The position numbers were made by a program, and so were the translations under genes. Shown here in pieces: positions 1 through 64,000 of a DNA stretch of 64,000 nt; position 1 is the stretch's first letter, and each line of letters starts with the position of its first letter. The stretch comes from an uncultured Pseudomonadota bacterium (GTDB lineage: Bacteria; Vulcanimicrobiota; Vulcanimicrobiia; Eremiobacterales; Eremiobacteraceae): assembly GCA_963736005.1 (NCBI GenBank), contig CAVTNB010000003.1, positions 320,001-384,000 of the forward strand, read 5' to 3'. The notes under the pieces are model-generated. The model ran no database searches and was not told the DNA's origin. It was given only the letters and a program-made list of their open reading frames with translations.

Positions 1-1
1 C

Positions 2-259
2 TTCTTGGGCGTTGACTATCGAAACGACGCGAAGATGTCTGCAACCGAAATCGACTTTGGACTTGTCGTTCGGGACTCGCTTGTAGCGACGGCAAAGGAC
101 ATCGGCACCTTCTCGCCGGGTATCGAGATCAACCATGAGTTCGTCATAAGCCGCGAAGTTTTTCCGATCGGCACGGCGTTCCCATACTGCGCGGTACTGC
201 GCGTTAAATACAGCGATGGGTCAGAGTGGCGCAATCCTACCCCGCCGCCAACTGGGTAG
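2..259 (+). CDS. Hypothetical protein, C-terminal part (runs in from the window edge)
   Basis: Open frame from the edge to TAG at 257-259; protein-like C-terminus (...DIGTFSPGIEINHEF...CAVLRVKYSDGSEWRNP). Confidence 0.7.
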   Translation, partial: FLGVDYRNDAKMSATEIDFGLVVRDSLVATAKDIGTFSPGIEINHEFVISREVFPIGTAFPYCAVLRVKYSDGSEWRNPTPPPTG

Positions 260-316
260 GCAACAGCCCGCGACAACAATGAGTCTCCTATAGGGACGTT
301 CTTCGGGGGCGCAAGG

Positions 317-357
317 TGGCGTCAGAACTGCTCCGTTTTTCCGCATGCCAACACCCC
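317..357. repeat. Degenerate right terminal inverted repeat of an element related to 11657-14721 (element A')
   Basis: TGGCGTCAGAACTGCTCCGTTTTTCCGCATGCCAACACCCC aligns by eye at 31/43 columns with 14679-14721. It has GGACGTT at a similar distance upstream (294-300) and is followed by (C)CAGA. Confidence 0.6.
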
Positions 358-602
358 CAGATTCACGGTGGGGTAGTTAGACTTGCGCCGGAAATGCCGC
401 ATTATCTGCAATCAAAGCGAGAATTTGTCTGAGCTTAAGCTCGCACTGCTGAAAAACGTGAGTTGCCCCCCCTGTTCCCAAAACACCAGCATTTCCAGCG
501 CAAGTTAAGGCAGAGCGTTCCGACGTCTCCTTGAACATCTCTTGAGACCTCGTTGAGCAAAGCTTTAGGACTTTCATGGCGCTCACCTGGTATAGTTCGC
601 GG

Positions 603-1289
603 ATGAGAAAAGTACTCAGACTCGCACTTGTCAGCGCCAGTCTATGGCTAGCCGCATGCGGCGGCGGAGGTAGTTCACTGCCCGCACCGGGTGAGACCCC
701 ATCTCCTGGCCCCTCGCGTAGCCCGTTGCCTTTCTTGCCTCTCAAGGTCGGCAATACATGGACTTATGCGTGCTACCTGGGCACCCCGGTGCCGGGAGCG
801 TCAACATTCCCCAAGACCAACCAGGTGATCGGCTCAACAACCGTTGGCACCACAGTGACGTACGAGTACCAAGAGCAGCTTCCCACTTCTCCCACAACGG
901 GCAGCACTCAGATACAGCTGCTCGCTAACGATACGAATGGTAACGCCCTTCTATATGGCTATATGGCAAATCCGACTGCATCACCGATGGCAGTGACACC
1001 GACGGTTATCATTCCCCATGTTCCCGGCCCTCCGCTTACATCGTTCTATGATTATCCCGCCCAAGGAGGCGGAACAATCAGCCGCGTGTTCTGCTGCACA
1101 GGCAATACAAACCTCACGGTCTTCGGCGTTCTTCCGGTCAGCGAATATTTCGACGGCTCTCAGGTGTTGTCGTCGACAACCGACGGCTATGGCTATGAAA
1201 TTGGCAAAGGCGCCATGGAAGAAGTGCACAACTCCAATAACGCGAGTCCAAAAGTCGACTGCCTAATCACAGCCACGCCCTCGCCATAG
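603..1289 (+). CDS. Hypothetical lipoprotein
   Basis: MRKVLRLALVSASLWLAA-C lipobox, then GGGGSS and a Pro-rich linker; PLKVGNTWTY motif. Confidence 0.75.
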   Translation: MRKVLRLALVSASLWLAACGGGGSSLPAPGETPSPGPSRSPLPFLPLKVGNTWTYACYLGTPVPGASTFPKTNQVIGSTTVGTTVTYEYQEQLPTSPTTGSTQIQLLANDTNGNALLYGYMANPTASPMAVTPTVIIPHVPGPPLTSFYDYPAQGGGTISRVFCCTGNTNLTVFGVLPVSEYFDGSQVLSSTTDGYGYEIGKGAMEEVHNSNNASPKVDCLITATPSP

Positions 1290-1404
1290 ATGTAGCGTCA
1301 GCACGCGTTTACGACGTCCTGGCCGCTTGTTCGTCAAGACTTCATGGCGCCAAGAAGGGCCAATCTGCGAGCGACACAGCCGATGTCGCGGCCCATGATA
1401 AGTT

Positions 1405-1432
1405 TCGGGCCATCGGTTAACCGATGGCCCGA
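1405..1432. terminator. Perfect 28-bp palindrome, probable terminator between convergent genes
   Basis: TCGGGCCATCGGTT|AACCGATGGCCCGA lies 20 bp past the TonB receptor stop codon. Confidence 0.6.
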
Positions 1433-1452
1433 GGTTTGTGACCCGATCGTTC

Positions 1453-4400
1453 TTACATCTTGAACTGGAGTTGGAAAGTCATTTGGAACGGGTTGAATCC
1501 ACCTGCGTATGGTTGGTTGAGGTAAGGATAATTGTATTGTGGGATTGCCGGCGCAACGTTCCCCACAGGATCGTTTGGCCCCGTACCGTTCCAGAAGTTC
1601 GATACGGCAAGGCCGTTTGCACTATAGAAGCAGGTTTGATTGCCAGGTGGAAACGCTTTGGTCCATGGTGTCGAGGAACCGCCGAAGCATGTGTTGAGGA
1701 TGTTCGCAAAGATTATACGCCCGGTAACCGTGGGGCTGATCTCTGCACTCACTTGAGCCGCAAGATTGAGTAACCACGGCTGTCTGTACTGACCAACTGA
1801 ATCGAATGTGCCAGTTGTTGGATTGGGAATCGCAAGCAAGCCGCCATTAACAAGCGACGCGCCGCAGGTGACGAAGTTTGCCTTACCAGGGTTACCGTCG
1901 GGTACTCCCGCTGCGCCCTGGTTTTGGCCACACGTCCTTGGATCGTAACCAATGATGTCAGTCGGGTCACCGTAATTATCTCCCGACAGCAGCGAGAATA
2001 TCGGACTAATCGAGAATCTCTGATGCTTGAAGGCGAGGTATCCGTGGAATAGATATGGCCACACATTTGAGTTTGCGCCGTTTAGCGCCCCACTCGGAAA
2101 CGTTTGATACGGCAAGTACGATCCATTCCGATCCAGATCTGGTTGCCTCGGATCAAAATAGTAGGGGTTGATAATCGTGCTGCCCGTCGCCGAGGGACTC
2201 AATGTTATGTTAGAACCGGAGACGATGCATTCGGACGGCGCGGCCACGCCGCCATCGTAGCACGGCGCGCCTTTGAGACCTTGAACGTTTCCAGCCGACG
2301 TGAGTGCGTTGAAGCCGTCGATGAAGCCGTTCAAAACGTCGATTCCATTGGTTCCATTGGGTGTGTCGAGCAGCTTCACTGTTGCGTGGGTGTACGTAAA
2401 CGAGAACTGGCCCGATAGACCATCGGCACCTGGGTTGCCACCACTAATCGAGAATTCGACACCCTGCGCTTGTTCGTTACCGTACGGGAAGCCGCTAGCA
2501 AAGTTGGGTCCCAGCGTTACTGTTCCATACTCGTCGTGCGACGACCGGAAGAACGGCGACAAACGAAAGGCCCAAGTCGAATGGGGAATTCGCTGCTCCA
2601 GCGAAAGATCGTAATTATTAGCTGTCACCGGCGGCAAATCGTGCCGAGGCGTGGTGAACCCCAAACCCCAGAAGTTCACAAAATTGAATGCTGCCGCATT
2701 CTTGCCGGCTCCCGGCGCATACAAGTATTCTGTGAACGCCGTCTCAACCGGTTGGGCATAACGGCCGTAATTGAACCGAATGACCGTGTCATCGCTCAAC
2801 GAGTAGGTGCCACCAAAGCGGGGTAGCCATTCACTATGATCGATGGGGCCGCTGATCGAGTTGGTAAACAACAAGTGTCCGTCGAGGCCATCGGGATGAA
2901 CCGTCGGCTTCCCGGTGATCGGGCTGTTCGGGCAGGTCAAATCGATGTACGGCGCAGCCGGTGGCGCCTGCAGTGGGCCAAGCGGCAGGCGCACGGGCTG
3001 TCCTGTCGCTGGGTCGTAGCAATACTCCTGGGCGGCTGCGTGGAACCAGAAATTGTTGTCAGCCGTATCAGAATTTGCCAAGTCATATTTGTAGTTCTCG
3101 AATCGTATCCCACCGTTTAACAAAAGCTTATCACTGACTTTAAATTCGTCCTGGAGACCGCCCGTGGTAAACGTAGGAGCGACCGTGTTATACGTGCCGG
3201 TCGGGCCCAAGAATGAGACGTGCCATGCAGCTCCTGCAGCCCCCGCGGCACCGACGATCGGGACTCCTCCCTGGGTTGGACTCGTGAACGTTCCTGTAGC
3301 CAGCGGATTGCTGCACCAGGTTCGCTCTCCGGCGGTAATTGGTGCCCCAGTATTCGGGTCGGTTCCCGCGACTGCTGCGTAACAATTGCCGCTGGCGTCG
3401 GATAACACGGTAGCCGACGAACCAGGTCCATTGAGCATTTCACTGTTGTTGAACCGTAGCGTGTGTGCCGTGGTGAGATTGGTCGTGAAGTTCAACAGAT
3501 TCCGGTCGCTTATCTGATCTTGGAACTGCAGTTCGCCGCCGTACGTGTGTGAAGACAACTCGTAATCGGGAGCGGCAAGCGTCGGAGCCAGCTGTGCGAG
3601 TCCAATTTCATAAGTGTACACGGTGTCAATTGGAGCGTTTTCCAGCCAATTCGAATACAGCGAATATGCAAAGAACCGAAGGTACGCATTCGAACCCATC
3701 GCGTGCGTATATTGGAACTTGCCGATCTCGTCGCTTACCGATATACCGTCACGCGCGTCGACGCCAATCGTCGAATTGAGCGCCCGGTTGGTTGGGGAGC
3801 TTGGGAACATGTACCGGATGTACGGAAGATTTGACCCATTATTTCCGGCACCGGTCGTCGTCACGGTCTGTCCGAAGCTCGTACCATTCGGCCACGCATA
3901 CCCATCAGCGTAACATGGTGCCGGAGTGGCACAAATGCCTAAGAGCGTAATCAGATTCAGAAACCCGGTTCCTCCTGTGAGGGTCGCGACATTTGCGAGG
4001 CCACCGTCATCATTAATGCTGCTGTAGTATTTTTGCGGTAGAAACGAGCCGCTGTACAGGGTTTGAATGTCGTCACGACTGCCATCGTGCGGGTGCGGAA
4101 TGCCAAAGTGGAGATTTACAACGGCCTCGTGGTCGGAGTAACCCGCGCCGCCATATGTTTCTCCGGTCCCGACATTGTCATTGATGACTTGCGGTAACCC
4201 CTTTATGAAACATCCCGCATTCGTGTTTGGATTCGGTATCGGCCACGTCAAGACTCCGCCAGGTCCAACGCTGCAATATGGAAGCGTTCCTTCGCCATAG
4301 AACGTAAAAAGTGCCGCATTGTACGACGAGGGGTTTAAGAAGGGCGAAGTTACGGATTGCCCACCATTAAACTGATCAAGGTAACGGATGCTTTCTGTGA

Positions 4401-5277
4401 AATTCGAGACGCCGGCATAGTATGTGAACTTACGGTCCGGAGTGGCACCGCCGATGTCGAGTTTTGCGCCATTCCAAAGCGACGGGGAACCAACGGAGAG
4501 ATCTAAGTTCGCAAAACCCGGATAGGTTCCAGTCTTGATCACTTGGTTTATGAAACCGGAGACCGTTGACGTGGACGAACTCGCCGGGGCACCCCCCGTA
4601 TACACTTCTATTTGCTCGTTGCCCAACGTTGACAACGTGTCGCCGTTGTACTGGTCAAATGCACGATTTACGGGCACGCCGTCATATTCATATCCAACCT
4701 CAGTGTAGTTGCCCCCGTGGATGAACACGGTTTGACCCCAGCCAGCGTTGCTCGAGAAGTGATAGATGCCAGGGACGTTATCGAGCGCCGAGTATGCATT
4801 TTCCAGGTTATTACCACCGCCGGACGCTTGGACCGCTTGAATCTGCGTCGCGTTCATCGTGTAGACGTTCGAAGTTTGGCTCCTGCTGACAAGCGATGTC
4901 GACGCGCCCAAGACAGTTACTTTTCCCAGGGTCGCAACGGTTCTGCGAGTTACAAGGTTGACCGTTTGCACCTGGTCGGCAACGACGGTGACGCCCAATT
5001 GAACGACGGAATCGTATCCTTCTTTGCTGGCGGTCACCGTGTACGTGTCGGCTGCGAGAGACAGCATCGCATAGTGTCCATGCGAGTCAGTAAGCGCCGT
5101 AGAGCTTTGTGATGGTGAAGTGGCCGCAACACGGGCACTTGTAATTGGCGTTCCATCGGTGAGAGAAACATTACCATTGATTGCCCCAGTTGTACCCGCC
5201 AGTGTCCTTGTTGCCTGGAAAGTAAACAACACTAGGGCTACCAATATACCTACACGGTATAAGCTCCTTACTAGCAT
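1453..5277 (-). CDS. TonB-dependent receptor-like outer-membrane protein with N-terminal carboxypeptidase-regulatory-like domain
   Basis: Signal peptide; GAINGNV...TDSHGHY...DTYTVTASKEGY domain; plug-like region (IHGG...GYEYDGVPVN, GFINQVIKTG); beta-barrel motifs (LPRFGGTYSL); alternating C-terminal strand. Start placed at ATG 5277 after an AAAGGGG RBS. Confidence 0.85.
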   Translation of the reverse strand: MLVRSLYRVGILVALVLFTFQATRTLAGTTGAINGNVSLTDGTPITSARVAATSPSQSSTALTDSHGHYAMLSLAADTYTVTASKEGYDSVVQLGVTVVADQVQTVNLVTRRTVATLGKVTVLGASTSLVSRSQTSNVYTMNATQIQAVQASGGGNNLENAYSALDNVPGIYHFSSNAGWGQTVFIHGGNYTEVGYEYDGVPVNRAFDQYNGDTLSTLGNEQIEVYTGGAPASSSTSTVSGFINQVIKTGTYPGFANLDLSVGSPSLWNGAKLDIGGATPDRKFTYYAGVSNFTESIRYLDQFNGGQSVTSPFLNPSSYNAALFTFYGEGTLPYCSVGPGGVLTWPIPNPNTNAGCFIKGLPQVINDNVGTGETYGGAGYSDHEAVVNLHFGIPHPHDGSRDDIQTLYSGSFLPQKYYSSINDDGGLANVATLTGGTGFLNLITLLGICATPAPCYADGYAWPNGTSFGQTVTTTGAGNNGSNLPYIRYMFPSSPTNRALNSTIGVDARDGISVSDEIGKFQYTHAMGSNAYLRFFAYSLYSNWLENAPIDTVYTYEIGLAQLAPTLAAPDYELSSHTYGGELQFQDQISDRNLLNFTTNLTTAHTLRFNNSEMLNGPGSSATVLSDASGNCYAAVAGTDPNTGAPITAGERTWCSNPLATGTFTSPTQGGVPIVGAAGAAGAAWHVSFLGPTGTYNTVAPTFTTGGLQDEFKVSDKLLLNGGIRFENYKYDLANSDTADNNFWFHAAAQEYCYDPATGQPVRLPLGPLQAPPAAPYIDLTCPNSPITGKPTVHPDGLDGHLLFTNSISGPIDHSEWLPRFGGTYSLSDDTVIRFNYGRYAQPVETAFTEYLYAPGAGKNAAAFNFVNFWGLGFTTPRHDLPPVTANNYDLSLEQRIPHSTWAFRLSPFFRSSHDEYGTVTLGPNFASGFPYGNEQAQGVEFSISGGNPGADGLSGQFSFTYTHATVKLLDTPNGTNGIDVLNGFIDGFNALTSAGNVQGLKGAPCYDGGVAAPSECIVSGSNITLSPSATGSTIINPYYFDPRQPDLDRNGSYLPYQTFPSGALNGANSNVWPYLFHGYLAFKHQRFSISPIFSLLSGDNYGDPTDIIGYDPRTCGQNQGAAGVPDGNPGKANFVTCGASLVNGGLLAIPNPTTGTFDSVGQYRQPWLLNLAAQVSAEISPTVTGRIIFANILNTCFGGSSTPWTKAFPPGNQTCFYSANGLAVSNFWNGTGPNDPVGNVAPAIPQYNYPYLNQPYAGGFNPFQMTFQLQFKM

Positions 5278-5841
5278 GAGGGACCCCTTTCTGCACTGTG
5301 CATGAGAGAGGGTACACGTCACGTCGCGGGCGCGTGCCCGCAGCGTAGACGCGGACATCGGCCTTCCCCCACGAAAGGTCAATTTCAGCGCGTTAATTAT
5401 GCGGTAAGCTCCCTTTAATCCTTTACTGAAAAAAGTAAAAAGGGCTTGGATTTATGCCAGGGTTTCGACCACAATTTCAGCGTTTATGTAGATGCCGATC
5501 GATGGTGTGAATTTTTCCGCTGGTCTTTCAACCGACGAACGACGCATCTATGATGCGAACGGGTACCCCTGCCACACCGAAGGCCTACACATTCTTGAAC
5601 GGTAACTTGCAATCAGTTTACCAACCATAGGTATCTAACGACCCACTCGCCGTGCCCAACTGTAACGCAGGGGATGTTATCGGCGACTCTATTCCCGGAG
5701 GCAGCAGCATAACAGAGGAACACCAGCGTACTTGGTCTAGCATAAGTGCAGGGCTCTATATATGACACTCTATGTCGAGTATAGCGAGGTAGGATTGACG
5801 TTGTCGGAAAGACGTCACCTCATGGCGACTAATCGAGGTAT

Positions 5842-6333
5842 ATGACGAATAATAGCACCTCCGAGCGTGATGGCCGCAAGGACTTTGATTTTCTCATCGG
5901 GACCTGGCGCACCCATTACAAACGCCTTTCCCAACCGCTTAGCCAAAGTCACGATTGGTACGAATGCGACGGCACCTCGGTCGTTCGCTCCTTATGGGAT
6001 GGTAGCGCAAATATCGAGGAGGGCGACCTTCGATGTCCAAAGGAGTACATTCGCAGCCTGACGCTTCGCGTATACAGCGCCACATCACACCAATGGTCGC
6101 TTTACTGGGGAACAGAAAAACGAGGCTTGGCACCAGGTGCGCAGGTGGGACATTTCGATGATAACGGTTTGGGCGAATTCTTCGCAGACGAGACGTTCGC
6201 AGGCAAGGTAATCGTCGTGCGTTATCAGTGGAAGGTACCGAGTGGCGATCGCCCCCACTTTGAACAAGCATTTTCCGAGGACAAAGGCAAAACGTGGGAA
6301 ACGAATTGGATTTGCGACTACACGCGCACATGA
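5842..6333 (+). CDS. DUF1579-like hypothetical protein
   Basis: DFDFLIGTWR...RL and FEQAFSEDKGKTWETNW motifs; GAGG RBS. Confidence 0.75.
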   Translation: MTNNSTSERDGRKDFDFLIGTWRTHYKRLSQPLSQSHDWYECDGTSVVRSLWDGSANIEEGDLRCPKEYIRSLTLRVYSATSHQWSLYWGTEKRGLAPGAQVGHFDDNGLGEFFADETFAGKVIVVRYQWKVPSGDRPHFEQAFSEDKGKTWETNWICDYTRT

Positions 6334-6548
6334 CTGGAGGCCACAACCGGACGTTTGGGTTGGATCCATTTGATTCAACCCGTGTCTGATCGAATATTTA
6401 ACAATAATGCCTTCCGCTAACGACTTCAAACAGATCTAGGCCATCCATGCATACAGTGCGGGTTGGTGCGTGGGAAAAAGCGGTGAGGCCTTCCTCAGTA
6501 AGGCCGCTGTAGCTGACGAACAATCCCCGGGTCCACTGCGCTCTGCGT

Positions 6549-7067
6549 TCAGTTTTCAGGAGAATTCGTAGGCGCTAGAATAGGGCGTTGTCGGCGGGTC
6601 CTGTCGACGCCCGAGGCGGAAAGGATCGCATTAACGTCGTTTATCAAAGCGAGGGTGAGCACACTATTGGGCGCAGGCGCGCAAGCGAGATCGGGCGATC
6701 TCCAGCCGAGCCATTGGATGTACGCCGTCGTTGCATTCCCGGCGTACGTCCCGCAAAACTCTTTCGCCGCCGCATTCCCGTCGCGCGCCGCTTTGAGATC
6801 AGCGAAGAACCGGTGAGCGAGCGAGGCCGAAATCGTAAAGGTTTTTACGGGGCCATGCGTCGCTCTCCCGCGATCTTGCAGCGTGAGATCGGCGTTGCCG
6901 TCGGCCCACACGTCCATTTTGTATCCCGACCAATCCGTCGAACCCGAATCGACGACCGTCGCACCGTCGCGCGCCGGCGTGTTCGCCGCGCAAACGGCAA
7001 GCGGTAACACCATCAACGATAAAGCAAATGCCACGCGAGCGATTCGCAAGCTAAAAGACTTGTTCAT
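6549..7067 (-). CDS. Hypothetical secreted protein
   Basis: AGGAGGG RBS, signal peptide, Cys pair (FCG...SPDLAC). Confidence 0.75.
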
Positions 7068-7230
7068 TTCCCCTCCTAAAAATAGCCCAGCACTCAGTCA
7101 GCGAAGTCGTTGAAGCGTTCGTCAATGAAGTGCCAGTCTAGCGTGCCGAAGCCGCTTGTTTACCCGATCCGCAGAAGCGACAAATCGTAGTTTTTTATCG
7201 CGGCTTCGACGACACGATTCTGGTTGTCAA

Positions 7231-8274
7231 TTACGGAACGAATCTTCCGATCTTGTTGCTCGAGCCCTCGGTGATCCAGAGATTGCCGTCGTGCCCGACC
7301 GATATACCGGTTGGATTGCTGCCGAAGGCGGCGGCTGGGTACTCAGTGATGGTCCCGGCAAGCGTGCTTTTTCCTATGCTGCCGTCTCCCTCGACGAACC
7401 AGATATTGCCATCAGGCCCGGCGGTGATTCCGAGCGGGTTACTGCCGACGGTGGGGCCTGGGAACTCAGTGATGACCCCGGCCGTCGTGATCTTTGCGAC
7501 CTTGGAGGTCGCGACCTCAGTGAACCAGAGGTTGCCGTCGGGTCCGGCGGCGATGCGCCCAGGCGCTGAACCGGCGGAGGGGATAGAGAACTCGGTGACG
7601 CTGCCCGCGGTCGTGATCCTTCCGATCTTATTGGCTATTGCCTCGATGAACCAGAGATTGCCGTCGGGCCCGGCCGTGATATCCACGAGACCTGGGTTGG
7701 TGGTGGGGAGCGCGAACTCGGTGACGGCGCCAGCGGTCGTCATCCTTCCGATCTTACCGCCGAGGTTTTCGGCGAACCAGAGATTGCCGTCAGGCCCGGC
7801 GGTAATCGCGATTGGAAGGGTTGTGGAAACGGGGAACTCTGTGATGGCGCCGGCGGTCGTGATCCTCCCGATGTCATCGCCGGCGGTGGCAATCTTGACG
7901 AACCAGAGATTACCGTCGGGCCCAGCGGTGATACCGAAAGGGATGTCGCCGCCGGTGGCGGGGATAGGGAACTCAGTGATGGTCCCGCCGGGTGTGATCC
8001 TTCCGATTTTGTTCGCCCCGTGTTCGGTGAACCAGAGATTGCCGTCGGACCCAGCTGCTATACCATAAGGAAAGCTGTTGGCCGTCGGTATCGCATACTC
8101 TGCGACCAAGCACGAGCGGCACGGCGTCGGCGTCGGTGTTGAATGGGGTGGTGGACCCTGAAACGCGCTTGCGCCCCCGCCACCACCGCATCCGGCGACA
8201 GCAAGCGCCCCGAATAAGATTCCGACAAGAGGGATGGAAAGGGCCTCGTGCAGTCCTGCCGATGGTCTCCGCAT
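7231..8274 (-). CDS. Vgb (virginiamycin B lyase)-like beta-propeller lipoprotein
   Basis: About seven repeats of P.GITAGPDGNLWFTE....KIGRITT.G.ITEF; VAG-C lipobox; GAGGAG RBS. Confidence 0.85.
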   Translation of the reverse strand: MRRPSAGLHEALSIPLVGILFGALAVAGCGGGGGASAFQGPPPHSTPTPTPCRSCLVAEYAIPTANSFPYGIAAGSDGNLWFTEHGANKIGRITPGGTITEFPIPATGGDIPFGITAGPDGNLWFVKIATAGDDIGRITTAGAITEFPVSTTLPIAITAGPDGNLWFAENLGGKIGRMTTAGAVTEFALPTTNPGLVDITAGPDGNLWFIEAIANKIGRITTAGSVTEFSIPSAGSAPGRIAAGPDGNLWFTEVATSKVAKITTAGVITEFPGPTVGSNPLGITAGPDGNIWFVEGDGSIGKSTLAGTITEYPAAAFGSNPTGISVGHDGNLWITEGSSNKIGRFVP

Positions 8275-8340
8275 ATCAAATCTCCTCGTCAATGGTGGGG
8301 TTCCTGTGCAAATTTTAGTACACGCGGCTCGTCGGCACAT

Positions 8341-8364
8341 CCGTAAACTTACGTAATATTACGG
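8341..8364. promoter_or_regulatory. Dyad-symmetric candidate operator between divergent genes
   Basis: CCGTAAACTTACGTAATATTACGG is 20/24 self-complementary (two overlapping CGTAA-NN-TTACG boxes); a TATAAT lies at about 8389. Confidence 0.45.
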
Positions 8365-8431
8365 ACGCTCTTGGCCGGTCATTTGCCCTATAATCGTCAC
8401 GGCGGTCAAAGCCTAGAATCGTGAGCACCAT

Positions 8432-8926
8432 GTGATCGACGACCCATTAACCGCTGACGAGCGGGTGCAACAGTTTTGGGATGCGTACGCAGCTTCCGCT
8501 CGAGTAGGCGTTGAAACGTTCACGGTGGTGAGGTTCGGCGATAGCTCTGATCTCGCCGATGAACTGGCCACACAGGTCGTTGCCGGTGAGAAGCGCGCAA
8601 CGACCAATCTTCTGCGAGATTACACCGAGCTCGGCAAGCCCATGCCCAAGCCTGGGTGCTTTGGCGTGGTGATAGACGGCAAGAACTCGCCGCGTTGCAT
8701 CGTTCACATACTACAAGTCGACATCAAGCCTCTTGGCGACGTCGATGAGAGCTTTGCCCGGGATGAAGGGGGCGGCGACCGCAGCCTTGAGTGGTGGCAA
8801 TCCGCCCACGCACGCTATTTCAAAAGGCAGGGTGCCCGCGAGGGGTTCGCGGTTGACGACGGCACCGAGGTTATTCTTGCACGATTTGAGGTTGTGTGGC
8901 CCCTTGAGCTTTCAGACCGACCCTAG
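8432..8926 (+). CDS. ASCH domain protein
   Basis: FGDS..LADELA..V..GEKRATT, FARDEGGGDRSLEWW..AH..YF motifs. Confidence 0.9.
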   Translation: MIDDPLTADERVQQFWDAYAASARVGVETFTVVRFGDSSDLADELATQVVAGEKRATTNLLRDYTELGKPMPKPGCFGVVIDGKNSPRCIVHILQVDIKPLGDVDESFARDEGGGDRSLEWWQSAHARYFKRQGAREGFAVDDGTEVILARFEVVWPLELSDRP

Positions 8927-9097
8927 TCCTGTAATCAGCCACCCCGAAAGGCCCACGAATCTTCACTGTGCGGGCTCGCTTTATAAAATCGCCGCGCAAA
9001 TCGTTAACGGGCGTTGTCGTGGCGATCGTGGAATATGCATGCCCGGCGTCCCAAGGTGGTCGCTTGAGTTTGGGTTTTGGTGTAACACAAACCGGAC

Positions 9098-11539
9098 ATG
9101 GACGTTGCCAAGACGACGACAACCACACTCCTCTCTCCCCTCACAAAGCGGGAGCAAGAAGTGTTGGAGCTTATGGCATTCGGACTTGCCAACAAAGAGA
9201 TCGCCGACAAACTGTCATTGAGCCGGCGCACCGTCGAATCGCACATCGATCGATTGCTTGGGAAACTCAACGCGCCGACCCGAGCACGTGCGGTCGTCGA
9301 GGCCGGACGGGCTGGTCTGCTTGGCGGTCAGACCCTGAAGAACGCCGCCTATTCGGCAAACGACCGTCCTAACAACCTGCCGTTGCAGCTGACGACGCTT
9401 TTGGGTCGCGAGCAAGATCTGGTTGAGGCGAAGTCCTTACTTGAAGCCCATCGCCTCGTCACCATGTCGGGATCGGGTGGCGTCGGCAAGACGCGGCTTG
9501 CGTTGCGGGTAGGCGTCGATCTCCTTGAGCAATATCCCAACGGCGCCTGGTTGTGTGATTTTTCCCCAATCTCAGATCCGGGGCTTGTTTCCAGCGCCGT
9601 AGCAAAAGCGTTGGTTGTTCGCGAGCGACAAGATCGTCTGCTTGTCGAGTCTATCGTCGACAGCTTAAAGCGCAAACAAGCCTTACTGATTTTTGACAAT
9701 TGCGAACACGTCCTGGATGCGACTGCGGAACTCGTCGACGCAATCTTGCATAACTGCCCCAACATCCGAATTCTCGCGACCTCGCGCCAAGCGTTGGGCA
9801 TCGTAGGGGAGCTGGTATATCGGGTTCGCTCACTTGCAGTGCCCGACTCAACCGAAGGTTTGAAAGCCGACGAGGGCTTGCGCTATGGAGCCATTGCTCT
9901 TTTTGTCGACCGAACGCAGGCGTCGGATGCCGGCTTTGCTTTCACCGACGAGTACGCACCCATCATTGCTGAGATCTGTTCTCGCTTGGACGGTATTCCA
10001 CTGGCCATTGAACTGGCAGCGACGAGAAGCAAGGTCATCAACATTCAGAGCTTAGCCCGGAGTCTGGACGATCGCTTCAAGGTGCTGACGACAGGGGGTC
10101 GCACGGCTCTGCCTCGCCATAAGACTTTGGCCGCGCTCATCAGTTGGAGCTACGACCTGCTCGCCGCTCACGAGCAGGCGCTCTTTATGCGCTTAGGCAT
10201 CTTTGCCGGAGGCTTCAGTCTGGCTGCGGCTCGAGTGGTCTGCTGCGGCGATGGTCTCGATGAGATCGACATTCTGGATCTGCTGTCGTCATTGACCGAC
10301 AAGTCGTTGGTCGTCGCTGACACCGGCGGCGAGCACGAACGCTATCGCCTGCTCGAATCCACACGCGCCTATGCGTTGGAGAAGCTCGCGGCTGCAGGTG
10401 ACCGCGAGCGGCTGGCGCGCCGTCACGCCGAGTATTTCCGCGACCAGGCGCAAGAGTCTGACAAACGTTACGATACGGAATTGATTGGACGGCTCGCGAA
10501 CGCGGCTGGGGAACTAGACAACTACCGAGCCGCATTGGAGTGGTCGGTTGCCGACGGGCACGATGCGGTGCTGGGCGGTGTCGTCGCTGGGTCGCTGGAG
10601 CGGCTCTGGCTTGACGGCGGCCTAGCGGCGGAGGGACGTTATTGGATCGAACGTGCGCAAGCGGGCCTTAGCGAATCAGCGCATCCACAGCCGGCGGCCC
10701 GGCTGTGGCGCGCGCTGACCCGCCTGTCCTCAGGCACGCGCAAGCGCGACTACGCGGAGCGAGCCTTCACGCTGTACCAGTCTGTGGGCGACGGCCATGG
10801 GGCGGCCCGGGCGCTCCTCGAGCTTGGGCATGCTCTCTATCAAATGGGCCGCTTCGAGGAATCAAGTGAGGCGGTCGCACGCGCGCTTGCGGCGCTGCAA
10901 AAATACGGGGATAAACGAGGAGTGGCTCGGTGCCTTGGCCGTCAGGCGGACATCTATCGGTCTCGCGGCGATGTCGCTACGGGGCGCGAGCTGTATACCC
11001 AGGCGCTTGAGGCATTCAAGGCCCTTGGAGACGAGGACGGGACAACCATGGTGTTGGCAAATCTCGCGGAGGCCGAATTCAGAGAGGATCATGTTGAGCA
11101 AGCGCTGCGCTTAGCGAGCGAGGCCCTGGAGATTAACGCTCGTGGGAAGAACGCGACGAACTTGGCGCTTGAATCCGTCAACAGCGCTGCGTATTGCATT
11201 GCGCTGGGAAAGCTGGATCGCGCACGTGACGTCGCGCGCGAGGGACTGCGTTGGGCACGACAAGCGCAAGATGCACTAAATATCGCACTCGCATTGCAGC
11301 ATTTTGCGCTGCTCGGGGCGTTGCACCGAGAAGTGGATATTGCGGCGCGGCTCATCGGTTACGTCAATGTGCAGCTCAAAGAGCTCGGGTCGGAGCGTGA
11401 GTACACCGAAAAGTGGGGCTACGAGAAGCTGATGACCGGACTACACGAGCGACTGAGTGAGGCCGAGATAGAAAAGCTCGCGGCCGAAGGCGCGGTGTGG
11501 TCGGAAGATCAGGCGATCGAAGAAGCACTTAAGGTCTAG
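9098..11539 (+). CDS. LuxR-HTH / STAND-type ATPase / TPR transcriptional regulator
   Basis: N-terminal LTKREQEVL...GLANKEIA..L.LS.RTVESH; Walker A GSGGVGKT; Walker B LLIFDNCEH; LDGIPLAIELAA; C-terminal TPR-like repeats. Confidence 0.9.
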   Translation: MDVAKTTTTTLLSPLTKREQEVLELMAFGLANKEIADKLSLSRRTVESHIDRLLGKLNAPTRARAVVEAGRAGLLGGQTLKNAAYSANDRPNNLPLQLTTLLGREQDLVEAKSLLEAHRLVTMSGSGGVGKTRLALRVGVDLLEQYPNGAWLCDFSPISDPGLVSSAVAKALVVRERQDRLLVESIVDSLKRKQALLIFDNCEHVLDATAELVDAILHNCPNIRILATSRQALGIVGELVYRVRSLAVPDSTEGLKADEGLRYGAIALFVDRTQASDAGFAFTDEYAPIIAEICSRLDGIPLAIELAATRSKVINIQSLARSLDDRFKVLTTGGRTALPRHKTLAALISWSYDLLAAHEQALFMRLGIFAGGFSLAAARVVCCGDGLDEIDILDLLSSLTDKSLVVADTGGEHERYRLLESTRAYALEKLAAAGDRERLARRHAEYFRDQAQESDKRYDTELIGRLANAAGELDNYRAALEWSVADGHDAVLGGVVAGSLERLWLDGGLAAEGRYWIERAQAGLSESAHPQPAARLWRALTRLSSGTRKRDYAERAFTLYQSVGDGHGAARALLELGHALYQMGRFEESSEAVARALAALQKYGDKRGVARCLGRQADIYRSRGDVATGRELYTQALEAFKALGDEDGTTMVLANLAEAEFREDHVEQALRLASEALEINARGKNATNLALESVNSAAYCIALGKLDRARDVAREGLRWARQAQDALNIALALQHFALLGALHREVDIAARLIGYVNVQLKELGSEREYTEKWGYEKLMTGLHERLSEAEIEKLAAEGAVWSEDQAIEEALKV

Positions 11540-11716
11540 ACTCGCAAGCAGATATCAGCAAGACTAGTTCTTTATGTCGAGGGCAGCACGAATAGTAGGG
11601 TGTTCCCAAAACCGCCGCATTTTGAACGCAAGTTTATCTACCCAGACGTTTTGACCGGGGTATAGTGGAACGCGGGAAAATGGACAACTCTTGACGCCAG
11701 TAACCTCGTTCATTCA

Positions 11717-11898
11717 AACGTCCGGTGCCTGCGAACCAACGTCCGATGCCCCTGCAATTGCGATCAATTGGTTGCACGTAGCGAACCGGTGAAACGTCCG
11801 ACGCACACGCTTTTTCCCGATAGAGCGCTCCTTTTATGGCACTTCACCCTTGCTACGGCATTGCGTCTGCAAACGCAATCAAACGGCCAAACGTCCGG
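11717..11898 (-). repeat. Left subterminal AACGTCCG(G/A) motif cluster (4 copies)
   Basis: Copies at 11717, 11738, 11793 and 11890; reverse complement of the right-end motif. Confidence 0.8.
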
Positions 11899-11941
11899 CT
11901 CGATGCCCAGTACAGAGCGTAACTAATACCTGAAAGGCGAA

Positions 11942-12136
11942 CTAACTCCGCGCCTTGGCGCACTCAGGGCACGTGTTGTAAACACCAGGTCCTTGCTGCC
12001 CCCGCATCATCTTCCACTGCGCAGCAGTTCCTGGAGTAATCTTCGTTGTGCAGCGACCGGCAACGTGGGACTCGGATGGGCACCCACCACATCGGCATGC
12101 GACGTCTCCCTTTTGATCGATTCCGAATTTAATCAT
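11942..12136 (-). CDS. Small Cys-rich (possible zinc-binding) protein, 64 aa
   Basis: AGAGGA RBS; CRCGGC...H...C...CPEC pattern. Confidence 0.55.
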   Translation of the reverse strand: MIKFGIDQKGDVACRCGGCPSESHVAGRCTTKITPGTAAQWKMMRGQQGPGVYNTCPECAKARS

Positions 12137-12429
12137 ATCTCATTCCTCTTTTAAACGCTCCGTAAAAACAAAAGGCGAAACGACCTCTTTGCGGCCATTT
12201 CGCCTCGGCTTCCACACCGTTACAAGCGTGGGCTACGGAGTGCTGTGTTGGTTCGCGGGATCTCTGATTGCACCTTGCTTTTTCTTGTACCATCGGGTGA
12301 GTATTGGATGTTGCTTTAGCCGATGTGATCACCCACGGCTGGCGTCAGAACTAGACGGTTGTAATTCGCAAGCGCGACAAACGTCATCTTTTTTGAGCCG
12401 AAAAAGATGACTCTAAGCGGTGATCAACC

Positions 12430-13038
12430 CTAGCTGGGCAGGAGCACCAAGTCTGCCGCTTCCTCAGCATCTTTGAGGAGCGTCTTGCGCGGCGTGCCTA
12501 TCCGCGCACGCACGGTCAGGCCACGAGCAAAATCCGTAACTTGGATCGCGCGCACGGCTACCGGAAAGTCAGGCGGAATGTCCCCCGCACAGATCCCGTC
12601 GCGGAAACGGCGCTCCACCAGCGCCACGGCGCCCGCGACCGTACTCTGCAGGAACCGCCGAACCTCAGCGTCGTTCAACAGCGGCGCGACGCACACCAGA
12701 AGGCAGCCCCGGGCGGACCCTTTCTCGGTCGCGCTTGCGACGGCGTACCTCAGAAAGCTTGCGAGCGAGTCGCGCAGAGCCTGCGGCGCGAGGAGTGCCT
12801 TCGCGGCGAGAGCGCCCTTCCTCTCGGCGTACGCGTGGAGGACACGCAAGAATATCTTCCGCTTGGACCCAAAAACTGAATACAGACTCGGCCGCCCGAC
12901 TCCCATCCCGGCGACGAGATCGTCGATCGTCACTCCGTCGTAGCCTTTCAACCAGAACACCTGGGTCGCTTTTTCCAGCGCGTCCCTCTCGTCGAAGCTG
13001 CGCGGTCGTCCACGTGGCCTGGCGGTATTTTGAAACAT
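12430..13038 (-). CDS. TetR/AcrR family transcriptional regulator
   Basis: RGRPRSFD...A..VFW.KGYDGVTIDDL...MGVGRPSLYSVFGSK; RGCLLV; AGGAG RBS; divergent from the SDR gene. Confidence 0.92.
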   Translation of the reverse strand: MFQNTARPRGRPRSFDERDALEKATQVFWLKGYDGVTIDDLVAGMGVGRPSLYSVFGSKRKIFLRVLHAYAERKGALAAKALLAPQALRDSLASFLRYAVASATEKGSARGCLLVCVAPLLNDAEVRRFLQSTVAGAVALVERRFRDGICAGDIPPDFPVAVRAIQVTDFARGLTVRARIGTPRKTLLKDAEEAADLVLLPS

Positions 13039-13168
13039 TTGGTTCGAAACTCCTTGTTCTTGGTCATCCAATCCATTATAGTACGGAAAGGTTCGAAATT
13101 GGCAAGTCGACCCCTGGCCTCGCGGGGGCCTCACGACCCGACCTTTCCCCTTCACCACGGAGACGCCC

Positions 13169-14143
13169 ATGGAACATTCAATCGCTCTCGTCACCGGCAC
13201 CACCTCCGGACTTGGACATGCGGCAGCCCGCATGCTAGCCGCGGAGGGCTACCGCGAGGTCATCGTCACCGGGCGCAGCCTGGCCCGGGTACAGGAAACG
13301 GCAGCTGGGCTCGCAGCTGAGACCAAGACGCAGGTTTTTACACCGCTAGAGCTGGATCTGGACTCGCCGTCTAGCGTTCAATCCGCACTCGCCGAGCTCG
13401 TCAAGCGAGGTCGGCCGGTCGATTTCCTACTGCTAAATGCAGGGATGGTCGGAGGTAAGAAGCGCGTGGTCACTGCGGCGGGCGTCGAGGCTTCTCAGGC
13501 CCCGCTAATCGGCCATCATCAACTGACTGTTGGGTTGCTCCGCGCCAACCTGCTGAGCCCCGACGCGCGGATTGTTATCGCCGGCGCGGAACCTGCCCGA
13601 GGGGACGTGCCCCTGTTCAGCTTCACCGACGTGGCGGCCTTCGCGGCCAAACGCCACCAGGGTGACCGAACCGCCGCTATTGAAGCCCTGCTGCGCAACG
13701 GGCCGAACGTGAAGTACGTGCCCAACCGGGCGTATGCCGATGCGAAGCTCATCATCGCTTGGTGGGTCGCGGCGCTGGCGCGCCGGCTACCCTCCGGCAT
13801 GGCCGTATACGCCGTCTCGCCCGGTAGCGCGCCCAACACCAAGGCGGTGCGTAACGCTGGCCCGGCCTTGAAGTGGCTGATGATTCCGCTGGTGAAGCTC
13901 ATCCCCGGCATGTCTCAGACGCCGGAGACCGCGGCTCGTCGCTACCTCCAGGCATCGGAGTTCGGAACCGACGTGTCGGGGCAATTCTTCGCCTCGGCGC
14001 CCAAGAAGCTCATCGGCCCAATTGAGGCAATGCGCCACCCACACTTGCACGATCGCGCCAACCAGGAAGCCGCGTGGCAGGCCGTCGTCAAGGTCTCTGG
14101 CGTCGACTTTTCTTATCCCGCATCCTTGAGCGCGTTGTCCTGA
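13169..14143 (+). CDS. Short-chain dehydrogenase/reductase (SDR)
   Basis: ALVTGTTSGLG, LLLNAG and YADAK (YxxxK) motifs. Confidence 0.92.
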   Translation: MEHSIALVTGTTSGLGHAAARMLAAEGYREVIVTGRSLARVQETAAGLAAETKTQVFTPLELDLDSPSSVQSALAELVKRGRPVDFLLLNAGMVGGKKRVVTAAGVEASQAPLIGHHQLTVGLLRANLLSPDARIVIAGAEPARGDVPLFSFTDVAAFAAKRHQGDRTAAIEALLRNGPNVKYVPNRAYADAKLIIAWWVAALARRLPSGMAVYAVSPGSAPNTKAVRNAGPALKWLMIPLVKLIPGMSQTPETAARRYLQASEFGTDVSGQFFASAPKKLIGPIEAMRHPHLHDRANQEAAWQAVVKVSGVDFSYPASLSALS

Positions 14144-14190
14144 AGGAGCGCCGGTTGGCGGACGGATACTGGTGGCAACGGGTTGGACCA

Positions 14191-14661
14191 CCGGACGTTG
14201 GCCGCGGTGACGAATCAAAGCCGAATGACCGGACGTTTGTCGGCGGATCCAAAACCGGAAGTTGGGGCTGCTTGTGTAGTATCCCAAGCGAAAAGACACT
14301 ATTGCCATTAGGCACTGAAACCCGGACGTTGCCCCGTTTTATGGCGTTTTGTAGATTGCATTGCACATTGCAACCCTTGAATCGCGGCAAAGCCCCGGGA
14401 TTCACCGGGGGAAGGCGTATGCCCCGGACGTTATTCAGACGCTTGATAACCATTCGTATGATCGCGATTGCAAGTACCGGACGTTTGATTGATCGTCTCC
14501 TGAATAATCTCGACAATTCGTAACTCAATCGCCTAGCTTGAAATTGAATTCAAAATCGACCGCAAGCCCGCAAATATACAATTGTGGGCAATGCGATCAT
14601 CGTAAGCAATTAAGTAATCAAATCGGGAGGCCCGGACGTTAGCAGCTGGGCACCGGACGTT
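14191..14661 (+). repeat. Right subterminal CCGGACGTT motif cluster (7 exact copies plus 1 variant)
   Basis: Copies at 14191, 14229, 14322, 14424, 14477, 14632 and 14653; variant CCGGAAGTT at 14255. Confidence 0.85.
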
Positions 14662-14759
14662 TGGCAGATCAGCCCGACTGGCGTCAGAAGTTGTCCAATT
14701 TCCCGCGCTCCACTATACCCCCCAGACGTTCGACCGCGGAGGAGAAATCGTTGGCGGTT

Positions 14760-14775
14760 TATAATTAGCCACTAA
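14760..14775 (+). promoter_or_regulatory. -10 box and candidate MarR operator
   Basis: TATAAT at 14760-14765 overlaps the TTAG-CCA-CTAA dyad just upstream of marR. Confidence 0.45.
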
Positions 14776-14797
14776 ACCATTAGGAGCTGAACTACTC

Positions 14798-15349
14798 ATG
14801 AAAACCACTCCCCGGACGGACGGCGAAGCACCGACCGACATGGTGTTGTTGCGCCGTGGCGTTGCCGGAATTTGTGACCGCTTTAGCGGCAGCGATTACG
14901 ACACCATGAACACATTTCTCACGCTGAAGCGCACCGCTGCAGACCTTGAAAATCTTTCGACTGAGTACTGCAAGCAGGGCGACGTTTCGCCCGGGCGTTT
15001 GGGCGTGCTCATGGTTTTAAACGCCAATCCTGAAAAGCAAATACCTCTTAGCGAAATTGGCCAATACCTGGTTGTGTCGCGGCCGAACATTACCGGTCTC
15101 ATCGACGGCCTGGTCGACGAAGGTCTCGTCAAGCGCATCAATCACCCCGAGGATAGGCGCATGATCCTCGCGCAACTCACCCCTCAGGGGCGAGACTTTA
15201 TGCGAAAATTCGTACCATTCCATTTGCGAGTGGTCAGTAGCGCGATGGCCGGGTTGACAAGAAACGAAAAGCGCCAACTCGTATCTCTCCTCGACAAGCT
15301 TCGCCTCCATCTACACGGCGTTAAGATCCCACATCTAGAGGAAGCATAA
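14798..15349 (+). CDS. MarR family transcriptional regulator
   Basis: LSEIG..L.VSRPNITGLIDGLVDEGLVKR...PEDRR....QLTPQG. Confidence 0.92.
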   Translation: MKTTPRTDGEAPTDMVLLRRGVAGICDRFSGSDYDTMNTFLTLKRTAADLENLSTEYCKQGDVSPGRLGVLMVLNANPEKQIPLSEIGQYLVVSRPNITGLIDGLVDEGLVKRINHPEDRRMILAQLTPQGRDFMRKFVPFHLRVVSSAMAGLTRNEKRQLVSLLDKLRLHLHGVKIPHLEEA

Positions 15350-15352
15350 GTC

Positions 15353-16564
15353 ATGGCAGTCGCCGCACGAGCACCAGAACCCGTGACCGGTCGCAAGCGC
15401 CGCGTTCTTATTCCCGTTATTGCTGTTTTGGTCGTCATCGGACTTTTTTATGGCATCCGCTTCCTGATATTTTCAGCCCATCACGTTGGTACGGACGACG
15501 CTGAAATTGGCGGCAACATCACAACGATTAGCGCGAAGGTCAAAGGCCAGGTTGTCGCAGTCTACGTGAGCGAAAACCAGTTCGTTCACCGCGGTGACAG
15601 GCTTATTCAACTAGACGATCGCGACTACAAAGTAGCGCTGGCACAATCGCAAGCGGCCTACGAACAGGCCGTCGCGAACCTGCAAGCGGCAACCACGGCG
15701 GTTCCCCAGCAGTCCGCGATGACCGCGGCTCAAACCGCGCAGGCCCAAGCGGGCATCTCACAATCATCAAGCGGGGTACTCAACGCACAGGAACGGGCGG
15801 ACTCAGCGCGCGCCAACTACATGGCCGCCCAAGCCAACGCGGTGAAAGCCGCGAACGACGTTACTCGTGCTCGCACCCTCGCGTCGGAAGGCGCGATCGC
15901 CAAATCAGACCTTGATTCTGCCCAGGCGGCCTACGTGACTGCCCTCGCCAACCGCGACGCCGCGAGACAAGCCATCGATGCTGCGGAAGCCGCTGTCAGC
16001 CAGGCGCAGGCCCAAGTTGTCGGCAGCCAAGCGCAACTCGAGCAGGCGCAAACGGGCACGCAGACAACCGAAATCAAGTCGGCCCAAGCGCACGTGAGCG
16101 CGGCGCAAGTGCAAGCCGCGGCCGCAGCACTTGCCAACGCAAGACTGCAGGAATCATACACGAGGATCACTGCGCCTGTGGACGGCGTCGTCAGTAAGAA
16201 GTCTGTCAATGTCGGCGACCAGGTCTCCGTCGGGCAGCCGCTGATGGCCCTGGCCGATCAGACGCATCTCTGGGTTGACGCAAATCTTAAAGAGACGCAA
16301 ATCTCAAACGTCCGCGTTGGACAGCCAGTAGACATCACGGTTGACGCGTTCCCGCATCGTGTATTTAAAGGTAGCGTCGCAAGCATTTCGGCGGCGACCG
16401 GCGCTACCTTCGCCCTGATCCCACCCGATAACGCGAGCGGCAACTTCACCAAAGTCGTGCAGCGCATACCCGTGCGCATCGCGATCGATCCAAGCTCCGA
16501 TCCCGAGCACTTGCTGCGTCAAGGGCTGTCCGTCGAAGTCAGCATCGACACGACTAACCATTAG
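15353..16564 (+). CDS. emrA: EmrA/HlyD family efflux membrane-fusion protein
   Basis: N-terminal TM, TDDA, coiled coil, ITAPVDG, P.DNASGNFTKVVQRIPVRI. Confidence 0.9.
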   Translation: MAVAARAPEPVTGRKRRVLIPVIAVLVVIGLFYGIRFLIFSAHHVGTDDAEIGGNITTISAKVKGQVVAVYVSENQFVHRGDRLIQLDDRDYKVALAQSQAAYEQAVANLQAATTAVPQQSAMTAAQTAQAQAGISQSSSGVLNAQERADSARANYMAAQANAVKAANDVTRARTLASEGAIAKSDLDSAQAAYVTALANRDAARQAIDAAEAAVSQAQAQVVGSQAQLEQAQTGTQTTEIKSAQAHVSAAQVQAAAAALANARLQESYTRITAPVDGVVSKKSVNVGDQVSVGQPLMALADQTHLWVDANLKETQISNVRVGQPVDITVDAFPHRVFKGSVASISAATGATFALIPPDNASGNFTKVVQRIPVRIAIDPSSDPEHLLRQGLSVEVSIDTTNH

Positions 16565-16575
16565 AGATTAGACTA

Positions 16576-16601
16576 GGCGGACCTCAAGGTCCGCCGCTAC
16601 A
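16576..16601. repeat. REP family 1 (GCGGACCTNAAGGTCCGC..CTACA)
   Basis: Palindrome with a CTAC/GTAG foot; further copies at 23760, 26761, 27395, ~32915 and 45071. Confidence 0.8.
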
Positions 16602-16610
16602 GACGCGATT

Positions 16611-18179
16611 GTGAAGCAAAGACAGCCGCTCATTACGGGCAACAAGTGGCTCATCGCCGTTCCGGTGATGCTTGCGGCACTGATCGCGGTTTTGGACGCA
16701 AGCATCGTCAATGTCGCGCTGCCCAACATGCAATCGAGCTTCGGCGCTGGCGTCGATGAGATCGATTGGGTAATCACCGGCTATCTCATCTCGAACGTCA
16801 TCATCATCCCGACGACGGGATGGATGTCGAGCATCTTTGGCCTCAAACGCTATTTTGCAATCAGCCAGATTGTGTTCGTCATTGCATCGTTCTTGTGCGG
16901 CATTTCTTGGAATCTGCCCTCGCTTATCTTCTTCCGCATCCTGCAGGGCATTGGTGGAGGCGCAATCCTCCCGGTTGCCTTGACGATCTTGCTCGAGGCG
17001 TTTCCACCGCAAGATTTCGCGATGGCATCGGCCCTCTTCGGCGTCGGCGCAACGCTTGGTCCAGCCATTGGCCCGACGCTCGGCGGCTGGCTGACGGACA
17101 CGCTTTCGTGGCAGTGGATTTTCTTCGTGAATGTGCCGATCGTGACGGTCTCTGTGATCTTGAGCCAAATGCTGATCGGCGAAAACAAAGAAGTGCTCGC
17201 CGGGCGGCGTGCGGCTCCGATTGATTTCCTCGGGCTCTTGACCGTCGCGGCGTGGCTGGGCACGTTGCAGGTCTTGCTTCAGGAAGGTCAGCGTGATGGC
17301 TGGTTCGAGTCGCCCTTCATCATTACGCTCGCGGTGATTTCGGTCGTCTCGTTTGTGCTGTTTCTCTACTTCGAATTACGCTTGCCCAATCCGTTGATCA
17401 ACTTGCGCATCTTCAAGAATCGAAATTTTGCCATTGGTTCGTTTGCCGGTGCCATGCTTGGTGCGGCCCTCTTTGGAGCTATTTTCATTTTACCGCTCTT
17501 CGCCGGCTTGCTCTTGCATTATACAGCACTACAGATTGGGCTTGTGCTCTTACCTCCGGCGCTTGTGAGTCTCGTCCTCTTCCCAATCGTCGGCCGGCTC
17601 GCGAGCGTCGTGGACTCTCGCATTCTAATGGCGATCGGTATTGTCTTGTTTGTGATCTCGCTCTTTGGCAATGGCTTCATCAACTTGCAAACGTCCTGGC
17701 AAACACTCGTCTACTTGCAAATCTTCCGCGGTGCGTCGCTCCCGTTCTTGTTTACATCGGTAGGCGCGCTCTCGCTCACCAACATCGCTCCGCAAGAGAA
17801 AGCCGACGCCTCTTCGCTTTTCAACTTAACGCGAACGCTGGGCGGCTCTATTGGGATCGCGGTCATCGGAACGACGCTTGTCAACCGCCAACGCTTTCAT
17901 TTTGAGCGCTTTGGCGAGTCAATCACGCAATTCGGCGTGGCCACGCGCGAGCGGCTGTCCGAGCTAGCGACCGGCATTACCGGCCATCTCGGACCGGGGC
18001 AGGCGAGCTCGCAAGCGCAGGCGGTGTTAGCCCAACAATTAAGCCAACAAGCCTATGTGTCCGCGTTCAACGACGTTGCACTCGCCCTCGCAGCAGGTTT
18101 TGCGCTTGCCTTGCTTTTGATTCCGTTGTTCCGCATGCGCGGGCGCGTGCCGAGTGGCGGCGCTCCATTGGCCGAGTAG
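16611..18179 (+). CDS. emrB: DHA2/EmrB family MFS efflux permease
   Basis: LDASIVNVALP, WVITGYL, FRILQGIGGG, GPAIGPTLGGWL, WIFFVNVPI. Confidence 0.92.
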   Translation: MKQRQPLITGNKWLIAVPVMLAALIAVLDASIVNVALPNMQSSFGAGVDEIDWVITGYLISNVIIIPTTGWMSSIFGLKRYFAISQIVFVIASFLCGISWNLPSLIFFRILQGIGGGAILPVALTILLEAFPPQDFAMASALFGVGATLGPAIGPTLGGWLTDTLSWQWIFFVNVPIVTVSVILSQMLIGENKEVLAGRRAAPIDFLGLLTVAAWLGTLQVLLQEGQRDGWFESPFIITLAVISVVSFVLFLYFELRLPNPLINLRIFKNRNFAIGSFAGAMLGAALFGAIFILPLFAGLLLHYTALQIGLVLLPPALVSLVLFPIVGRLASVVDSRILMAIGIVLFVISLFGNGFINLQTSWQTLVYLQIFRGASLPFLFTSVGALSLTNIAPQEKADASSLFNLTRTLGGSIGIAVIGTTLVNRQRFHFERFGESITQFGVATRERLSELATGITGHLGPGQASSQAQAVLAQQLSQQAYVSAFNDVALALAAGFALALLLIPLFRMRGRVPSGGAPLAE

Positions 18180-18199
18180 ACCCTACTTCAGGAAAAACC

Positions 18200-18225
18200 C
18201 GCGCGAATAAATTCGCGCGACTACA
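18200..18225. repeat. REP family 2 (CGCGCGAATAAATTCGCGCGACTACA)
   Basis: Further copies at 27434, 27468, 34668, 34732, 40328, 49346-49426 (x3) and 59182. Confidence 0.85.
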
Positions 18226-18227
18226 AG

Positions 18228-19745
18228 CTATGTTTTTTGGCTGACCGCAGCGAGGAAATATGCCGTCCTTTGCGGCGCACCACCTAAAGCTTGCGCTGCG
18301 GCTAAATTGTTTTTCGCGTCGGGGACGTTGGTCAAAATAAGATCGATCATTCCGGCAACGAAACGGCCAGGCTCATACGCAGGATTTACCTGCGTCGCCC
18401 TGTTGGCATTGACCGCAGCCGAACCGATATCACCAGTTTGCAGCTCTACAACCGCGAGACTCGTGTAGATTTCAGCGCGCCCTTGGCGCGAGAGAGCGGT
18501 ACCAAAGAGTGTTGCTGCTTGCTGCATGTCTCCATTCGCTTGGGCGGTGAGACCAGCGTAATATGGCCCGCGCCAATCATTGGGCGCAGCTTGTTCTGCG
18601 GCGCTAAATGCTTTGGAAGCCAATGCCATGCGGCCGCTGAGCAGAGCTGCAGCGCCGACGTTGAGCATCGCCTCGACGGCTGGCGGCCTACTTGCCAGCG
18701 CAAAATTGAGCCTCGTGTTGAGCACGGCGCTGGTTTGGCTCGCGTCGGCCTCCGGTAGTGAGCGAGTAAATCCGAGATCTTGCGTTACGTCAAGCAGATA
18801 GCTTCGCGCGTCACCGGAGACAATCGAAAGCGGCGTCGAGGTCGGAGCTGTTGCGATGATTCCGCCTTTCGGCGTGGCCGTTGCCCATGGTGGACGAGCC
18901 GGCGTTGGCGTTTGGATTGCGATGGGCGTCTCCACGATCGTCGTGTGCGCGTGCGTCAATGTTGGGGTTGGACTCGGCCGCGCAAGTGCAATGACCTTCG
19001 TAGGCGTGGGCACGGGGGATGGCGGGGGTGATGGCGCGGGTGACGGACTCGGGGCGGCAATTGGCTTGACCGTCAAGAGAGGACGCCGCGTTTTCGTGTT
19101 GCGTGGATCGACGCCTACCCTACGATAGAGAGCCACTGCTTCGCTCTTGCGCCCGAGTTTTTCGAGAGCCTCGGCACGACCGATCGTCGCCGGTCGATAG
19201 GTCGGCGAGCGACGCAGTTCGATTTCGAAGTCCGAAAGCGCAGCGGCGTAGAGCCCTTCTTCCAATTCCACCACGCCAAGGTCATAATGAATGAAGGGCT
19301 GGTCTGGAGCGGTCGCGGTGGCTACGCGAAGTTGCGCGTCGGCAAGCTCCTTTTTGCCTTGCTGCTCGTAGAGCTGCCCAAGCGCCACGAAATTCCAAGG
19401 ATAGTGCGGATCCGCGCTTTCCCCTGCGCGATAGTAGCGCTCAGCTGTTTGGGGATCATTTGCCCGCTGGGCGACGTTGCCGGCTCGGTTTGCGACGGAC
19501 GCGTCGGTTGGACTTTCCTGGACCGCACGCTGCGCAAGCGCAAGCGCCTGAGGAGCATCTCCTCGGGAAATGGCTTGCTCGGCCATATCCATCGCGCTCG
19601 CCTGCGTCTGCGTCGGAGTGCCCGCGTGCAGCCAACTGAGCCCGCCGAACTTGCCAGGCAAGAAATTCAGAATCACGGCAACAAGCGCTGCAGCCGCGAC
19701 CAGGATCGCGACCCAGACGAGAATCCGCTCGATCAGTTGCGCCAC
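18228..19745 (-). CDS. Membrane-anchored TPR protein
   Basis: N-terminal TM helix and two TPR blocks separated by a Pro/Thr linker. Confidence 0.8.
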   Translation of the reverse strand: MAQLIERILVWVAILVAAAALVAVILNFLPGKFGGLSWLHAGTPTQTQASAMDMAEQAISRGDAPQALALAQRAVQESPTDASVANRAGNVAQRANDPQTAERYYRAGESADPHYPWNFVALGQLYEQQGKKELADAQLRVATATAPDQPFIHYDLGVVELEEGLYAAALSDFEIELRRSPTYRPATIGRAEALEKLGRKSEAVALYRRVGVDPRNTKTRRPLLTVKPIAAPSPSPAPSPPPSPVPTPTKVIALARPSPTPTLTHAHTTIVETPIAIQTPTPARPPWATATPKGGIIATAPTSTPLSIVSGDARSYLLDVTQDLGFTRSLPEADASQTSAVLNTRLNFALASRPPAVEAMLNVGAAALLSGRMALASKAFSAAEQAAPNDWRGPYYAGLTAQANGDMQQAATLFGTALSRQGRAEIYTSLAVVELQTGDIGSAAVNANRATQVNPAYEPGRFVAGMIDLILTNVPDAKNNLAAAQALGGAPQRTAYFLAAVSQKT

Positions 19746-19830
19746 GTGTTGTGCGTCTTCGCTCCAAAGGACTAGGCTGTTGCGACGTTGTGCCTATGGG
19801 CCCTGTATTTTATTCCTCGAAAGTTCGAGG

Positions 19831-22800
19831 ATGCGCTGCCTCCAGCGGCTGCCTAACCGAGCAGTTCGGTATTTGGCGTGGCTGTGTCTTTTTTTGATGC
19901 TCTTCCCAGGATTTGTGGTCGCTGCGGGCACGCCGACAACCGGGGCGGTCCCGGTAGTGACCAATATTTCCGGGGCAGTGTCGGTGCGGGGTCGCGACGG
20001 CGTGTCACGCGACGTTCTCTCGTCGCGCATCATTCACTCCGGCGACACCTTGATAACGGGCGTCGATTCGCTGGCGCTCGTCAATCTGGCCGATGTGGGC
20101 AGTGTGCGTATTGGACCGGCAAGCACGGCCATGGCGTCCGTTTCAGCGAGCAGCCTCTTCGTCAACATCTCGTCGGGATCGGCGTGTGCCCAAGCGCTGA
20201 GCCGCGGGGTGACGATAGCGGCGGGATCGCTGACCTTTGCGGCGGACGACCAAACCGCAATCTTCAGTCTCATACGCGATTCCAGCACGACAACAATCGC
20301 GGTATATCAAGGAAGCCTGACTGCCAGGCTCGGTAAGTCAAGTTCGTCTAAGCCTATCACTTTCAACGCTGGCGAGGCGGCGGTTAGTTCCGGAAACGGG
20401 GCGCTCCAACAAGTGGCGCTCGACAGCGTACAGCCGTCATTCGCCGCGCTCAAGTGTCCGGATGATGACGTCATCGCGCGCGTCATGCCCACACCGGCCC
20501 CCAGTGGCGGCCATGGTGGTGGAGGGGCAGGCGGAATTCTGGCGGCTCTTCTTGGCTTGGGTGCGATTGCGGCAGCAGCTGGCGGGCATGGTGGGGGTGG
20601 CGGGGGCGGTGGTTCGTCTCCGCCGACTGCTCCGCCATCGATTCCGCCGGGCACACTCAGTGTCAATCCAGGCAGCCTTTCGTTTCTGGTTGCCGGTCCG
20701 ACCCAAACGTTTACTGCTTCCGAATCTAGCTATTCTGGACCGATCAACGCCGCGAGCAACGATACCTCGGTCGCAACCGTAACGCCCGCATCAAGCCCCG
20801 GTCCGGGGCCCGTCACCTTTACGGTCACCCCGGTGGGTCAGGGCAGCACGACGATTGCAGTGACCGACAATCATGGCGGTTCGCAAAGCGTTAGCATCAC
20901 CGTGACGCCGCCGGGCGACCTCTCTGTCAATCCTGGCAGTCTGACGTTCGTCCTCCCGGGGGGATCGCAAACATTCAAAGCGAGCGAATCGTCGTACACT
21001 GGCGCGATCACAGCGCATAGCAACGATACGACCGTTGCAACAGTTTCTGGCTCGGGTAACGGTCCGGGTCCGGTCACGTTCACCGTTTCACCCGTCGGTG
21101 CAGGCACGACCACCATCACTGTGCACGGTGGAGCGGCGCCAGCCACGGTCAGCATCACGGTGGTTGGCCCGCTCACGACCGACAAAGGATCGCTTACGTT
21201 CCTCGGAACGACAACCAATCAAAACTTCACGGCAAGCGATCCGTCGTATACAGGCGCGCTCACCGCGATGAGTGGCGACATAACCGTGGCGACAGTCTCG
21301 CCGGCATCGCATGGTGGGCCCCAAGCGACATTTACGGTCACACCGGTTGCTTCAGGGAACACGACCATAACGGTTAGCGATACGCTTGGCGGCAGCGCCA
21401 CCGTGAATGTCAGCGTGTCAACGGGAGGGCTGACGGTAAATCCAACAAGCTTAACGCTTACGGTTGGTGGTTCCACAGAAACGTTTACCGGGAGCGAAGC
21501 AAACTACACGGGTCATATATCTGCGAGTAGCAACGACACCGGCAAAGCGACTGTCTCCCCGGCATTCGGTCCTGGTCCGGGTCCCGTGACGTTCACGGTC
21601 ACCCCGGTTTCGGCCGGCAACCCGGCTATCGCCATCACCGACAACCACGGAGGTGGCCCGATCTTCGTCAACCTCACAATCACGGGCCCGCTCACCTCAC
21701 CTGCAAACGTAACCTTTGATGGGTCGTCTTCGTCTCCGCAAAATGTCAATGTCACCGATCCTAATTATAACGGTAGCATCACTGCGAACAGTTCTGACGC
21801 CAGCGTCGCCACGGTCAACTCTCCACAAAACGGACCAAATGCCACGTTCTCTGTCACACCAAAAAAGCAAGGCACGGCGACTCTCACATTTACTGACGCG
21901 AATAACGGCAGCGACACAACGCTCGTGACTGTGAATCCCGGGTCGCTCACCGTCAGCACGTCGTCGGTCACGCTCAATGGAGCGGGCGACACCGCGCCAT
22001 TTACTTCTTCCGAACGTTTCTACACAGGCGCTATTTCAGCTGCGACCGATGATAACACGGTCGCCACCGTAAGCCCCGCTTCTGGCAGTGGGCCCGGCCC
22101 AGTATCGTTCACGATTACAGCGGTCGGACCAGGAACGACCAACATCACAGTGACGGATAACCACGGAGGCTCGCAGCCGATCAGCGTCACCGTTAACGCC
22201 ACGCCCGTCCTCTCCCCGGGCTCGCTGTCGTTCACGGACGTTGGCACGGGCAAGCCCGTCACTATCTCCGAACCTGGTTACAACGGAAACCTTACGCGCA
22301 CGGGCGACACGTGCGGATCAATGGGCATCGCGACCGTTCTTCCAAACCCGGTTGCCGTCTCGGGAACAATCACCGTCACTCCCTCGTCAACTGCTTCTGG
22401 CGGAACCTGCCAGTTTGCGTACAAGGATTCATTTGGCAATACGAGTGCACCAGTCACCGTTACCGTTGGGCCATTCGGGCCAGTCTCCCCAAATCCGACG
22501 TCCCTGACGTTTATGGACGTCGGAGCTGGCAATGCCCAAACGTTCACCGCGTCGGAAACCAAATATTCTGGACAGCTTACGATCGACGCAAGCGCGTGCG
22601 CCGGTATCGCAACGGTAAGCCCCAACTCGGGGGCGAGCGGCACAACCTTTACGGTCACGCCGGTTGGAAGTGGTGGCCCGTGCGATGTCAACGTCAGCGA
22701 CGACCATACGCAATCGGCCACGGTGAGCGTGACGGTTGGCCCGTTTGGGCTTGTGGTTCCCAGTCCCGGGAGCTTATCGCTGACCTTTACAGGACCCAAC

Positions 22801-23751
22801 AAATCGTTCACAGTGAGCGAGACCGGCTACAACGGGAACTTCACAATTGACCAAAGCTCGTGCACGTCGATAGCGAGCGTAAGCCCGAGTTCCGGCACCT
22901 CGTCCCAAACGTTTACCGTGATGCCGTTGGGCGCGGGCAACTGCGGGGTCGTCGTCAACGATGACCACAGCGGAACGGCAACCGTCGATGTGTTTGTCAC
23001 TGCGGGCTCGATCACTGTCACTCCGAACACGTTACAATTCCCAGCAAACAGCACTGGCACCATGACCTTCGTTGCATCCGACAGCGCGTGCGGTGTGTTG
23101 GATACGATGACCGCAACAGCCGATGGCACCATCGCCGCAAGCGTGTCACCAAGCGGAATAACCTTGTGCCAAGGCGCCAACATTACGTACACGGTCACAG
23201 CAGGCGGATCTAACGGCCGGGGCTCAGTGATGCTCATCGATACAGCAGGTGGCGCGGCTACTGTCAGCGTGGGTGTGGGCATGAGCCCGCTTAACAAGAA
23301 GCATCATCCAGCTGGTTTGCATAAAGGGGTCCCGTTGGCACCTGGACATACTCGCCCGGGCGGAGTCCGAACCCCCTTGCCATTACCCGTACCGTTGAGA
23401 CCGGTTTCGCCTGGCACTCCGATTGGAGGCGGCGCTTCGCCCCCGTCGGCATCGAATAATCCGCTTGAGACATCCGCAAGCACTCTGATGCTCGTGTCGT
23501 CAGGGCCTGCTCAATCGGTCCGCGTCTCGGAGGCGGGATATGCGCGTCAGTTCACCATCCTGAGTTCGAACGCCAGCGTCGCTATGACGAGTCTTCAAAC
23601 GGCTGCCGGACCAACCGTGACGCTCACCATCTCACCACGCGCGGCAGGCACCGCGACGATCCGAATAGCCGACGACCACGGTGGCGTGCAGACAATCCAA
23701 GTTATCGTGCGTCCGAACGGACCCAAGAGTCCGCCGCTACAAAGATTCTAG
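19831..23751 (+). CDS. Large exported protein: FecR-like domain plus about 11 Ig-like repeats
   Basis: Signal peptide; V.NISGAVSV...SGDTLITG.DS.A.V.L.D.GSVRIG (FecR-like); repeats of ~85-90 aa (L.V.PGSL.F...YTG.I.A.S.D..VATVSP...FTVTP...G.T.I.V.D.HGG). Start uncertain. Confidence 0.8.
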   Translation: MRCLQRLPNRAVRYLAWLCLFLMLFPGFVVAAGTPTTGAVPVVTNISGAVSVRGRDGVSRDVLSSRIIHSGDTLITGVDSLALVNLADVGSVRIGPASTAMASVSASSLFVNISSGSACAQALSRGVTIAAGSLTFAADDQTAIFSLIRDSSTTTIAVYQGSLTARLGKSSSSKPITFNAGEAAVSSGNGALQQVALDSVQPSFAALKCPDDDVIARVMPTPAPSGGHGGGGAGGILAALLGLGAIAAAAGGHGGGGGGGGSSPPTAPPSIPPGTLSVNPGSLSFLVAGPTQTFTASESSYSGPINAASNDTSVATVTPASSPGPGPVTFTVTPVGQGSTTIAVTDNHGGSQSVSITVTPPGDLSVNPGSLTFVLPGGSQTFKASESSYTGAITAHSNDTTVATVSGSGNGPGPVTFTVSPVGAGTTTITVHGGAAPATVSITVVGPLTTDKGSLTFLGTTTNQNFTASDPSYTGALTAMSGDITVATVSPASHGGPQATFTVTPVASGNTTITVSDTLGGSATVNVSVSTGGLTVNPTSLTLTVGGSTETFTGSEANYTGHISASSNDTGKATVSPAFGPGPGPVTFTVTPVSAGNPAIAITDNHGGGPIFVNLTITGPLTSPANVTFDGSSSSPQNVNVTDPNYNGSITANSSDASVATVNSPQNGPNATFSVTPKKQGTATLTFTDANNGSDTTLVTVNPGSLTVSTSSVTLNGAGDTAPFTSSERFYTGAISAATDDNTVATVSPASGSGPGPVSFTITAVGPGTTNITVTDNHGGSQPISVTVNATPVLSPGSLSFTDVGTGKPVTISEPGYNGNLTRTGDTCGSMGIATVLPNPVAVSGTITVTPSSTASGGTCQFAYKDSFGNTSAPVTVTVGPFGPVSPNPTSLTFMDVGAGNAQTFTASETKYSGQLTIDASACAGIATVSPNSGASGTTFTVTPVGSGGPCDVNVSDDHTQSATVSVTVGPFGLVVPSPGSLSLTFTGPNKSFTVSETGYNGNFTIDQSSCTSIASVSPSSGTSSQTFTVMPLGAGNCGVVVNDDHSGTATVDVFVTAGSITVTPNTLQFPANSTGTMTFVASDSACGVLDTMTATADGTIAASVSPSGITLCQGANITYTVTAGGSNGRGSVMLIDTAGGAATVSVGVGMSPLNKKHHPAGLHKGVPLAPGHTRPGGVRTPLPLPVPLRPVSPGTPIGGGASPPSASNNPLETSASTLMLVSSGPAQSVRVSEAGYARQFTILSSNASVAMTSLQTAAGPTVTLTISPRAAGTATIRIADDHGGVQTIQVIVRPNGPKSPPLQRF

Positions 23752-23798
23752 CCGTTTAAGCGGACCTAAAGGTCCGCTGCTACAATACTTCAGGCTCG

Positions 23799-24629
23799 AT
23801 GAAGCACGAGCTGGAAGACACCTTTGGCGATATCGTTCGCAAAGCGAGTGATGGTACCAAGACCCGCATTGAAAGCCTGAGCGCCGAGACGGGCATTCCC
23901 GTAGCTCGGTTGAGAACGTTTCTCGCCGACGAGACCCAGCCTACAGAGGCAGAGGCAAAGGCCATCGCCCTTGCTCTGGGGTTGGACGTCGCGAAACTGG
24001 TCGATTCCGGACTGAAGCGCTGGTATCCGAAAGAAAAGGCACTCCCAAATTTTCTCGCTCACCAAATCAACGCGCCGCATCCAAGCAACGGGTATTTCTT
24101 GTTTCTTCGTGACCGCAAGATCGGCGCGTTTGTCGATCCTGCGGGCCGGCCTTCGAACATCATCGACGGCTTTAAGAGCGCCGGCATCGACCTCCAATAC
24201 ATCTTGCTCACTCACAAACATCTCGATCACAGTGACGCACTCGAACCCGTGCGCAAGGCATTTCCCAACGCAACGCCGGTCATCCATCTTCTCGATGGCA
24301 TAACGCTCGGTGGGGCAGCGCGCGATGCGACCCCGATCGTCGATGGCGCCAGCCTTCCATTCGGCGATGGTGAGATCCGCATGCTGTACACCCCCGGTCA
24401 CACCGATGGATCATCGTGCTTCATCTATCAAGGAAATATTTTTACGGGCGACACCATGTTTGCCGGCTCGCTGGGTAAGCTATTTGGCGATCGCTTCGGC
24501 TATGCCGATTTGCTGCGCAACGCCCGATCGAAGATTCTTTCACTCCCGGAAGAGACTGTCGTGTTCCCAGGACACGGCCCGGCCTCGACAATCGCGCAGG
24601 AGCGTGCGCACAATCCGTTTTTCCCCTAA
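23799..24629 (+). CDS. MBL-fold metallo-hydrolase (glyoxalase II-like) with N-terminal HTH-like domain
   Basis: THKHLDH, TPGHT, FTGDTMF, FPGHGP, ERAHNPF; N-terminal LSAETGIPVARL. Confidence 0.85.
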   Translation: MKHELEDTFGDIVRKASDGTKTRIESLSAETGIPVARLRTFLADETQPTEAEAKAIALALGLDVAKLVDSGLKRWYPKEKALPNFLAHQINAPHPSNGYFLFLRDRKIGAFVDPAGRPSNIIDGFKSAGIDLQYILLTHKHLDHSDALEPVRKAFPNATPVIHLLDGITLGGAARDATPIVDGASLPFGDGEIRMLYTPGHTDGSSCFIYQGNIFTGDTMFAGSLGKLFGDRFGYADLLRNARSKILSLPEETVVFPGHGPASTIAQERAHNPFFP

Positions 24630-24696
24630 TACATTCCTCATGTGAGCTGGCTCCGCGGCGAAGGCCGGTTCGAATGAGGCCACGAAGTTTTCCCCA

Positions 24697-25620
24697 ATGC
24701 GTTTCGAAAGAATTTTGCGAGCCCAACCCGTCATTGCCATTGCCATCATTTGGGTGCTTGCCGGATGCAGCACAAATGCGGGCTTCGGCACCCCCGTCTC
24801 CGGACCACAACCGGTGAGCAACGGTTATCCGCAGCCCGGAGTTAACTCGCCAGAACCAGTTGGCAGCGGTTTTTTTAACCCAAATGCCACGCCCTCACCG
24901 TATGGATCTCCGGAGCCCTCTCCCACACCCGTGCCCAACACGCTGTCGATTGTCGGTGCAGCGCTCCGCCTAGCCTACGATGGATCGGCCAAGGATCCCA
25001 CAAAGGCGCCTCGCCTGGTTGAGTTGTCGTTTGCCTTGCAAAACACAACCCAGAACTCAGCCAAGATTGCCACGGTGAGCGCGCATGGCGATACGACGGC
25101 TTTCCCCGATTTTCCGATCTCGCTGACCGCACCGCCAAATCAAACTTCTGCGGTTGCATCGCTTGTCGTCAAGACCTCCGACGACCCGCTGAAATACAAG
25201 AGCATTCTTTTCTCCTTCCTCGACGGGCAAAGAAAGATGCTTGGCTCTGTGAAGCTCGACGTTCCCCAACCTGATTCCACCTTCACGGGTCTTGACGTGA
25301 AGCACCCGAAGGGACCCTTATCGATTGATGGTGCTGAAATTTCCCCGATTAACGCGGGTCAAAGCGTGCATTTTGAATGCACGTTTGCCGTGACGAATCC
25401 CGGTGCCGCCCCGGCTTCGATTGCCGAGTTCGACATACGGCCGCCCAAAGGCAACACCATTAAGATTGCCATACCAATGGTTGTGCCGGCGCGGTCCGCA
25501 TCCGGGTTTGTGAGCATCGTCGTACCGTACAACGGCAAGAACCTACCGTCCGGCAACTATGTGATCACGGCGCAGCAGAGCGGAATCGTTCTTGCAAGCG
25601 CGTCGGCAGTATTGCTCTAA
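24697..25620 (+). CDS. Hypothetical lipoprotein
   Basis: LAG-C lipobox, Pro-rich linker, beta-rich domains. Confidence 0.7.
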   Translation: MRFERILRAQPVIAIAIIWVLAGCSTNAGFGTPVSGPQPVSNGYPQPGVNSPEPVGSGFFNPNATPSPYGSPEPSPTPVPNTLSIVGAALRLAYDGSAKDPTKAPRLVELSFALQNTTQNSAKIATVSAHGDTTAFPDFPISLTAPPNQTSAVASLVVKTSDDPLKYKSILFSFLDGQRKMLGSVKLDVPQPDSTFTGLDVKHPKGPLSIDGAEISPINAGQSVHFECTFAVTNPGAAPASIAEFDIRPPKGNTIKIAIPMVVPARSASGFVSIVVPYNGKNLPSGNYVITAQQSGIVLASASAVLL

Positions 25621-25641
25621 CTCAACAGCAAAAGGGAACGC

Positions 25642-27389
25642 ATGCCTCGGGAACGTGACGTCCTCGAAGTTGACGTCCTCTTTGTCGGCGCTGGTCCGGC
25701 AAGTTTGGGCGGTGCTATTCGCCTTGCGCAGCTGTACCGAGCACACAACGAGGCCATACAAGCCGGCACAAAGACCGGTCCGAAGCTTTCGACCGACAAC
25801 ATCCTCGTCATCGACAAAGCAAAAAACATTGGCGACCACGGTATCTCTGGGGCGGTGCTCGATCCGCGCAGTATGATCGAACTTTTTGGGGATTTCCTCG
25901 GGTGCCGGATGTCCAGTTGAATCGCCGGTGACATCCGACGAGTTCTGGTTGCTGTCGAAGTCGGAGCGAATCAAGGCGCCGTTCTTGCCGCCGCCCATGA
26001 ACAATCACGGCAAATATGTGGCAAGCCTCAACAAACTTGTGAAGTGGCTGGCAAGTCAGGCTGAAGCTCTCGGCGTCCAAGTCTTCGCGGAAACGGCGGG
26101 TCAAGAGCTGCTCTACGACGGCGATCGCGTGATCGGCGTGAGAACTGGCGACAAGGGTGTCGACCGCAATGGTCAGCCAAAACCAAACTACGAAGCGGGC
26201 CCCGATCTTCTGGCGAAAGTGGCTGTCTTAGGCGAAGGTCCGCGCGGCACGCTTGCCAAGCAACTCGACCGCAAGCTCCAACTCTCAAACGGACGCAATC
26301 CACAAGTCTATTCCATCGGGATCAAAGAGCTGTGGCAGATGCCGAAGGGCTCGACCCCGGCCGGAGCAGTGATTCACACGCTTGGGTATCCGTTGAAACC
26401 AGAGACGTTTGGCGGCGGCTTCATTTATTCTATGGCTGACGATATTTGGGATGTCGGATATGTTGTGGGTCTGGATTATCGCGACCCGATCCTTGAGCCG
26501 CACGCCGAGTTTCAAAAATTCAAGGAGCACCCTACGGTGGCGGCCTTGCTTGCGGGCGGTCAGATGTTCCGCTACGGGGCAAAGGCGATTCCCGAGGGCG
26601 GCTGGTGGTCGATCCCTCACCCTTATGCTGACGGCGTGCTGCTCATTGGCGATACCGCGAGCATGCTCAATCCGCATGCGACTCAAAGGCATCCATCTCG
26701 CGCTCAAGTCCGGGATGCTGGCGGCGGAGACGTGCCTCGAAGCCATCCTCGCAAACCAAGGTAGCGGCGGACCTTTAGGTCCGCTCTCCGGGTACCAAGA
26801 TCGCATAGAACATTCATGGATCCGAACCGAGCTCTATGCCGCGCGCAATTTCCATCAAGGATTCAAACGCGGCAGAATTGCCGGCATGATCAACGCGGCA
26901 CTCGGACATATCACGGGCGGACGAGGCTTTGGAATCTACGACCGCCTGCCCGGCGATGCGGGCTATGAACGCATGGAGAAACTGGTCGATTATTTTGGCC
27001 GCAACGTGCCTGGCTTCGAACGGCCGAAATACGACGGTAAGCTCACCTTCAACAAGCTTGATGACGTTTTCCGCAGCGGCACGAAGCATGACGAAAATAG
27101 TCCGTGTCACTTGCACGTGGCCGATACGAATATCTGCGCCACCCAATGCGCGCACGAGTTCGGCAACCCATGTCAGTATTTTTGTCCGGCGGCCGTCTAC
27201 GAAATGGTGCCGGCTGCCGTTGGGAGCGCGACGATCACCAAAAACGGCTTCAGCCGATTCGGGCAAGCGCTTGCAGATCAATTTCGCAAACTGCGTGCAC
27301 TGCAAGACGTGCGACATCATGGACCCGTATCAGATCATCGACTGGGTGCCCCCGAGGGCGGCGGCGGTCCGGTGTATACGGGATTGTAG
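25642..27389 (+). CDS. Electron transfer flavoprotein-ubiquinone oxidoreductase (frameshifted in this sequence)
   Basis: DVLFVGAGPASL, ISGAVLDP, LGEGPRG, YGAKAIPEGG, KGIHLALKSGMLAAE, PCQYFCPAAVYE, NCVHCKTCDI, PEGGGGP.Y spread over several frames; shifts near 25900, 26675, 27240 and 27350. Confidence 0.85.
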
Positions 27390-27504
27390 CGCAAAGCGGA
27401 CCTAAAGGTCCGCTGCTACATTTATAGGACGAACGCGCGAATAAATTCGCGCGACTACATTGGGGAGCGCGCGAATAAATTCGCGCGACTACATGGGCGT
27501 GGGT

Positions 27505-28821
27505 TTATTGGAGGAAGGTTTGCTCGAACAGCGCGTTAACCCAGCCGAACTCTCGCCGGGTATAGCGGCGCGGATCGTTAACATCGAAGGACTCGTGGAG
27601 CGCGCCATCGCCCGCGTTTGAGAGCGCAAGCTCGCGCACGATCTGGTTCTTCTCCTCGGCTCCCGTGGCCGTGCGGTATTGGACGATGAGACTCATCGGC
27701 CACACATAGTTCCAGGGCGTGTGCGCGCTGCCGACGCCGCTTGCATAGCGGCCATGATAGTAATACGGATTACCCGGGCTAAGCACAAAGGCACGCGTCG
27801 CCGCATTCACGCGCTTATTGTAACCGTAGCCCAGCAGTGGCGCGGAGAGCAAGCTTGGCACATTTGCGTCGTCCATGAACTTCGCATGCCCCAAACCATC
27901 AATTTCGTAGGCATAAATCCAGCCATGCCGCGGCGACCAGAAGACCGCTCTGGCTTCAATCGCTTCCGAAATGCGTTCCGCTGCGATCAGCGCTTTGTGG
28001 GCGCTCGTCTCGTCGTTGTAACGATCGTGAAAAAGCGTTGCCATGTCACGCAGGGTGGTGGCCGCAAACATATTCTCGGGAATGTTGTAGTTGTAAGCCT
28101 GGGGATCGTCGCTAGGCCGGTAGGCGCTCCAGACAAGACCCGTGCCGTCCTTCGCTGCGTGCTCGTTGCGGTGATAGGTCGAGTGATCGTTGTGTTGTTG
28201 CTCGACGAGCAGCGTTTTCAAAATGATGTGCAGTTCAGCATAGAAGTGCGGGTCGTAAATCGATTCGTCGCCGGTCGTTCTCACGTACTGCTCCGCTAGC
28301 CTGACCGGATAGCAAAGCGAGTCGAGTTCGAACTTTCGCTCGGCGACTCCATAGTCGCGATGAAAGGCGTTCGCATACGGATCGATGGCAATGAGCCGTT
28401 CTTGCCGGGCGATAACGCCATGAATGAGCGTACGATCGTGAAGCATCGACATTGCTTGGACGCTCGAGTCGCGTAACCACATGGCATCGATGTCGCCCGT
28501 GCTGACGTACGTGGTGCTGTCAGATGTTCGAAAAAATAACGCGGCATTGACGTCGACCGCGTGAGGATAGATCGCTGCGATATCGGCAGCGCCGCCGGTG
28601 GACACGCACGAGAGCACGGCGAGGAGTGCTGCACCAAGCAACTGGACGACGACGCGGGCGGGCTTGCGAGCGGCAGGCTTACTGCCTGCCGCATAATGAT
28701 TCGGTTCTTGGCTGCTCGCGTCGGAAATAGTCACAGAATAGTTATCGTCGCTTGGGCGGCAAGTTTCAGCGACATCAAGCGGGCCATACGTCCACGACCG
28801 GAGAGTCCTCAACCACCGCAA
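27505..28821 (-). CDS. Glycoside hydrolase family 125 protein
   Basis: TGDIDAMWLRDS, ERKFELDSL, RPSDD, MDDANVPSLLS, HESF...TR..FGWVN. True start is probably downstream of 28821. Confidence 0.88.
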   Translation of the reverse strand: MRWLRTLRSWTYGPLDVAETCRPSDDNYSVTISDASSQEPNHYAAGSKPAARKPARVVVQLLGAALLAVLSCVSTGGAADIAAIYPHAVDVNAALFFRTSDSTTYVSTGDIDAMWLRDSSVQAMSMLHDRTLIHGVIARQERLIAIDPYANAFHRDYGVAERKFELDSLCYPVRLAEQYVRTTGDESIYDPHFYAELHIILKTLLVEQQHNDHSTYHRNEHAAKDGTGLVWSAYRPSDDPQAYNYNIPENMFAATTLRDMATLFHDRYNDETSAHKALIAAERISEAIEARAVFWSPRHGWIYAYEIDGLGHAKFMDDANVPSLLSAPLLGYGYNKRVNAATRAFVLSPGNPYYYHGRYASGVGSAHTPWNYVWPMSLIVQYRTATGAEEKNQIVRELALSNAGDGALHESFDVNDPRRYTRREFGWVNALFEQTFLQ

Positions 28822-29863
28822 CGTGCGCGATGGCGGCGCCTGGATACGCGAGAATGCCGTCCTCGAGCCCGATCACCCAAGAATCTGCTTGGACGCGAAC
28901 GAGGCCGTCGCCGATCGGTCGCCCCCACAGGTCGCGGAGGTTCGCCACCACTCCCTGCGCAGGTAACGTGTCGCCCGCTTGCACGCGATAATCAAGGATG
29001 CCGGCGGCCGGAGGATACGGCCCATCTTCACGGCGTAAGCGGTGCGCGGACTTGGGTCGGGGTAGCTCAGGCATCGGCTCTCGCTCTCCCGAGAGCATTC
29101 CGGCCCACCGCAGCAAGTTTCGCAAACCGATGACGGCGGCACGCGCGTTTCGCTCGTCAACAACGGTGTGCGGTCCAAGCTCCACCGTGAATGCCGGCAA
29201 CCGCAGTTCTTGTAACGCCGCTCCGGTGGTGGAGCGATGGAGTTCCCGAGCGATATATCCCCCCACGCGATATTCCATAACCACTGGAAAGCCGAACGCC
29301 GCCGCCATTTCGTCCAAGCGCTCCGATAAGGCGATCGCCGAAGCTTTCTCAGCCTCTTTGCGATACAACACGCGGTCGCGGATTGAGAAAGGGACCGAAA
29401 GTATCGATGCCGTGTGCAGATCCACATAATACGAAGCCGATTCCCGAATCGCTTCAAGCAGTCGAGCCGTCAATCGCTCGTAGACCGTCGGCTCGCGCGG
29501 TTCGCCCGTATCGCGACGCATGCCAGGAAAGGTTCGATTCGGATCGCGGTCATCGTAGTATGGATGGCGGCGGTGCGTGCGCAACCCAGACGGATTGAGC
29601 GTGGGCATGGCGACAATCGTTCCGCGCAACTCGTTGCACAACTGAGGCGTGAGCAAACGATGGATCACGGGAATCCCGCATACTTCGTTGCCGTGGATGT
29701 TGGCCGTCAGCCAAAAAACAGGCCCATCTTCTCTGCCTTGGGCTATGATCACGGCAAGCGAATCGCTGCCGCCTGTGGGGAGCGCCGGACCCTCGAAGAG
29801 CCCATAGCTCAATTGGCCTGGTTCGGCGTGGCAGGTTCCCACGGTCAACGCAGTCCGGGGCAC
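28775..29863 (-). CDS. Succinylglutamate desuccinylase/aspartoacylase family protein
   Basis: ANIHGNEVCG, DPNRTFPG, VDLHT, FTVELG; GAGGAG RBS before GTG 29863. Confidence 0.88.
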   Translation of the reverse strand: MPRTALTVGTCHAEPGQLSYGLFEGPALPTGGSDSLAVIIAQGREDGPVFWLTANIHGNEVCGIPVIHRLLTPQLCNELRGTIVAMPTLNPSGLRTHRRHPYYDDRDPNRTFPGMRRDTGEPREPTVYERLTARLLEAIRESASYYVDLHTASILSVPFSIRDRVLYRKEAEKASAIALSERLDEMAAAFGFPVVMEYRVGGYIARELHRSTTGAALQELRLPAFTVELGPHTVVDERNARAAVIGLRNLLRWAGMLSGEREPMPELPRPKSAHRLRREDGPYPPAAGILDYRVQAGDTLPAQGVVANLRDLWGRPIGDGLVRVQADSWVIGLEDGILAYPGAAIAHVAVVEDSPVVDVWPA

Positions 29864-29876
29864 GCTTGGTCTCCTC

Positions 29877-30329
29877 TTACGGGCCGACCCAGTGAACGAT
29901 GGCGACTTGCTCGTCATCGACTTCAACCGTCACGACCCCGGACGGGAATCGAATCTTGGTTGGGCGGCCTTCGTTCAATGTCACCGAGAGCATGGATCGC
30001 TCGATCCGCTCTCCTTGACGCGACGTTTCGCGGATGATGAGCGTGCGGCCGTCTTCGACGCCCATATAATCGTAGACAACGCTCTCGACAAACGGGGTTG
30101 TCATACGCGAGGTTGTGCTATCCATGCTGTCGGAGCGAACGTTTTCCCGCTCCTGCTGTAACTTGATGTCGATGTGCACCTCGGCAAAGAGTCGATCGCC
30201 GAGCGTCGCGCGATGGGCGCCGGCTTTTGGAAACGCGAGCGTCGGCTCCCATCTGGTCGTTCCTCGACTGCCGGTCGGCGCCGTTTCTTGCTGGCTGACT
30301 TCCGTTGTCCATCGTCTTGATCTGGGCAC
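29877..30329 (-). CDS. Hypothetical protein
   Basis: ORF fills the gap and is co-oriented with the downstream gene. Confidence 0.55.
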   Translation of the reverse strand: MPRSRRWTTEVSQQETAPTGSRGTTRWEPTLAFPKAGAHRATLGDRLFAEVHIDIKLQQERENVRSDSMDSTTSRMTTPFVESVVYDYMGVEDGRTLIIRETSRQGERIERSMLSVTLNEGRPTKIRFPSGVVTVEVDDEQVAIVHWVGP

Positions 30330-30413
30330 GGTACATCCCCTATTCCGTCAAGGTCACGCGAAAAGGTTGTATCCTTATAATCGGCATACATTTGCCTTAA
30401 CGGGAGACCATCT

Positions 30414-31685
30414 TTGCCTTTCCAACCCTCGTCCCTGCGCGACGGCATTTTTAACCGCACGCTCCGTGCGCTGCGGCACCGAAACTACCGGCTCTATTTT
30501 TCCGGACAAATCTTTTCCCTCATCGGTACCTGGATGCAGATTGTCGCAGTCGGCTGGCTCGTCGTCCGCATCACAAACTCGCCGTTCTTGCTCGGCGTGG
30601 TCACGGCGATGGAGACGTTACCCTCGCTCTTCTTTTCGCTGATTGCGGGCGCGGGCGCGGACCTGCTCGACAAACGCCGCGTCGCGATCGTGACCCAGAG
30701 CTTGTCCGCACTCCAGGCCTTGGCGCTGGGCGTCCTGGTTGTGACGGGCCGCGCGACCTTCTGGAACATCTTTTGGCTGGCGCTGGTTGCAGGTCTCATC
30801 AATGCACTGGATCTCCCCGTGCGGCAATCACTGATCTTCGATATTGTCGGCGCCGAGGACTTGCTCAATGCCTCCGCGCTCAACTCGGTGGTTTTCAACA
30901 TTGCGCGAATTGTCGGGCCGGCGATCGCGGCGCTCATTATCGAGCGAGCAGGTGAGGCGGCCAACTTCTTTGCCAATGCGGCGTCCTACATGTTCGTCGT
31001 GGCCGCGCTGACCGCCATGCGGACCGAGCCTCCCCAGGCCAGGGAAGGAGCTCATCTGGTCTTGCTGCGCCATGCGATGGATGGGGTGGCCGCAATCGCA
31101 CGCCACCCGCTGCTTTCGCGCATCTTTGTCGCGCTCATCGTCTACAGCATCTTTGGATTCAACTACGTGCTACTCATGCCCGTCATTGTGAAACTCGAAT
31201 TGCACCGAACTGCAGGCGCGCTTGGGTTGCTCTTGAGCAGTTTAGGGGCGGGGGCCCTGGCCGGTTCTTTAGCGCTCGCCGGGCGCGCGCGCAGCCGCTT
31301 TGAATCGCTCGTTGCGATGTCCTTTCTGTTCCCAGCTTCGGTCATTGCCTTCTCGCTTGCCAAGCAACTGGCGTTTGCAGCGATCCTTGTTGCCCTGCTG
31401 GGCTTTTGCATGGTGCAGTTTGTCGTTCGCCTGACCACGTTTTTGCAGACGGAGGCAGGGCCGCAGATTCGCGGGCGAGTTCTTGGACTTTACAACATGC
31501 TCATGATGGGGCTGGCACCACTTGGATCGCTGCAAGCCGGCGCGATTGCCGAGCGTTTCGGTGCGTCTGTCGCCCTGGGGGTCGGCGCGGACGTCTGCCT
31601 GATCGCGTCTTTTTGGTTATGGATGGGCAGGCCGAAAAAGCTCGCGGTGAGTGAAAGCGAAGCGTTGCCACTCGCCGCCCGCTAG
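30414..31685 (+). CDS. MFS transporter (MFS_3-like)
   Basis: ALRHRNYRLYFSGQ.FSLIGTWMQ.VA.GWLV; LNS..FN.ARIVGPA. Confidence 0.9.
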   Translation: MPFQPSSLRDGIFNRTLRALRHRNYRLYFSGQIFSLIGTWMQIVAVGWLVVRITNSPFLLGVVTAMETLPSLFFSLIAGAGADLLDKRRVAIVTQSLSALQALALGVLVVTGRATFWNIFWLALVAGLINALDLPVRQSLIFDIVGAEDLLNASALNSVVFNIARIVGPAIAALIIERAGEAANFFANAASYMFVVAALTAMRTEPPQAREGAHLVLLRHAMDGVAAIARHPLLSRIFVALIVYSIFGFNYVLLMPVIVKLELHRTAGALGLLLSSLGAGALAGSLALAGRARSRFESLVAMSFLFPASVIAFSLAKQLAFAAILVALLGFCMVQFVVRLTTFLQTEAGPQIRGRVLGLYNMLMMGLAPLGSLQAGAIAERFGASVALGVGADVCLIASFWLWMGRPKKLAVSESEALPLAAR

Positions 31686-31692
31686 GTAAGCC

Positions 31693-32895
31693 TTAGGCCG
31701 GTTGGGCGAGGGGCGCCAACAATCGCTCGATGCGGTCGAAACCTTCGCGTAACTTTTCCATTGACGCGGCGTACGAAATCCTCACGTGGTTGGGCGAGCC
31801 AAACGCGCTGCCTGGAACGATCGCAACTCGCGCTACGTCAAGTAAAGCCATGCAGACATCATCACCACCGTTGATCACCCGATCGCCAATCGTCTTGCCG
31901 AAAAGCGCCCCTACGTTGGGGAAGACGTAGAACGCGCCCCGCGGCGTGACTTCCAAATCCAGACCCGGAATGGAGCGAACGCGGTCTATCGCATAGCGGC
32001 GGCGTTCGTCGAATTTTTCGCGCATCGCGCGGACTGGCGCCTGATCGCCGCGCAGGCCAGCCAGCGCTGCTTTCTGGGTGATTGAGGAAGGTCCGGACGT
32101 CGAGTGGCTTTGCAGTTCGGACATCGCCTTAGCGAGGGGTCTGGGAGACGCCGTATATCCAAGCCGCCAGCCCGTCATGGCAAATGCCTTCGAAAAACCG
32201 TTGACCGTCACCGTGCGGTCGCGCAAGTCAGGGCTAAGTGCCGCGATGCTGATTGCTTGGGCTCCGTCGTAGGTGAGCCGCTCGTAGATCTCGTCGCTGA
32301 TGATGGTCAGGTTGTGCCGGGCGGCCGTGTCAGCAATCGCCTGGAGGTGCTCGCGCGCGTACACAACGCCCGTCGGATTGCTTGGGTTGCAAATGGCAAT
32401 CGCCTTGGTCCTGCCGGTGATCGCGTTGTCGATCATCGATGGCTGCAGTTCGAAGGACGTGCTTGCATCGGTGTTGATGATAACCGGCGTTCCGCCAGAG
32501 ATTTTTACCATCTCCGGGTAGCTCACCCAATATGGCGCTTGAATGATGACTTCGTCACCAGGGTCGAGCAACACCATGAAGATGTTGAAGAGCGACTGCT
32601 TCGCGCCGTTGGAAACGACAATCTCATCGGCCGCGTACTCCAGGTTGTTCTCGCGCCGGAGCTTATCTACGATAGCCTCGCGCAACTCGACGATGCCAGC
32701 AGCCGCAGTGTACTTTGTAAAGTTTTCATTGATCGCCGCGATGCCACCGCTCTTTGCCGTCTCTGGAGTGTTCAGATCGGGTTCGCCGACGCTGAGGTTG
32801 ACGACATCGACTCCCTCGGCGGCGAGCTTCTTGGCACGTCCGTCAATAGCCATCGTGGGCGAAGGAGAGAGATTCTTCGCGCGTTGATTCAGCAT
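31693..32895 (-). CDS. PLP-dependent aminotransferase class I (aspartate aminotransferase-like)
   Basis: GEPD, NPSNPTG, SDEIY, NGFSKAFAMTGWRLGY. Confidence 0.93.
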   Translation of the reverse strand: MLNQRAKNLSPSPTMAIDGRAKKLAAEGVDVVNLSVGEPDLNTPETAKSGGIAAINENFTKYTAAAGIVELREAIVDKLRRENNLEYAADEIVVSNGAKQSLFNIFMVLLDPGDEVIIQAPYWVSYPEMVKISGGTPVIINTDASTSFELQPSMIDNAITGRTKAIAICNPSNPTGVVYAREHLQAIADTAARHNLTIISDEIYERLTYDGAQAISIAALSPDLRDRTVTVNGFSKAFAMTGWRLGYTASPRPLAKAMSELQSHSTSGPSSITQKAALAGLRGDQAPVRAMREKFDERRRYAIDRVRSIPGLDLEVTPRGAFYVFPNVGALFGKTIGDRVINGGDDVCMALLDVARVAIVPGSAFGSPNHVRISYAASMEKLREGFDRIERLLAPLAQPA

Positions 32896-32938
32896 GCCGG
32901 TATTTTATGCGTGCGCAGCAACGGACCTTTAGGCCCGC

Positions 32939-33718
32939 TTAGATTGGTGGAAGCGCTTCTCCGAAGCGATAGACGGCGCTGCGTACCGTGTCGCCGTTGA
33001 GGCGGACGATGCGAACGCCCGGGGCACGATCGTCCTTGCCGAAGCGCGGCGAGTTGGGCTTGAATTGAAAAAACGTCGAGGGCGCGCTCAAGTACTGCGC
33101 CCCGTTCCGACGGGTCTCGAAGACTTGATGGATGTGCCCGAAGAGCACAGCGTGGACCTGCGACGATGTTTCGAGGATTGCGGTAAGAGCGTTAGCATCG
33201 GCAATCGTCATCGGGTCGAGCCACGCCGAGCCGACCGGTACGGGGTTGTGATGCACGACGATTATGGTTGGCGTGTTCGGCTGGGTCGCAAGCGTCGCCC
33301 GCAACCACGCGCGCTGAGCGTCACCGAGTTCGCCACCGTCCTCGCCTGGCACGGAGCTGTCAAGGAGCACGAAGCGCCAACCCAAGGCTTCAAAGACCTG
33401 CGTCAGTTTCTCGCGTGGCGGGAGCTCTTTCCCTAGAAATATGCGGGCCATCGACCCGACATCGTCGTGATTGCCGGGCACGTAATACACGGGTACGCTG
33501 AAGCGTTGCAGTTTTTCCCCGAGTCGCAGGTACGAATCGGTCGACCCATCGCTCGAGCAATCGCCTGTCACCAAAAAGAACGCGGGGGAACCGAGTTTGT
33601 CGAGCTCTTCGAGGGCGCGGTCGAGCATCGGATCAGGAGCCACATCCCACAGCTTGGTGGATGGGTCGCGGAAGAGATGCGTGTCAGAAAGCTGGACAAA
33701 AAACGGCTCGCGAACCAA
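32939..33718 (-). CDS. cpdA: 3',5'-cyclic nucleotide phosphodiesterase (CpdA/Icc-like metallophosphoesterase)
   Basis: QLSDTHL, TGD, PGNHD, HHNP, GHIH, PST..QFKP; TTG start after AGGAGG. Confidence 0.8.
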   Translation of the reverse strand: MVREPFFVQLSDTHLFRDPSTKLWDVAPDPMLDRALEELDKLGSPAFFLVTGDCSSDGSTDSYLRLGEKLQRFSVPVYYVPGNHDDVGSMARIFLGKELPPREKLTQVFEALGWRFVLLDSSVPGEDGGELGDAQRAWLRATLATQPNTPTIIVVHHNPVPVGSAWLDPMTIADANALTAILETSSQVHAVLFGHIHQVFETRRNGAQYLSAPSTFFQFKPNSPRFGKDDRAPGVRIVRLNGDTVRSAVYRFGEALPPI

Positions 33719-34274
33719 TGCTCTGTTGTTCCTCCTTACCGCCGGTTTCGGCGCATGCTCTCGTATGACTGGCGAGCTCGACAAAGCAACACGTGATGCC
33801 AGACACCTTCTGCCCTGACGAAATGGCCCCTGTGCTCGCAACGTGCGCTGAAAGTAATAACAGGCGCAATGCCACGAGCTGCGCGCGACGTGAAAATTGC
33901 GCGCACCACGTGCGAAGGTTCTCGCCTCGCTCTTGTTGATGCGGGTGTCGAGAGATCCGTGAAAAGCACGAAGAGTTTGATGGTCGAGTCAGCGTCGCCG
34001 TGGTCACGAGAGCATTCCCCACGTGCCACGAAAATCGAAGTGCTCCATGCCGAAGCTGGCGGCTCGAGCAGACGATGGGATAGGAGCAGGCAATTAGCCC
34101 GCGTGTATCCGCGTGAGTGCGGGCCTGGATATACCTCGTCGGGCTTTCGTCCTGGAAAAAGGGACAAATCGGCGCGGGGGAGCGTGCCATTGATGCTTCG
34201 AAAAGGTCCGAGCGGACCTACCACGCTCGCATGGCGCGCGCGTCCGGCTACGGCGGTTGTGATGGGAGGTGTTC

Positions 34275-34667
34275 GTGAGCAAACCAATCGAGCCCGAGCA
34301 CGTCATTCTGGAATTTTTTACGACGTGCTCGTTTCATTCTGATTCTGAACCGGCTGCGCAGCCAACCCCACTCTTTGTGTTAGGATTTCGAGAAGGCGGC
34401 GAGCCGGTTTTCGTTTGGTTAGTGAACAAGGATCGTTTTGACGGATCAACTTTAACCCACGATGCCTATTGGCTGCATGCACTCTCCAATTTGGAAGGCT
34501 ACTTTATGAAGAAGCTTTCGAAGTGCGTGGCGGAGGAAGGGTGCGTTCGCGGCGGCATCGAGCTGTTGGTTTCAACGTATCAGAAGCAGCTGCGTTTCTC
34601 ACCACTGACGCCCGTGGCAGATCATCCATTCGGGTTGCGCAAGTCCAAAGAGCTCGCAACTGTCTAA
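34275..34667 (+). CDS. Hypothetical protein
   Basis: GGGAGG RBS before GTG; about 130 aa. Confidence 0.6.
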   Translation: MSKPIEPEHVILEFFTTCSFHSDSEPAAQPTPLFVLGFREGGEPVFVWLVNKDRFDGSTLTHDAYWLHALSNLEGYFMKKLSKCVAEEGCVRGGIELLVSTYQKQLRFSPLTPVADHPFGLRKSKELATV

Positions 34668-34699
34668 TGTAGATACGCGAATTCATTCGTGCACGTACC

Positions 34700-34783
34700 G
34701 GGCGACTGACAAGTCGCCCTTTTCTTTATGATGTGGTCGCGCGAATTCATTCGCGCTCCTCGGGGGCGACTGACAAGTCGCCC
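34700..34783. repeat. REP family 4 (GGGCGAC(T)TGACA(A)GTCGCCC), interleaved with family 2
   Basis: Copies at 34700 and 34764; related copies at 45045 and 51666. Confidence 0.75.
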
Positions 34784-34800
34784 TTGAAGTACCTAACAAT

Positions 34801-35922
34801 ATGGCTCGCACGCATACAACTGCCCCGGCGCGCGAACGCGTCATCCTGGCGGGAGTCGACACAGGCGACGATCGGGGACTCTTTGCTATTGAGATGGATG
34901 AACTTGACGCCTTGGCGCGGGCCGCCGGCGGCGAGGTCGTCGCCCGCCTCGAGCAGCGCCGGCCCGCCGTGGACCCTGCGACCATGCTCGGCCGCGGCAA
35001 GGTCGACGAACTTGTCGGTTTGGTCAACGAAACAGGCGCGAGCCTTGTGGTGACGCTCAATCCCCTGCGTCCGAGGCAGCGCGCCGCCATCGAGCGGGCT
35101 CTGGGCGGCGTGATGGTCATGGATCGCTCGGTGCTCATCCTGGATATTTTTGCGAGTCACGCTCGCACAAGCGAGGGTAAGCTGCAAGTTGAGCTTGCTC
35201 AGCTGCGCCATCGCGCTGCGAATCTCATCGGATCGCGTGAGGAGCTGTCGCGCCTGGGCGGTGGCATCGGCACACGTGGCCCCGGTGAAACCAAACTCGA
35301 AGTCGATCGACGGCGCATTCGCTTGCGCCTCTCCCATCTCGAGGGCGAGTTAGATAACGTTCGCAAGCGCAGAGCCGAGCAACGTCGCAGCCGACAAGGA
35401 ACGCCGGTTGTCGCACTGGTCGGATATACCAACGCCGGCAAGTCGTCGCTCCTCAACGCACTGTCTGGCACCAACGTGCTGGTGGCCGATCAGCCCTTTG
35501 CGACGCTCGACCCCACGCTTCGCAAGATTCGTTTGCCCGATGGAGCTTTTGCGATCCTTGCGGATACGGTCGGTTTTATCAGCGACTTACCCAAAGAATT
35601 GGTTGCGGCATTTCGCGCGACGCTGGAAGAGGTAACGAGCGCCGCATTGTTGCTGCATGTGATCGATGCGAGCAACCCATATTGGCAACGCCAGCGCGAT
35701 TCAGTCGACGTGGTGTTGCGCGAGATCGGCGCAGCGGGCAAGCCCACTATCTACGTGTGGAACAAGATCGACGCGGCCTCTTACGAGGGCCCGGGTACCG
35801 ATTTAGGCGATGCCGGAGTCTTAGTATCAGCAAAAACAGGGGCTGGGCTCGACGGGTTGCGCTCCGCGATTGTTGCGCGATTAAGCTCCTCAACGCCATC
35901 GACCTCATCGTCAGTCGACTGA
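34801..35922 (+). CDS. hflX: GTPase HflX
   Basis: EGKLQVELAQL, GGGIGTRGPGETKLEVDRR, VGYTNAGKSSL, FATLDPT, DTVGF, NKID. Confidence 0.96.
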   Translation: MARTHTTAPARERVILAGVDTGDDRGLFAIEMDELDALARAAGGEVVARLEQRRPAVDPATMLGRGKVDELVGLVNETGASLVVTLNPLRPRQRAAIERALGGVMVMDRSVLILDIFASHARTSEGKLQVELAQLRHRAANLIGSREELSRLGGGIGTRGPGETKLEVDRRRIRLRLSHLEGELDNVRKRRAEQRRSRQGTPVVALVGYTNAGKSSLLNALSGTNVLVADQPFATLDPTLRKIRLPDGAFAILADTVGFISDLPKELVAAFRATLEEVTSAALLLHVIDASNPYWQRQRDSVDVVLREIGAAGKPTIYVWNKIDAASYEGPGTDLGDAGVLVSAKTGAGLDGLRSAIVARLSSSTPSTSSSVD

Positions 35923-37238
35923 TCTTCAGGCGGAAAGAGGCGGTCGCCCACGATCTCGGGCGCTTGAAGCGATCGCGGCACTCGCTCGATCTGAGGCAGG
36001 GCTCTTAGTTCGGAATCGCTGCCCACCGCTTTGAGATCGCGGAACTTTCGGGCGCTCACCAAGACTCGGCTTTCGAGGGTGCCGACTGCCTTGTTGTAAA
36101 AGTCAACCGAAGCTCGCAAACTGCTGCCTAGCTTTGTGAAGTGTTCGGATAGATCGCTGAGTCGCTTGTATAAGTCGCGACCCAAATTACCGATTTCCTT
36201 GGCTTCTTGGGCGATTGCTTCTTGTCTCCAGCCATAGTAGATGGCGCGCAGCAAGCCGATCAGCGTGGTGGGCGTCGCGAGAATGATATTTTGGTCGCTT
36301 CCCGCTTCGATGAGTGATGGATCGGCCTCGAGTGCGGCACTAAAGAACATCTCACCCGGCAGGAACATGATGACGAGTTCGGGCGCCTCGCCAAGTTGAG
36401 TCCAGTATGCCTTTTTGGCAAGGTTGTTGATGTGCGTGCGAACCTTCTGGGCATAGGCTTGAAGAAGGCTGCGTCGTGCCTCGTTGTCTTCCGCTTTGAG
36501 CGCCTCGAAATACGAGGCGATCGGAGCCTTCGCATCCACAAAGATGCTCTTGTTGCCTGGAAGTCGGACGCGCACGTCGGGCCGCAATCGGCCGTCTTCA
36601 CTTTCGACGGTTTCTTGCTCGTAGAAATCGCAGTGGGCTAGCATGCCCGCCATTTCGACGACCCGGCGAAGTTGAATTTCGCCCCATCGGCCTCGCACGG
36701 TGGGCGAGCTGAGCGCACGTACGAGGTTCGACGTTTCCGACCGCAAAGCGGTCTGCCCCTCAGCGAGCGCCTTTACTTGCTCGCTCAACGCCGTGTACGC
36801 GCCGACGCGGTTTTTTTCGAGTTCCCCGATCTTAGCGTCGACTTTTTCGAGCGCTTCTCGAACTGGTGTTATCGTCTGATCGATTGCTTGCTGACGTTTG
36901 TCAAGATCGCTGGTTGCTGCTTGCTGGTATTTTTCAAGCGTCTGTTTGGCCAGGTCCAGAAACGATTGGTTGTTGGTTTGCAACGCTTGCGCTGAGAGCG
37001 CCGCGAAGGCGTTCGAAAGCCTTTGCTGCGCTTCGTCGAGCAGGGCGAGCTTCTCACCGGAAGCTTTTTTCTCGGCAGCGAGCTGCGCTTCCAAACGGGC
37101 GCGCGCAGATATGGCTTCAGTCAACTCCGTTTGCAGCTTGTCGAGGTTGCGCGTGTCGCCGGCGCGGCTCAGCCAAATGGCGAGCGCACCGATCGCAATC
37201 CCCAGCACGAAGAGCGCAATGGGGAAAAATTCGTTCAT
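35781..37238 (-). CDS. rmuC: DNA recombination protein RmuC
   Basis: N-terminal TM and coiled coil; RGRWGEIQL, RPDV.V.LP, VDAK.P, MFLPGE, ATPTTL. Confidence 0.93.
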   Translation of the reverse strand: MNEFFPIALFVLGIAIGALAIWLSRAGDTRNLDKLQTELTEAISARARLEAQLAAEKKASGEKLALLDEAQQRLSNAFAALSAQALQTNNQSFLDLAKQTLEKYQQAATSDLDKRQQAIDQTITPVREALEKVDAKIGELEKNRVGAYTALSEQVKALAEGQTALRSETSNLVRALSSPTVRGRWGEIQLRRVVEMAGMLAHCDFYEQETVESEDGRLRPDVRVRLPGNKSIFVDAKAPIASYFEALKAEDNEARRSLLQAYAQKVRTHINNLAKKAYWTQLGEAPELVIMFLPGEMFFSAALEADPSLIEAGSDQNIILATPTTLIGLLRAIYYGWRQEAIAQEAKEIGNLGRDLYKRLSDLSEHFTKLGSSLRASVDFYNKAVGTLESRVLVSARKFRDLKAVGSDSELRALPQIERVPRSLQAPEIVGDRLFPPEDQSTDDEVDGVEELNRATIAERNPSSPAPVFADTKTPASPKSVPGPS

Positions 37239-37807
37239 CGGTGGGTGGTTCGCGCTTGCTTCTCGGAACGCTTTTTGGCTCGGGGAGTTGGTGACGCGAG
37301 CCTCACACCCTCTTGCTCGAGCAATGCGCGCTTTCGCGCTTGACCGACTGCTCCGTTGCCGTACGATCCAATGCTGCCATCTGCATGGATGACGCGATGG
37401 CACGGAACGAGAAGCCACAGCGGATTTCGGGCCATGGTGGTTGCCGCAGCTCTGACGGCAAGCGGCCTCCTTGCCTCGCGGGCAAGCCAACTGTACGAGC
37501 GCGTCTGGCCGTAGGGAATGCGACGGGTTGCTTCAAGCACGTCACGTTCGAAGTCTCTAGCCCACGCGAGGTCGACGGGCACTTCTTCTGCCTTCCCTTT
37601 TGTCGCAAGAACGAGAAACTGTCGGAACACGGGCGGCGGCGATGCTTCCACGAGGTCCATTTTGACGCGGCGTTTGAGGTCGCGTTTCGTTGTGAGCGTT
37701 TCTCGCTCCACGGCGGCGATGCCCGAGTTCGTCCAGGCAATGCGAAGCCGATCTTTTCCAATTGTGACGACTGCCGTTTTGCAGGCGGGGCGGAATCGTT
37801 TTTTCAT
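37235..37807 (-). CDS. ogt: Methylated-DNA--protein-cysteine methyltransferase
   Basis: IPYGQTRSY, AVRAA, NP...VPCHRV active site. Confidence 0.9.
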   Translation of the reverse strand: MKKRFRPACKTAVVTIGKDRLRIAWTNSGIAAVERETLTTKRDLKRRVKMDLVEASPPPVFRQFLVLATKGKAEEVPVDLAWARDFERDVLEATRRIPYGQTRSYSWLAREARRPLAVRAAATTMARNPLWLLVPCHRVIHADGSIGSYGNGAVGQARKRALLEQEGVRLASPTPRAKKRSEKQARTTHR

Positions 37808-37814
37808 CTGCGTT

Positions 37815-37841
37815 GGGGCGATTTTCCAATCGCCCCCTACA
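37815..37841. repeat. REP family 3 (GGGGCGATTTTCCAATCGCCCCCTACA)
   Basis: Copies at 37815, 40364 and 51791. Confidence 0.8.
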
Positions 37842-37854
37842 TTTCTCTAGGGCG

Positions 37855-39069
37855 TCAATGGCCGTAGCGATGCATGATCTGCATCAAGCGGTCGTGCGGC
37901 AGCGCGTACACGGTGTCGCCATCGCGCCCGGTCATCGTGTGAGAGGCAAGCAGCGCATTGACGATCGCTTCTTCGGTTGCTTCGATCGCCGCCCAAAACA
38001 CCGGGTTGGTAAACGCGCGGTCCATAACCGTCGTTTGGAACGTCATCGAATTCGTTGCATATGGGACGACATTCGCTGTTGAAAAGGCGATGATGATGTC
38101 ACCACTACCCTCGCGCGACGAGCCGCCGGCGCGTGCATAGCCCAAGGCAGCCCGCTTGGCCAGATCGATGAGCTGCGTGTGCAAGAGCGGCGCGTTCGTC
38201 GCGACGACCATGATGATCGAACCATCGCTTTGGTGAGGGATATATGGCTGGAGGTCCTTGATCTGCGCTCCCACGGGAACACCATCGATCGTCAAGTCCT
38301 CGCGCCGACCAAAGGTGTTGACGTTGACCAACACACCAACGGTGTATCCACCGTCAGTCGCCGCCAACGTGCGTGAGGCTGTGCCGATGCCACCATGGAA
38401 CGCGTACGCAACGGCGCCCGTCCCCGCACCCACGTCCCCTTGCTCGACCGGACCTCCTCGCGCCGAGTCAAGCGCAAGGCCCGCGTCGGCCGGCGTGTTG
38501 TGACGTCCCTGCTGGTCGTTGAGAAAGTCATCGTTGACTTCAGCGACAACCGGCAGCGGCACGTCCTCTTGTATCCCTATCTGCGGCGATTCTTTGATCA
38601 ACCAAGAAATGACGCCGTCATCGACTCGACCCACGGACAGCGTATCGGTGAGCGCGATCGGCGTCTCGAGCCAGCCCGACTCATTGACCCAGAGCGAGCC
38701 GGTCATTTCACCGTTGCCATTGAGCGGCCACACGGCGGCCCAAAGATGATGATGCCAGATATCTGCGCGCGGAACGATCGCGGTGATGCCCGTTCGGATC
38801 GGACCCACGCCAGGGACGAGCTTGCCAGATCCTTCGATATGCGTTACTTGCCCCACGAGGACGCCAGGTACGTCTGTAATGGCGTCATTCGCCCCATGCG
38901 GCAGCGTTCCAATATGAATGCCAAGCGCTGGTGCTTTTGCAAATGGTCCGCTCGTCGTCATTGGCGGTGAGGCCGCAGCAGCAGCCGGTCCGGTCGGCGC
39001 AAGCCGGCTACACCATACTAAAGCCACGACACCGAGACACAAAAAAACAACTAAAAGCTGCTTCATCAT
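37855..39069 (-). CDS. P1/S58 family (DmpA-like) aminopeptidase with signal peptide
   Basis: AITDVPGVLVG, NGNGEMTG, EQGDVGAGTG, GGIGTASR, DG-SIIMVVATNAP, SGDIIIAFST. Confidence 0.9.
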   Translation of the reverse strand: MMKQLLVVFLCLGVVALVWCSRLAPTGPAAAAASPPMTTSGPFAKAPALGIHIGTLPHGANDAITDVPGVLVGQVTHIEGSGKLVPGVGPIRTGITAIVPRADIWHHHLWAAVWPLNGNGEMTGSLWVNESGWLETPIALTDTLSVGRVDDGVISWLIKESPQIGIQEDVPLPVVAEVNDDFLNDQQGRHNTPADAGLALDSARGGPVEQGDVGAGTGAVAYAFHGGIGTASRTLAATDGGYTVGVLVNVNTFGRREDLTIDGVPVGAQIKDLQPYIPHQSDGSIIMVVATNAPLLHTQLIDLAKRAALGYARAGGSSREGSGDIIIAFSTANVVPYATNSMTFQTTVMDRAFTNPVFWAAIEATEEAIVNALLASHTMTGRDGDTVYALPHDRLMQIMHRYGH

Positions 39070-39158
39070 GCCCCGCCAATTCCACGCCGCCGATTGCGCC
39101 GCCTACGTTTTCAGCGCAGGTGGGTCACACGTGTGGCGACAACGCCTTTCCCTGAAAT

Positions 39159-40322
39159 GTGCTCACGCATTCCTTGGTGCTCGTGCGTCGCAGGCGTTTC
39201 CTAAGAGCTCTCGCCTGCACTGCAGGGGGCGCTTTGATTGCGCCCGCGGGTCGGGTTTTTGGCCAAACGGTTGACTTCGGTGCGCCTTTGCGCGTTCGCC
39301 TCTTCGCTGCTCTCGCGCTTGAAATGCTGACGGTCAACGGGGTCACGATCGACGCGCACGCAGCAACTGTCACCAACGCCGGCGGCACCACGTCGCTCGG
39401 CACTGGAGTGCTTGAATTCACTGGTACGCCCTCTTTGGAAGTCGTGGCGACAGCCGCAGATGGTTCCGCCACGGCGCGCACGTATTCTGGAGTGGTCTTC
39501 GTCGCGCTAAGGCAATCCGAGCTTCTTGTCGTGAATCAGGTTGACGTTGAGACCTACGTTGCCTCCGTAATGTCGGCCGAAGTCAGCCCAGGATGGGCTT
39601 TAGAATCGCTGCGCGCTCAAGCTATGGCCGTTCGGACCTACGCCGCTCGCTCGCGCCTATCGAATGCATTACGCGAATACGACCTCAAGGATGACACCTC
39701 GAGCCAAGTCTACCGAGGGATCGGTGGAGTCGCTTCCAGTCTTGTCACCGCGGCGAGGGACACAGCCGGCAGAATTGTATGGTTCGGAGGGGAGCCGGCA
39801 TCGGTGTTTTATTCCTCATCGTGTGGTGGGCACACGGCTTCGTCTGAGGAGTTGACTGGCCAGCCAGCGCCTTCGTATCTATTGGGCATCTCTGATGTTG
39901 ATCGCTCCGGACATGCATATTGCGGGGGAGCACCATACTTTCGGTGGACGAATTCGGTGGGGGCCGATGCAATGGCGCGCGTCGTCGGCCTCCCATCCAA
40001 CGAGTTGACCGCAGTTCAAATAACAGAACGCTGGCCGGATGGGCGCGTCAAGTCTGTGTTGGCGTCCGGGTCGCTCGTGTCGGTCAGCATGAGCGGCCGT
40101 GACTTTTACCAACGCGCGCTTGGCATCCTCGGCTACAAGGTCATTCCAAGCGCAATGTTTGACGTCAACCGGATCGGTACGGATTTCCAACTCGAGGGGC
40201 ACGGGGTCGGCCATGGGGTGGGCATGTGTCAATGGGGCGCCCGCGGGCGAGCGCAAGCGGGGATAACGGCCGAGCAGATCCTGCAGGCGTACTTTCCGGG
40301 GACGACGATTCAGGCGATCTAA
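39159..40322 (+). CDS. SpoIID/LytB domain protein
   Basis: ETYVASVMSAEV...ESLRAQAMAVRTYA, SQVY, GHGVGMCQWGA, IL..YFPG. Confidence 0.9.
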   Translation: MLTHSLVLVRRRRFLRALACTAGGALIAPAGRVFGQTVDFGAPLRVRLFAALALEMLTVNGVTIDAHAATVTNAGGTTSLGTGVLEFTGTPSLEVVATAADGSATARTYSGVVFVALRQSELLVVNQVDVETYVASVMSAEVSPGWALESLRAQAMAVRTYAARSRLSNALREYDLKDDTSSQVYRGIGGVASSLVTAARDTAGRIVWFGGEPASVFYSSSCGGHTASSEELTGQPAPSYLLGISDVDRSGHAYCGGAPYFRWTNSVGADAMARVVGLPSNELTAVQITERWPDGRVKSVLASGSLVSVSMSGRDFYQRALGILGYKVIPSAMFDVNRIGTDFQLEGHGVGHGVGMCQWGARGRAQAGITAEQILQAYFPGTTIQAI

Positions 40323-40385
40323 TTTTACGCGCGAATGAATTCGTGGGGCGATTTCACGCGCGAGGGGCGATTTTCCAATCGCCCC

Positions 40386-41936
40386 CTACATGCTTGCGAT
40401 GTCGTTGAGCATCTGATCTTCTGCAGCCCAAACTGCATCGAGACCGTGCTGCCAATCGTTGACTAAGAAAACAAAAATGACCGGACCATGGCGCGCCGTG
40501 AGCAGGTACCCTGCGATCGAGCTCGCGCCATCGATGTAGCCGTCTTTGGCGAAAACATGCCCCAGTGCTTGCGGCGCAAGTTGCCGAACGGCTACGGTCC
40601 CTTCGATACCCGCCCGCGGCAAGAGCGTAAATGGCGGCTCAGGCATCGACTGATTCAGCAAGAAGCGCAGCGTCACGGCAAGCGATCGCGCGGATACTTT
40701 ATTTGCCTCCGATAGGCCCGATCCGTCCACCAAGGTTACTTCATCTGTGGGGACGCCATTTTGGTCCACAAATGCGCGCTCGGCGTGCAACGAGTTATCG
40801 AGCGTGCCAAGGCCCGTTGCGTTCCAGCCAACTTCGCGCAGCAGCTGCTCAGCGTAGTGGTTATCGCTGAGCAGGAACATATGCTTGATGATGAGATCCA
40901 AAGGTCGCGATTGATGCTGCCAGAGCGTCGCGCCTTGTGTGGGAGCAGCGTCGGCGTTTGCCGATCCGCTTACGCTCACGCCCGCTAGACGCAACATCGC
41001 GACGAGCGACGTCGCCGCAGCTTGCGTGGGGTGGCCGACCGCGCGCCAGTATTTTTGTGGCGCACCGAATGGGATTTGGCCCCGCACAAGATAGCCCGAA
41101 CCATCGGGCAGCGCGTCGATGGTCAGCGTGTTGTCAGCATCGGCTGCGGCGGTATCGACCGACGCAATGACTCGCTCGCCCGGCGGATCCACGGCGACGT
41201 CGGCTTGCGTTCCCTCCTTTGGCGTAATCGTGAACTGCACCGAGCCACCGTCGAGCGACAGCGCAGTGGCAGGGGCAGCCCAGCCGTATTGCAGATCTTC
41301 TCGCAGCCAACTCGCGCTCACTCGATCTGCGCCGTATCGCGAACCGTCAACGTCTATGTTGCCGCTGATCTGATCGATTCCAGCCAGTTGGAGCGCGCGA
41401 ATGCCGCGGCGCAGATCATCGCTCGTCAATTCCGGATCGCCGCCGCCAATGAGCCACAGATTTCCGCGAAGCGTGGTGCCGTCAATCGTACCATCGCTGA
41501 CCATCCGGGTGACAAAGCGATGCTGGCTACCCAAAGCCGCAAGCGCGGCCGCCGCGGTGATCAATTTCACGGTTGAACCGGGGACGAAGGGCTGATGTGC
41601 GTTACGGCTGTAGAGCACGCGTCCATCGCGCCCATCGATGACGAGGAGTCCCGTGCTCTGCGGAAACGCCGGCAGATCCGCCAACGCGGCAACGTCGCCG
41701 TGAAGCTTCGTCACGTCGCCCGGCGTCCATGGCCCGCCCGCTTTGAGCCAACTTGTCTTCCTTGCCGCTCGCGCCGTGTGGATTGGAGTGGGCGGTGCAA
41801 CTACGTGGGCGCGATGATGGAGAAATGAATAGATCAGCAAGACGAGCAGTGCGACAACCAGCGCCAGCAGCGCTATGCGTCGAAACCTGCGCTTCCGTTG
41901 CCTGCGCCAGCGTTGCGGACTAAGTCTGCGATCCAT
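40386..41936 (-). CDS. dacB: D-alanyl-D-alanine carboxypeptidase/endopeptidase (PBP4)
   Basis: PGSTVK (SxxK), GGGDP, SDN, DGSGLS, AKDG (KTG variant). Confidence 0.88.
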   Translation of the reverse strand: MDRRLSPQRWRRQRKRRFRRIALLALVVALLVLLIYSFLHHRAHVVAPPTPIHTARAARKTSWLKAGGPWTPGDVTKLHGDVAALADLPAFPQSTGLLVIDGRDGRVLYSRNAHQPFVPGSTVKLITAAAALAALGSQHRFVTRMVSDGTIDGTTLRGNLWLIGGGDPELTSDDLRRGIRALQLAGIDQISGNIDVDGSRYGADRVSASWLREDLQYGWAAPATALSLDGGSVQFTITPKEGTQADVAVDPPGERVIASVDTAAADADNTLTIDALPDGSGYLVRGQIPFGAPQKYWRAVGHPTQAAATSLVAMLRLAGVSVSGSANADAAPTQGATLWQHQSRPLDLIIKHMFLLSDNHYAEQLLREVGWNATGLGTLDNSLHAERAFVDQNGVPTDEVTLVDGSGLSEANKVSARSLAVTLRFLLNQSMPEPPFTLLPRAGIEGTVAVRQLAPQALGHVFAKDGYIDGASSIAGYLLTARHGPVIFVFLVNDWQHGLDAVWAAEDQMLNDIASM

Positions 41937-42978
41937 GCCCACCAAATAAGCTGGTTTGAAGAACGTCGTGAGGGGCAAAGTTACTGACGCGCACGCCGAT
42001 GAGCCGGACGGGCCGGCTGATGTCGAGGCGCCGCAGACAATGCTGCGCCGCCTCAGCGATGCTGCCGGCATCTTCGATCGGTTCGAAAAACGACGTTTGG
42101 CGGCCCATGACCCGCCAATCGGAAAATTTGACTTTGATCCCTACCGTGTGAGCGCGAATCTGCTTGCGTTGCAACCGGTCAGCAAGTTCGACGGCTTGCG
42201 TTGTAATGATCCGCTCGAGCGCGCCCACGTCGGCGACGTCTTGTTCGAACGTTTCCTCGCTCGAAATCGAACGAACCTCCCAGTCGTCGACGACCGGTCG
42301 CGGATCGATGCCGCGCGCAAGGTCGCGAAGCTCGTTGCCCCAGCGCCCAAACAATTGGTGTAGCCGCGCATCGGGGAGCGCGGCGATGTCACCGATAAGC
42401 TCGAGCCCGTGCGAGCGCAATCGCTGTTCTGTTTTCGGACCAATTCCCCACAAGCGGCGGACAGGCTTGGGCGCGAGATACGCTGCTTCGGTGCCGGGTC
42501 GTACCGAAACCAGACCGTCGGGCTTCCCCTCGTCACTGGCAATCTTCGCGACCATTTTTCCGCAGGCAATGCCTACCGACACGGTCAGTGAGGTCGCTTT
42601 GCAAACTTGTGCCTTGACCTCGCGCGCCACGGCGATGGCTGCGTCCAGCTCCAAATCGCCGATATCCAAGAACGCCTCGTCCAGGGACAGTCCCTCCACG
42701 ACTCGCGCGTGCTGTTTGAAAATGCCGAAGACAACAGTGCTTGCCTCGTGATACTTGGCGAAATCCGGAGCGGCGATGACAAGGTTCGGGCAGCGCTCCT
42801 TGGCCTGGTAGAGCGGCAAGGCGCTGTGAATGCCAAACTTGCGCGCCTCGTAGGAGGCAGTGAGCACGACGGCGCGCCGACTTCTGCCTGCAACCACGAG
42901 AGGCTTGCCGCGGAGCGAGGGATCGTCTCGTTGCGCAACGCTAGCATAGAAGGCATCGAGGTCGGCGTGAACGATCAT
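41920..42978 (-). CDS. dinB: DNA polymerase IV
   Basis: HADLDAFYASV, TASYEARKFG, SLDEAFLD, AKIASD..KPDG, LWGIGPKT. Confidence 0.95.
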   Translation of the reverse strand: MIVHADLDAFYASVAQRDDPSLRGKPLVVAGRSRRAVVLTASYEARKFGIHSALPLYQAKERCPNLVIAAPDFAKYHEASTVVFGIFKQHARVVEGLSLDEAFLDIGDLELDAAIAVAREVKAQVCKATSLTVSVGIACGKMVAKIASDEGKPDGLVSVRPGTEAAYLAPKPVRRLWGIGPKTEQRLRSHGLELIGDIAALPDARLHQLFGRWGNELRDLARGIDPRPVVDDWEVRSISSEETFEQDVADVGALERIITTQAVELADRLQRKQIRAHTVGIKVKFSDWRVMGRQTSFFEPIEDAGSIAEAAQHCLRRLDISRPVRLIGVRVSNFAPHDVLQTSLFGGHGSQT

Positions 42979-43943
42979 GAGACGGCTTTGAGTTTCTTGT
43001 CGCCGTTCGGCGGCACTTCCCACCAAGCCAGGCGCGGCTCCCAACGCTCGAACCAATACACGAGCGACTGCCACTTCCCATACCGCGCAAAACGCCGGCG
43101 GATTTGCTTCTCAGTTGGCCGCTTGCCGCGGAAGAAATGACGCTGGGCGTACGCGTAGGTGGCGCTGTCAACCGGCAAGTGATCGTAGTGGCCGAGCAGG
43201 TTCATCAAAAAGTGCGCGGATGACTTGCCAATACCGCGCAGGGCGACCAGCGCTGCGAATAATTCCTTTTCGGTCATCTTAGGCGAAGCAGCATCCAAGC
43301 TGTCCAGATCGATTTCGCCCGACTTGTGCTGCCGAGCCAACTCCATGATATAGGGAGCGCGGTAGCCCGCCCGGACGACGTCGCGCAAGAAACGTTCGCC
43401 CGCTCTTACAACTTGACCGGGCGTTGGCCACGCTCGTAAGGTTGGGTCCGCGGGCGCGGGCTCGCCAAGCTGCGCGAGACGATTGCTCATCGTGACGGCT
43501 TGGCGCCAATTGACGTTTGTGCTCAGGACGGTCTTGATGACATCCTCCCAGAGTGAAGGCGCGCGCATGCACCGGCCCGCACCGAGGCGGCGGGCTTCGC
43601 GCAAATCCGGCACCGTGCGACACAGCGCATAAAACGGTTGCAGTCCCTCGTCGGCGCGCAGTATGACGGCAACCCTTCGGGCCATCTCAGTGGCCACCCC
43701 CGGATCGTCCGCCCCTTCCCCGATCACGGTCAGGCTGACATCTTTATGGTTGGCGCGCTTCGACGCCCCTTCTTCCATTCGCACGACCATGACTCTGCCG
43801 TCGTGCAATCGCTCCGCACGCACGAGCACGTGCTGATCTTGAAGCCAGCGGAAGGGCTCTGTTTGGTACCAGCCGTGCGAAACGACCGTGGAAAAAAGGC
43901 TGAAGGGTTTGCGAATCTGCACTCGCGCCGTGGCGGTTTCCAT
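42975..43943 (-). CDS. HhH-GPD DNA glycosylase (AlkA/Ogg1-like)
   Basis: WEDVIKTVLSTNVNW, WPTP, GYRA.YI, LRGIGKSSA...L.G.YD.LPVD. Confidence 0.85.
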   Translation of the reverse strand: METATARVQIRKPFSLFSTVVSHGWYQTEPFRWLQDQHVLVRAERLHDGRVMVVRMEEGASKRANHKDVSLTVIGEGADDPGVATEMARRVAVILRADEGLQPFYALCRTVPDLREARRLGAGRCMRAPSLWEDVIKTVLSTNVNWRQAVTMSNRLAQLGEPAPADPTLRAWPTPGQVVRAGERFLRDVVRAGYRAPYIMELARQHKSGEIDLDSLDAASPKMTEKELFAALVALRGIGKSSAHFLMNLLGHYDHLPVDSATYAYAQRHFFRGKRPTEKQIRRRFARYGKWQSLVYWFERWEPRLAWWEVPPNGDKKLKAVS

Positions 43944-44023
43944 GCACAGCAGCTTGGTTGACGGATACGGGTTTACCCTGCCTTGCGCAGGCTCACCTCA
44001 AAGACGGCGGGAAGCCATCTTGC

Positions 44024-45016
44024 ATGAGCTCAAAGGGAGACGAAGCGAAAGCCCACGGTCGCGTCCCTGAGCTGGCCCGCAAAGTTGTCGAGCACGACTG
44101 GCGCGCATTGGCCAGAGCGATCACCGCCATTGAGAATGAAGACCGCGACGCCGTCTCGTTGTCTGCGGCGCTGTATCCGCACACCGGCCACGCACAAATC
44201 ATTGGCGTCACGGGGCCGCCGGGCTCGGGAAAATCAACGCTCGTCGATGCGCTGACGGCTGTTATTCGCAAGGACGGCCGATCGGTTGGCGTCATTGCGG
44301 TCGATCCATCAAGCCCGTTTACCGGTGGAGCAGTTCTCGGCGACCGCGTTCGCATGCAGCGCCACGCAGGTGATTCAGGCGTCTTTATCCGCAGCATGGC
44401 GGCTCGCCACACTCCCGGCGGCCTCGCTCCCACCACTCGAGACGTCATCCGCGCGCTCGATGCGTTTGGCTGCGACGTCATTCTCGTTGAGACAGTTGGC
44501 GTTGGTCAAGTTGAATTGGAAATCATGAAGGTCGCCGATACGGTCTTGGTCGTCACCGTGCCCGGTCTGGGCGACAGCGTGCAAACAATTAAAGCGGGTC
44601 TGCTTGAGATAGCGGATTGTTTTGTCGTGAACATGGCCGACCGGCCCGGGTCGGCGCTGACCGTGGCGGATCTGCGAGCGATGCTCACGCTCGGTGGCGC
44701 TGAGGAGCGCCGCAGGCGTTGGGTTCCTCCGATCATCGAAACGGTTGCGTTGACCGGTCAAGGAGTCGACAAGGTTTGGGATGCCTGCCAGCGCCACCGC
44801 CAGGTCCTCGACGCCGACGAGCTCATGGGCCGCTCGCGAGACCGCTTGCGCGACGAAGTGCTCGAAGCGGTCACGCGCGGGCTGGGATCGTATGTCAATG
44901 AAGCGTTGTCACGTAACGGTTCGATGGATAGTATTCTCGCGGCCGTGTTGCGCAGAGAGCTCGATCCAAAAACCGCAGCGCAGCAGATCATCGCGGAGCA
45001 CCTCAAAAGGCCCTAG
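44024..45016 (+). CDS. meaB: Methylmalonyl-CoA mutase-associated GTPase MeaB
   Basis: GVTGPPGSGKST, AVDPSSPFTGGAVLGDRVRM, ETVGVGQ, IKAGLLEIAD. Confidence 0.93.
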   Translation: MSSKGDEAKAHGRVPELARKVVEHDWRALARAITAIENEDRDAVSLSAALYPHTGHAQIIGVTGPPGSGKSTLVDALTAVIRKDGRSVGVIAVDPSSPFTGGAVLGDRVRMQRHAGDSGVFIRSMAARHTPGGLAPTTRDVIRALDAFGCDVILVETVGVGQVELEIMKVADTVLVVTVPGLGDSVQTIKAGLLEIADCFVVNMADRPGSALTVADLRAMLTLGGAEERRRRWVPPIIETVALTGQGVDKVWDACQRHRQVLDADELMGRSRDRLRDEVLEAVTRGLGSYVNEALSRNGSMDSILAAVLRRELDPKTAAQQIIAEHLKRP

Positions 45017-45189
45017 CGAAATGCCCTCCCCGATCGCCCAACATGGGCGACTTGACAGTCGGCCACTACATGTAGCAGCGGACCTTTAGGGCCGCTCGCT
45101 CGCCGGCTTCCGTGATGTGGAATGAGTCTTCCGCCTCATGGTTTAGTTATCGCGATTTGCGGTATATGGTAACCAGGAGGGCCCAACCC

Positions 45190-45369
45190 ATGTTGTCGCT
45201 TCCAATCGAATTGACGCGCGAACTCACAGAAGATGACGTGCTTCGAGTCGACCCGGTCGCAGAATACGACCGCCGGCTTGTCTGGCGCACCTGGGCTGAC
45301 CGGCTCTTTGCGCAAAACGGCGACGGCGTGGACGAGGTGCTCGAGCGCGGTCGACCGACCGGGCCCTAG
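45190..45369 (+). CDS. Small hypothetical protein (59 aa)
   Basis: Strong AGGAGG RBS before ATG 45190. Confidence 0.5.
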   Translation: MLSLPIELTRELTEDDVLRVDPVAEYDRRLVWRTWADRLFAQNGDGVDEVLERGRPTGP

Positions 45370-45371
45370 GT

Positions 45372-46745
45372 TTAGATTTCGACCACTTCACCCGGCCTTG
45401 CCGGGCTTGCTTCCAAACCATACTGATCGTGCACCGCGGCGGCGAGTGACGCCGCCGCGGCGGGGTCGGCGTGCACCAAGAACGTTTGCGGCTTGCTCTG
45501 AAAATTCCCAAACCAACGTAAGAGTTCGTTTCGATCGGCATGCGCAGAAAATCCGTCGATCTGAACGACGTTGGCTTTGACGTCCACCGGCACGCCGAAA
45601 ATCATCACCCGTTTTTGTCCCTGGAGCAATTGCTGGCCGAGCGTTCCCGGCGATTGGAACCCAACGAAACACATCGTGTCGTTGGGCCGCGGCAAGCGAT
45701 TGCGAAGATGATGCAGCACGCGCCCACCGGCTGCCATCCCGCTCGATGCAATGATGATCCCATTTGATTGGATGTCGTTCAATTTGATTGAATCTTGTTG
45801 CGACTGGACGTTCGTCACGTTGCGAGCGCCGATATTTTTATCTCCCGAACCGAAGCGTGCTCGCAGATCGAAGCGCATGGCTTCCGGATGCCGCTCCATG
45901 ATAGCATCCGCTGCTATTCCCATTGGACTGTCCACGTAAATTGGGACGTTTGAAATTTTCGATCCAGCCTGAAGCTGACCGATGGCGTACAGGATCTCTT
46001 GCGTCCTGCCGACCGCAAACGAGGGGATGACGAGCACGCCGTTGCGCTGTTGCGCAGCGTTGATCACGTTGCATAAGTCATCTTGCGGGTCATTTTGCGG
46101 GTGCAATCGATCACCGTAGGTTGACTCGCACAAGACGACATTCGCCTGCGCCACGGGCGATGGATCGCACAGGAGCGGTCTTCCGTAGCGCCCGAGGTCT
46201 CCTGAAAAGACTAGCGTGTGTTGGTCGAAGAAAATCTCCATGATTGCCGAGCCCAAAATGTGCCCCGCGTCGCTGTAGCGGAAGCGACAGCCAGCAATAT
46301 CCTGACGCATCTCAGCATACGCCACGTGCGAAAAGAGCGGCACAACTTGGTCGACGTCTTCGCTTGTGTACAGCGGCGTCGCGTGCAAGCCGCGGTCGGG
46401 ATGCCGCTTGGCCCGCGCTGCTTCGTCTTCTTGCAACCCCGCGGAATCCCGCAAGACAAGTTCGGCGACATCGGCGGTCGCCGGGGTGCAGTAGATCGGC
46501 TTATGAAACCCTTCCGCAACCAACGCCGGCAGATAACCGCAATGATCGAGGTGCGCATGCGACAACAGCACGGCATCCAGAGTCTTTGGATCCACCGGTG
46601 GGGCCGTCCAATTGCGCTGCGTGAGGTCGTGCGAGCCTTGGTACAAACCGCAATCCAGCAGCACGCGTGCGCCGCTGTCGGTCTCGAGGAGATGTTTGCT
46701 CCCGGTTACGACTCCCGCTGCCCCGATGAAGGTGATCCGGCCCAT
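45372..46745 (-). CDS. MBL-fold beta-CASP RNA-metabolising hydrolase
   Basis: GAAGVVTGS, SHAHLDHCG, AGHILGS, FSGDLG, ESTYG, FAVGRTQE, FSAHAD. Confidence 0.92.
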   Translation of the reverse strand: MGRITFIGAAGVVTGSKHLLETDSGARVLLDCGLYQGSHDLTQRNWTAPPVDPKTLDAVLLSHAHLDHCGYLPALVAEGFHKPIYCTPATADVAELVLRDSAGLQEDEAARAKRHPDRGLHATPLYTSEDVDQVVPLFSHVAYAEMRQDIAGCRFRYSDAGHILGSAIMEIFFDQHTLVFSGDLGRYGRPLLCDPSPVAQANVVLCESTYGDRLHPQNDPQDDLCNVINAAQQRNGVLVIPSFAVGRTQEILYAIGQLQAGSKISNVPIYVDSPMGIAADAIMERHPEAMRFDLRARFGSGDKNIGARNVTNVQSQQDSIKLNDIQSNGIIIASSGMAAGGRVLHHLRNRLPRPNDTMCFVGFQSPGTLGQQLLQGQKRVMIFGVPVDVKANVVQIDGFSAHADRNELLRWFGNFQSKPQTFLVHADPAAAASLAAAVHDQYGLEASPARPGEVVEI

Positions 46746-47443
46746 CCCTGCTGCTCCCCCTCGTCCGCTTTCTCCTGAAACACGGACGGATGTTTGTAGT
46801 GTTCTGTTTGATAAATCTCGACGCATCGTGCAACGAGCTTCGCGGGATCGTCTTCATAGACGAGCCGCGCACCCGTCTTCTTGCGGAGTCGTGGCACGAT
46901 ATCCGGGAGGTCGTCCGCAATGCCGTCGGTGTGCGCAAGGATGCCAATCAGCTTGCCTTCATCGTAGGCGATGGCGAATTCGCCGAGCGTTCCGGATCGG
47001 CCGCCCGCGATGATCACGATGTCCGATGAGTGAATGTTGTCGACCTCTCGTCCCATAAGGCCGCTGCCAGTATAAATGATCACGTCGTACTCGTCGACCG
47101 GCGATTCGTAGCGCAAGACGTGTTCGCTGCGCGAAAGCGCTGGCGAGATGCCGACCGACAGGCCTCCCGAAGCGTGAGCTCCTCGGGCGGTATCGTAGGG
47201 AAGTCCGGGGCAAGCGCCAGTGATGAGAACGCAGCCTGCTTTGGCGATAGCCACTCCGAGATCGTAGGCACGTTTGCGAACCTCGATGTCGAGCGCGCCT
47301 CCGGCGGAGCCCATCACTCCAATGGTTCGGACGGTCGGATCTTTGGTTGGGTCGTACGATTTGTCAACGTCGGGGCTGATGGGGCCCGAGTAGGGATGCG
47401 GTTCGCGGCGCGCGGGTTTGCCGCCATCTGGGGAGCTTGACAT
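46706..47443 (-). CDS. LOG family protein
   Basis: IGVMGSA, LITGACPG, GRSGTLGEFAIA. Confidence 0.85.
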   Translation of the reverse strand: MSSSPDGGKPARREPHPYSGPISPDVDKSYDPTKDPTVRTIGVMGSAGGALDIEVRKRAYDLGVAIAKAGCVLITGACPGLPYDTARGAHASGGLSVGISPALSRSEHVLRYESPVDEYDVIIYTGSGLMGREVDNIHSSDIVIIAGGRSGTLGEFAIAYDEGKLIGILAHTDGIADDLPDIVPRLRKKTGARLVYEDDPAKLVARCVEIYQTEHYKHPSVFQEKADEGEQQGWAGSPSSGQRES

Positions 47444-47521
47444 GACAAAGTCGCTTCGTTTCGACCTTGTCGCCTGCCTGCGGCGAGGCATCACCACGCA
47501 TTCGTCGTACTAACAAATTGG

Positions 47522-49342
47522 ATGCACACGCGTAGAGATATTCGCAATATCGGCATCGTCGCGCACGTTGACCACGGCAAGACCACGTTGGTCGATGCCA
47601 TGCTTCGTCAATCGGGGATCTTCCGCGACCCGACCTCCGCTGGCGAGCGCATCATGGACACCAATCCCATTGAGCGCGAGCGCGGGATCACAATCCTCGC
47701 AAAAAACACAGGCATCGTCTGGGACGGCATTAAGATCAACATCGTCGACACTCCAGGGCACGCGGATTTCGGTGGCGAGGTCGAGCGCGTGCTGCAGATG
47801 GTCAACGGTGTCCTGTTGCTCGTGGATGCGGCCGAGGGTCCCCTGCCGCAGACTCGCTTCGTCTTGCGTAAGGCGCTCGAGCAAGACTTGCCGGTCATCT
47901 TGGTCATCAACAAGATCGACCGCAAGGATGCCCGGCCGGTCGCAGTGCTCGATGAGGTGTTGGCGCTGTTCATCGACATCGGCTGCGCCGATCATCAACT
48001 TGATTTTCCCGTTGTGTACACAAACGCGCGCGAGGGGCTTGCGACGTATGACCTCCAGACGCCGGGCCGCGACATTCGGCCGCTCATGGAGACGATCATT
48101 CGGCATATTCCCGAGCCGCCAGGCGACGAGCACTCGCCATTCCAGATGCTGGTGTCCAACATCGATCATAATGAGTATGTGGGCCGTATTGCCATAGGCC
48201 GCATCTTCCGTGGCACGATTCATAAAGGTGAGCAGGTCGTGCGAATCAACCGCCAAGGTTCCACGTCGCACAGAGCCACCGCACTCTACGACTTCTTTGG
48301 TTTGCAGCGCAGGGAGCTCGAGGAAGCGAGCGCTGGCGACATCGTCGCGTTGGCCGGCATTGAGGGCATCAACATCACGGAAACGATCGCTGCCGGGGAA
48401 AACCCCGAAGCGGTCGACGCGGTCTTGGTTGACGAGCCGACCGTGTCAATTGATTTTCAAGTCAATACCTCACCGTTTGCCGGCCTTGAAGGCAAATACG
48501 TCACCAGTCGGCATCTGGGGGAGCGGCTCGCGAAGGAGCTGGAGAGTAATGTTGCGCTGCGCGTTGCACCAACCGCTTCTCCCGACACGTTTACTGTTTC
48601 CGGCCGAGGTGAACTGCATCTCTCCGTTCTCATTGAGACGATGCGCCGTGAGGGGTACGAACTCGCAATCTCCAAGCCACAGGTCATCGTCATCGAAAAA
48701 GATGGCAAGACGCTTGAACCCATTGAATACCTCGTGCTCGATGTGGCCGACGAGCATGCTGGTTCCGTGATCGAAGCGCTTGGCAAGCGCCGCGCAAAGT
48801 TGCTCAACATGCTCACGATCGGTTCCCAGCGCAGACTGGAGTACACGATCGCGACGCGCGCTCTCTTTGGGCTACGCGGCGAGCTCTTGACGCTTTCGCG
48901 CGGTACGGCCGTCATGAGCCATACCTATCACGATCATGAGAAGCAAGAGGCGCTCCCGGCCGATCGAGCGTTTGGCGCGCTCATCAGCGCGGAAACGGGT
49001 CTTGTGACCGCGTACGCGCTCGACAATTTGCAGCAACGAGGTCGCTTCTTCATCGGTCCGCAAACCCGGGTGTATGAGGGCATGGTCGTCGGCCGAGCCA
49101 ATAGCGAAGACGATATCACGGTCAACGTGTGCAAGATGAAGAAACTGACCAACATGCGTGCGGCGGGCTCTGACGATGCTCCGAACTTGGCGCCGCCCGA
49201 GGTGCTCACGCTCGAGCGGGCCCTCGAACTCATCCGCACCGACGAACTGATTGAAGTGACTCCGAAGTCGATCCGCTTGCGCAAGAAGCTTTTGACCGAG
49301 GATGCGCGGCGCAGAGCTTCCCGCGTCCACTCGCACACCTAG
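47522..49342 (+). CDS. typA: Translational GTPase TypA/BipA
   Basis: AHVDHGKTTLVD, ERERGITILAKN, DTPGHADFGGEVER, SGRGELHL, KKLTNMRAAG, EVTPKSIRLRK. Confidence 0.97.
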   Translation: MHTRRDIRNIGIVAHVDHGKTTLVDAMLRQSGIFRDPTSAGERIMDTNPIERERGITILAKNTGIVWDGIKINIVDTPGHADFGGEVERVLQMVNGVLLLVDAAEGPLPQTRFVLRKALEQDLPVILVINKIDRKDARPVAVLDEVLALFIDIGCADHQLDFPVVYTNAREGLATYDLQTPGRDIRPLMETIIRHIPEPPGDEHSPFQMLVSNIDHNEYVGRIAIGRIFRGTIHKGEQVVRINRQGSTSHRATALYDFFGLQRRELEEASAGDIVALAGIEGINITETIAAGENPEAVDAVLVDEPTVSIDFQVNTSPFAGLEGKYVTSRHLGERLAKELESNVALRVAPTASPDTFTVSGRGELHLSVLIETMRREGYELAISKPQVIVIEKDGKTLEPIEYLVLDVADEHAGSVIEALGKRRAKLLNMLTIGSQRRLEYTIATRALFGLRGELLTLSRGTAVMSHTYHDHEKQEALPADRAFGALISAETGLVTAYALDNLQQRGRFFIGPQTRVYEGMVVGRANSEDDITVNVCKMKKLTNMRAAGSDDAPNLAPPEVLTLERALELIRTDELIEVTPKSIRLRKKLLTEDARRRASRVHSHT

Positions 49343-49421
49343 CGTCGTCGCGCGAATTCATTCGCGCGGACCTTCGTCGCGAATAAATTCGCGATACTAC
49401 ATTGCGAATAAATTCGCGACA

Positions 49422-49751
49422 CTACATAGGTTGGATGTTGACGGCCGTGCCGTAACACACAACTTCGGTGACGCCATCCATGATGTCGTTCGTATCATAG
49501 CGCACGCCGATGATTCCGTTGCCGCCCATGGATTCCGCGTGCGACACCATTAACTCGTAAGCCTCGGTTCTCGCGTGCTCGCACAGCTCGGTGTACAGGG
49601 TGATATTGCCGCCTACCAGCGATTGAAAAGCAGCTCCAATGTTCCCAATGACGCTACGCGACCGAACGGTGATGCCGCGCACCATGCCAAGGTGCTTGAT
49701 GACCTTGTAACCCTCAAGCTCGAAACCGGTCGTCACGAGTGCGTTGTCCAT
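49422..49751 (-). CDS. YbjQ/UPF0145 family protein
   Basis: GMVRGITVRSR, GGNIT.Y..L...AR, GNGIIGVRYD, YGTAV. Confidence 0.9.
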   Translation of the reverse strand: MDNALVTTGFELEGYKVIKHLGMVRGITVRSRSVIGNIGAAFQSLVGGNITLYTELCEHARTEAYELMVSHAESMGGNGIIGVRYDTNDIMDGVTEVVCYGTAVNIQPM

Positions 49752-49877
49752 GACAACATCCGCCTCTCTCCGTTACAGGAACGCGATTGAGTTCGCGCTG
49801 GTCCATTGGGCAAATAAGCTGGAAAAGCCGCTCGGGGGGCAGGAAATGACTCGCTGCGATGTCGCAACTAGGGGGCC

Positions 49878-50279
49878 ATGCCGGTTCATCCGATTCATCA
49901 TCTGGCTATAGGCACGGATGCGTTTAACGTCGCCAAGAAATTTTATGGCGCGCTCCTGCCTACTTTGGGTTTTGACCTCGTCTTTGAAAAAGACGACTCC
50001 TTCGGTTACCAACGCGAAGGCTTTGAAATCATCGTCCTCAAGGGAAAGAGTCTCCAAGAGGATCTTTTTGACGGCGAGCGCCGCGTCGGCTTCGACCATC
50101 TTGCTCTCAATGCGGACTCGCGCGCCAAAGTTGATGAGTGCGCCAAGATTCTCGACGAACTGGGCGCCGACATCGACGACCCGCCGGCCATCGTGAGCGA
50201 ACTAGGGGAAGACTACTACGCAATGTGGGTGCGCGATCCAAGCGGCTTGCGCATCGAAGTTGTCTATCAGGGAAGCTAA
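49878..50279 (+). CDS. VOC (glyoxalase-like) family protein
   Basis: IHHLAI, GFDHLAL.ADSR..VD, YYA..RDPSGLRIEVV. Confidence 0.88.
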   Translation: MPVHPIHHLAIGTDAFNVAKKFYGALLPTLGFDLVFEKDDSFGYQREGFEIIVLKGKSLQEDLFDGERRVGFDHLALNADSRAKVDECAKILDELGADIDDPPAIVSELGEDYYAMWVRDPSGLRIEVVYQGS

Positions 50280-50881
50280 AGAATCGAGACCTCGTCTCGA
50301 AACGCTTCAGGATACTGTTCCCTGACCTGATCCACGTACAGCACGCGAGATGGTAGCCTCCCGAACCTCAGGCGATCGTAGCGGGTAAACGCGCGCTCAA
50401 GCGCATCGAGCGCGTTCACGCCTTCCCGTAAACGCTCGCGCCATGAAGGTGAATCCGGCTGGGGCTGACTCATGAGCTCGCGAACCTCGCCGATGAGTTT
50501 GGTTTTGAGAACGATGTTCTCTGGAGTCACGTTCTTGAGACAGATACCGTAATGTCCATTGAGGTAGCCGAACCACGCAGCCTCAATCTCAGCATCGTCC
50601 AAAGAAAGACCTTCGTCCGTGGCTGCTTGAGTCAACCGCGTTTGGAACAGCAGCTGCATGGCATCGACGCTGCTCGCTTCTTCAAGCAATTGAAAGTAAT
50701 CGTGGGGGACCATCGGAGTGCCGTTTGGCAGCACATAGCTTGGCAGGGGCAGCCTTCCGGCGAGCATGAGAATTCGTACCTCGGCCTCTTTGAAGGAATG
50801 TTGCTCGCAGGCGTGAGCCAAGGTCTCGTACTGATTGCTCACATACGCAACATCTCTCTCGTCGAGTGGCATGCCCGTCAT
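50276..50881 (-). CDS. DUF6058-like hypothetical protein
   Basis: GRLPLPSYVL, W.GYL.G.YGICL..VTPENI..K, LDALER.F..YDR.RFG. Family name recalled, not searched. Confidence 0.65.
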   Translation of the reverse strand: MTGMPLDERDVAYVSNQYETLAHACEQHSFKEAEVRILMLAGRLPLPSYVLPNGTPMVPHDYFQLLEEASSVDAMQLLFQTRLTQAATDEGLSLDDAEIEAAWFGYLNGHYGICLKNVTPENIVLKTKLIGEVRELMSQPQPDSPSWRERLREGVNALDALERAFTRYDRLRFGRLPSRVLYVDQVREQYPEAFRDEVSIL

Positions 50882-51582
50882 AGCGGACGTTGCCTCTCGA
50901 CAGAGATGCCGAAGCTCTTGAGAAGCCAGCGACCCCCATCGGCTGTGATCTTGAGCGAACGATTCGAGCGCGCCCGCGTGAACCAGCCTTGTTCGATCGT
51001 GCGATTGGCGAGCGCGGCGCCCAGTGCTCCACCAACATGGGGACGGCGCTCGCTCCAGTCGAGACATTGGGTGGCGAGCCTTCGGCGCGACTGCTCGAAC
51101 GGCTCGGACTCGACGCCAAACGCCACAAGCCACTTCATCCCTTTTTTGGTGATCTCGAAGTCGCGCCCGTGCGGCACGATGTAGGAGCGGTGCGCGAGCG
51201 CTTCGGTGATTCCCACGCCGATGTATCCCGCCAGATGATCGTAACACATCCGCGCGAGCTTCAACGCTGCAGATTCATCCGACTGACGCAGGGACACGAT
51301 CTGGTGCTCCGGACTTATAGCACCAAGCGCCTCGAGTGCGTGGCCGACCTTGGCATTGCCTAAACGATAGAGGCGGTAACGCCCGCTGCGCATCACCTTG
51401 GTGAGGCTGGCCTTGGTCAACTTCGCGAGGTGTGCACTGGCGGTTTGCGCAGAGACGCCGGCGCGCTCGGCAAGCATGGTCGCCGGATAGGCTTCACCGC
51501 TCATAAGCACCGACATCATCGCAGCCCGGGCGGGGTCCCCGATGAGACCGGCGACGACCGCAAGGTCAGGGCCGGCGATCAT
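50878..51582 (-). CDS. ArsR/SmtB family HTH regulator
   Basis: IGDPARA.M...L, LA..AGVSAQTASAHL.KL, ARMCYDHLAG, CLDWSERRPH. Confidence 0.88.
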   Translation of the reverse strand: MIAGPDLAVVAGLIGDPARAAMMSVLMSGEAYPATMLAERAGVSAQTASAHLAKLTKASLTKVMRSGRYRLYRLGNAKVGHALEALGAISPEHQIVSLRQSDESAALKLARMCYDHLAGYIGVGITEALAHRSYIVPHGRDFEITKKGMKWLVAFGVESEPFEQSRRRLATQCLDWSERRPHVGGALGAALANRTIEQGWFTRARSNRSLKITADGGRWLLKSFGISVERQRPL

Positions 51583-51665
51583 ACTTCGACCGGTAACGAA
51601 GTGTCTCCGTGGTATCATGAACGCATCTGCTCTGCTCGGTGCTGCGCTTCCTGCCGATGTGCGAA

Positions 51666-51816
51666 GGGCGACTTGACAGTCGCCCGCTACAGGTTCTCTG
51701 CTACATGGGAACTTGAGAGTCGCCCGCTACAGGTTCTCTGCTACATGGGAACTTGAGAGTCGCCCGCTACAAGTTCTCTGCTGGTTGGCAGGGGCGATTT
51801 GCCAATCGTCCCCTAC
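51666..51816. repeat. 40-bp tandem repeat (about 2.8 copies) built from REP family 4, followed by a family-3 REP
   Basis: ACTTGASAGTCGCCCGCTACARGTTCTCTGCTACATGGGA starts at 51671, 51711 and 51751 (last copy partial). Confidence 0.85.
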
Positions 51817-51829
51817 GGGGTCAGCGGAT

Positions 51830-52231
51830 CTAAAGATCCGCGGCTCCATTTAAGGCCAGGGCTTGTTTTAACACCTTTAGGCCGAGTAGCGCGCATTTCA
51901 ACCGAACCGCCGATATTTGAATTCCCAAGTTCTCGAGCACTTCTTCCTTGCCGATCCTCTCGACCTCAGCGACAGTCTTGCCCTTCACCGCTTCGGTCAG
52001 CAGCGACGCCGAGGCCTGGGAGATCGCACAACCGCGGCCGCGAAAGCGGATGTCCTCGATGACCCCATCGCGCAGTTTCACATCCATGCGAATCTTATCG
52101 CCACACAGTGGGTTGTTGTCTTCGAAGGTTACATCCGGCGACTCAAGCGTGCCCGCATTGCGAGGATTGCGATAGTGATCGAGGATGAAGTCGCGATAGA
52201 GGTCCTCCATCCCGGTGAAATCGTCTTTCAT
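51830..52231 (-). CDS. sufU: SufU/IscU-type Fe-S scaffold
   Basis: LY...ILDHY.NPRN, NPLCGD, GCAISQAS, RLKCALL. Confidence 0.9.
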   Translation of the reverse strand: MKDDFTGMEDLYRDFILDHYRNPRNAGTLESPDVTFEDNNPLCGDKIRMDVKLRDGVIEDIRFRGRGCAISQASASLLTEAVKGKTVAEVERIGKEEVLENLGIQISAVRLKCALLGLKVLKQALALNGAADL

Positions 52232-52242
52232 AAACTATGCGT

Positions 52243-53514
52243 TCAATCGATCTTGAAGATTCGCTTGGCCTTTTCGATGCCCGCGATAAGGACGTCGATC
52301 TCACCCGGCGTGTTATAAATGTAGAATGAGGCACGCGTCGTGGCCGGCACGCCGAGTTTCTCCATCAGGGGTTGATTGCAATGATGGCCCGCGCGGACGC
52401 AAATACCTTCCCGGTCGAGGATGCTCGCCAAGTCGTGCGCGTGGATGTCACCGACCGTGATCGAGATGACGCCGGTTCGATGCCTGATATCGGGGCCGTA
52501 GATAACCACGTGCTTTTCCCGCGAGAGCTTCTCGAGCGCAATCTTCGCCAGGGAAATCTCGTACTCGTGGACGCGATCCATACCAATCGTCTCGAGATAG
52601 TCAACCGCTGCACCCAAGCCTACCGCCTCCGCAATCGCCGGGGTCCCTGCCTCGAATCGCGCCGGTACGTCAGCATACGTCGAACAATTGTACTCGACCA
52701 CATTGATCATGCCACCGCCGGACATGAAGGGCGGCATGGCGTCAAGCAACTCTTTTCTGCCGAAAAGAATCCCAATGCCGGTCGGGCCCAGCATTTTGTG
52801 TGAGGAGAATGCCATAAAGTCGCATTGCCAGTCGGTCACGTCCACTGGCATTCGCGGCACTGCCTGACAGGCATCCACCACGCTGATCGCCCCAGCACTC
52901 CGTGCTCTGGCAGCCAGCTCTTTCACGGGGTTGATCGTCCCGAGCGTGTTGCTCACCGCCGTGAAAGCAAAAATCTTGGCTCCTTGAAGCAAATCATCGA
53001 GCGATCGTAGATCGAGCAAGCCATCCGGCGTGATCGGCACGAAGCGAAGTTGGGCTTCTTTTTCCTGCGCGAGAATTTGCCAGGGCACAAGATTGGAGTG
53101 GTGCTCCATCTCCGTGAGCACGATGACGTCGCCGCGCTTGACGTTGTGCCGACCCCACGCATAGGCGACCAAATTGAGGCCCTCGGTGGCATTGCGCACA
53201 AAAATGCATTCGGCCGCGCAAGGCGAGCCGATGAACCGCGCGACCTTGCTGCGCGCTTCTTCGTAGGCTTCGGTGGCAAGCTCGCTGATGTGGTAGATGC
53301 CGCGATGGATGTTGGCGTGATAGCGACGGTAGTAGTCGTCCATCGCCTCGATGACTTGAACCGGCTTCTGCGAAGAGGCTGCGCTGTCCAAGAACACGAG
53401 CGGCTTGCCGTGTGGCCGCTCCCGCAGAATCGGAAAATCTTGACGGATGCGTGCGACGTCTGCTTGGGTTAGGGGCTCGCGGCGCGCGGCCGGTGCGGTG
53501 AGTGCGCTCTTCAT
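52243..53514 (-). CDS. sufS: Cysteine desulfurase SufS
   Basis: LDSAASSQKP, MEHHSNLVPWQ, SSHKMLGPTG, RAGHHCNQP. Confidence 0.95.
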   Translation of the reverse strand: MKSALTAPAARREPLTQADVARIRQDFPILRERPHGKPLVFLDSAASSQKPVQVIEAMDDYYRRYHANIHRGIYHISELATEAYEEARSKVARFIGSPCAAECIFVRNATEGLNLVAYAWGRHNVKRGDVIVLTEMEHHSNLVPWQILAQEKEAQLRFVPITPDGLLDLRSLDDLLQGAKIFAFTAVSNTLGTINPVKELAARARSAGAISVVDACQAVPRMPVDVTDWQCDFMAFSSHKMLGPTGIGILFGRKELLDAMPPFMSGGGMINVVEYNCSTYADVPARFEAGTPAIAEAVGLGAAVDYLETIGMDRVHEYEISLAKIALEKLSREKHVVIYGPDIRHRTGVISITVGDIHAHDLASILDREGICVRAGHHCNQPLMEKLGVPATTRASFYIYNTPGEIDVLIAGIEKAKRIFKID

Positions 53515-53837
53515 GAGGACACCTCGATCGAAATCTTGCCATCGCTGATCTGCACGGGGTACGTGCGAACCGGACGGATGGCTGGCAAACGCGTTGCGAC
53601 CCCGCTCGTCACGTCGAAGCGCGCTCCGTGTCGGGGGCACTCGATCTCTTTGCCGATCAGTTCGCCTTGATCGAGCGGACCGCGGTCGTGCGTACACACG
53701 TCATCGATGGCATAGATCTGACCGCCGTAGTTGCACAGAGCGATCTGTCGCCCTTCGACTTCGACAACTTTGACCTTCCCCTCGGGCACGTCCTCGACGC
53801 GCGCCACTTCGACTCCCTGCGCCGGCATCGCGCTCAC
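53511..53837 (-). CDS. Rieske-type ferredoxin
   Basis: CTH...CPRH Rieske motifs. Confidence 0.92.
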   Translation of the reverse strand: MSAMPAQGVEVARVEDVPEGKVKVVEVEGRQIALCNYGGQIYAIDDVCTHDRGPLDQGELIGKEIECPRHGARFDVTSGVATRLPAIRPVRTYPVQISDGKISIEVSS

Positions 53838-55027
53838 ACGCCGACGCGCTGGAGATGTGGCGCAACTTTGCCGCGCAACAGCTCGGTGACACTCGGTTCG
53901 CCAAATTTTTCAAACACTTCGCCAAAGAAGCCCTCGACGATGAGCCGAGCCGCCGCGTTCGGCGTGAGTCCGCGACTGGTGGCATAAAAGAGCTGCTCTT
54001 CGTCTACGGGTCCAACCGTCGCGCCATGCGTGCAGCGCACGTCGTCGGCTTCGATTTCTAGCATCGGCTCTGTGTCGGCGCGCGCGCCTTCGCTGAGCAA
54101 TAAATTGCGATTGGCCTGATAGGCGTCGCTGCGCTGCGCGCCGCGATCGATAATGATGATACCCGTATAGGCTGAATGCGAATGGTCGTCGAGCGCGGCT
54201 TTGAAGAGCAGGTCGCTGCGCGTGTTCGGCGAGCGATGTCCTTGCAGCGTGTGATAGTCAAACTGCTGCTTGCCTTCCGCGAACACGAGCCCAAGCATGT
54301 CGCTTTCCGCCCCGGAACCCATCAGCTCTACTTCGACGTCGGTGCGTGCGAGCTTCCCGCCGAGCCCAAAGTTCAGCGTGACGAGTTTAGCATCCCGGCC
54401 GATTTCGGCTCGCTGGTGAGAGAACACCACGCTGTCGCGTGGGCAATCTTGCACGTGCACGTAGTTGAGATGGGCACCGTCCTCGAGGATGAGGTCCACC
54501 TTCCCGGACGCGAGGCGCCCCGCGTGGGTATGTTGCTCCATGATCGTCGCGCGGGCATTTTTGCCGAGCACCACGAGCAGGCGCGGGTAGGGACCACCCT
54601 TCCAGTTGACCTGGATGGGCTCGGCAACGGTGGCTCCTGCAGGGACGGAAATGTATCCGCCCGCTTGCCACACGCTTTGGGCCAATGCGGAGAATTTTCT
54701 GAAAGAGACGCCCGTGTGCACGCTTGCGACAAGAGGCACGGGACCGCGAGCAACTGCTTGCGCAAGCGAGCTCGAGACCACTCCGGCTCGCTGATCCTGT
54801 GGCGAAATTGCAATGTCGCATTCGCTAGGAGCGGAGGGTTCGGGAGTAAGATCGATGCCGGCGAGATCGGTGCGCCGCCAACCCATCGTGCTCTCCGTGG
54901 GAAATGGAATAGACTCGTACTGCTCGAGCGCGCTCAATCTGGCCTCAAGCACGTTTTTGGGCTCTGAAGCCGAAAGTCGCGCGAGGTCGTCGCGCGAAAT
55001 CGGAGGTGTGGTTTTTGTCTCGGTCAC
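53834..55027 (-). CDS. sufD: Fe-S cluster assembly protein SufD
   Basis: [45 protein letters not shown]. Confidence 0.9.
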
Positions 55028-55042
55028 GGTTGTTGGGTCGGG

Positions 55043-56459
55043 TTAGCCGACGGAGCCTTCCATCTCGAGTGCGATCGAGCCGGTTCAGCTCAACTGCGTA
55101 CTCCATCGGCAGCTCCTTGACGAACGGCTCAAAGAATCCGTTCACGATCATCGTCGTCGCTTCGACCTCGGTAAGGCCGCTGCTCATGACGTAGAAAAGC
55201 TGTTCCTCGCCGACCTTGGACACGGTTGCCTCGTGTTCGATGCGAACGTTCTTCGAATCGATCTCCATAGTCGGATAGGTGTCCGAACGGGATTCGGGAT
55301 CCATGAGCAGCGCGTCGCAGCGGACGTTGGACTTCACTCCGTCGCAGCCTTCGTAGACTTTGACAAGTCCACGATAGCTTGTCCGACCGCCACCCTTGCT
55401 GACCGACTTGCTCGTGATTAGGGATGTCGTATTCGGCGCCGCGTGCACCATCTTCGAACCAGCGTCTTGGTGTTGCCCCTCGCTCGCGTACGCGATGGAG
55501 AGCACGTCGCCGCGCGCTCCTTCGCCGACCATGTACACCGACGGGTACTTCATCGTGAGGCGCGAGCCGATGTTGCCATCCACCCACTCAACGTGGGCGT
55601 TCTTTTGAGCCATCGCGCGCTTGGTGACAAGATTGTAGATGTTCTTGTACCAGTTCTGGATCGTCGTGTAGCGAATGTGCGCGCCTTCCTTGGCGATGAG
55701 TTCAACGACGGCCGAGTGCAGCGAATTGCTCGAATACGTCGGCGCCGTGCATCCTTCGATGTAGTGCACGAACGAGCCGGGCTCGGCAATGATCAGCGTG
55801 CGCTCGAATTGACCCATGCTCTCGGCGTTGATGCGGAAATACGCCTGGAGCGGAACGTCGACGCTGCACCCCGTCGGGTACCCAGATGAACGAGCCGCCG
55901 GACCAGACAGCCGAATTCAGCGCAGAAAACTTGTTGTCGGCAGGCGGGATAACCGTGGCGAAGTGCTCGCGCACGATGTCTTCGTGCTCGCGCAAGGCTG
56001 GTATCCATGTCGGAGAACAGCACGCCTTGCGCTTCGAGTCTTTGCGGATGCTGTGGTAGACGACTTCAGAATCGTATTGGGCGGTGACGCCGCCGAAAAA
56101 CTTGCGCTCCGCTTCGGGGATGCCCAGACGATCGAACGTGCGCTTGATATCAGCGGGTACTTCTTCCCACGTCTTGCCTTCGACGTCGGACGCTCGCATG
56201 TAGTAGTAGATGTCTGTCGAAATCGATCTGGCCCGAGCACCTCGAGGTCTGCCCACAGCGGCAGCGGTTTGCTCAGGAAAATGTCGAGCGAGCGGTGGCG
56301 GAAGTCGCGCATCCACTGCGGCTCGTGTTTCATCTGCGAAATCTGCTCCACGATATCGTGGTCGATGCCCTTGCGCGCCTTAAAGCTATAGGTGTCAGTT
56401 TGGTCGCGAAAACCGTACTGATAATCTTTATCGACGAGCGTCTGCTGTTTGGTTGCCAT
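55043..56459 (-). CDS. sufB: Fe-S cluster assembly protein SufB (frameshifted in this sequence)
   Basis: [55 protein letters not shown] and ..LEMEGSVG* lie in several frames. Confidence 0.88.
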
Positions 56460-56465
56460 GATTTT

Positions 56466-57229
56466 CTAGGCCTCCACGAGCTCTTTGATGAGCGGATCGT
56501 AGCCCTGTGCTTCGAGTTCGTGCGCAAGTTCGGGACCGCCTTCTTTGACGATCTTCCCACGCACCATGACGTGCACTCTGTCGGGCTTAAGGTAGTTGAG
56601 AATACGCTGGTAATGCGTGATGAGCAGAATCGAACGCTCGGGTCCGCGCTGAGCTTCGATGCCTTCGGCGATGATGCGCAACGCATCAATGTCGAGTCCA
56701 GAATCCGTTTCGTCCAAGATTTCGAGCTCTGGCTGGAGCACGAGCACTTGCAGAATTTCAAGCCGCTTCTTTTCTCCGCCGGAGAAGCCGTCATTGACGT
56801 ACCGGCCTAGCACCGCCGGGTCCATCTTCAGTTTGGCTATTCCCTCGTCGAGGAGTTTCTTGAACTTCGCTGGCGCCAACGGGGCTGAGCCCTTGTGACG
56901 CGCCATGAGTGCGTTGCGCAGGAAGTTGGCGACCGACACGCCCGGAACTGCGGACGGGATACTGAAAGCCCAAGAACATGCCGAGCAGCGAGCGCTCCGT
57001 GGGAGGGAGCCCGAGAATGCTGCTGCCCTTTAAAGAGTATGTCGCCCTGAGTCACCTTGTACTTTGGGTGGCCCATGAGCGCAAGCGAAAGCGTGCTCTT
57101 GCCCGAGCCATTGGGGCCCATGAGCGCATGCACGCTGCCGCGGTCGATTGTGAGGTTGACGCCGCGAATGATCTCGGTATCGCCGACGGCAACATGGAGA
57201 TCGCGGATCTCAAGAAGTCTATCTGCCAT
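56466..57229 (-). CDS. sufC: Fe-S cluster assembly ATPase SufC (frameshifted in this sequence)
   Basis: MGPNGSGKSTL, FLGFQYP, GFSGGEKKR, LDETDSGLDIDAL, ITHYQRIL lie in three frames. Confidence 0.88.
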
Positions 57230-57242
57230 GATTCCTTACTCT

Positions 57243-57309
57243 ATTGTACGGGTTTGGGGCCCAAATAGTCAAGATAAGTCTTGAAAATCTATGCTACATT
57301 CTATATAAT
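57243..57309. promoter_or_regulatory. Back-to-back sigma70-type promoters with a central palindrome (candidate SufR operator)
   Basis: Plus strand TTGAAA-17-TATAAT (57281-57309); minus strand TTGACT-18-TACAAT (57272-57243); TCAAGA-TAAG-TCTTGA at 57269-57284. Confidence 0.65.
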
Positions 57310-57336
57310 GGCATTAGCACCCTCGCCAAACCTACT

Positions 57337-58026
57337 ATGAGAGAACAAAGCTTTTTTCAAACCACGCGTGGCCGCATCGTTCAGTCTCTGAAGGAGCATC
57401 GCGCCCGCACCGCCTCCCAACTGTCGCAAGAGCACGGCGTCACGCCCAATGCGATTCGGCAGCATCTTTCGCGCCTTGGCCGCGACGGTCTTATTAGCGA
57501 GCGGGCCGAGCGCCTTGGGCGCACCAAGCCGACCCTTGTCTACTCCCTCACAGAAGAGGGAGAACAACTCTTCCCGCAACGCTATCCATTGCTGCTCTCG
57601 GTGCTCTTGGACGAGCTGCAGCGCGAAGATGGTTCGGCCAAATTGAAAGCGCTCTTTGAGAACATCGGCAGGCGCTCGGCGAAGCGTCATGCTGCGCGCT
57701 TTGCCGGTAAGGATCTTCCCGAAAGGGTCGCCGAGCTCGCGGCATTTCTGCGCGAGCGCGGCGTGATTGTCGAATACGAGCGCACGCCAAACGGGTTTAC
57801 CTTCCGCGAATACAATTGTCCGTTCAAAGAAAATGTCAGCGCGCATCCCGAAATCTGCTCGATGGTTCACACGCTTATGGGGGAAGTGCTTCCCGGGGCA
57901 CCCCGCCAGACGGCCTCCATCGCATCCGGAGATAGCCGCTGTGAATTCGAGTTGAGCGCCGCTGCGCCAAACACAAGCAAGGCCGCCGCACCGGAGAAGG
58001 TGCGCGCACTCTCAGGGGAGCTGTAA
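57337..58026 (+). CDS. sufR: SufR-like Fe-S-sensing transcriptional regulator
   Basis: N-terminal wHTH (T.NAIRQHL..L...GL, GRTKP..VYSLT), FP.RY, YNCP...IC...C; divergent from the suf operon. Confidence 0.82.
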   Translation: MREQSFFQTTRGRIVQSLKEHRARTASQLSQEHGVTPNAIRQHLSRLGRDGLISERAERLGRTKPTLVYSLTEEGEQLFPQRYPLLLSVLLDELQREDGSAKLKALFENIGRRSAKRHAARFAGKDLPERVAELAAFLRERGVIVEYERTPNGFTFREYNCPFKENVSAHPEICSMVHTLMGEVLPGAPRQTASIASGDSRCEFELSAAAPNTSKAAAPEKVRALSGEL

Positions 58027-58433
58027 TGGATTTTCCAAAGTTTCAGGAACTTGTCACAAACCGCCACGGATTTGCCCAAATGGAGAACCCCAGTGCGACG
58101 GGAGAGTACTTCTCCGATTCGTGCGGTGACATGTATACGTTTTACGTGAAGATCGGCCCGGAAGAGCGGATCGACGATATAAGCTATTTTACGACCGGAT
58201 GCGGATTTGGCGTTGCGACCTGCGCCATTGTCACTTCCCTTGCTAAAGGAAGAACCGTTAGCGAAGCGGAGCAGATGACTCCGAAGGAAATAGAAGACTT
58301 CTTGGGTGGGTATCCTGAGAGAAAGCGCGACTATCCAGAACGCGTGCTCGAAGCGCTGCGCATCACCCTGGGAAACTACCGAAAGGCCGCACAACCGACA
58401 ACCGCGGCGGACTCGTTCTCCAAAATTCACTAG
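58026..58433 (+). CDS. NifU/IscU N-terminal-like protein (atypical)
   Basis: SCGDM and TGCG motifs, LAKG.TV.EA; no C-terminal Cys. Confidence 0.8.
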   Translation: MDFPKFQELVTNRHGFAQMENPSATGEYFSDSCGDMYTFYVKIGPEERIDDISYFTTGCGFGVATCAIVTSLAKGRTVSEAEQMTPKEIEDFLGGYPERKRDYPERVLEALRITLGNYRKAAQPTTAADSFSKIH

Positions 58434-58616
58434 ATTTTAACTCCGCAGAGCGACCATAGGGGAGCTTTGAAGCGTTCCTTAGTCGAAGCGTGCCGTTTGA
58501 GACAAATGTCACATCAGGGCAGATGGCAGACCGTGCGTTCGCGGTCCTCATGAAACGTCAGCTACGTAATAGTGGTAAGAGAAGGAAGAAAGGATCGGCA
58601 CGCGCCGGTCAAGATC

Positions 58617-59018
58617 ATGAAAACGAATACACTACCGCTTGGGCTCCGTAACGGGGTTATCAGCACCTCCGACGACTCGATCACCATCGGGTCGCGCCTC
58701 GACGTCTCAGGCGCGCGCCGGTTCGCGCGTGCCGTGACCCGCATCGCTTTGCGAAAACCAGCTCATGCGGTTATTGATCTGTCTCGCACGCGGACGGTCG
58801 ACTCGTCGGGCTTCGGCGCGCTTGTGTCGGGTCTGAAAAGGCTGAACGAGCACGGCGCAACCCCCATCGTTGTCTGTGCGAATTCTTCGGTTCGCCGGCT
58901 GATGGATTTCGCGGGAATCTCGCGCACCTTCACGATTGTCGAACGCATGAGCGACGCGCGTAAAATGCTCTCACAAGCCGCCGCCCACCACACGGCAACC
59001 GACGCCCTCGCGTCATGA
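58617..59018 (+). CDS. STAS domain anti-sigma-factor antagonist
   Basis: IDLS....VDSSGFGALV..LK. Confidence 0.85.
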   Translation: MKTNTLPLGLRNGVISTSDDSITIGSRLDVSGARRFARAVTRIALRKPAHAVIDLSRTRTVDSSGFGALVSGLKRLNEHGATPIVVCANSSVRRLMDFAGISRTFTIVERMSDARKMLSQAAAHHTATDALAS

Positions 59019-59179
59019 CCGGCATTAAAGTTTTCACCAGCCTCGAAGAAGCCCAAAAAGCAGGCTTTGTTGTTTTTGACCGCATCCCCGACGGCTATCT
59101 CGTGCGCAAGGATTTTGGGCAGACTTTCGCCCTCGCCATCGTCAAGCTCAAGCCATCAAAAGAACCGTCCAAGAATTAA
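59015..59179 (+). CDS. Small hypothetical protein (54 aa; not in the ORF track)
   Basis: ATGA overlap with the STAS stop; MTGIKVFTSLEEAQKAGFVVFDRIPDGYLVRKDFGQTFALAIVKLKPSKEPSKN. Confidence 0.7.
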   Translation: MTGIKVFTSLEEAQKAGFVVFDRIPDGYLVRKDFGQTFALAIVKLKPSKEPSKN

Positions 59180-59220
59180 AACGCGCGAATGAATTCGCGC
59201 GACTACATTAGAGTGGGCGT

Positions 59221-61833
59221 TTAGATTTCGAGGTTGAGAAACGTCTCGACTACTTTTGGGTCGAACTGCGTACCCGAGCAGGCCTTGAGCTCGTCCTTCG
59301 CTTCGTCGCGCGTTTTCTTGGGGCGATAGGGACGATCGCTGGTCATGGCCACGTAGGCTTCGATCACCGAGAGAATCCTGGAAAGCCGCGGGATGTCTTC
59401 TCCCGCGAGGCCCTGCGGGTAACCACTCCCGTCGTAGCGCTCCTGATGATGGCGAACCGTGGTAGCAATCGCTTCGCAGTCGCGCAAGCTGCTCAGCATC
59501 TGGTAGGCAAAATCCGGATGCTTTTTGATAATCTCATAGTCTTCTTTTTCCAGCTTACCAGGTTTACTGAGAATGAGGCCGGGGATGGCAAGCTCGCCGA
59601 TGTCGAGCAAGGCTGCCGAGCACAAGAGCACGTGGCGCTGGTGGTCGTCCATCTCGATCGCTGTGGCATACTTCGCCGCCAGATGATTGACTTTGATCAA
59701 CTGTTCCCGTTTCGTGCGCCCTGCGTTGGCTAGGGCCGCGATGAATGCAGCAAACGGCTGCAGCTCGCCTTCGAGCGATCCGATGAGGTCATCTGTCTTG
59801 ACGGCTTGCTGGGCCTCGCCACGCTTCGCTGCGTAGAGCGCCGCGTCGGCGACGCCGACGAGATCTTCTCGGCCCTCGCATTCGTCAGGATAGACGGCAA
59901 CACCGATGGAGAGCCGAACCGGGATTGACTGGCGCTCAGTGATGTCAAACGGCTTTCGCGCAATCTCCGCATTGAGCCGTTCCGCAAATCGCCACGCCGC
60001 CTCCCGATCGGTGTCGGGTAGTATCGCGCAAAACTCATCCCCACCGTAGCGCCCAATCCCATCGGTCTCTCGCGCGACGCGGCGCAGTACTGCCGCCACT
60101 TCTTTGAGGACACGGTCGCCCACCGGGTGGCCGTACGTGTCGTTGAACGCCTTGAACTTGTCGATGTCCATCATCAACAGCGACACCTTGGCGTTGGAGC
60201 GTCGAGCGCGCTTCAACTCGTACGCCAGCCGCTCCTGAACGGAACGCTGATGCGGCAATCCAGTCAGCGCATCGTTGTCGGCAAGCTCCTTGGCGCGTTC
60301 GTACAACTTGGCATTTTGCACCGCGACGGAAGACTGCTCTGCGATGGCGTTGAGCAGTTTGAGGTGCTGCTCGTCGTATGCATGGGCGATGTACGATTGG
60401 ATTGAAATCGCACCGATGATGCGGCCTCCCACGTTCATGGGAACGGCAACAATGGATTGCACCGTGGTTGGACCTTCGCCCACTCTTTTGGTGCTGAGCT
60501 TATCGCGCTCTTCGGTGTTTCGCACTAAAATCGGCTTGCCGCTTTCGATCACACGACCGACGATCGTTCCTTCAATGCTGTGCTTGGCAGGTGGGAAAAC
60601 GCGTTCGCCCTCGACTAGGTATTCGAGCGTCACGTCGCTCTCGCCGTCACCCGAACGCAACGCCACAAAAAACAACGGCGCATCGATGACTCGGCGCACT
60701 TGTTCGTGAATTTTTGCAAACACGCGATGCAGATCGAGCTCGGATGAAACGGCACTCGCTACTTCAACGAGCAAGTTGAGATCGGCAGCGCGCTGGGTAC
60801 TGGCTCGCAAGTTCTTCAGGTTTTCCACCGCGACCGCTGCTTGTTCCGAAATAGCTGTGAGCAAATCGCAATCCGTCTCGGAATACGAGTTGGCGCGCGG
60901 GCTTTGGACCGAAAGAACGCCGAGCACTCGATCGCCGAGCTTCATTGGAACGATGAGTGCCGAGGCCGGGTCCTGCGCATCGCCCAGCGTGACCGATCGG
61001 ACGGTGTTCCAATCTTCAGGCCGGCGGATGATCACTGGATGTCCTGACTTGAGGACATCTCCCGAAACGGTGGTCAGCGGTAGCCGTACGCGTTCTACCG
61101 AGCGGCGCCCGAACTCCGCGCTGTATTCAATCTCAAGCTGATCGCCATCTGGGGTCAGCAGGGCGGCCACAAAGAGAGACGCGTCCATCACCCGTCCCAC
61201 CAAAGTGTGGAACTTTGCGAACAAATCGCTTAGGTCCAAGCCGCTCGAGAGGGCACGCGCTGTTTCGAGCAACAGATTCAGCGCCTTCGCGCCGTGCTCG
61301 CAGAGCGCTGCTTCACGAGTGATTTCGAGATCTTGCCCGACGTGCACGGTGACCGTCTCCAGCAGCGTGCCATCGTAAGCTGCCAGCGGCGAGTCAGATT
61401 GAATGACGCAAAAACCATTGATTGCCCCTGCGACGCGAATGGGTGCGACCATTGCAAAGGCAAGGCGGCCTCGCGTGCTCCGCGCCGCGGGGTCGATATT
61501 GCGAACGCCCGCCACGGTGGGGAGTTCGCAGAGCTGCTCGGACGCCAACGCAAAGGCCAACGTCTGCGCATCAAGCGGCTCGGCGACTTGGAAGTTTCGA
61601 TCGGCATGATAGTGATAGTGGACGGGACTTGTCACGTCTCGATCGATCGTCGCGATCGTGAGGCGCCGAATGCCGCGCGCAAACAAAAGCTCGTGCAGCG
61701 CGGCAAACGCCTTCTCGCCGGTGGAATGGGCGAAGATCGTTGCCACGCGCCCAAGGGCACGCAGTTGCTCTGCGGCGGGATCGGGTTGGCTTGCCGCAGC
61801 GGTGGGCTCGTCGATGCTCAGGTGGTGTTCCAA
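59221..61833 (-). CDS. GAF-GAF-GGDEF-HD-GYP c-di-GMP signalling protein
   Basis: Two clear GAF repeats; DALTGL, DIDKFK.FNDTYGH, RETD I-site, RYGGDEF; HHQERYDGSGYP. Start uncertain. Confidence 0.9.
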   Translation of the reverse strand: MEHHLSIDEPTAAASQPDPAAEQLRALGRVATIFAHSTGEKAFAALHELLFARGIRRLTIATIDRDVTSPVHYHYHADRNFQVAEPLDAQTLAFALASEQLCELPTVAGVRNIDPAARSTRGRLAFAMVAPIRVAGAINGFCVIQSDSPLAAYDGTLLETVTVHVGQDLEITREAALCEHGAKALNLLLETARALSSGLDLSDLFAKFHTLVGRVMDASLFVAALLTPDGDQLEIEYSAEFGRRSVERVRLPLTTVSGDVLKSGHPVIIRRPEDWNTVRSVTLGDAQDPASALIVPMKLGDRVLGVLSVQSPRANSYSETDCDLLTAISEQAAVAVENLKNLRASTQRAADLNLLVEVASAVSSELDLHRVFAKIHEQVRRVIDAPLFFVALRSGDGESDVTLEYLVEGERVFPPAKHSIEGTIVGRVIESGKPILVRNTEERDKLSTKRVGEGPTTVQSIVAVPMNVGGRIIGAISIQSYIAHAYDEQHLKLLNAIAEQSSVAVQNAKLYERAKELADNDALTGLPHQRSVQERLAYELKRARRSNAKVSLLMMDIDKFKAFNDTYGHPVGDRVLKEVAAVLRRVARETDGIGRYGGDEFCAILPDTDREAAWRFAERLNAEIARKPFDITERQSIPVRLSIGVAVYPDECEGREDLVGVADAALYAAKRGEAQQAVKTDDLIGSLEGELQPFAAFIAALANAGRTKREQLIKVNHLAAKYATAIEMDDHQRHVLLCSAALLDIGELAIPGLILSKPGKLEKEDYEIIKKHPDFAYQMLSSLRDCEAIATTVRHHQERYDGSGYPQGLAGEDIPRLSRILSVIEAYVAMTSDRPYRPKKTRDEAKDELKACSGTQFDPKVVETFLNLEI

Positions 61834-62016
61834 ACTCCTTCGGTTCGTTCTCCATTCATTATCGGCAAAGCTGGCCAGCCGCCCATTGGGGCCTTGCGGC
61901 TTCTCACTTAAACCTCATCATATGCTATGGCCGCGGCCTGGGTCACAGTAGGGGTTTGGGATGCCTCGCGGCGTCACGAACCCCACTTTGGACTGTCTTA
62001 CGGATGGTGACCAATT

Positions 62017-62424
62017 ATGCAACCGCGTGATAAGTTTTTTAACGCCCTTTTTGCCATTCGATCGGCCGCAGAGCCGTCAGACTCCGAAGCGGTTGCGGTC
62101 GTTGCTGCCAGCGATCGACTCGACGCAGACGGTGTGGATACGCTGCGCTTGAAGCTGACGTCGTGCGCGCAAAGTGGGAGCTGGCGCTACGTCGTCGACC
62201 TCAGGCGGGTCAAGAAAATGGATTCTCTGGGGCTGGGCATGCTGGTCAGCGCACTGAGAACAATCCGAGACCTCGGCGGCGCTGTTGGCCTTGTGACGGC
62301 CTCGCCAAAACTGCAAAGCATCTTAGAACTGTGCACTCACAGTCGGTCGTGCAAGATCTACGCCCGCACAGGTGACGCTCTTGAGGCGCTGCGCAACGCG
62401 GCGCGACCAAACACCGCAGCCTAG
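62017..62424 (+). CDS. STAS domain anti-sigma-factor antagonist
   Basis: VVDL..V..MDSLGLGMLV. Confidence 0.8.
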   Translation: MQPRDKFFNALFAIRSAAEPSDSEAVAVVAASDRLDADGVDTLRLKLTSCAQSGSWRYVVDLRRVKKMDSLGLGMLVSALRTIRDLGGAVGLVTASPKLQSILELCTHSRSCKIYARTGDALEALRNAARPNTAA

Positions 62425-62469
62425 CCGACTCCGAAGGTCTGATTCCGGCTACCCGATAAAGAGCGACCC

Positions 62470-64000
62470 ATGCCCCGCGACATTCCGGTTGGCAACGGGT
62501 CGGTACTCATTACCTTCGACGGGCTCTATCAGCTGCGCGACATTTACTTTCCGTACGTTGGGGCAGAAAATCACAGCCCAGGCGATATTTGCCGCACAGG
62601 TATTTGGGTTGACGGGCGCTTTGCCTGGTTCTCCGATGATGCGTGGCAGCGAAACGTCGAATACGAAAAGGATTCGATCGTTAGCAACGTCACGTTGGAG
62701 AACGCTGACCTGATGCTGCGGGTGGCTTGCAATGATGCGGTTGACTTTGACCGCAACATCTTCTTTCGACGAATAACCGTTACCAATCTCGCCTTGATTG
62801 CCCGCGAGATTCGACTGTTTTTTCACTACGATCTCCACATCGAAGGCAATGAGGTGGGGGACACGTTCGCGTACCACCCGCACCTGGGCGCTTTGGTAGC
62901 GTATAAGCGGCGGCGCTATTTTCTCATGAACGGGCAAGTTGGCGATGAGACCGGCCACCATGTCGGAGTCTCATCGTGGGCTACCGGTCTGAAGGAAGTC
63001 AACGGGCTGGAAGGCACCTGGCGCGATGCCGAAGATGGGGTGCTCAGCCGGAATCCGATTGCTCAGGGTTCTGTGGATGGCACGATCGGACTGTATGCGC
63101 CAGGTATTGCCTCTTCCGAATCAGTGACCTTCTATCACTGGCTTGCGCTCGCCGAATCGTATCAAGACGTTCACGAACTCGACACGATCGTGCGCGAGAG
63201 AGGTCCCGCTCGCTTCATCGATCGGACGCGCGATTATTGGCGCTTGTGGATCAATAAAGAGCCGGTTGACTATGCCGATCTCGAAGACCGGCTCGTCGAG
63301 CAGTACAAGCGCAGCCTCTTGGTAATGCGCACGCAGATCGACAATCACGGCGCAATCATCGCGGCCAACGACACCGATATCTTGCGGTTCTCCCGCGATA
63401 CGTACTCGTACATGTGGCCGCGCGATGGTGCGCTGGTTTCAACCGCGCTCATTCGTGCTGATTATCAGGCGCTGGCAGCCAGCTTTCTCACGTTTTGTGC
63501 TAATGCGATGACCGCCGGTGGGTACTTGCTTCACAAGTACAACCCGGACGGATCCCTTGGTTCATCGTGGCATCCTTGGATGGATGGCAATGGTCGAGAA
63601 CAGCTGCCCATTCAAGAAGACGAAACGGCGCTCGTCCTCTACACCCTCTGGGAGCACTACAGAAGGTACCGCGACGTCGAGGTGATCCGACCGCTCTATC
63701 GCCAGATCATCACGGGGGCGGCAGACTTTATGTGTCGCTACCGCGATCCCGTGACGAAGCTGCCCTTGGCCTCGTACGATCTTTGGGAGGAGCGCCATGG
63801 GGTCCATGCGTTCACCGTCGGCGCCGTCTGGGCAGGGCTGCGCGCCGCCGCGCAGTTCACCGATTTGTTTGGCGAAGCGCGCCGCTCCGCGATGTACAAT
63901 ACGATCGCCGACGAAATCAGCGCCGCTGCCGGAAAGTATTTGTGGGCCGGCGATCTTGGGCGGTTTGTCCGCATGATCAACTTCAAGCCCGACGGCAGCG
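62470..64000 (+). CDS. Glycoside hydrolase family 15 (glucoamylase-like), truncated by the window end
   Basis: MPRDIPVGNG...RDIYFPYVG.ENH, GAIIAANDTDI, YSYMWPRDG, HKYNPDGSLGSSWHPW, PIQEDET, SYDLWEER. Confidence 0.9.
   Translation, partial: MPRDIPVGNGSVLITFDGLYQLRDIYFPYVGAENHSPGDICRTGIWVDGRFAWFSDDAWQRNVEYEKDSIVSNVTLENADLMLRVACNDAVDFDRNIFFRRITVTNLALIAREIRLFFHYDLHIEGNEVGDTFAYHPHLGALVAYKRRRYFLMNGQVGDETGHHVGVSSWATGLKEVNGLEGTWRDAEDGVLSRNPIAQGSVDGTIGLYAPGIASSESVTFYHWLALAESYQDVHELDTIVRERGPARFIDRTRDYWRLWINKEPVDYADLEDRLVEQYKRSLLVMRTQIDNHGAIIAANDTDILRFSRDTYSYMWPRDGALVSTALIRADYQALAASFLTFCANAMTAGGYLLHKYNPDGSLGSSWHPWMDGNGREQLPIQEDETALVLYTLWEHYRRYRDVEVIRPLYRQIITGAADFMCRYRDPVTKLPLASYDLWEERHGVHAFTVGAVWAGLRAAAQFTDLFGEARRSAMYNTIADEISAAAGKYLWAGDLGRFVRMINFKPDGS

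What the first reader, a model, noticed from the sequence alone, without database searches (positions are those of the whole stretch)
294..14735. Head-to-tail array of transposase-free GGGG-TIR cargo elements separated by copies of one target sequence (casposon-like architecture)
Seen: the order is [right end A' ...AACACCCC 357] - CAGATTCACGGT - [GGGGTAG 370 ... CTACCC 11643] - AGACGTTTTGACC - [GGGGTAT 11657 ... ATACCCC 14721] - CCAGACGTTCGACC. Each junction between element ends is only 12-13 bp. All three junction/flank sequences begin (CC)AGA, and they are more decayed the further left they lie. Two related TIR types are present (GGGGTA...GCG...AAATG). Established (from memory): casposons have G-run-initiated TIRs, make ~14-15-bp target duplications and can insert repeatedly into one site to form tandem arrays, whereas Tn3 and Tn7 make 5-bp duplications. 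Inference: this is a polarised stack of non-autonomous cargo elements, functionally like a gene-sized CRISPR array or integron, mobilised in trans by a Cas1-like or unknown integrase.
Basis: partly seen in the sequence, partly recalled or inferred. Interest (0 to 1): 0.9.

Follow-up and report, generated by a model that had tools for sequence, protein, structure and literature searches.

The report
Stack of Cas1-less casposon-derived cargo elements
Upstream of a marR efflux operon lies a stack of gene-carrying mobile elements that have casposon-type ends and target duplications but no enzyme genes of their own, which suggests that a Cas1 integrase supplied from elsewhere can pile ordinary genes into one chromosomal site.

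Summary
Profiles built only from other genomes pick these ends as the best hits in the 2.84-Mb genome.

The casposon-like reading is largely supported:
- The two end types, "B" (GGGGTAG...) and "C" (GGGGTATAG...), are conserved in a family-restricted set of genomes. Nearly all copies sit just upstream of the marR promoter.
- In relatives, elements bounded by these ends carry perfect 14-15-bp target duplications (G002, G047, G021).
- A metagenome contig (L070) has a B-type end at the marR site followed by a PolB and a Cas1 gene.
- G007's marR-site element keeps a PolB 82% identical to L070's. G009's keeps a PolB remnant.
- A Cas1+PolB casposon elsewhere in G007 has GGGG-initiated TIRs with the same AAACGTCCGG subterminal repeats as window element C.
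- Another casposon of the phylum (L207) has a perfect 14-bp duplication.

The window's own elements and genome encode neither Cas1 nor PolB.

Weak points:
- Junction 1 resembles the other two junctions no better than chance.
- Element "B" is probably a mosaic.
- L070's Cas1 and PolB look degraded.
- Mobilisation in trans is inferred, not shown.

Verdict: a new variant of a known kind, namely non-autonomous cargo casposon derivatives stacked at one site.

The parts
312..357 (-). Right end of a distal element A' (C-type-like end, terminal ...CACCCC). No left end was found.
   Evidence: R2 40.2 bits. Leave-out profile E 0.0011, third best hit in the genome.
358..369 (.). Junction 1, a 12-nt spacer (CAGATTCACGGT) between the A' end and the B left end.
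   Evidence: Its similarity to the other junctions is no better than chance.
370..412 (+). B-type end, left-facing (GGGGTAGTTAGACTTGCGCCGGAAATGCCGC...). Weak copy lacking the TTTTGGGAACAC block.
   Evidence: R1 33.2 bits. Leave-out profile E 0.011, joint second best in the genome.
473..505 (-). Internal partial B-type motif (model positions 12-44) without the terminal GGGGTAG. Probably a remnant of a further end.
   Evidence: (D10). Similar partial motifs lie between genes in G022, G009, G007 and L064.
576..11539 (.). Cargo of segment B: lipoprotein-like ORF 576-1289(+), CarboxypepD_reg/TonB-dependent receptor 1453-5382(-), two unknown ORFs 5842-6333(+) and 6549-7067(-), Vgb-lyase-family beta-propeller 7231-8340(-), ASCH 8432-8926(+), LuxR-STAND-TPR regulator 9098-11539(+).
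   Evidence: Pfam. The gene order differs in G002, where LuxR is followed directly by the lipoprotein gene. Window 9008-11644 is 92% identical to G047, against 69% for the marR flank.
11597..11643 (-). B-type end, right-facing (...GTTTATCTACCC).
   Evidence: R1 48 bits. Leave-out profile E 2e-12, best hit in the genome.
11644..11656 (.). Junction 2, a 13-nt spacer AGACGTTTTGACC. Distal copy of the target duplication of element C.
   Evidence: Edit distance 4 to the right flank; 471 of 200000 random pairs do as well.
11657..11703 (+). C-type end, left TIR of element C.
   Evidence: 45-nt TIR, 91% complementary. R2 51.4 bits. Leave-out profile E 6.5e-11.
11717..11897 (+). Four subterminal AACGTCCG repeats at the left end of C.
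   Evidence: The same AAACGTCCGGTG pair lies in the TIRs of the G007 Cas1+PolB casposon.
12430..14143 (.). Cargo of element C: TetR-family regulator 12430-13233(-) and short-chain dehydrogenase 13169-14143(+).
   Evidence: Pfam. The SDR gene (13139-14155) is 92% identical to G047.
14192..14661 (-). Seven subterminal AACGTCCG repeats, inverted, at the right end of C.
14675..14721 (-). C-type end, right TIR of element C.
   Evidence: E 5.8e-11.
14722..14735 (.). Promoter-proximal copy of the 14-nt target (CCAGACGTTCGACC).
   Evidence: At the same position G002 and G047 have perfect 14-nt duplications of other sequences.
14736..15349 (+). Conserved marR promoter region (GCGGAGGAGAAAT...GGTTTATAATTAGCCACTAAACCATTAGGAGC), a possible leader-like determinant, followed by marR 14798-15349. 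HlyD 15353-16564 and an MFS pump 16611-18179 lie downstream.
   Evidence: Element ends lie 14-16 nt upstream of this block or of a TTGAC box in at least 13 genomes or contigs.

Best explanation
Window 312-14735 is an array of end-bounded segments derived from casposons. These are Cas1-dependent, self-synthesizing transposons, but here the Cas1 and PolB genes have been lost and ordinary cargo genes are carried instead.

The array sits at a lineage-specific casposon target immediately upstream of the marR-hlyD-MFS promoter.

Proposed mechanism:
- A casposase (solo Cas1) from an autonomous casposon, supplied in trans, binds the GGGG-initiated ends. These come in two types, B and C, and the C type has AACGTCCGG subterminal repeats.
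- The casposase joins the two 3' ends to target strands 14 nt apart.
- Gap repair then duplicates the 14-mer.
- The site determinant is the conserved promoter block and/or a resident element end. It stays next to the proximal copy, so later insertions land there and push older units away from marR.
- Older junctions and ends decay, and adjacent units fuse or recombine into mosaics such as segment B.

Shown:
- The ends, their conservation and their restriction to one family.
- The fixed site.
- 14-15-bp duplications in relatives.
- Cas1+PolB or PolB remnants inside elements with the same ends.
- Between-genus transfer of cargo.

Inferred:
- Mobilisation in trans.
- Which casposase serves which end type.
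- The leader-like determinant.
- The polarity of insertion.
For: 1. Ends.
- Two conserved end families (alignments A1 and A2). B-type ends matched in 13 of 32 genomes of the family and C-type ends in 10 of 32 at E <= 0.1. B-type ends matched in 0 of 119 genomes of the other two families of the class.
- The window's ends are the top genome-wide hits of profiles built without them.

2. Target duplications flanking elements with these ends.
- G002: B..C element, 1268 bp, GCTACAGCACCGAC, 14/14.
- G047: C..B element, 8.3 kb, ATTGGCTGACGCCG, 14/14.
- G021: C..C element with at least 139 bp of identical TIR; the flanks on two contigs are the same 15-mer.
- G009: C..B element, 9.1 kb, 13 nt against 14 nt with one indel.
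- L069: C..C element, 1171 bp, 13/13, inserted exactly into the spacer between two resident ends.

3. Same site.
- The terminal CCCC lies 14-16 nt from the conserved promoter block or TTGAC box of marR in G000, G002, G004, G047, G006, G021, G007, G014, G016, G022 and L070.
- No end was detected upstream of marR in G003 and G012.

4. Link to Cas1 and PolB.
- L070: a B-type end at the marR site, followed by an AbiE pair, PolB and Cas1.
- G007 marR-site element: PolB-like ORF 82% identical to L070's. G009 element: PolB C-terminal remnant, 61% identical.
- The G007 and G020 Cas1 align with L070's with the E, H and D/E columns invariant. Their best solved relative is chain 6opm_A (E 4e-18).
- G007 casposon (16.4 kb): 83-nt TIRs starting GGGG and holding tandem AAACGTCCGGTG motifs, a 12-14-nt duplication, and a further element following in tandem.
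- L207 casposon: 1242-bp TIRs and a 14/14 duplication.
- A PolB homolog lies beside Cas1 in 13 of 18 genome-contig loci.

5. Mobility.
- LuxR plus the B end, and the SDR gene, are 92% identical between G000 and G047, whose marR flank is 69% identical.
- G000 and G002 share flanks at about 87% identity but hold different elements at the site.

6. [quoted passage not shown]
Against: - No Cas1 or PolB in the window or in its genome. The genome is 84% complete, so absence is not proven.
- Cas1 matched in only 2 of 32 genomes of the family. None of the genomes with perfect duplications (G002, G047, G021) showed one.
- The only Cas1 seen inside an element with a B-type end (L070) is 289 aa, against about 440 aa in its relatives. 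It lacks the N-terminal part. Its PolB is split into two ORFs. Only one end of that element could be seen, because 10.2 of 16.9 kb were held.
- No Cas1-bearing element with a C-type terminus was found. None of the 18 Cas1 loci from genome contigs matched the B or C models.
- Segment B has no duplication, a weak left end, and a gene order that is a circular permutation of that in G002. It is probably not one transposition unit.
- Elements with one B and one C end would need one enzyme to accept both end types, or two enzymes. This was not tested.
Confidence: 0.78

Rival explanations
1. The units are site-specific recombination cassettes. A tyrosine or serine recombinase encoded elsewhere recombines a circular cassette, whose joined ends flank a 12-14-nt core, with the same core in the chromosome. 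The repeated 14-mer would then be a shared crossover core and not a repair-made duplication. This resembles integron cassettes, pdif modules or tycheposon satellites.
For: - The junctions have the look of a recombination site: two inverted binding elements around a 12-14-nt spacer.
- Spacers within one array resemble each other (G009 and L069).
- L069 shows insertion exactly into a spacer between two resident ends.
- Units bounded by B/B and by C/C ends alternate in the window.
Against: - No recombinase domain turned up in the ORFs scanned with Pfam in and beside the arrays. The one exception is an ordinary IS3-type rve gene in G007.
- The 14-mers differ between genomes although cargo has moved between genera. 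This fits repair-made duplication better than a core that must be homologous.
- All four end combinations occur (B..C, C..B, B..B, C..C), so there is no strict alternation.
- Elements with the same ends carry Cas1 and PolB.
Confidence: 0.1
2. The units are Tn3-family derivatives: non-autonomous elements with GGGG-initiated inverted repeats, moved by a Tn3-type DDE transposase.
For: - The ends start with GGGG and contain a CGG(G)AAAA block, which resembles Tn3-family repeats. That resemblance is recalled, not tested.
- A Tn3-family transposase exists in 2 of 32 family genomes. One of them, G011, is flagged unpublished.
Against: - The duplications are 13-15 nt, not 5.
- PF01526 gave no match in 30 of 32 family genomes, the window's included.
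- The G012 Tn3-like element has different repeats, starting GGCCCTAAGG, and matches neither model.
- Stacking directly against resident ends is the opposite of Tn3 target immunity (established knowledge).
Confidence: 0.03
3. The region is a vertically inherited, now immobile accessory island. The 'ends' are relics or regulatory repeats of the marR region, and nothing in the window has moved recently.
For: - The ends occur only at this locus in the genome.
- The window's own duplication is imperfect and junction 1 is decayed.
- No enzyme gene is present in the genome.
Against: - This concerns only present activity, not origin.
- Relatives show perfect duplications and at least 139 bp of identical TIRs.
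- Cargo is 92% identical across genera whose flanks are 69% identical.
- The close relative G002 holds a different element at the same point.
Confidence: 0.09

Closest known systems
Casposons (Cas1-solo plus PolB self-synthesizing transposons; tandem arrays and solo-TIRs in Methanosarcina mazei, PMC4779613, passages read)
   Same: - Terminal inverted repeats.
- Target duplications of 14-15 bp.
- Strong site preference, and insertion into intergenic regions in bacteria.
- Repeated use of one site, giving adjacent elements separated only by the duplication.
- Decayed copies and lone ends.
- Elements with the same B-type ends carry Cas1 and PolB (L070) or PolB alone (G007).
   Different: - The window's units encode neither Cas1 nor PolB and carry unrelated cargo: regulators, a TonB-dependent receptor, a Vgb-lyase-like protein and an SDR.
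- Two end types are mixed freely.
- At least three units are stacked.
- The target is the upstream edge of a promoter, not a tRNA or EF-2 gene.
- The host is a bacterial lineage whose related records are titled Eremiobacteraeota.
- The polymerase gives only a weak match to the protein-primed PolB family PF03175. The passages read assign RNA-primed PolB to bacterial family 3 casposons.
CRISPR arrays (Cas1-Cas2 spacer acquisition at the leader-proximal repeat)
   Same: - Works alike: Cas1-family integration.
- Duplication of the target segment at each insertion.
- A fixed flanking determinant.
- Apparent polarity, with the best-preserved duplication nearest the promoter.
   Different: - The inserts are gene-sized elements with their own ends, not short spacers.
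- The duplicated unit is 14 nt and varies between genomes.
- No Cas2, no crRNA and no interference genes.
Integron cassette arrays and pdif (XerC/D) modules
   Same: - Works alike as a platform that gathers promoterless or self-contained gene units, without their own enzyme, at one site.
- The units are bounded by short recognition sequences.
   Different: - No IntI or attC-type hairpin sites were identified.
- The ends are 45-50-nt inverted repeats outside which lies a 14-nt duplication.
- End types do not alternate strictly.
Tn7-like elements at attTn7
   Same: - Asymmetric ends with several subterminal binding repeats.
- One conserved chromosomal site next to a gene.
- Accumulation of several elements at that site, some defective.
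   Different: - Termini are GGGG, not TGT.
- Duplication is 14 nt, not 5.
- No TnsA-E homologs were seen.

Membership tests
Casposon | Encodes a solo Cas1 (casposase) | tested here: not met
   Window and whole genome: no PF01867 match and no tblastn hit with the L070 or G007 Cas1. Met only in relatives: L070, with the same B-type end, and G007 and G020.
Casposon | Encodes a family B DNA polymerase | tested here: not met
   No tblastn hit in the window or the genome. Elements with the same ends do have one: L070, the G007 marR-site element at 82% identity, and a remnant in G009.
Casposon | Terminal inverted repeats | tested here: met
   Element C: 45 nt, 91% complementary. The B ends match profiles built from other genomes.
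Casposon | Target site duplication of about 14-15 bp | tested here: inconclusive
   In the window, only element C has one, and it is imperfect (AGACGTTTTGACC against CCAGACGTTCGACC; 471 of 200000 random pairs do as well). Segment B has none. In relatives with the same ends the duplications are 14/14, 14/14 and 15/15.
Casposon | Ends homologous to those of a Cas1-bearing element | tested here: met
   B type: the L070 end scores 45.9 bits with R1. C type: only the subterminal AAACGTCCGGTG repeats and the GGGG terminus are shared with the G007 casposon TIR. No Cas1-bearing element with a full C-type end was found.
Casposon | Integration catalysed by the casposase | not testable with these tools
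   This needs an in vitro or in vivo integration assay.
Tn3 family (including non-autonomous derivatives) | 5-bp target duplication | tested here: not met
   The flanks of B and C share no 5-mer. Relatives show duplications of 13-15 nt.
Tn3 family (including non-autonomous derivatives) | A cognate Tn3-type transposase with matching repeats in the lineage | tested here: not met
   PF01526 matched in 2 of 32 family genomes. The G012 copy has unrelated repeats.
Integron | IntI integrase beside attI, and cassettes ending in attC hairpin sites | not tested
   No integrase domain turned up in the ORFs scanned around the arrays. No search for IntI in the whole genome and no attC model were run.

The most novel reading that the evidence does not exclude
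The marR-promoter site is a casposase-driven gene-capture platform. A leader-like determinant directs every insertion to the proximal 14-mer, so that Cas1-less units carrying arbitrary genes accumulate in order of arrival, and units are exchanged between genera. This would be a natural intermediate between a casposon and a CRISPR array: Cas1 acting in trans on a chromosomal array whose 'repeats' are the duplicated target and whose 'spacers' are whole gene cassettes.
Probability: 0.3. Interest if true: 0.85.

Novelty: new variant of a known kind. Interest (0 to 1): 0.72.

Why it matters
Casposons are the proposed ancestors of the CRISPR adaptation module. In the passages I read they are described as rare and mostly archaeal, and as carrying their own Cas1.

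This locus points to two further things:
- A bacterial lineage in which casposon ends have been taken over by non-autonomous, cargo-carrying units.
- Repeated use of one target, which has built ordered arrays beside a conserved flank.

If mobilisation in trans is confirmed, three consequences follow:
- Cas1 integrases could then be said to move arbitrary genes.
- There would be a living model for the step from a casposon to an array served by Cas1 in trans.
- A short, defined set of ends and a target would be available for testing casposase specificity.

Tried and rejected
- Further copies of the ends in the window's genome. blastn-short and a Hamming scan found none above noise. A fuzzy-regex scan timed out.
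- Left end of A'. Not found in the 20 kb to the left (L190) or anywhere else in the genome.
- Tn3 hypothesis. Rejected.
- A recombinase or transposase inside the large elements of G044, G047, G009, G022 and G007. None was found with Pfam, NCBIfam or PHROGs, apart from an unrelated IS3-type gene in G007.
- Interior of the G021 element and continuation of the G004 contig. No overlapping contig was found.
- The rest of contig L070, to find its second end. The record is not held for searching, so its far end, duplication and length remain unknown.
- Cas1 loci of genome contigs (18 loci). None matched the B or C end models.
- A close relative of the L070-type Cas1 in 401 genomes of the phylum. The query was P0006, a 446-aa relative 58% identical to it. 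There were many matches, but all were 41% identical or less.
- The metagenome pattern scan returned 120 stretches, of which 80 were fetched. Only 3 of the 80 (L064, L069, L070) were real ends by the models; the rest were chance matches.
- PDB sequence search with the G020 PolB. No match at E <= 1.
- A strict pdif-like alternation of end types. Rejected, because all four combinations occur.

Full report
**1. The observation**

The sequence at the stated coordinates reads exactly as described:
- a right end ...AACACCCC at 357
- 12 nt (CAGATTCACGGT)
- GGGGTAG at 370 ... CTACCC at 11643
- 13 nt (AGACGTTTTGACC)
- GGGGTAT at 11657 ... ATACCCC at 14721
- CCAGACGTTCGACC, then the marR promoter

Element C has a 45-nt inverted repeat that is 91% complementary. 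It is the longest in window 1-20000.

- The motif AACGTCCG occurs 4 times on the + strand just inside the left end of C (11717-11890) and 7 times on the - strand inside its right end (14192-14654). These are the only clusters of the motif in the 2.84-Mb genome.
- A partial copy of the B-type end lies inverted at 473-505.

None of the 18 ORFs scanned in window 1-23751 is a transposase or integrase. Their content:
- Segment B: a lipoprotein-like ORF, a TonB-dependent receptor, two unknown ORFs, a Vgb-lyase-family propeller, an ASCH protein and a LuxR-STAND regulator.
- Element C: a TetR regulator and an SDR.
- Downstream flank: marR, HlyD and an MFS pump.

**2. Are the ends more than chance?**

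Within the genome the ends have no other copies. An ungapped comparison of the two B ends alone sits at noise level, so the evidence has to come from relatives.

BLAST and two sequence models (R1 for the B type, R2 for the C type) show two conserved end families in the window's taxonomic family. B-type ends matched in 13 of 32 genomes and C-type ends in 10 of 32, at E <= 0.1. B-type ends matched in 0 of 119 genomes of the other two families of the class.

Profiles built only from other genomes' ends were run over the whole genome:

| Profile | Window hit | E-value |
|---|---|---|
| B type (11 ends) | 11597-11643 | 2e-12 |
| B type | 370-403 | 0.011 |
| B type | 473-505 | 0.011 |
| B type | next best hit | 0.36 |
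| C type (10 ends) | 14675-14721 | 5.8e-11 |
| C type | 11657-11702 | 6.5e-11 |
| C type | 312-349 | 0.0011 |
| C type | next best hit | 1.6 |

So all five ends are real. The left end of B is a weak copy.

The junctions are a different matter:
- Junction 2 against the right flank has edit distance 4, reached by 471 of 200000 random pairs from the genome.
- Junction 1 against junction 2 is reached by 180314 of 200000, and against the right flank by 52546 of 200000.
- 'One target sequence, three copies' is therefore shown for two copies only.

**3. The same site in relatives, with clean duplications**

- G002 is the closest relative (flanks about 87% identical). It has a different element, 1268 bp long, at the very same point. 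It runs from a B-type end to a C-type end, carries a MarR-like gene and a cupin gene, and is flanked by a perfect 14-nt direct repeat, GCTACAGCACCGAC.
- G047 has an 8.3-kb C..B element next to marR, flanked by ATTGGCTGACGCCG twice (14/14). The distal copy abuts the terminus of a further B-type end.
- In G021 two contigs end in the same 139 nt of C-type end, and their flanks are the same 15-mer in opposite orientation. This is a C..C element with long identical repeats and a 14-15-nt duplication.
- G009 has a stack: C end, spacer, a 1.2-kb B..B unit, spacer, a 9.1-kb C..B unit, then flank. The last two spacers differ by one indel.
- Metagenome contig L069 shows a 1171-bp C..C unit inserted exactly into the 13-nt spacer between a resident B end and a resident degenerate C end, duplicating that spacer.
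- The terminal CCCC lies 14-16 nt from the conserved promoter block (GCGGAGGAGAAAT...GGTTTATAATTAG) or from a TTGAC box of marR in G000, G002, G004, G047, G006, G021, G007, G014, G016, G022 and L070.
- G003 and G012 have the promoter but no detectable end.
- Several MAG contigs break inside or beside the elements.

All four end combinations occur. B and C are therefore interchangeable end variants, not fixed left and right ends.

**4. The enzyme**

No recombinase turned up in or next to any array.

A Tn3-type transposase matched in 2 of 32 family genomes. The G012 copy has unrelated repeats.

The decisive lead came from the metagenome scan. Contig L070 has a B-type end (45.9 bits) abutting a marR-like gene at the usual distance. 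Inside it lie:
- an AbiE toxin-antitoxin pair
- an 866-aa ORF plus a 323-aa ORF, homologous to the C- and N-terminal parts of a polymerase-like protein of about 1000 aa (E 3e-53 and 2.9e-12)
- a Cas1 (PF01867, E 1.9e-36)

The polymerase-like protein was recognised in G007 and G020, where it lies beside a solo Cas1 of 447 or 464 aa. Findings at these loci:
- No tandem repeat array was found near the G007 locus. The G020 locus was not checked for one.
- The polymerase-like protein gives a weak match to PF03175 (E 0.007 and 1.5e-4).
- It carries YGGR and CDTDS motifs, which I read from recall as PolB motifs.

The G007 locus is a 16.4-kb element with these features:
- 83-nt inverted repeats that start with GGGG
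- two tandem AAACGTCCGGTG motifs about 50 nt from each terminus, the arrangement seen in window element C
- GCGCACAACGCT on both sides
- a further GGGG-initiated end following directly in tandem

A scan of species genomes with the Cas1 alignment found 18 loci. Sixteen are titled as Eremiobacteraeota, Cybelea, Zemynaea, Baltobacteraceae or Vulcanimicrobiota MAGs. Thirteen of the 18 have the polymerase beside Cas1. One of them, L207, has 1242-bp inverted repeats and a perfect 14-nt duplication, TCCGCGAACCCCAT.

Further links:
- G007's own marR-site element, which ends in a B-type end, holds a polymerase ORF 82% identical to L070's. G009's C..B element holds a C-terminal polymerase remnant at 61% identity.
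- The three Cas1 proteins align with the E, H and D/E columns invariant. Their best solved relative is 6opm_A, which I recall, without a call, to be the Methanosarcina casposase.

**5. Reading**

The window's units are casposon derivatives that lost Cas1 and PolB, kept the ends, and carry cargo. They sit at the lineage's casposon target, the upstream edge of the marR promoter.

Mobility:
- Window 9008-11644 (LuxR plus the B end) and 13139-14155 (SDR) are 92% identical to G047, a different genus whose marR flank is 69% identical.
- This indicates recent transfer of element-borne DNA between genera.

Polarity:
- The units with perfect or best-kept duplications are the promoter-proximal ones in G002, G047, G021, G009 and G000.
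- For L069 the position relative to marR is unknown.

**6. What does not fit, or is not shown**

- The window's genome (84% complete) has no Cas1 or PolB. Cas1 matched in only 2 of 32 family genomes.
- Solo Cas1 homologs are common in the sister family: 67 of 297 genomes, against 2 of 29 in this family.
- L070's Cas1 is short: 289 aa against about 440 aa in relatives that are 51-59% identical, with the N-terminal part missing. Its polymerase is split into two ORFs. Only one end of the element was visible.
- No Cas1-bearing element with a full C-type terminus was found.
- Segment B has no duplication. In G002 the LuxR gene is followed after 35 nt by the lipoprotein gene, which in G000 lies at the other end of B. 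B is therefore probably a fusion or rearrangement of at least two units.
- Partial B motifs without the terminal GGGGTAG lie between consecutive genes in G022, G009, G007 and L064. I read them as scars of such fusions, but this is not shown.

**7. Comparison with what is known**

From passages of PMC4779613:
- Casposons insert site-specifically.
- They make 14-nt duplications in M. mazei.
- They can sit in tandem, separated only by the shared duplication.
- They leave solo-TIRs.
- Bacterial (family 3) casposons lie in intergenic regions.
- Families 2 and 3 have RNA-primed PolB, and family 1 has protein-primed PolB.

Two full-text searches listed no paper describing non-autonomous, cargo-carrying casposon derivatives or casposons in Eremiobacterota. 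I read only listings and the passages named above. I opened no supplements. Subscription papers are not covered by the library.

**8. Verdict**

- The window's units fail two defining features of a casposon (own Cas1, own PolB), so I do not file them as casposons. I file them as non-autonomous derivatives that work like casposons.
- This is a new variant of a known kind.

Noticed in passing
G-handle genomes of the phylum; loci L213-L232: Solo Cas1 homologs are frequent in the sister family f2: 67 of 297 genomes, 46 of 80 in genus g13, and up to 4 matches per genome. In the window's family they are rare (2 of 29). In the passages I read, bacterial casposons are described as few, so this phylum may be a large unexplored reservoir.
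   Followed up: partly
L064 (metagenome contig, 1313 nt): 73-99, 656-685, 1258-1286: Three partial B-type motifs (model positions 19-48, no GGGGTAG terminus) are spaced about 600 nt apart. The second and third each lie directly after a stop codon and before the next small ORF. This looks like single-gene units joined by a 30-nt motif.
   Followed up: partly
window 14736-14797, and L049:14930-15040: The operator-like word TATAATTAGGnnnTAAACCATTAGGAGC is conserved upstream of marR across genera. A similar word lies upstream of a STAS and outer-membrane-efflux gene pair in G009, where that genome's array sits. It may be the site determinant.
   Followed up: no
L011:15735-15771 (G002) against window 370-575 and 11540-11643: In G002 the LuxR gene is followed after 35 nt by the lipoprotein gene, with no element ends between them. 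In the window these two genes lie at opposite ends of segment B. The order is a circular permutation that I could not resolve.
   Followed up: partly
L191+L192, concatenated coordinates 29368 onward (G007:C3): Directly after the G007 casposon's right duplication a second GGGGTTAATAAGG... end begins, with four AACGTCC repeats. This is a second element in tandem at a site that is not marR.
   Followed up: no
L188 (G012:C93, 3859 nt): The whole contig is a minimal Tn3-family element: a 984-aa ORF covering the PF01526 transposase match, and a 338-aa ORF on the other strand, between inverted repeats that start GGCCCTAAGGTAGCGAAGGCCGA. It is unrelated to the finding.
   Followed up: partly
window 7265-8087: The 123-129-nt direct repeats (families D1-D6) are the blades of the Vgb-lyase/NHL-type beta-propeller gene 7231-8340(-). 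They are not a separate repeat element.
   Followed up: yes
L048:4251-5251, L070:1013-3203, L011:18300-18530: Toxin-antitoxin pairs ride in or beside the elements: GNAT/TacA in G047 and AbiEii/AbiEi in L070. A small ORF in G002, which looks like an antitoxin but was not scanned, lies just outside the element. Such pairs could stabilise the array.
   Followed up: no

Follow-up and report, generated by a model that had tools for sequence, protein, structure and literature searches.

Known casposons and the elements closest to this locus

Casposons are the proposed origin of CRISPR spacer acquisition, and few have been described in bacteria. Transposase-free cargo between inverted repeats, iterated polar end motifs and stacking at one site are also found among Tn3-family cassettes and Tn7/Mu-type ends, which make 5-bp duplications and use DDE transposases. 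The accessible text of the casposon literature gives a median target-site duplication (TSD) of 15 bp (PMC4046053) and shows that the site is set by a leader motif outside a TSD that is itself largely non-specific, as the A. boonei casposase depends on a motif that lies 8-15 bp beyond the duplicated stretch and tolerates the loss of much of this stretch (PMC6614799). Methanosarcina casposons are reported there to form tandems with a common 14-bp TSD and to leave solo terminal inverted repeats (TIRs) behind (PMC4779613). Solo TIRs, inactive tandem copies and engineered mini-casposons are thus what the literature searched describes. The openly accessible texts searched mention no natural two-ended casposon carrying only cargo, no casposon in Vulcanimicrobiota/Eremiobacterota and no subterminal motif arrays in casposons; the supplementary tables of PMC4046053, PMC4779613 and PMC9966878 may list such elements.

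Here we analyse element A, a 3.07-kb unit that lies, with its flanking duplication, at 11642..14735 of a 64-kb window, the whole stretch of DNA studied. Like the bacterial casposons of family 3 (AceAut-C1) and family 2, as far as their description goes, it has TIRs, a near-median duplication and an intergenic site (PMC4046053); unlike them it has neither Cas1 nor PolB, and the likeness is one of features. As in the Methanosarcina tandems and solo TIRs, units are split by a common 14-bp TSD, with a reused site, inactivated neighbours and leftover ends; however, the remnants described there are single TIRs or full-size copies with a broken polB, whereas A is two-ended and refilled with unrelated cargo, and at A's site the TSD sequence varies between genomes, the anchor seemingly being the promoter region (PMC4779613). 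With engineered mini-casposons it shares the order TSD-TIR-cargo-TIR-TSD, the 14-15-bp duplication, the tandem arrangement and a site set outside the TSD (PMC10359463, PMC6614799), although the published ones are laboratory constructs in archaea and A is natural, its movement being putative. A also resembles the Tn3-family cassettes and Tn7/Mu-type ends in its cargo between inverted repeats without a transposase, its polar motif arrays and its stacking, but neither a 5-bp duplication nor a DDE transposase was found at A. Two features of autonomous casposons, the TIRs and the long (14-15 bp) duplication, are present, while stand-alone Cas1 and family B DNA polymerase are absent; A is not an autonomous casposon, and it probably works like a casposon derivative. 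We consider it very probable that A is a casposon stripped of its core genes and that a Cas1 integrase (casposase) inserted its ends at a fixed position next to the promoter of marR-emrAB.

Structure and cargo of element A

The features of A are as follows.

11642..11656, plus strand: left copy of the target-site duplication, 15 bp, CCAGACGTTTTGACC, one base longer than the right copy
11657..11701, plus strand: left TIR, a 'type 1' end starting with GGGG
11702..11900, minus strand: left subterminal arm, with polar copies of the 8-mer CGGACGTT at 11717, 11738, 11793 and 11890
12340..12350, minus strand: isolated copy of the inner motif found in type-1 ends, TTCTGACGCCA, probably debris
12383..12411, no strand assigned: palindrome immediately 3' of the TetR gene, a possible terminator
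12430..13038, minus strand: TetR-family regulator of 202 aa, ATG at 13038, with TetR_N and a weak TetR_C_13 match (Pfam)
13169..14143, plus strand: short-chain dehydrogenase/reductase (SDR) of 324 aa (Pfam), with TGxxxGxG, NAG and YxxxK motifs visible
14144..14676, plus strand: right subterminal arm, with CGGACGTT at 14192, 14230, 14323, 14425, 14478, 14633 and 14654
14252..14285, minus strand: nested end of casposon kind ('type 3'), which over 35 columns shares 89% identity with the TIR that bounds the intact casposon of genome G020
14677..14721, minus strand: right TIR, type 1
14722..14735, plus strand: right copy of the target-site duplication, 14 bp, CCAGACGTTCGACC

The structural description given by an earlier, sequence-only reading was reproduced throughout. 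The 45-bp TIRs match at 41 of 45 positions, no longer inverted repeat occurs within the 64-kb window, and a blastn search against the organism's own genome returned the pair with E 9e-12 over 73 bp; farther inward, 11715-11729 and 14649-14663 form the exact 15-bp inverted match that had been noted. The imperfect 14-15-bp flank duplication is real, CCAGACGTTTTGACC and CCAGACGTTCGACC differing by two changes (one gap and one mismatch), and its resemblance to an arm motif suggests that it may have been left by an earlier deletion. A 5-bp duplication is absent from the flanks, as had been stated, and so is a recombinase ORF, to which we add that no transposase ORF was found in A either. The GC-rich gene pair does lie between AT-richer arms (arms 53% GC, TetR-containing stretch 62%, SDR 65%). 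A is single-copy, no second copy being present in its own genome (G000, 84% complete). That genome gave no match to Cas1 (PF01867) and no PolB; a class-specific HMM for Cas1 found nothing in the island or the genome, and sensitive class-specific HMMs detected no remnants of Cas1, PolB, HTH or HNH in the island.

With their GGGG start, length of ~45 bp and A-rich run near position 20-25, the ends of A resemble those of Tn3 elements, and they could bound a Tn3-family mobile insertion cassette, in which GGGG-starting inverted repeats enclose cargo and a Tn3 transposase acts on them in trans. Such an origin is extremely improbable: the 5-bp duplication is missing while 14-bp duplications recur in relatives, PF01526 (TnpA) has 0 matches in the 84%-complete genome, and the site is associated with PolB stubs and with a casposon TIR. 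We regard the Tn3 cassette as largely refuted.

The arms carry 11 copies of CGGACGTT: the four of the left arm are all on the minus strand, the seven of the right arm all on the plus strand. The 2.84-Mb genome has 149 copies, and nowhere else do more than two of them cluster (Poisson P 5e-9 for the left arm and 2e-17 for the right). The polar arrays, which do not appear in the sequence-only reading, are likely candidate binding sites for an element-encoded protein. The left subterminal arm shows 68% similarity to the arm of an element at the related locus L115.

Pfam confirmed both cargo genes that the sequence-only reading had named. They are divergent and GC-rich, and A holds no other recognisable genes; the top NCBIfam match of the SDR, PRK06197, falls below that model's cut-off. 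From the divergent layout, the pair may be read as a putative self-regulated redox or detoxifying module. Its GC3 is 0.75 in both genes, compared with 0.61-0.71 in eight other genes of the window. The two-gene block has sharp limits (12437 to about 14155) and recurs with 80-92% DNA identity in nine genomes of two families, at other loci; in the same comparison emrB is 71% identical in two of those genomes and barely alignable in three. Since the pair is this similar at other loci while emrB is far more diverged, the TetR-SDR genes were not inherited vertically here. The pair is without a match in two congeners, and in a third the match is 32 bp long. In G043 the pair lies in casposon debris, flanked on either side by Cas1 fragments and accompanied by one casposon-type end, in G029 it is flanked by motif copies and casposon debris is probable, and in G037 one candidate end makes a casposon context possible; nothing convincing was found in the other six of the nine genomes, so the cargo is not casposon-specific, and none of the nine has a complete TIR and TSD pair around it. 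The TetR-SDR pair is a generalist passenger.

The marR site and its stacked units

Beyond the right end of A lie marR, HlyD and MFS genes (Pfam), and beyond its left end two further units.

315..357, minus strand: orphan type-1 end, belonging to a third unit in a more advanced state of decay; a degenerate 12-13-bp spacer lies between it and unit B
370..412, plus strand: the other type-2 end of unit B, which is ~11.3 kb long
11597..11643, minus strand: type-2 end of unit B, the older neighbour, which faces A head-to-head with the duplication that they share in between
14736..14797, plus strand: host marR-emrAB promoter/operator with TATAAT at 14760, a candidate leader that would fix the insertion site

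Unit B carries a TonB receptor, a Vgb-repeat protein, an ASCH protein and a LuxR-ATPase. Relatives sharing the marR site belong to Vulcanimicrobiota/Eremiobacterota. Of the 17 loci that have the marR promoter, 15 carry a type-1 or type-2 end at a distance of 37-40 bp from its -10 box, TATAAT, a fraction that is inflated because about half of the loci were found using the TIR itself; such an end is absent from the promoter in G003 and G012. Among the loci found by promoter sequence alone it is present in three of five (G008 left out), and L118 and L119, which repeat the G009 sequence, were left out of the counts. The 14 bp adjoining the end vary from genome to genome; they are different even in G002, a congener of G000 with 89% identity in the downstream region. 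Within a genome the 14-mer is repeated at the far end of the unit, at 14/14 positions in G002 and G026 and 13/14 in L113, with more degenerate repeats in G009 (9/14) and G029 (7/14, both ungapped), and ends stand head-to-head across a 14-mer in G000, G026, L113 and L116. Site-specific tandem insertion, as expected of a casposon derivative, is hence observed in this partly TIR-selected set (15/17 loci).

A TTGAC -35-like box lies directly beside the 14-mer in several genera and is absent in this genome. No tRNA or tmRNA target occurs in the window or in the 20 kb upstream. The motif GCATTT-N4-CGCAAG was dropped as a target, as it belongs to type-2 ends. Reading the junctions as integron-like or as hairpins was likewise given up, each junction being two head-to-head ends. 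The fixed chromosomal position, the stacked units and a gene block of G026 that is inverted relative to this genome could also be understood if a site-specific recombinase used the 14-mer as its crossover core (attL/attR) or if the 45-bp repeats bounded an invertible segment. We judge this very unlikely: the 14-mers are unrelated between genomes, which is not expected of an att core, no recombinase family was found among 109 ORFs from these loci (E<=1e-6), and the middle duplication is direct rather than inverted.

Under the preferred reading, a casposase would recognise host sequence outside the duplicated segment, cut 14 bp apart and duplicate the intervening bases; the anchor from which it measures would lie within the marR promoter or close to it. 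Reading outside the duplicated segment would explain why the 14-mer varies between genomes yet repeats within each. The regenerated site would then be used again, producing a head-to-head stack with the newest unit by the promoter: A, then B, then the orphan end. Loss of the core genes and capture of the promiscuous TetR-SDR pair would complete the history of A, somewhat more probably after insertion than before it. Each of these steps is supported by the published casposon work, as far as its text was available (PMC6614799, PMC4779613, PMC10359463).

The sequence-only reading had called A the best-preserved and probably youngest unit, a mobile cassette, a view that would fall should the TIR occur nowhere else and the cargo be vertical. 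The TIR family recurs at 315-357 in the window and around different cargo in relatives, which supports a mobile origin, and neither of the two proved to be the case. The suggested youth of A fits its place next to the promoter and its ends, the best kept in the array.

Probable casposon ancestry and possible mobility of element A

Cas1 matches occur in 84 of 251 genomes of the class, with up to 10 per genome, and a divergent long ORF type is the best Cas1 match in 65 of those 84; G000 and four relatives have none. Sixteen stretches around divergent Cas1 genes were examined and casposon structure was verified for six elements only, in five genomes; every one of these elements combines Cas1 and a PolB-like gene with TIRs that begin GGG and a 14-15-bp duplication that is exact. 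Among them are the elements of G007 (16.4 kb) and G020 (18.7 kb), two genomes from the family of the host. Their genes comprise a Cas1 with a C-terminal Cys-rich extension, a PolB with a C-terminal HTH, an HNH-like gene and an HTH gene. The Cas1 of G039 matches 6OPM, the family 2 casposase of M. mazei, as its top PDB hit (E 6e-19), above CRISPR Cas1s. The polymerases show family B motifs in their sequence, with a sub-threshold Pfam match (E 1.5e-4) and no match in PDB.

What pointed to casposons as the source of A was the combination of GGGG ends with a 14-bp duplication at a site used more than once; further links lie in its arms and neighbourhood. Each end of A has the 8-mer at +61/+82, and with equal polarity it stands at +54/+72 and +55/+74 in the intact G007 casposon and at +24 in the G020 and G039 casposon ends. 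In a dimer-shuffle test of the end alignments, 0 of 1000 shuffles reached the score in each of three pairs, with thin margins. The outer 45 bp of A have little in common with the G007 and G020 TIRs beyond the G run, and an HMM of the G007 end ranked the right end of A first in this genome with an E of only 0.7. Three relatives retain polymerase remnants within elements at the marR site. L115 is 96% identical to the window over 14654-20000 and has a nearly identical duplication sequence and a different interior; its element has a type-1 end, arm segments resembling both arms of A and, 8.4 kb inside, a C-terminal PolB fragment fused to a truncated TonB-receptor gene (42% to the G020 PolB; class HMM E 1e-27), which could stem from a nested type-3 end and not from the type-1 end. 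At the marR site of G007:C2, a 728-aa C-terminal part of PolB lies ~0.85 kb inside a type-2 end, and in G009:C11 a PolB stub lies inside a 9.1-kb unit at the same site.

Alternatively, the ends could be those of an undescribed transposon that is unrelated to casposons and duplicates 14 bp of its target, the casposon fragments being merely cargo of the island. No intact casposon with type-1 or type-2 TIRs, and hence with the exact ends of A, was found in the genomes, viral contigs and metagenomes searched: type-1 ends occurred at two loci of species genomes searched with a strict pattern, in six of the 251 class genomes (all of the host's family), at nine metagenomic loci and at none in viral contigs, which had no Cas1 either, and the type-2 pattern occurred in one of 401 genomes, in no case in an intact casposon. 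The link to casposons then depends on the common 8-mer, the nested end and the PolB stubs. Nevertheless, we think an unrelated transposon unlikely, as the 8-mer stands at matching positions and polarity in true casposon ends, the geometry of ends and duplication equals that of the six intact casposons, and three independent PolB stubs lie at the site. Taken together, the 8-mer arrays, the nested end, the fixed site, the PolB stubs and the geometry of intact casposons make a Cas1-less casposon derivative the most likely identity of A.

For A, the odds between movement as a cargo-only unit and gutting after insertion are close to even, with gutting after insertion slightly favoured. A narrower form of the best explanation, leaving the casposon origin unchanged, holds that A was inserted as it is, a natural non-autonomous mini-casposon mobilised in trans, among cargo-only units passing through the site. 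We hold this to be a serious possibility, if short of even. Several small Cas1-less units with perfect or near-perfect duplications speak for it: a 1.27-kb unit with MarR and cupin cargo in G002 (14/14), a 1.17-kb unit with one small ORF in L113 (13/14), an 8.3-kb unit with a GNAT/TacA pair and a LuxR block in G026 (14/14) and, beside a Cas1 gene, a 4.9-kb unit with perfect TIRs in G051 (15/15). The LuxR block and type-2 end are 92% identical in G026, a member of another genus whose marR-emrAB is 71% identical, and stand there in the opposite orientation, flanked by a different, perfect 14-mer. Moreover, an engineered mini-casposon entered a casposon TSD in vivo and formed a tandem, according to the available text (PMC10359463). 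Against insertion as a mini-casposon, A occurs once and no helper was found in the 84%-complete genome, three elements at the marR site are visibly decaying in place with PolB stubs, the ends and duplication of A have drifted, and its arms contain nested debris. No joint skipping A was seen in the contigs of four sequencing runs (best DNA share 0.20, no RNA run listed), none of which spans the stretch; one contig joins the right TIR and marR to a different interior.

Of the earlier view of A as a mobile cassette, the mobile origin stands; continued movement, or movement as a cassette, is not shown, its TIRs and duplication being decayed, with no second copy and no Cas1 or PolB found. As no casposase was found in the genome, A would be stranded unless an intact relative arrives. 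More tentatively still, and with slightly less confidence than we place in the insertion of A as it is, natural cargo-only mini-casposons may shuttle accessory genes among soil Vulcanimicrobiota, and Cas1 acting in trans would insert them 14 bp from a promoter-linked anchor and duplicate the intervening bases. The outcome would be a polarised CRISPR-like array with gene cassettes as 'spacers' and Tn7/Mu-like motif-array ends, fed by a large, apparently undescribed casposon radiation. The locus offers a bacterial target site, a TIR set and candidate casposases for an integration assay, and it would allow a direct test of two questions, whether Cas1 transposons take ordinary accessory genes along in trans and whether they build leader-polarised arrays. 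The wider result concerns the class as a whole, with Cas1 matches in 84 of 251 genomes and casposon structure verified for six elements. Had A simply been gutted where it lies, it would be a modest scar pointing to the casposon radiation of the class.

Casposons across the class

Divergent long Cas1 genes form a large set in Vulcanimicrobiia, as revealed by our Cas1 search of the class genomes, and often occur in several copies per genome. Six elements in these genomes are verified casposons that combine Cas1 and PolB with 14-15-bp duplications. Some of the Cas1 elements of the class possess very long TIRs (more than 700 bp at locus L100), and some are arranged in tandem. Examples from the class-wide Cas1/casposon set are:

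G007, contig C3, 448924-465366
G020, contig C52, 87988-106703
Genomes G128, G070 and G124 (further examples)

In the related genome G051, a 4.9-kb element (L107:4442-9372) directly precedes a Cas1 gene, in tandem. Its TIRs are perfect, its duplication matches at 15/15, and the element itself showed no match to Cas1 or PolB. We regard it as a candidate non-autonomous casposon, a cleaner one than element A, the TIR-flanked TetR/SDR unit.

Target of the type-3 casposons

Casposons with type-3 ends (those of the G020 casposon) have a conserved target sequence in common across two families, and this sequence apparently lies inside a conserved gene or at the end of such a gene. Its instances are:

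L095:13974-14022
L100:3241-3290
L104:13198-13278
L106:3640-3690

Separately, the genome carrying element A contains, away from it, a single type-3-like end (G000:C1:1340908-1340948), with no Cas1 or PolB remnants within 10 kb; the adjoining gene is also present in the G002 island.

Neighbours of element A and the cassette in G026

An additional, truncated type-2 end (the type bounding neighbouring unit B) lies at window 473-507 and faces that at 370-412; together they make up a short inverted pair, located upstream of the ORF at 576. Several families of short, REP-like palindromic intergenic repeats with a CTACA ending occupy window 16575-59219, with small tandem runs at 51671-51818, and a thioredoxin-like reading frame with a TGA interruption (L001:19138-19722) immediately precedes the window. 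The window also holds:

9098-11539: LuxR-HTH/NB-ARC/TPR regulator

The 3' end of this regulator has matches at no fewer than eight other genomic places, ASCH and Vgb-repeat genes are its travelling companions, and in G026 it is duplicated. The same genome encodes an SDR 92% identical to that of element A and with a different TetR partner (L022), and a 23-bp piece of this TetR gene recurs just past the SDR stop (L022:15246-15268 and 16448-16470). This arrangement may be relevant to the mode of movement of the TetR-SDR cassette.
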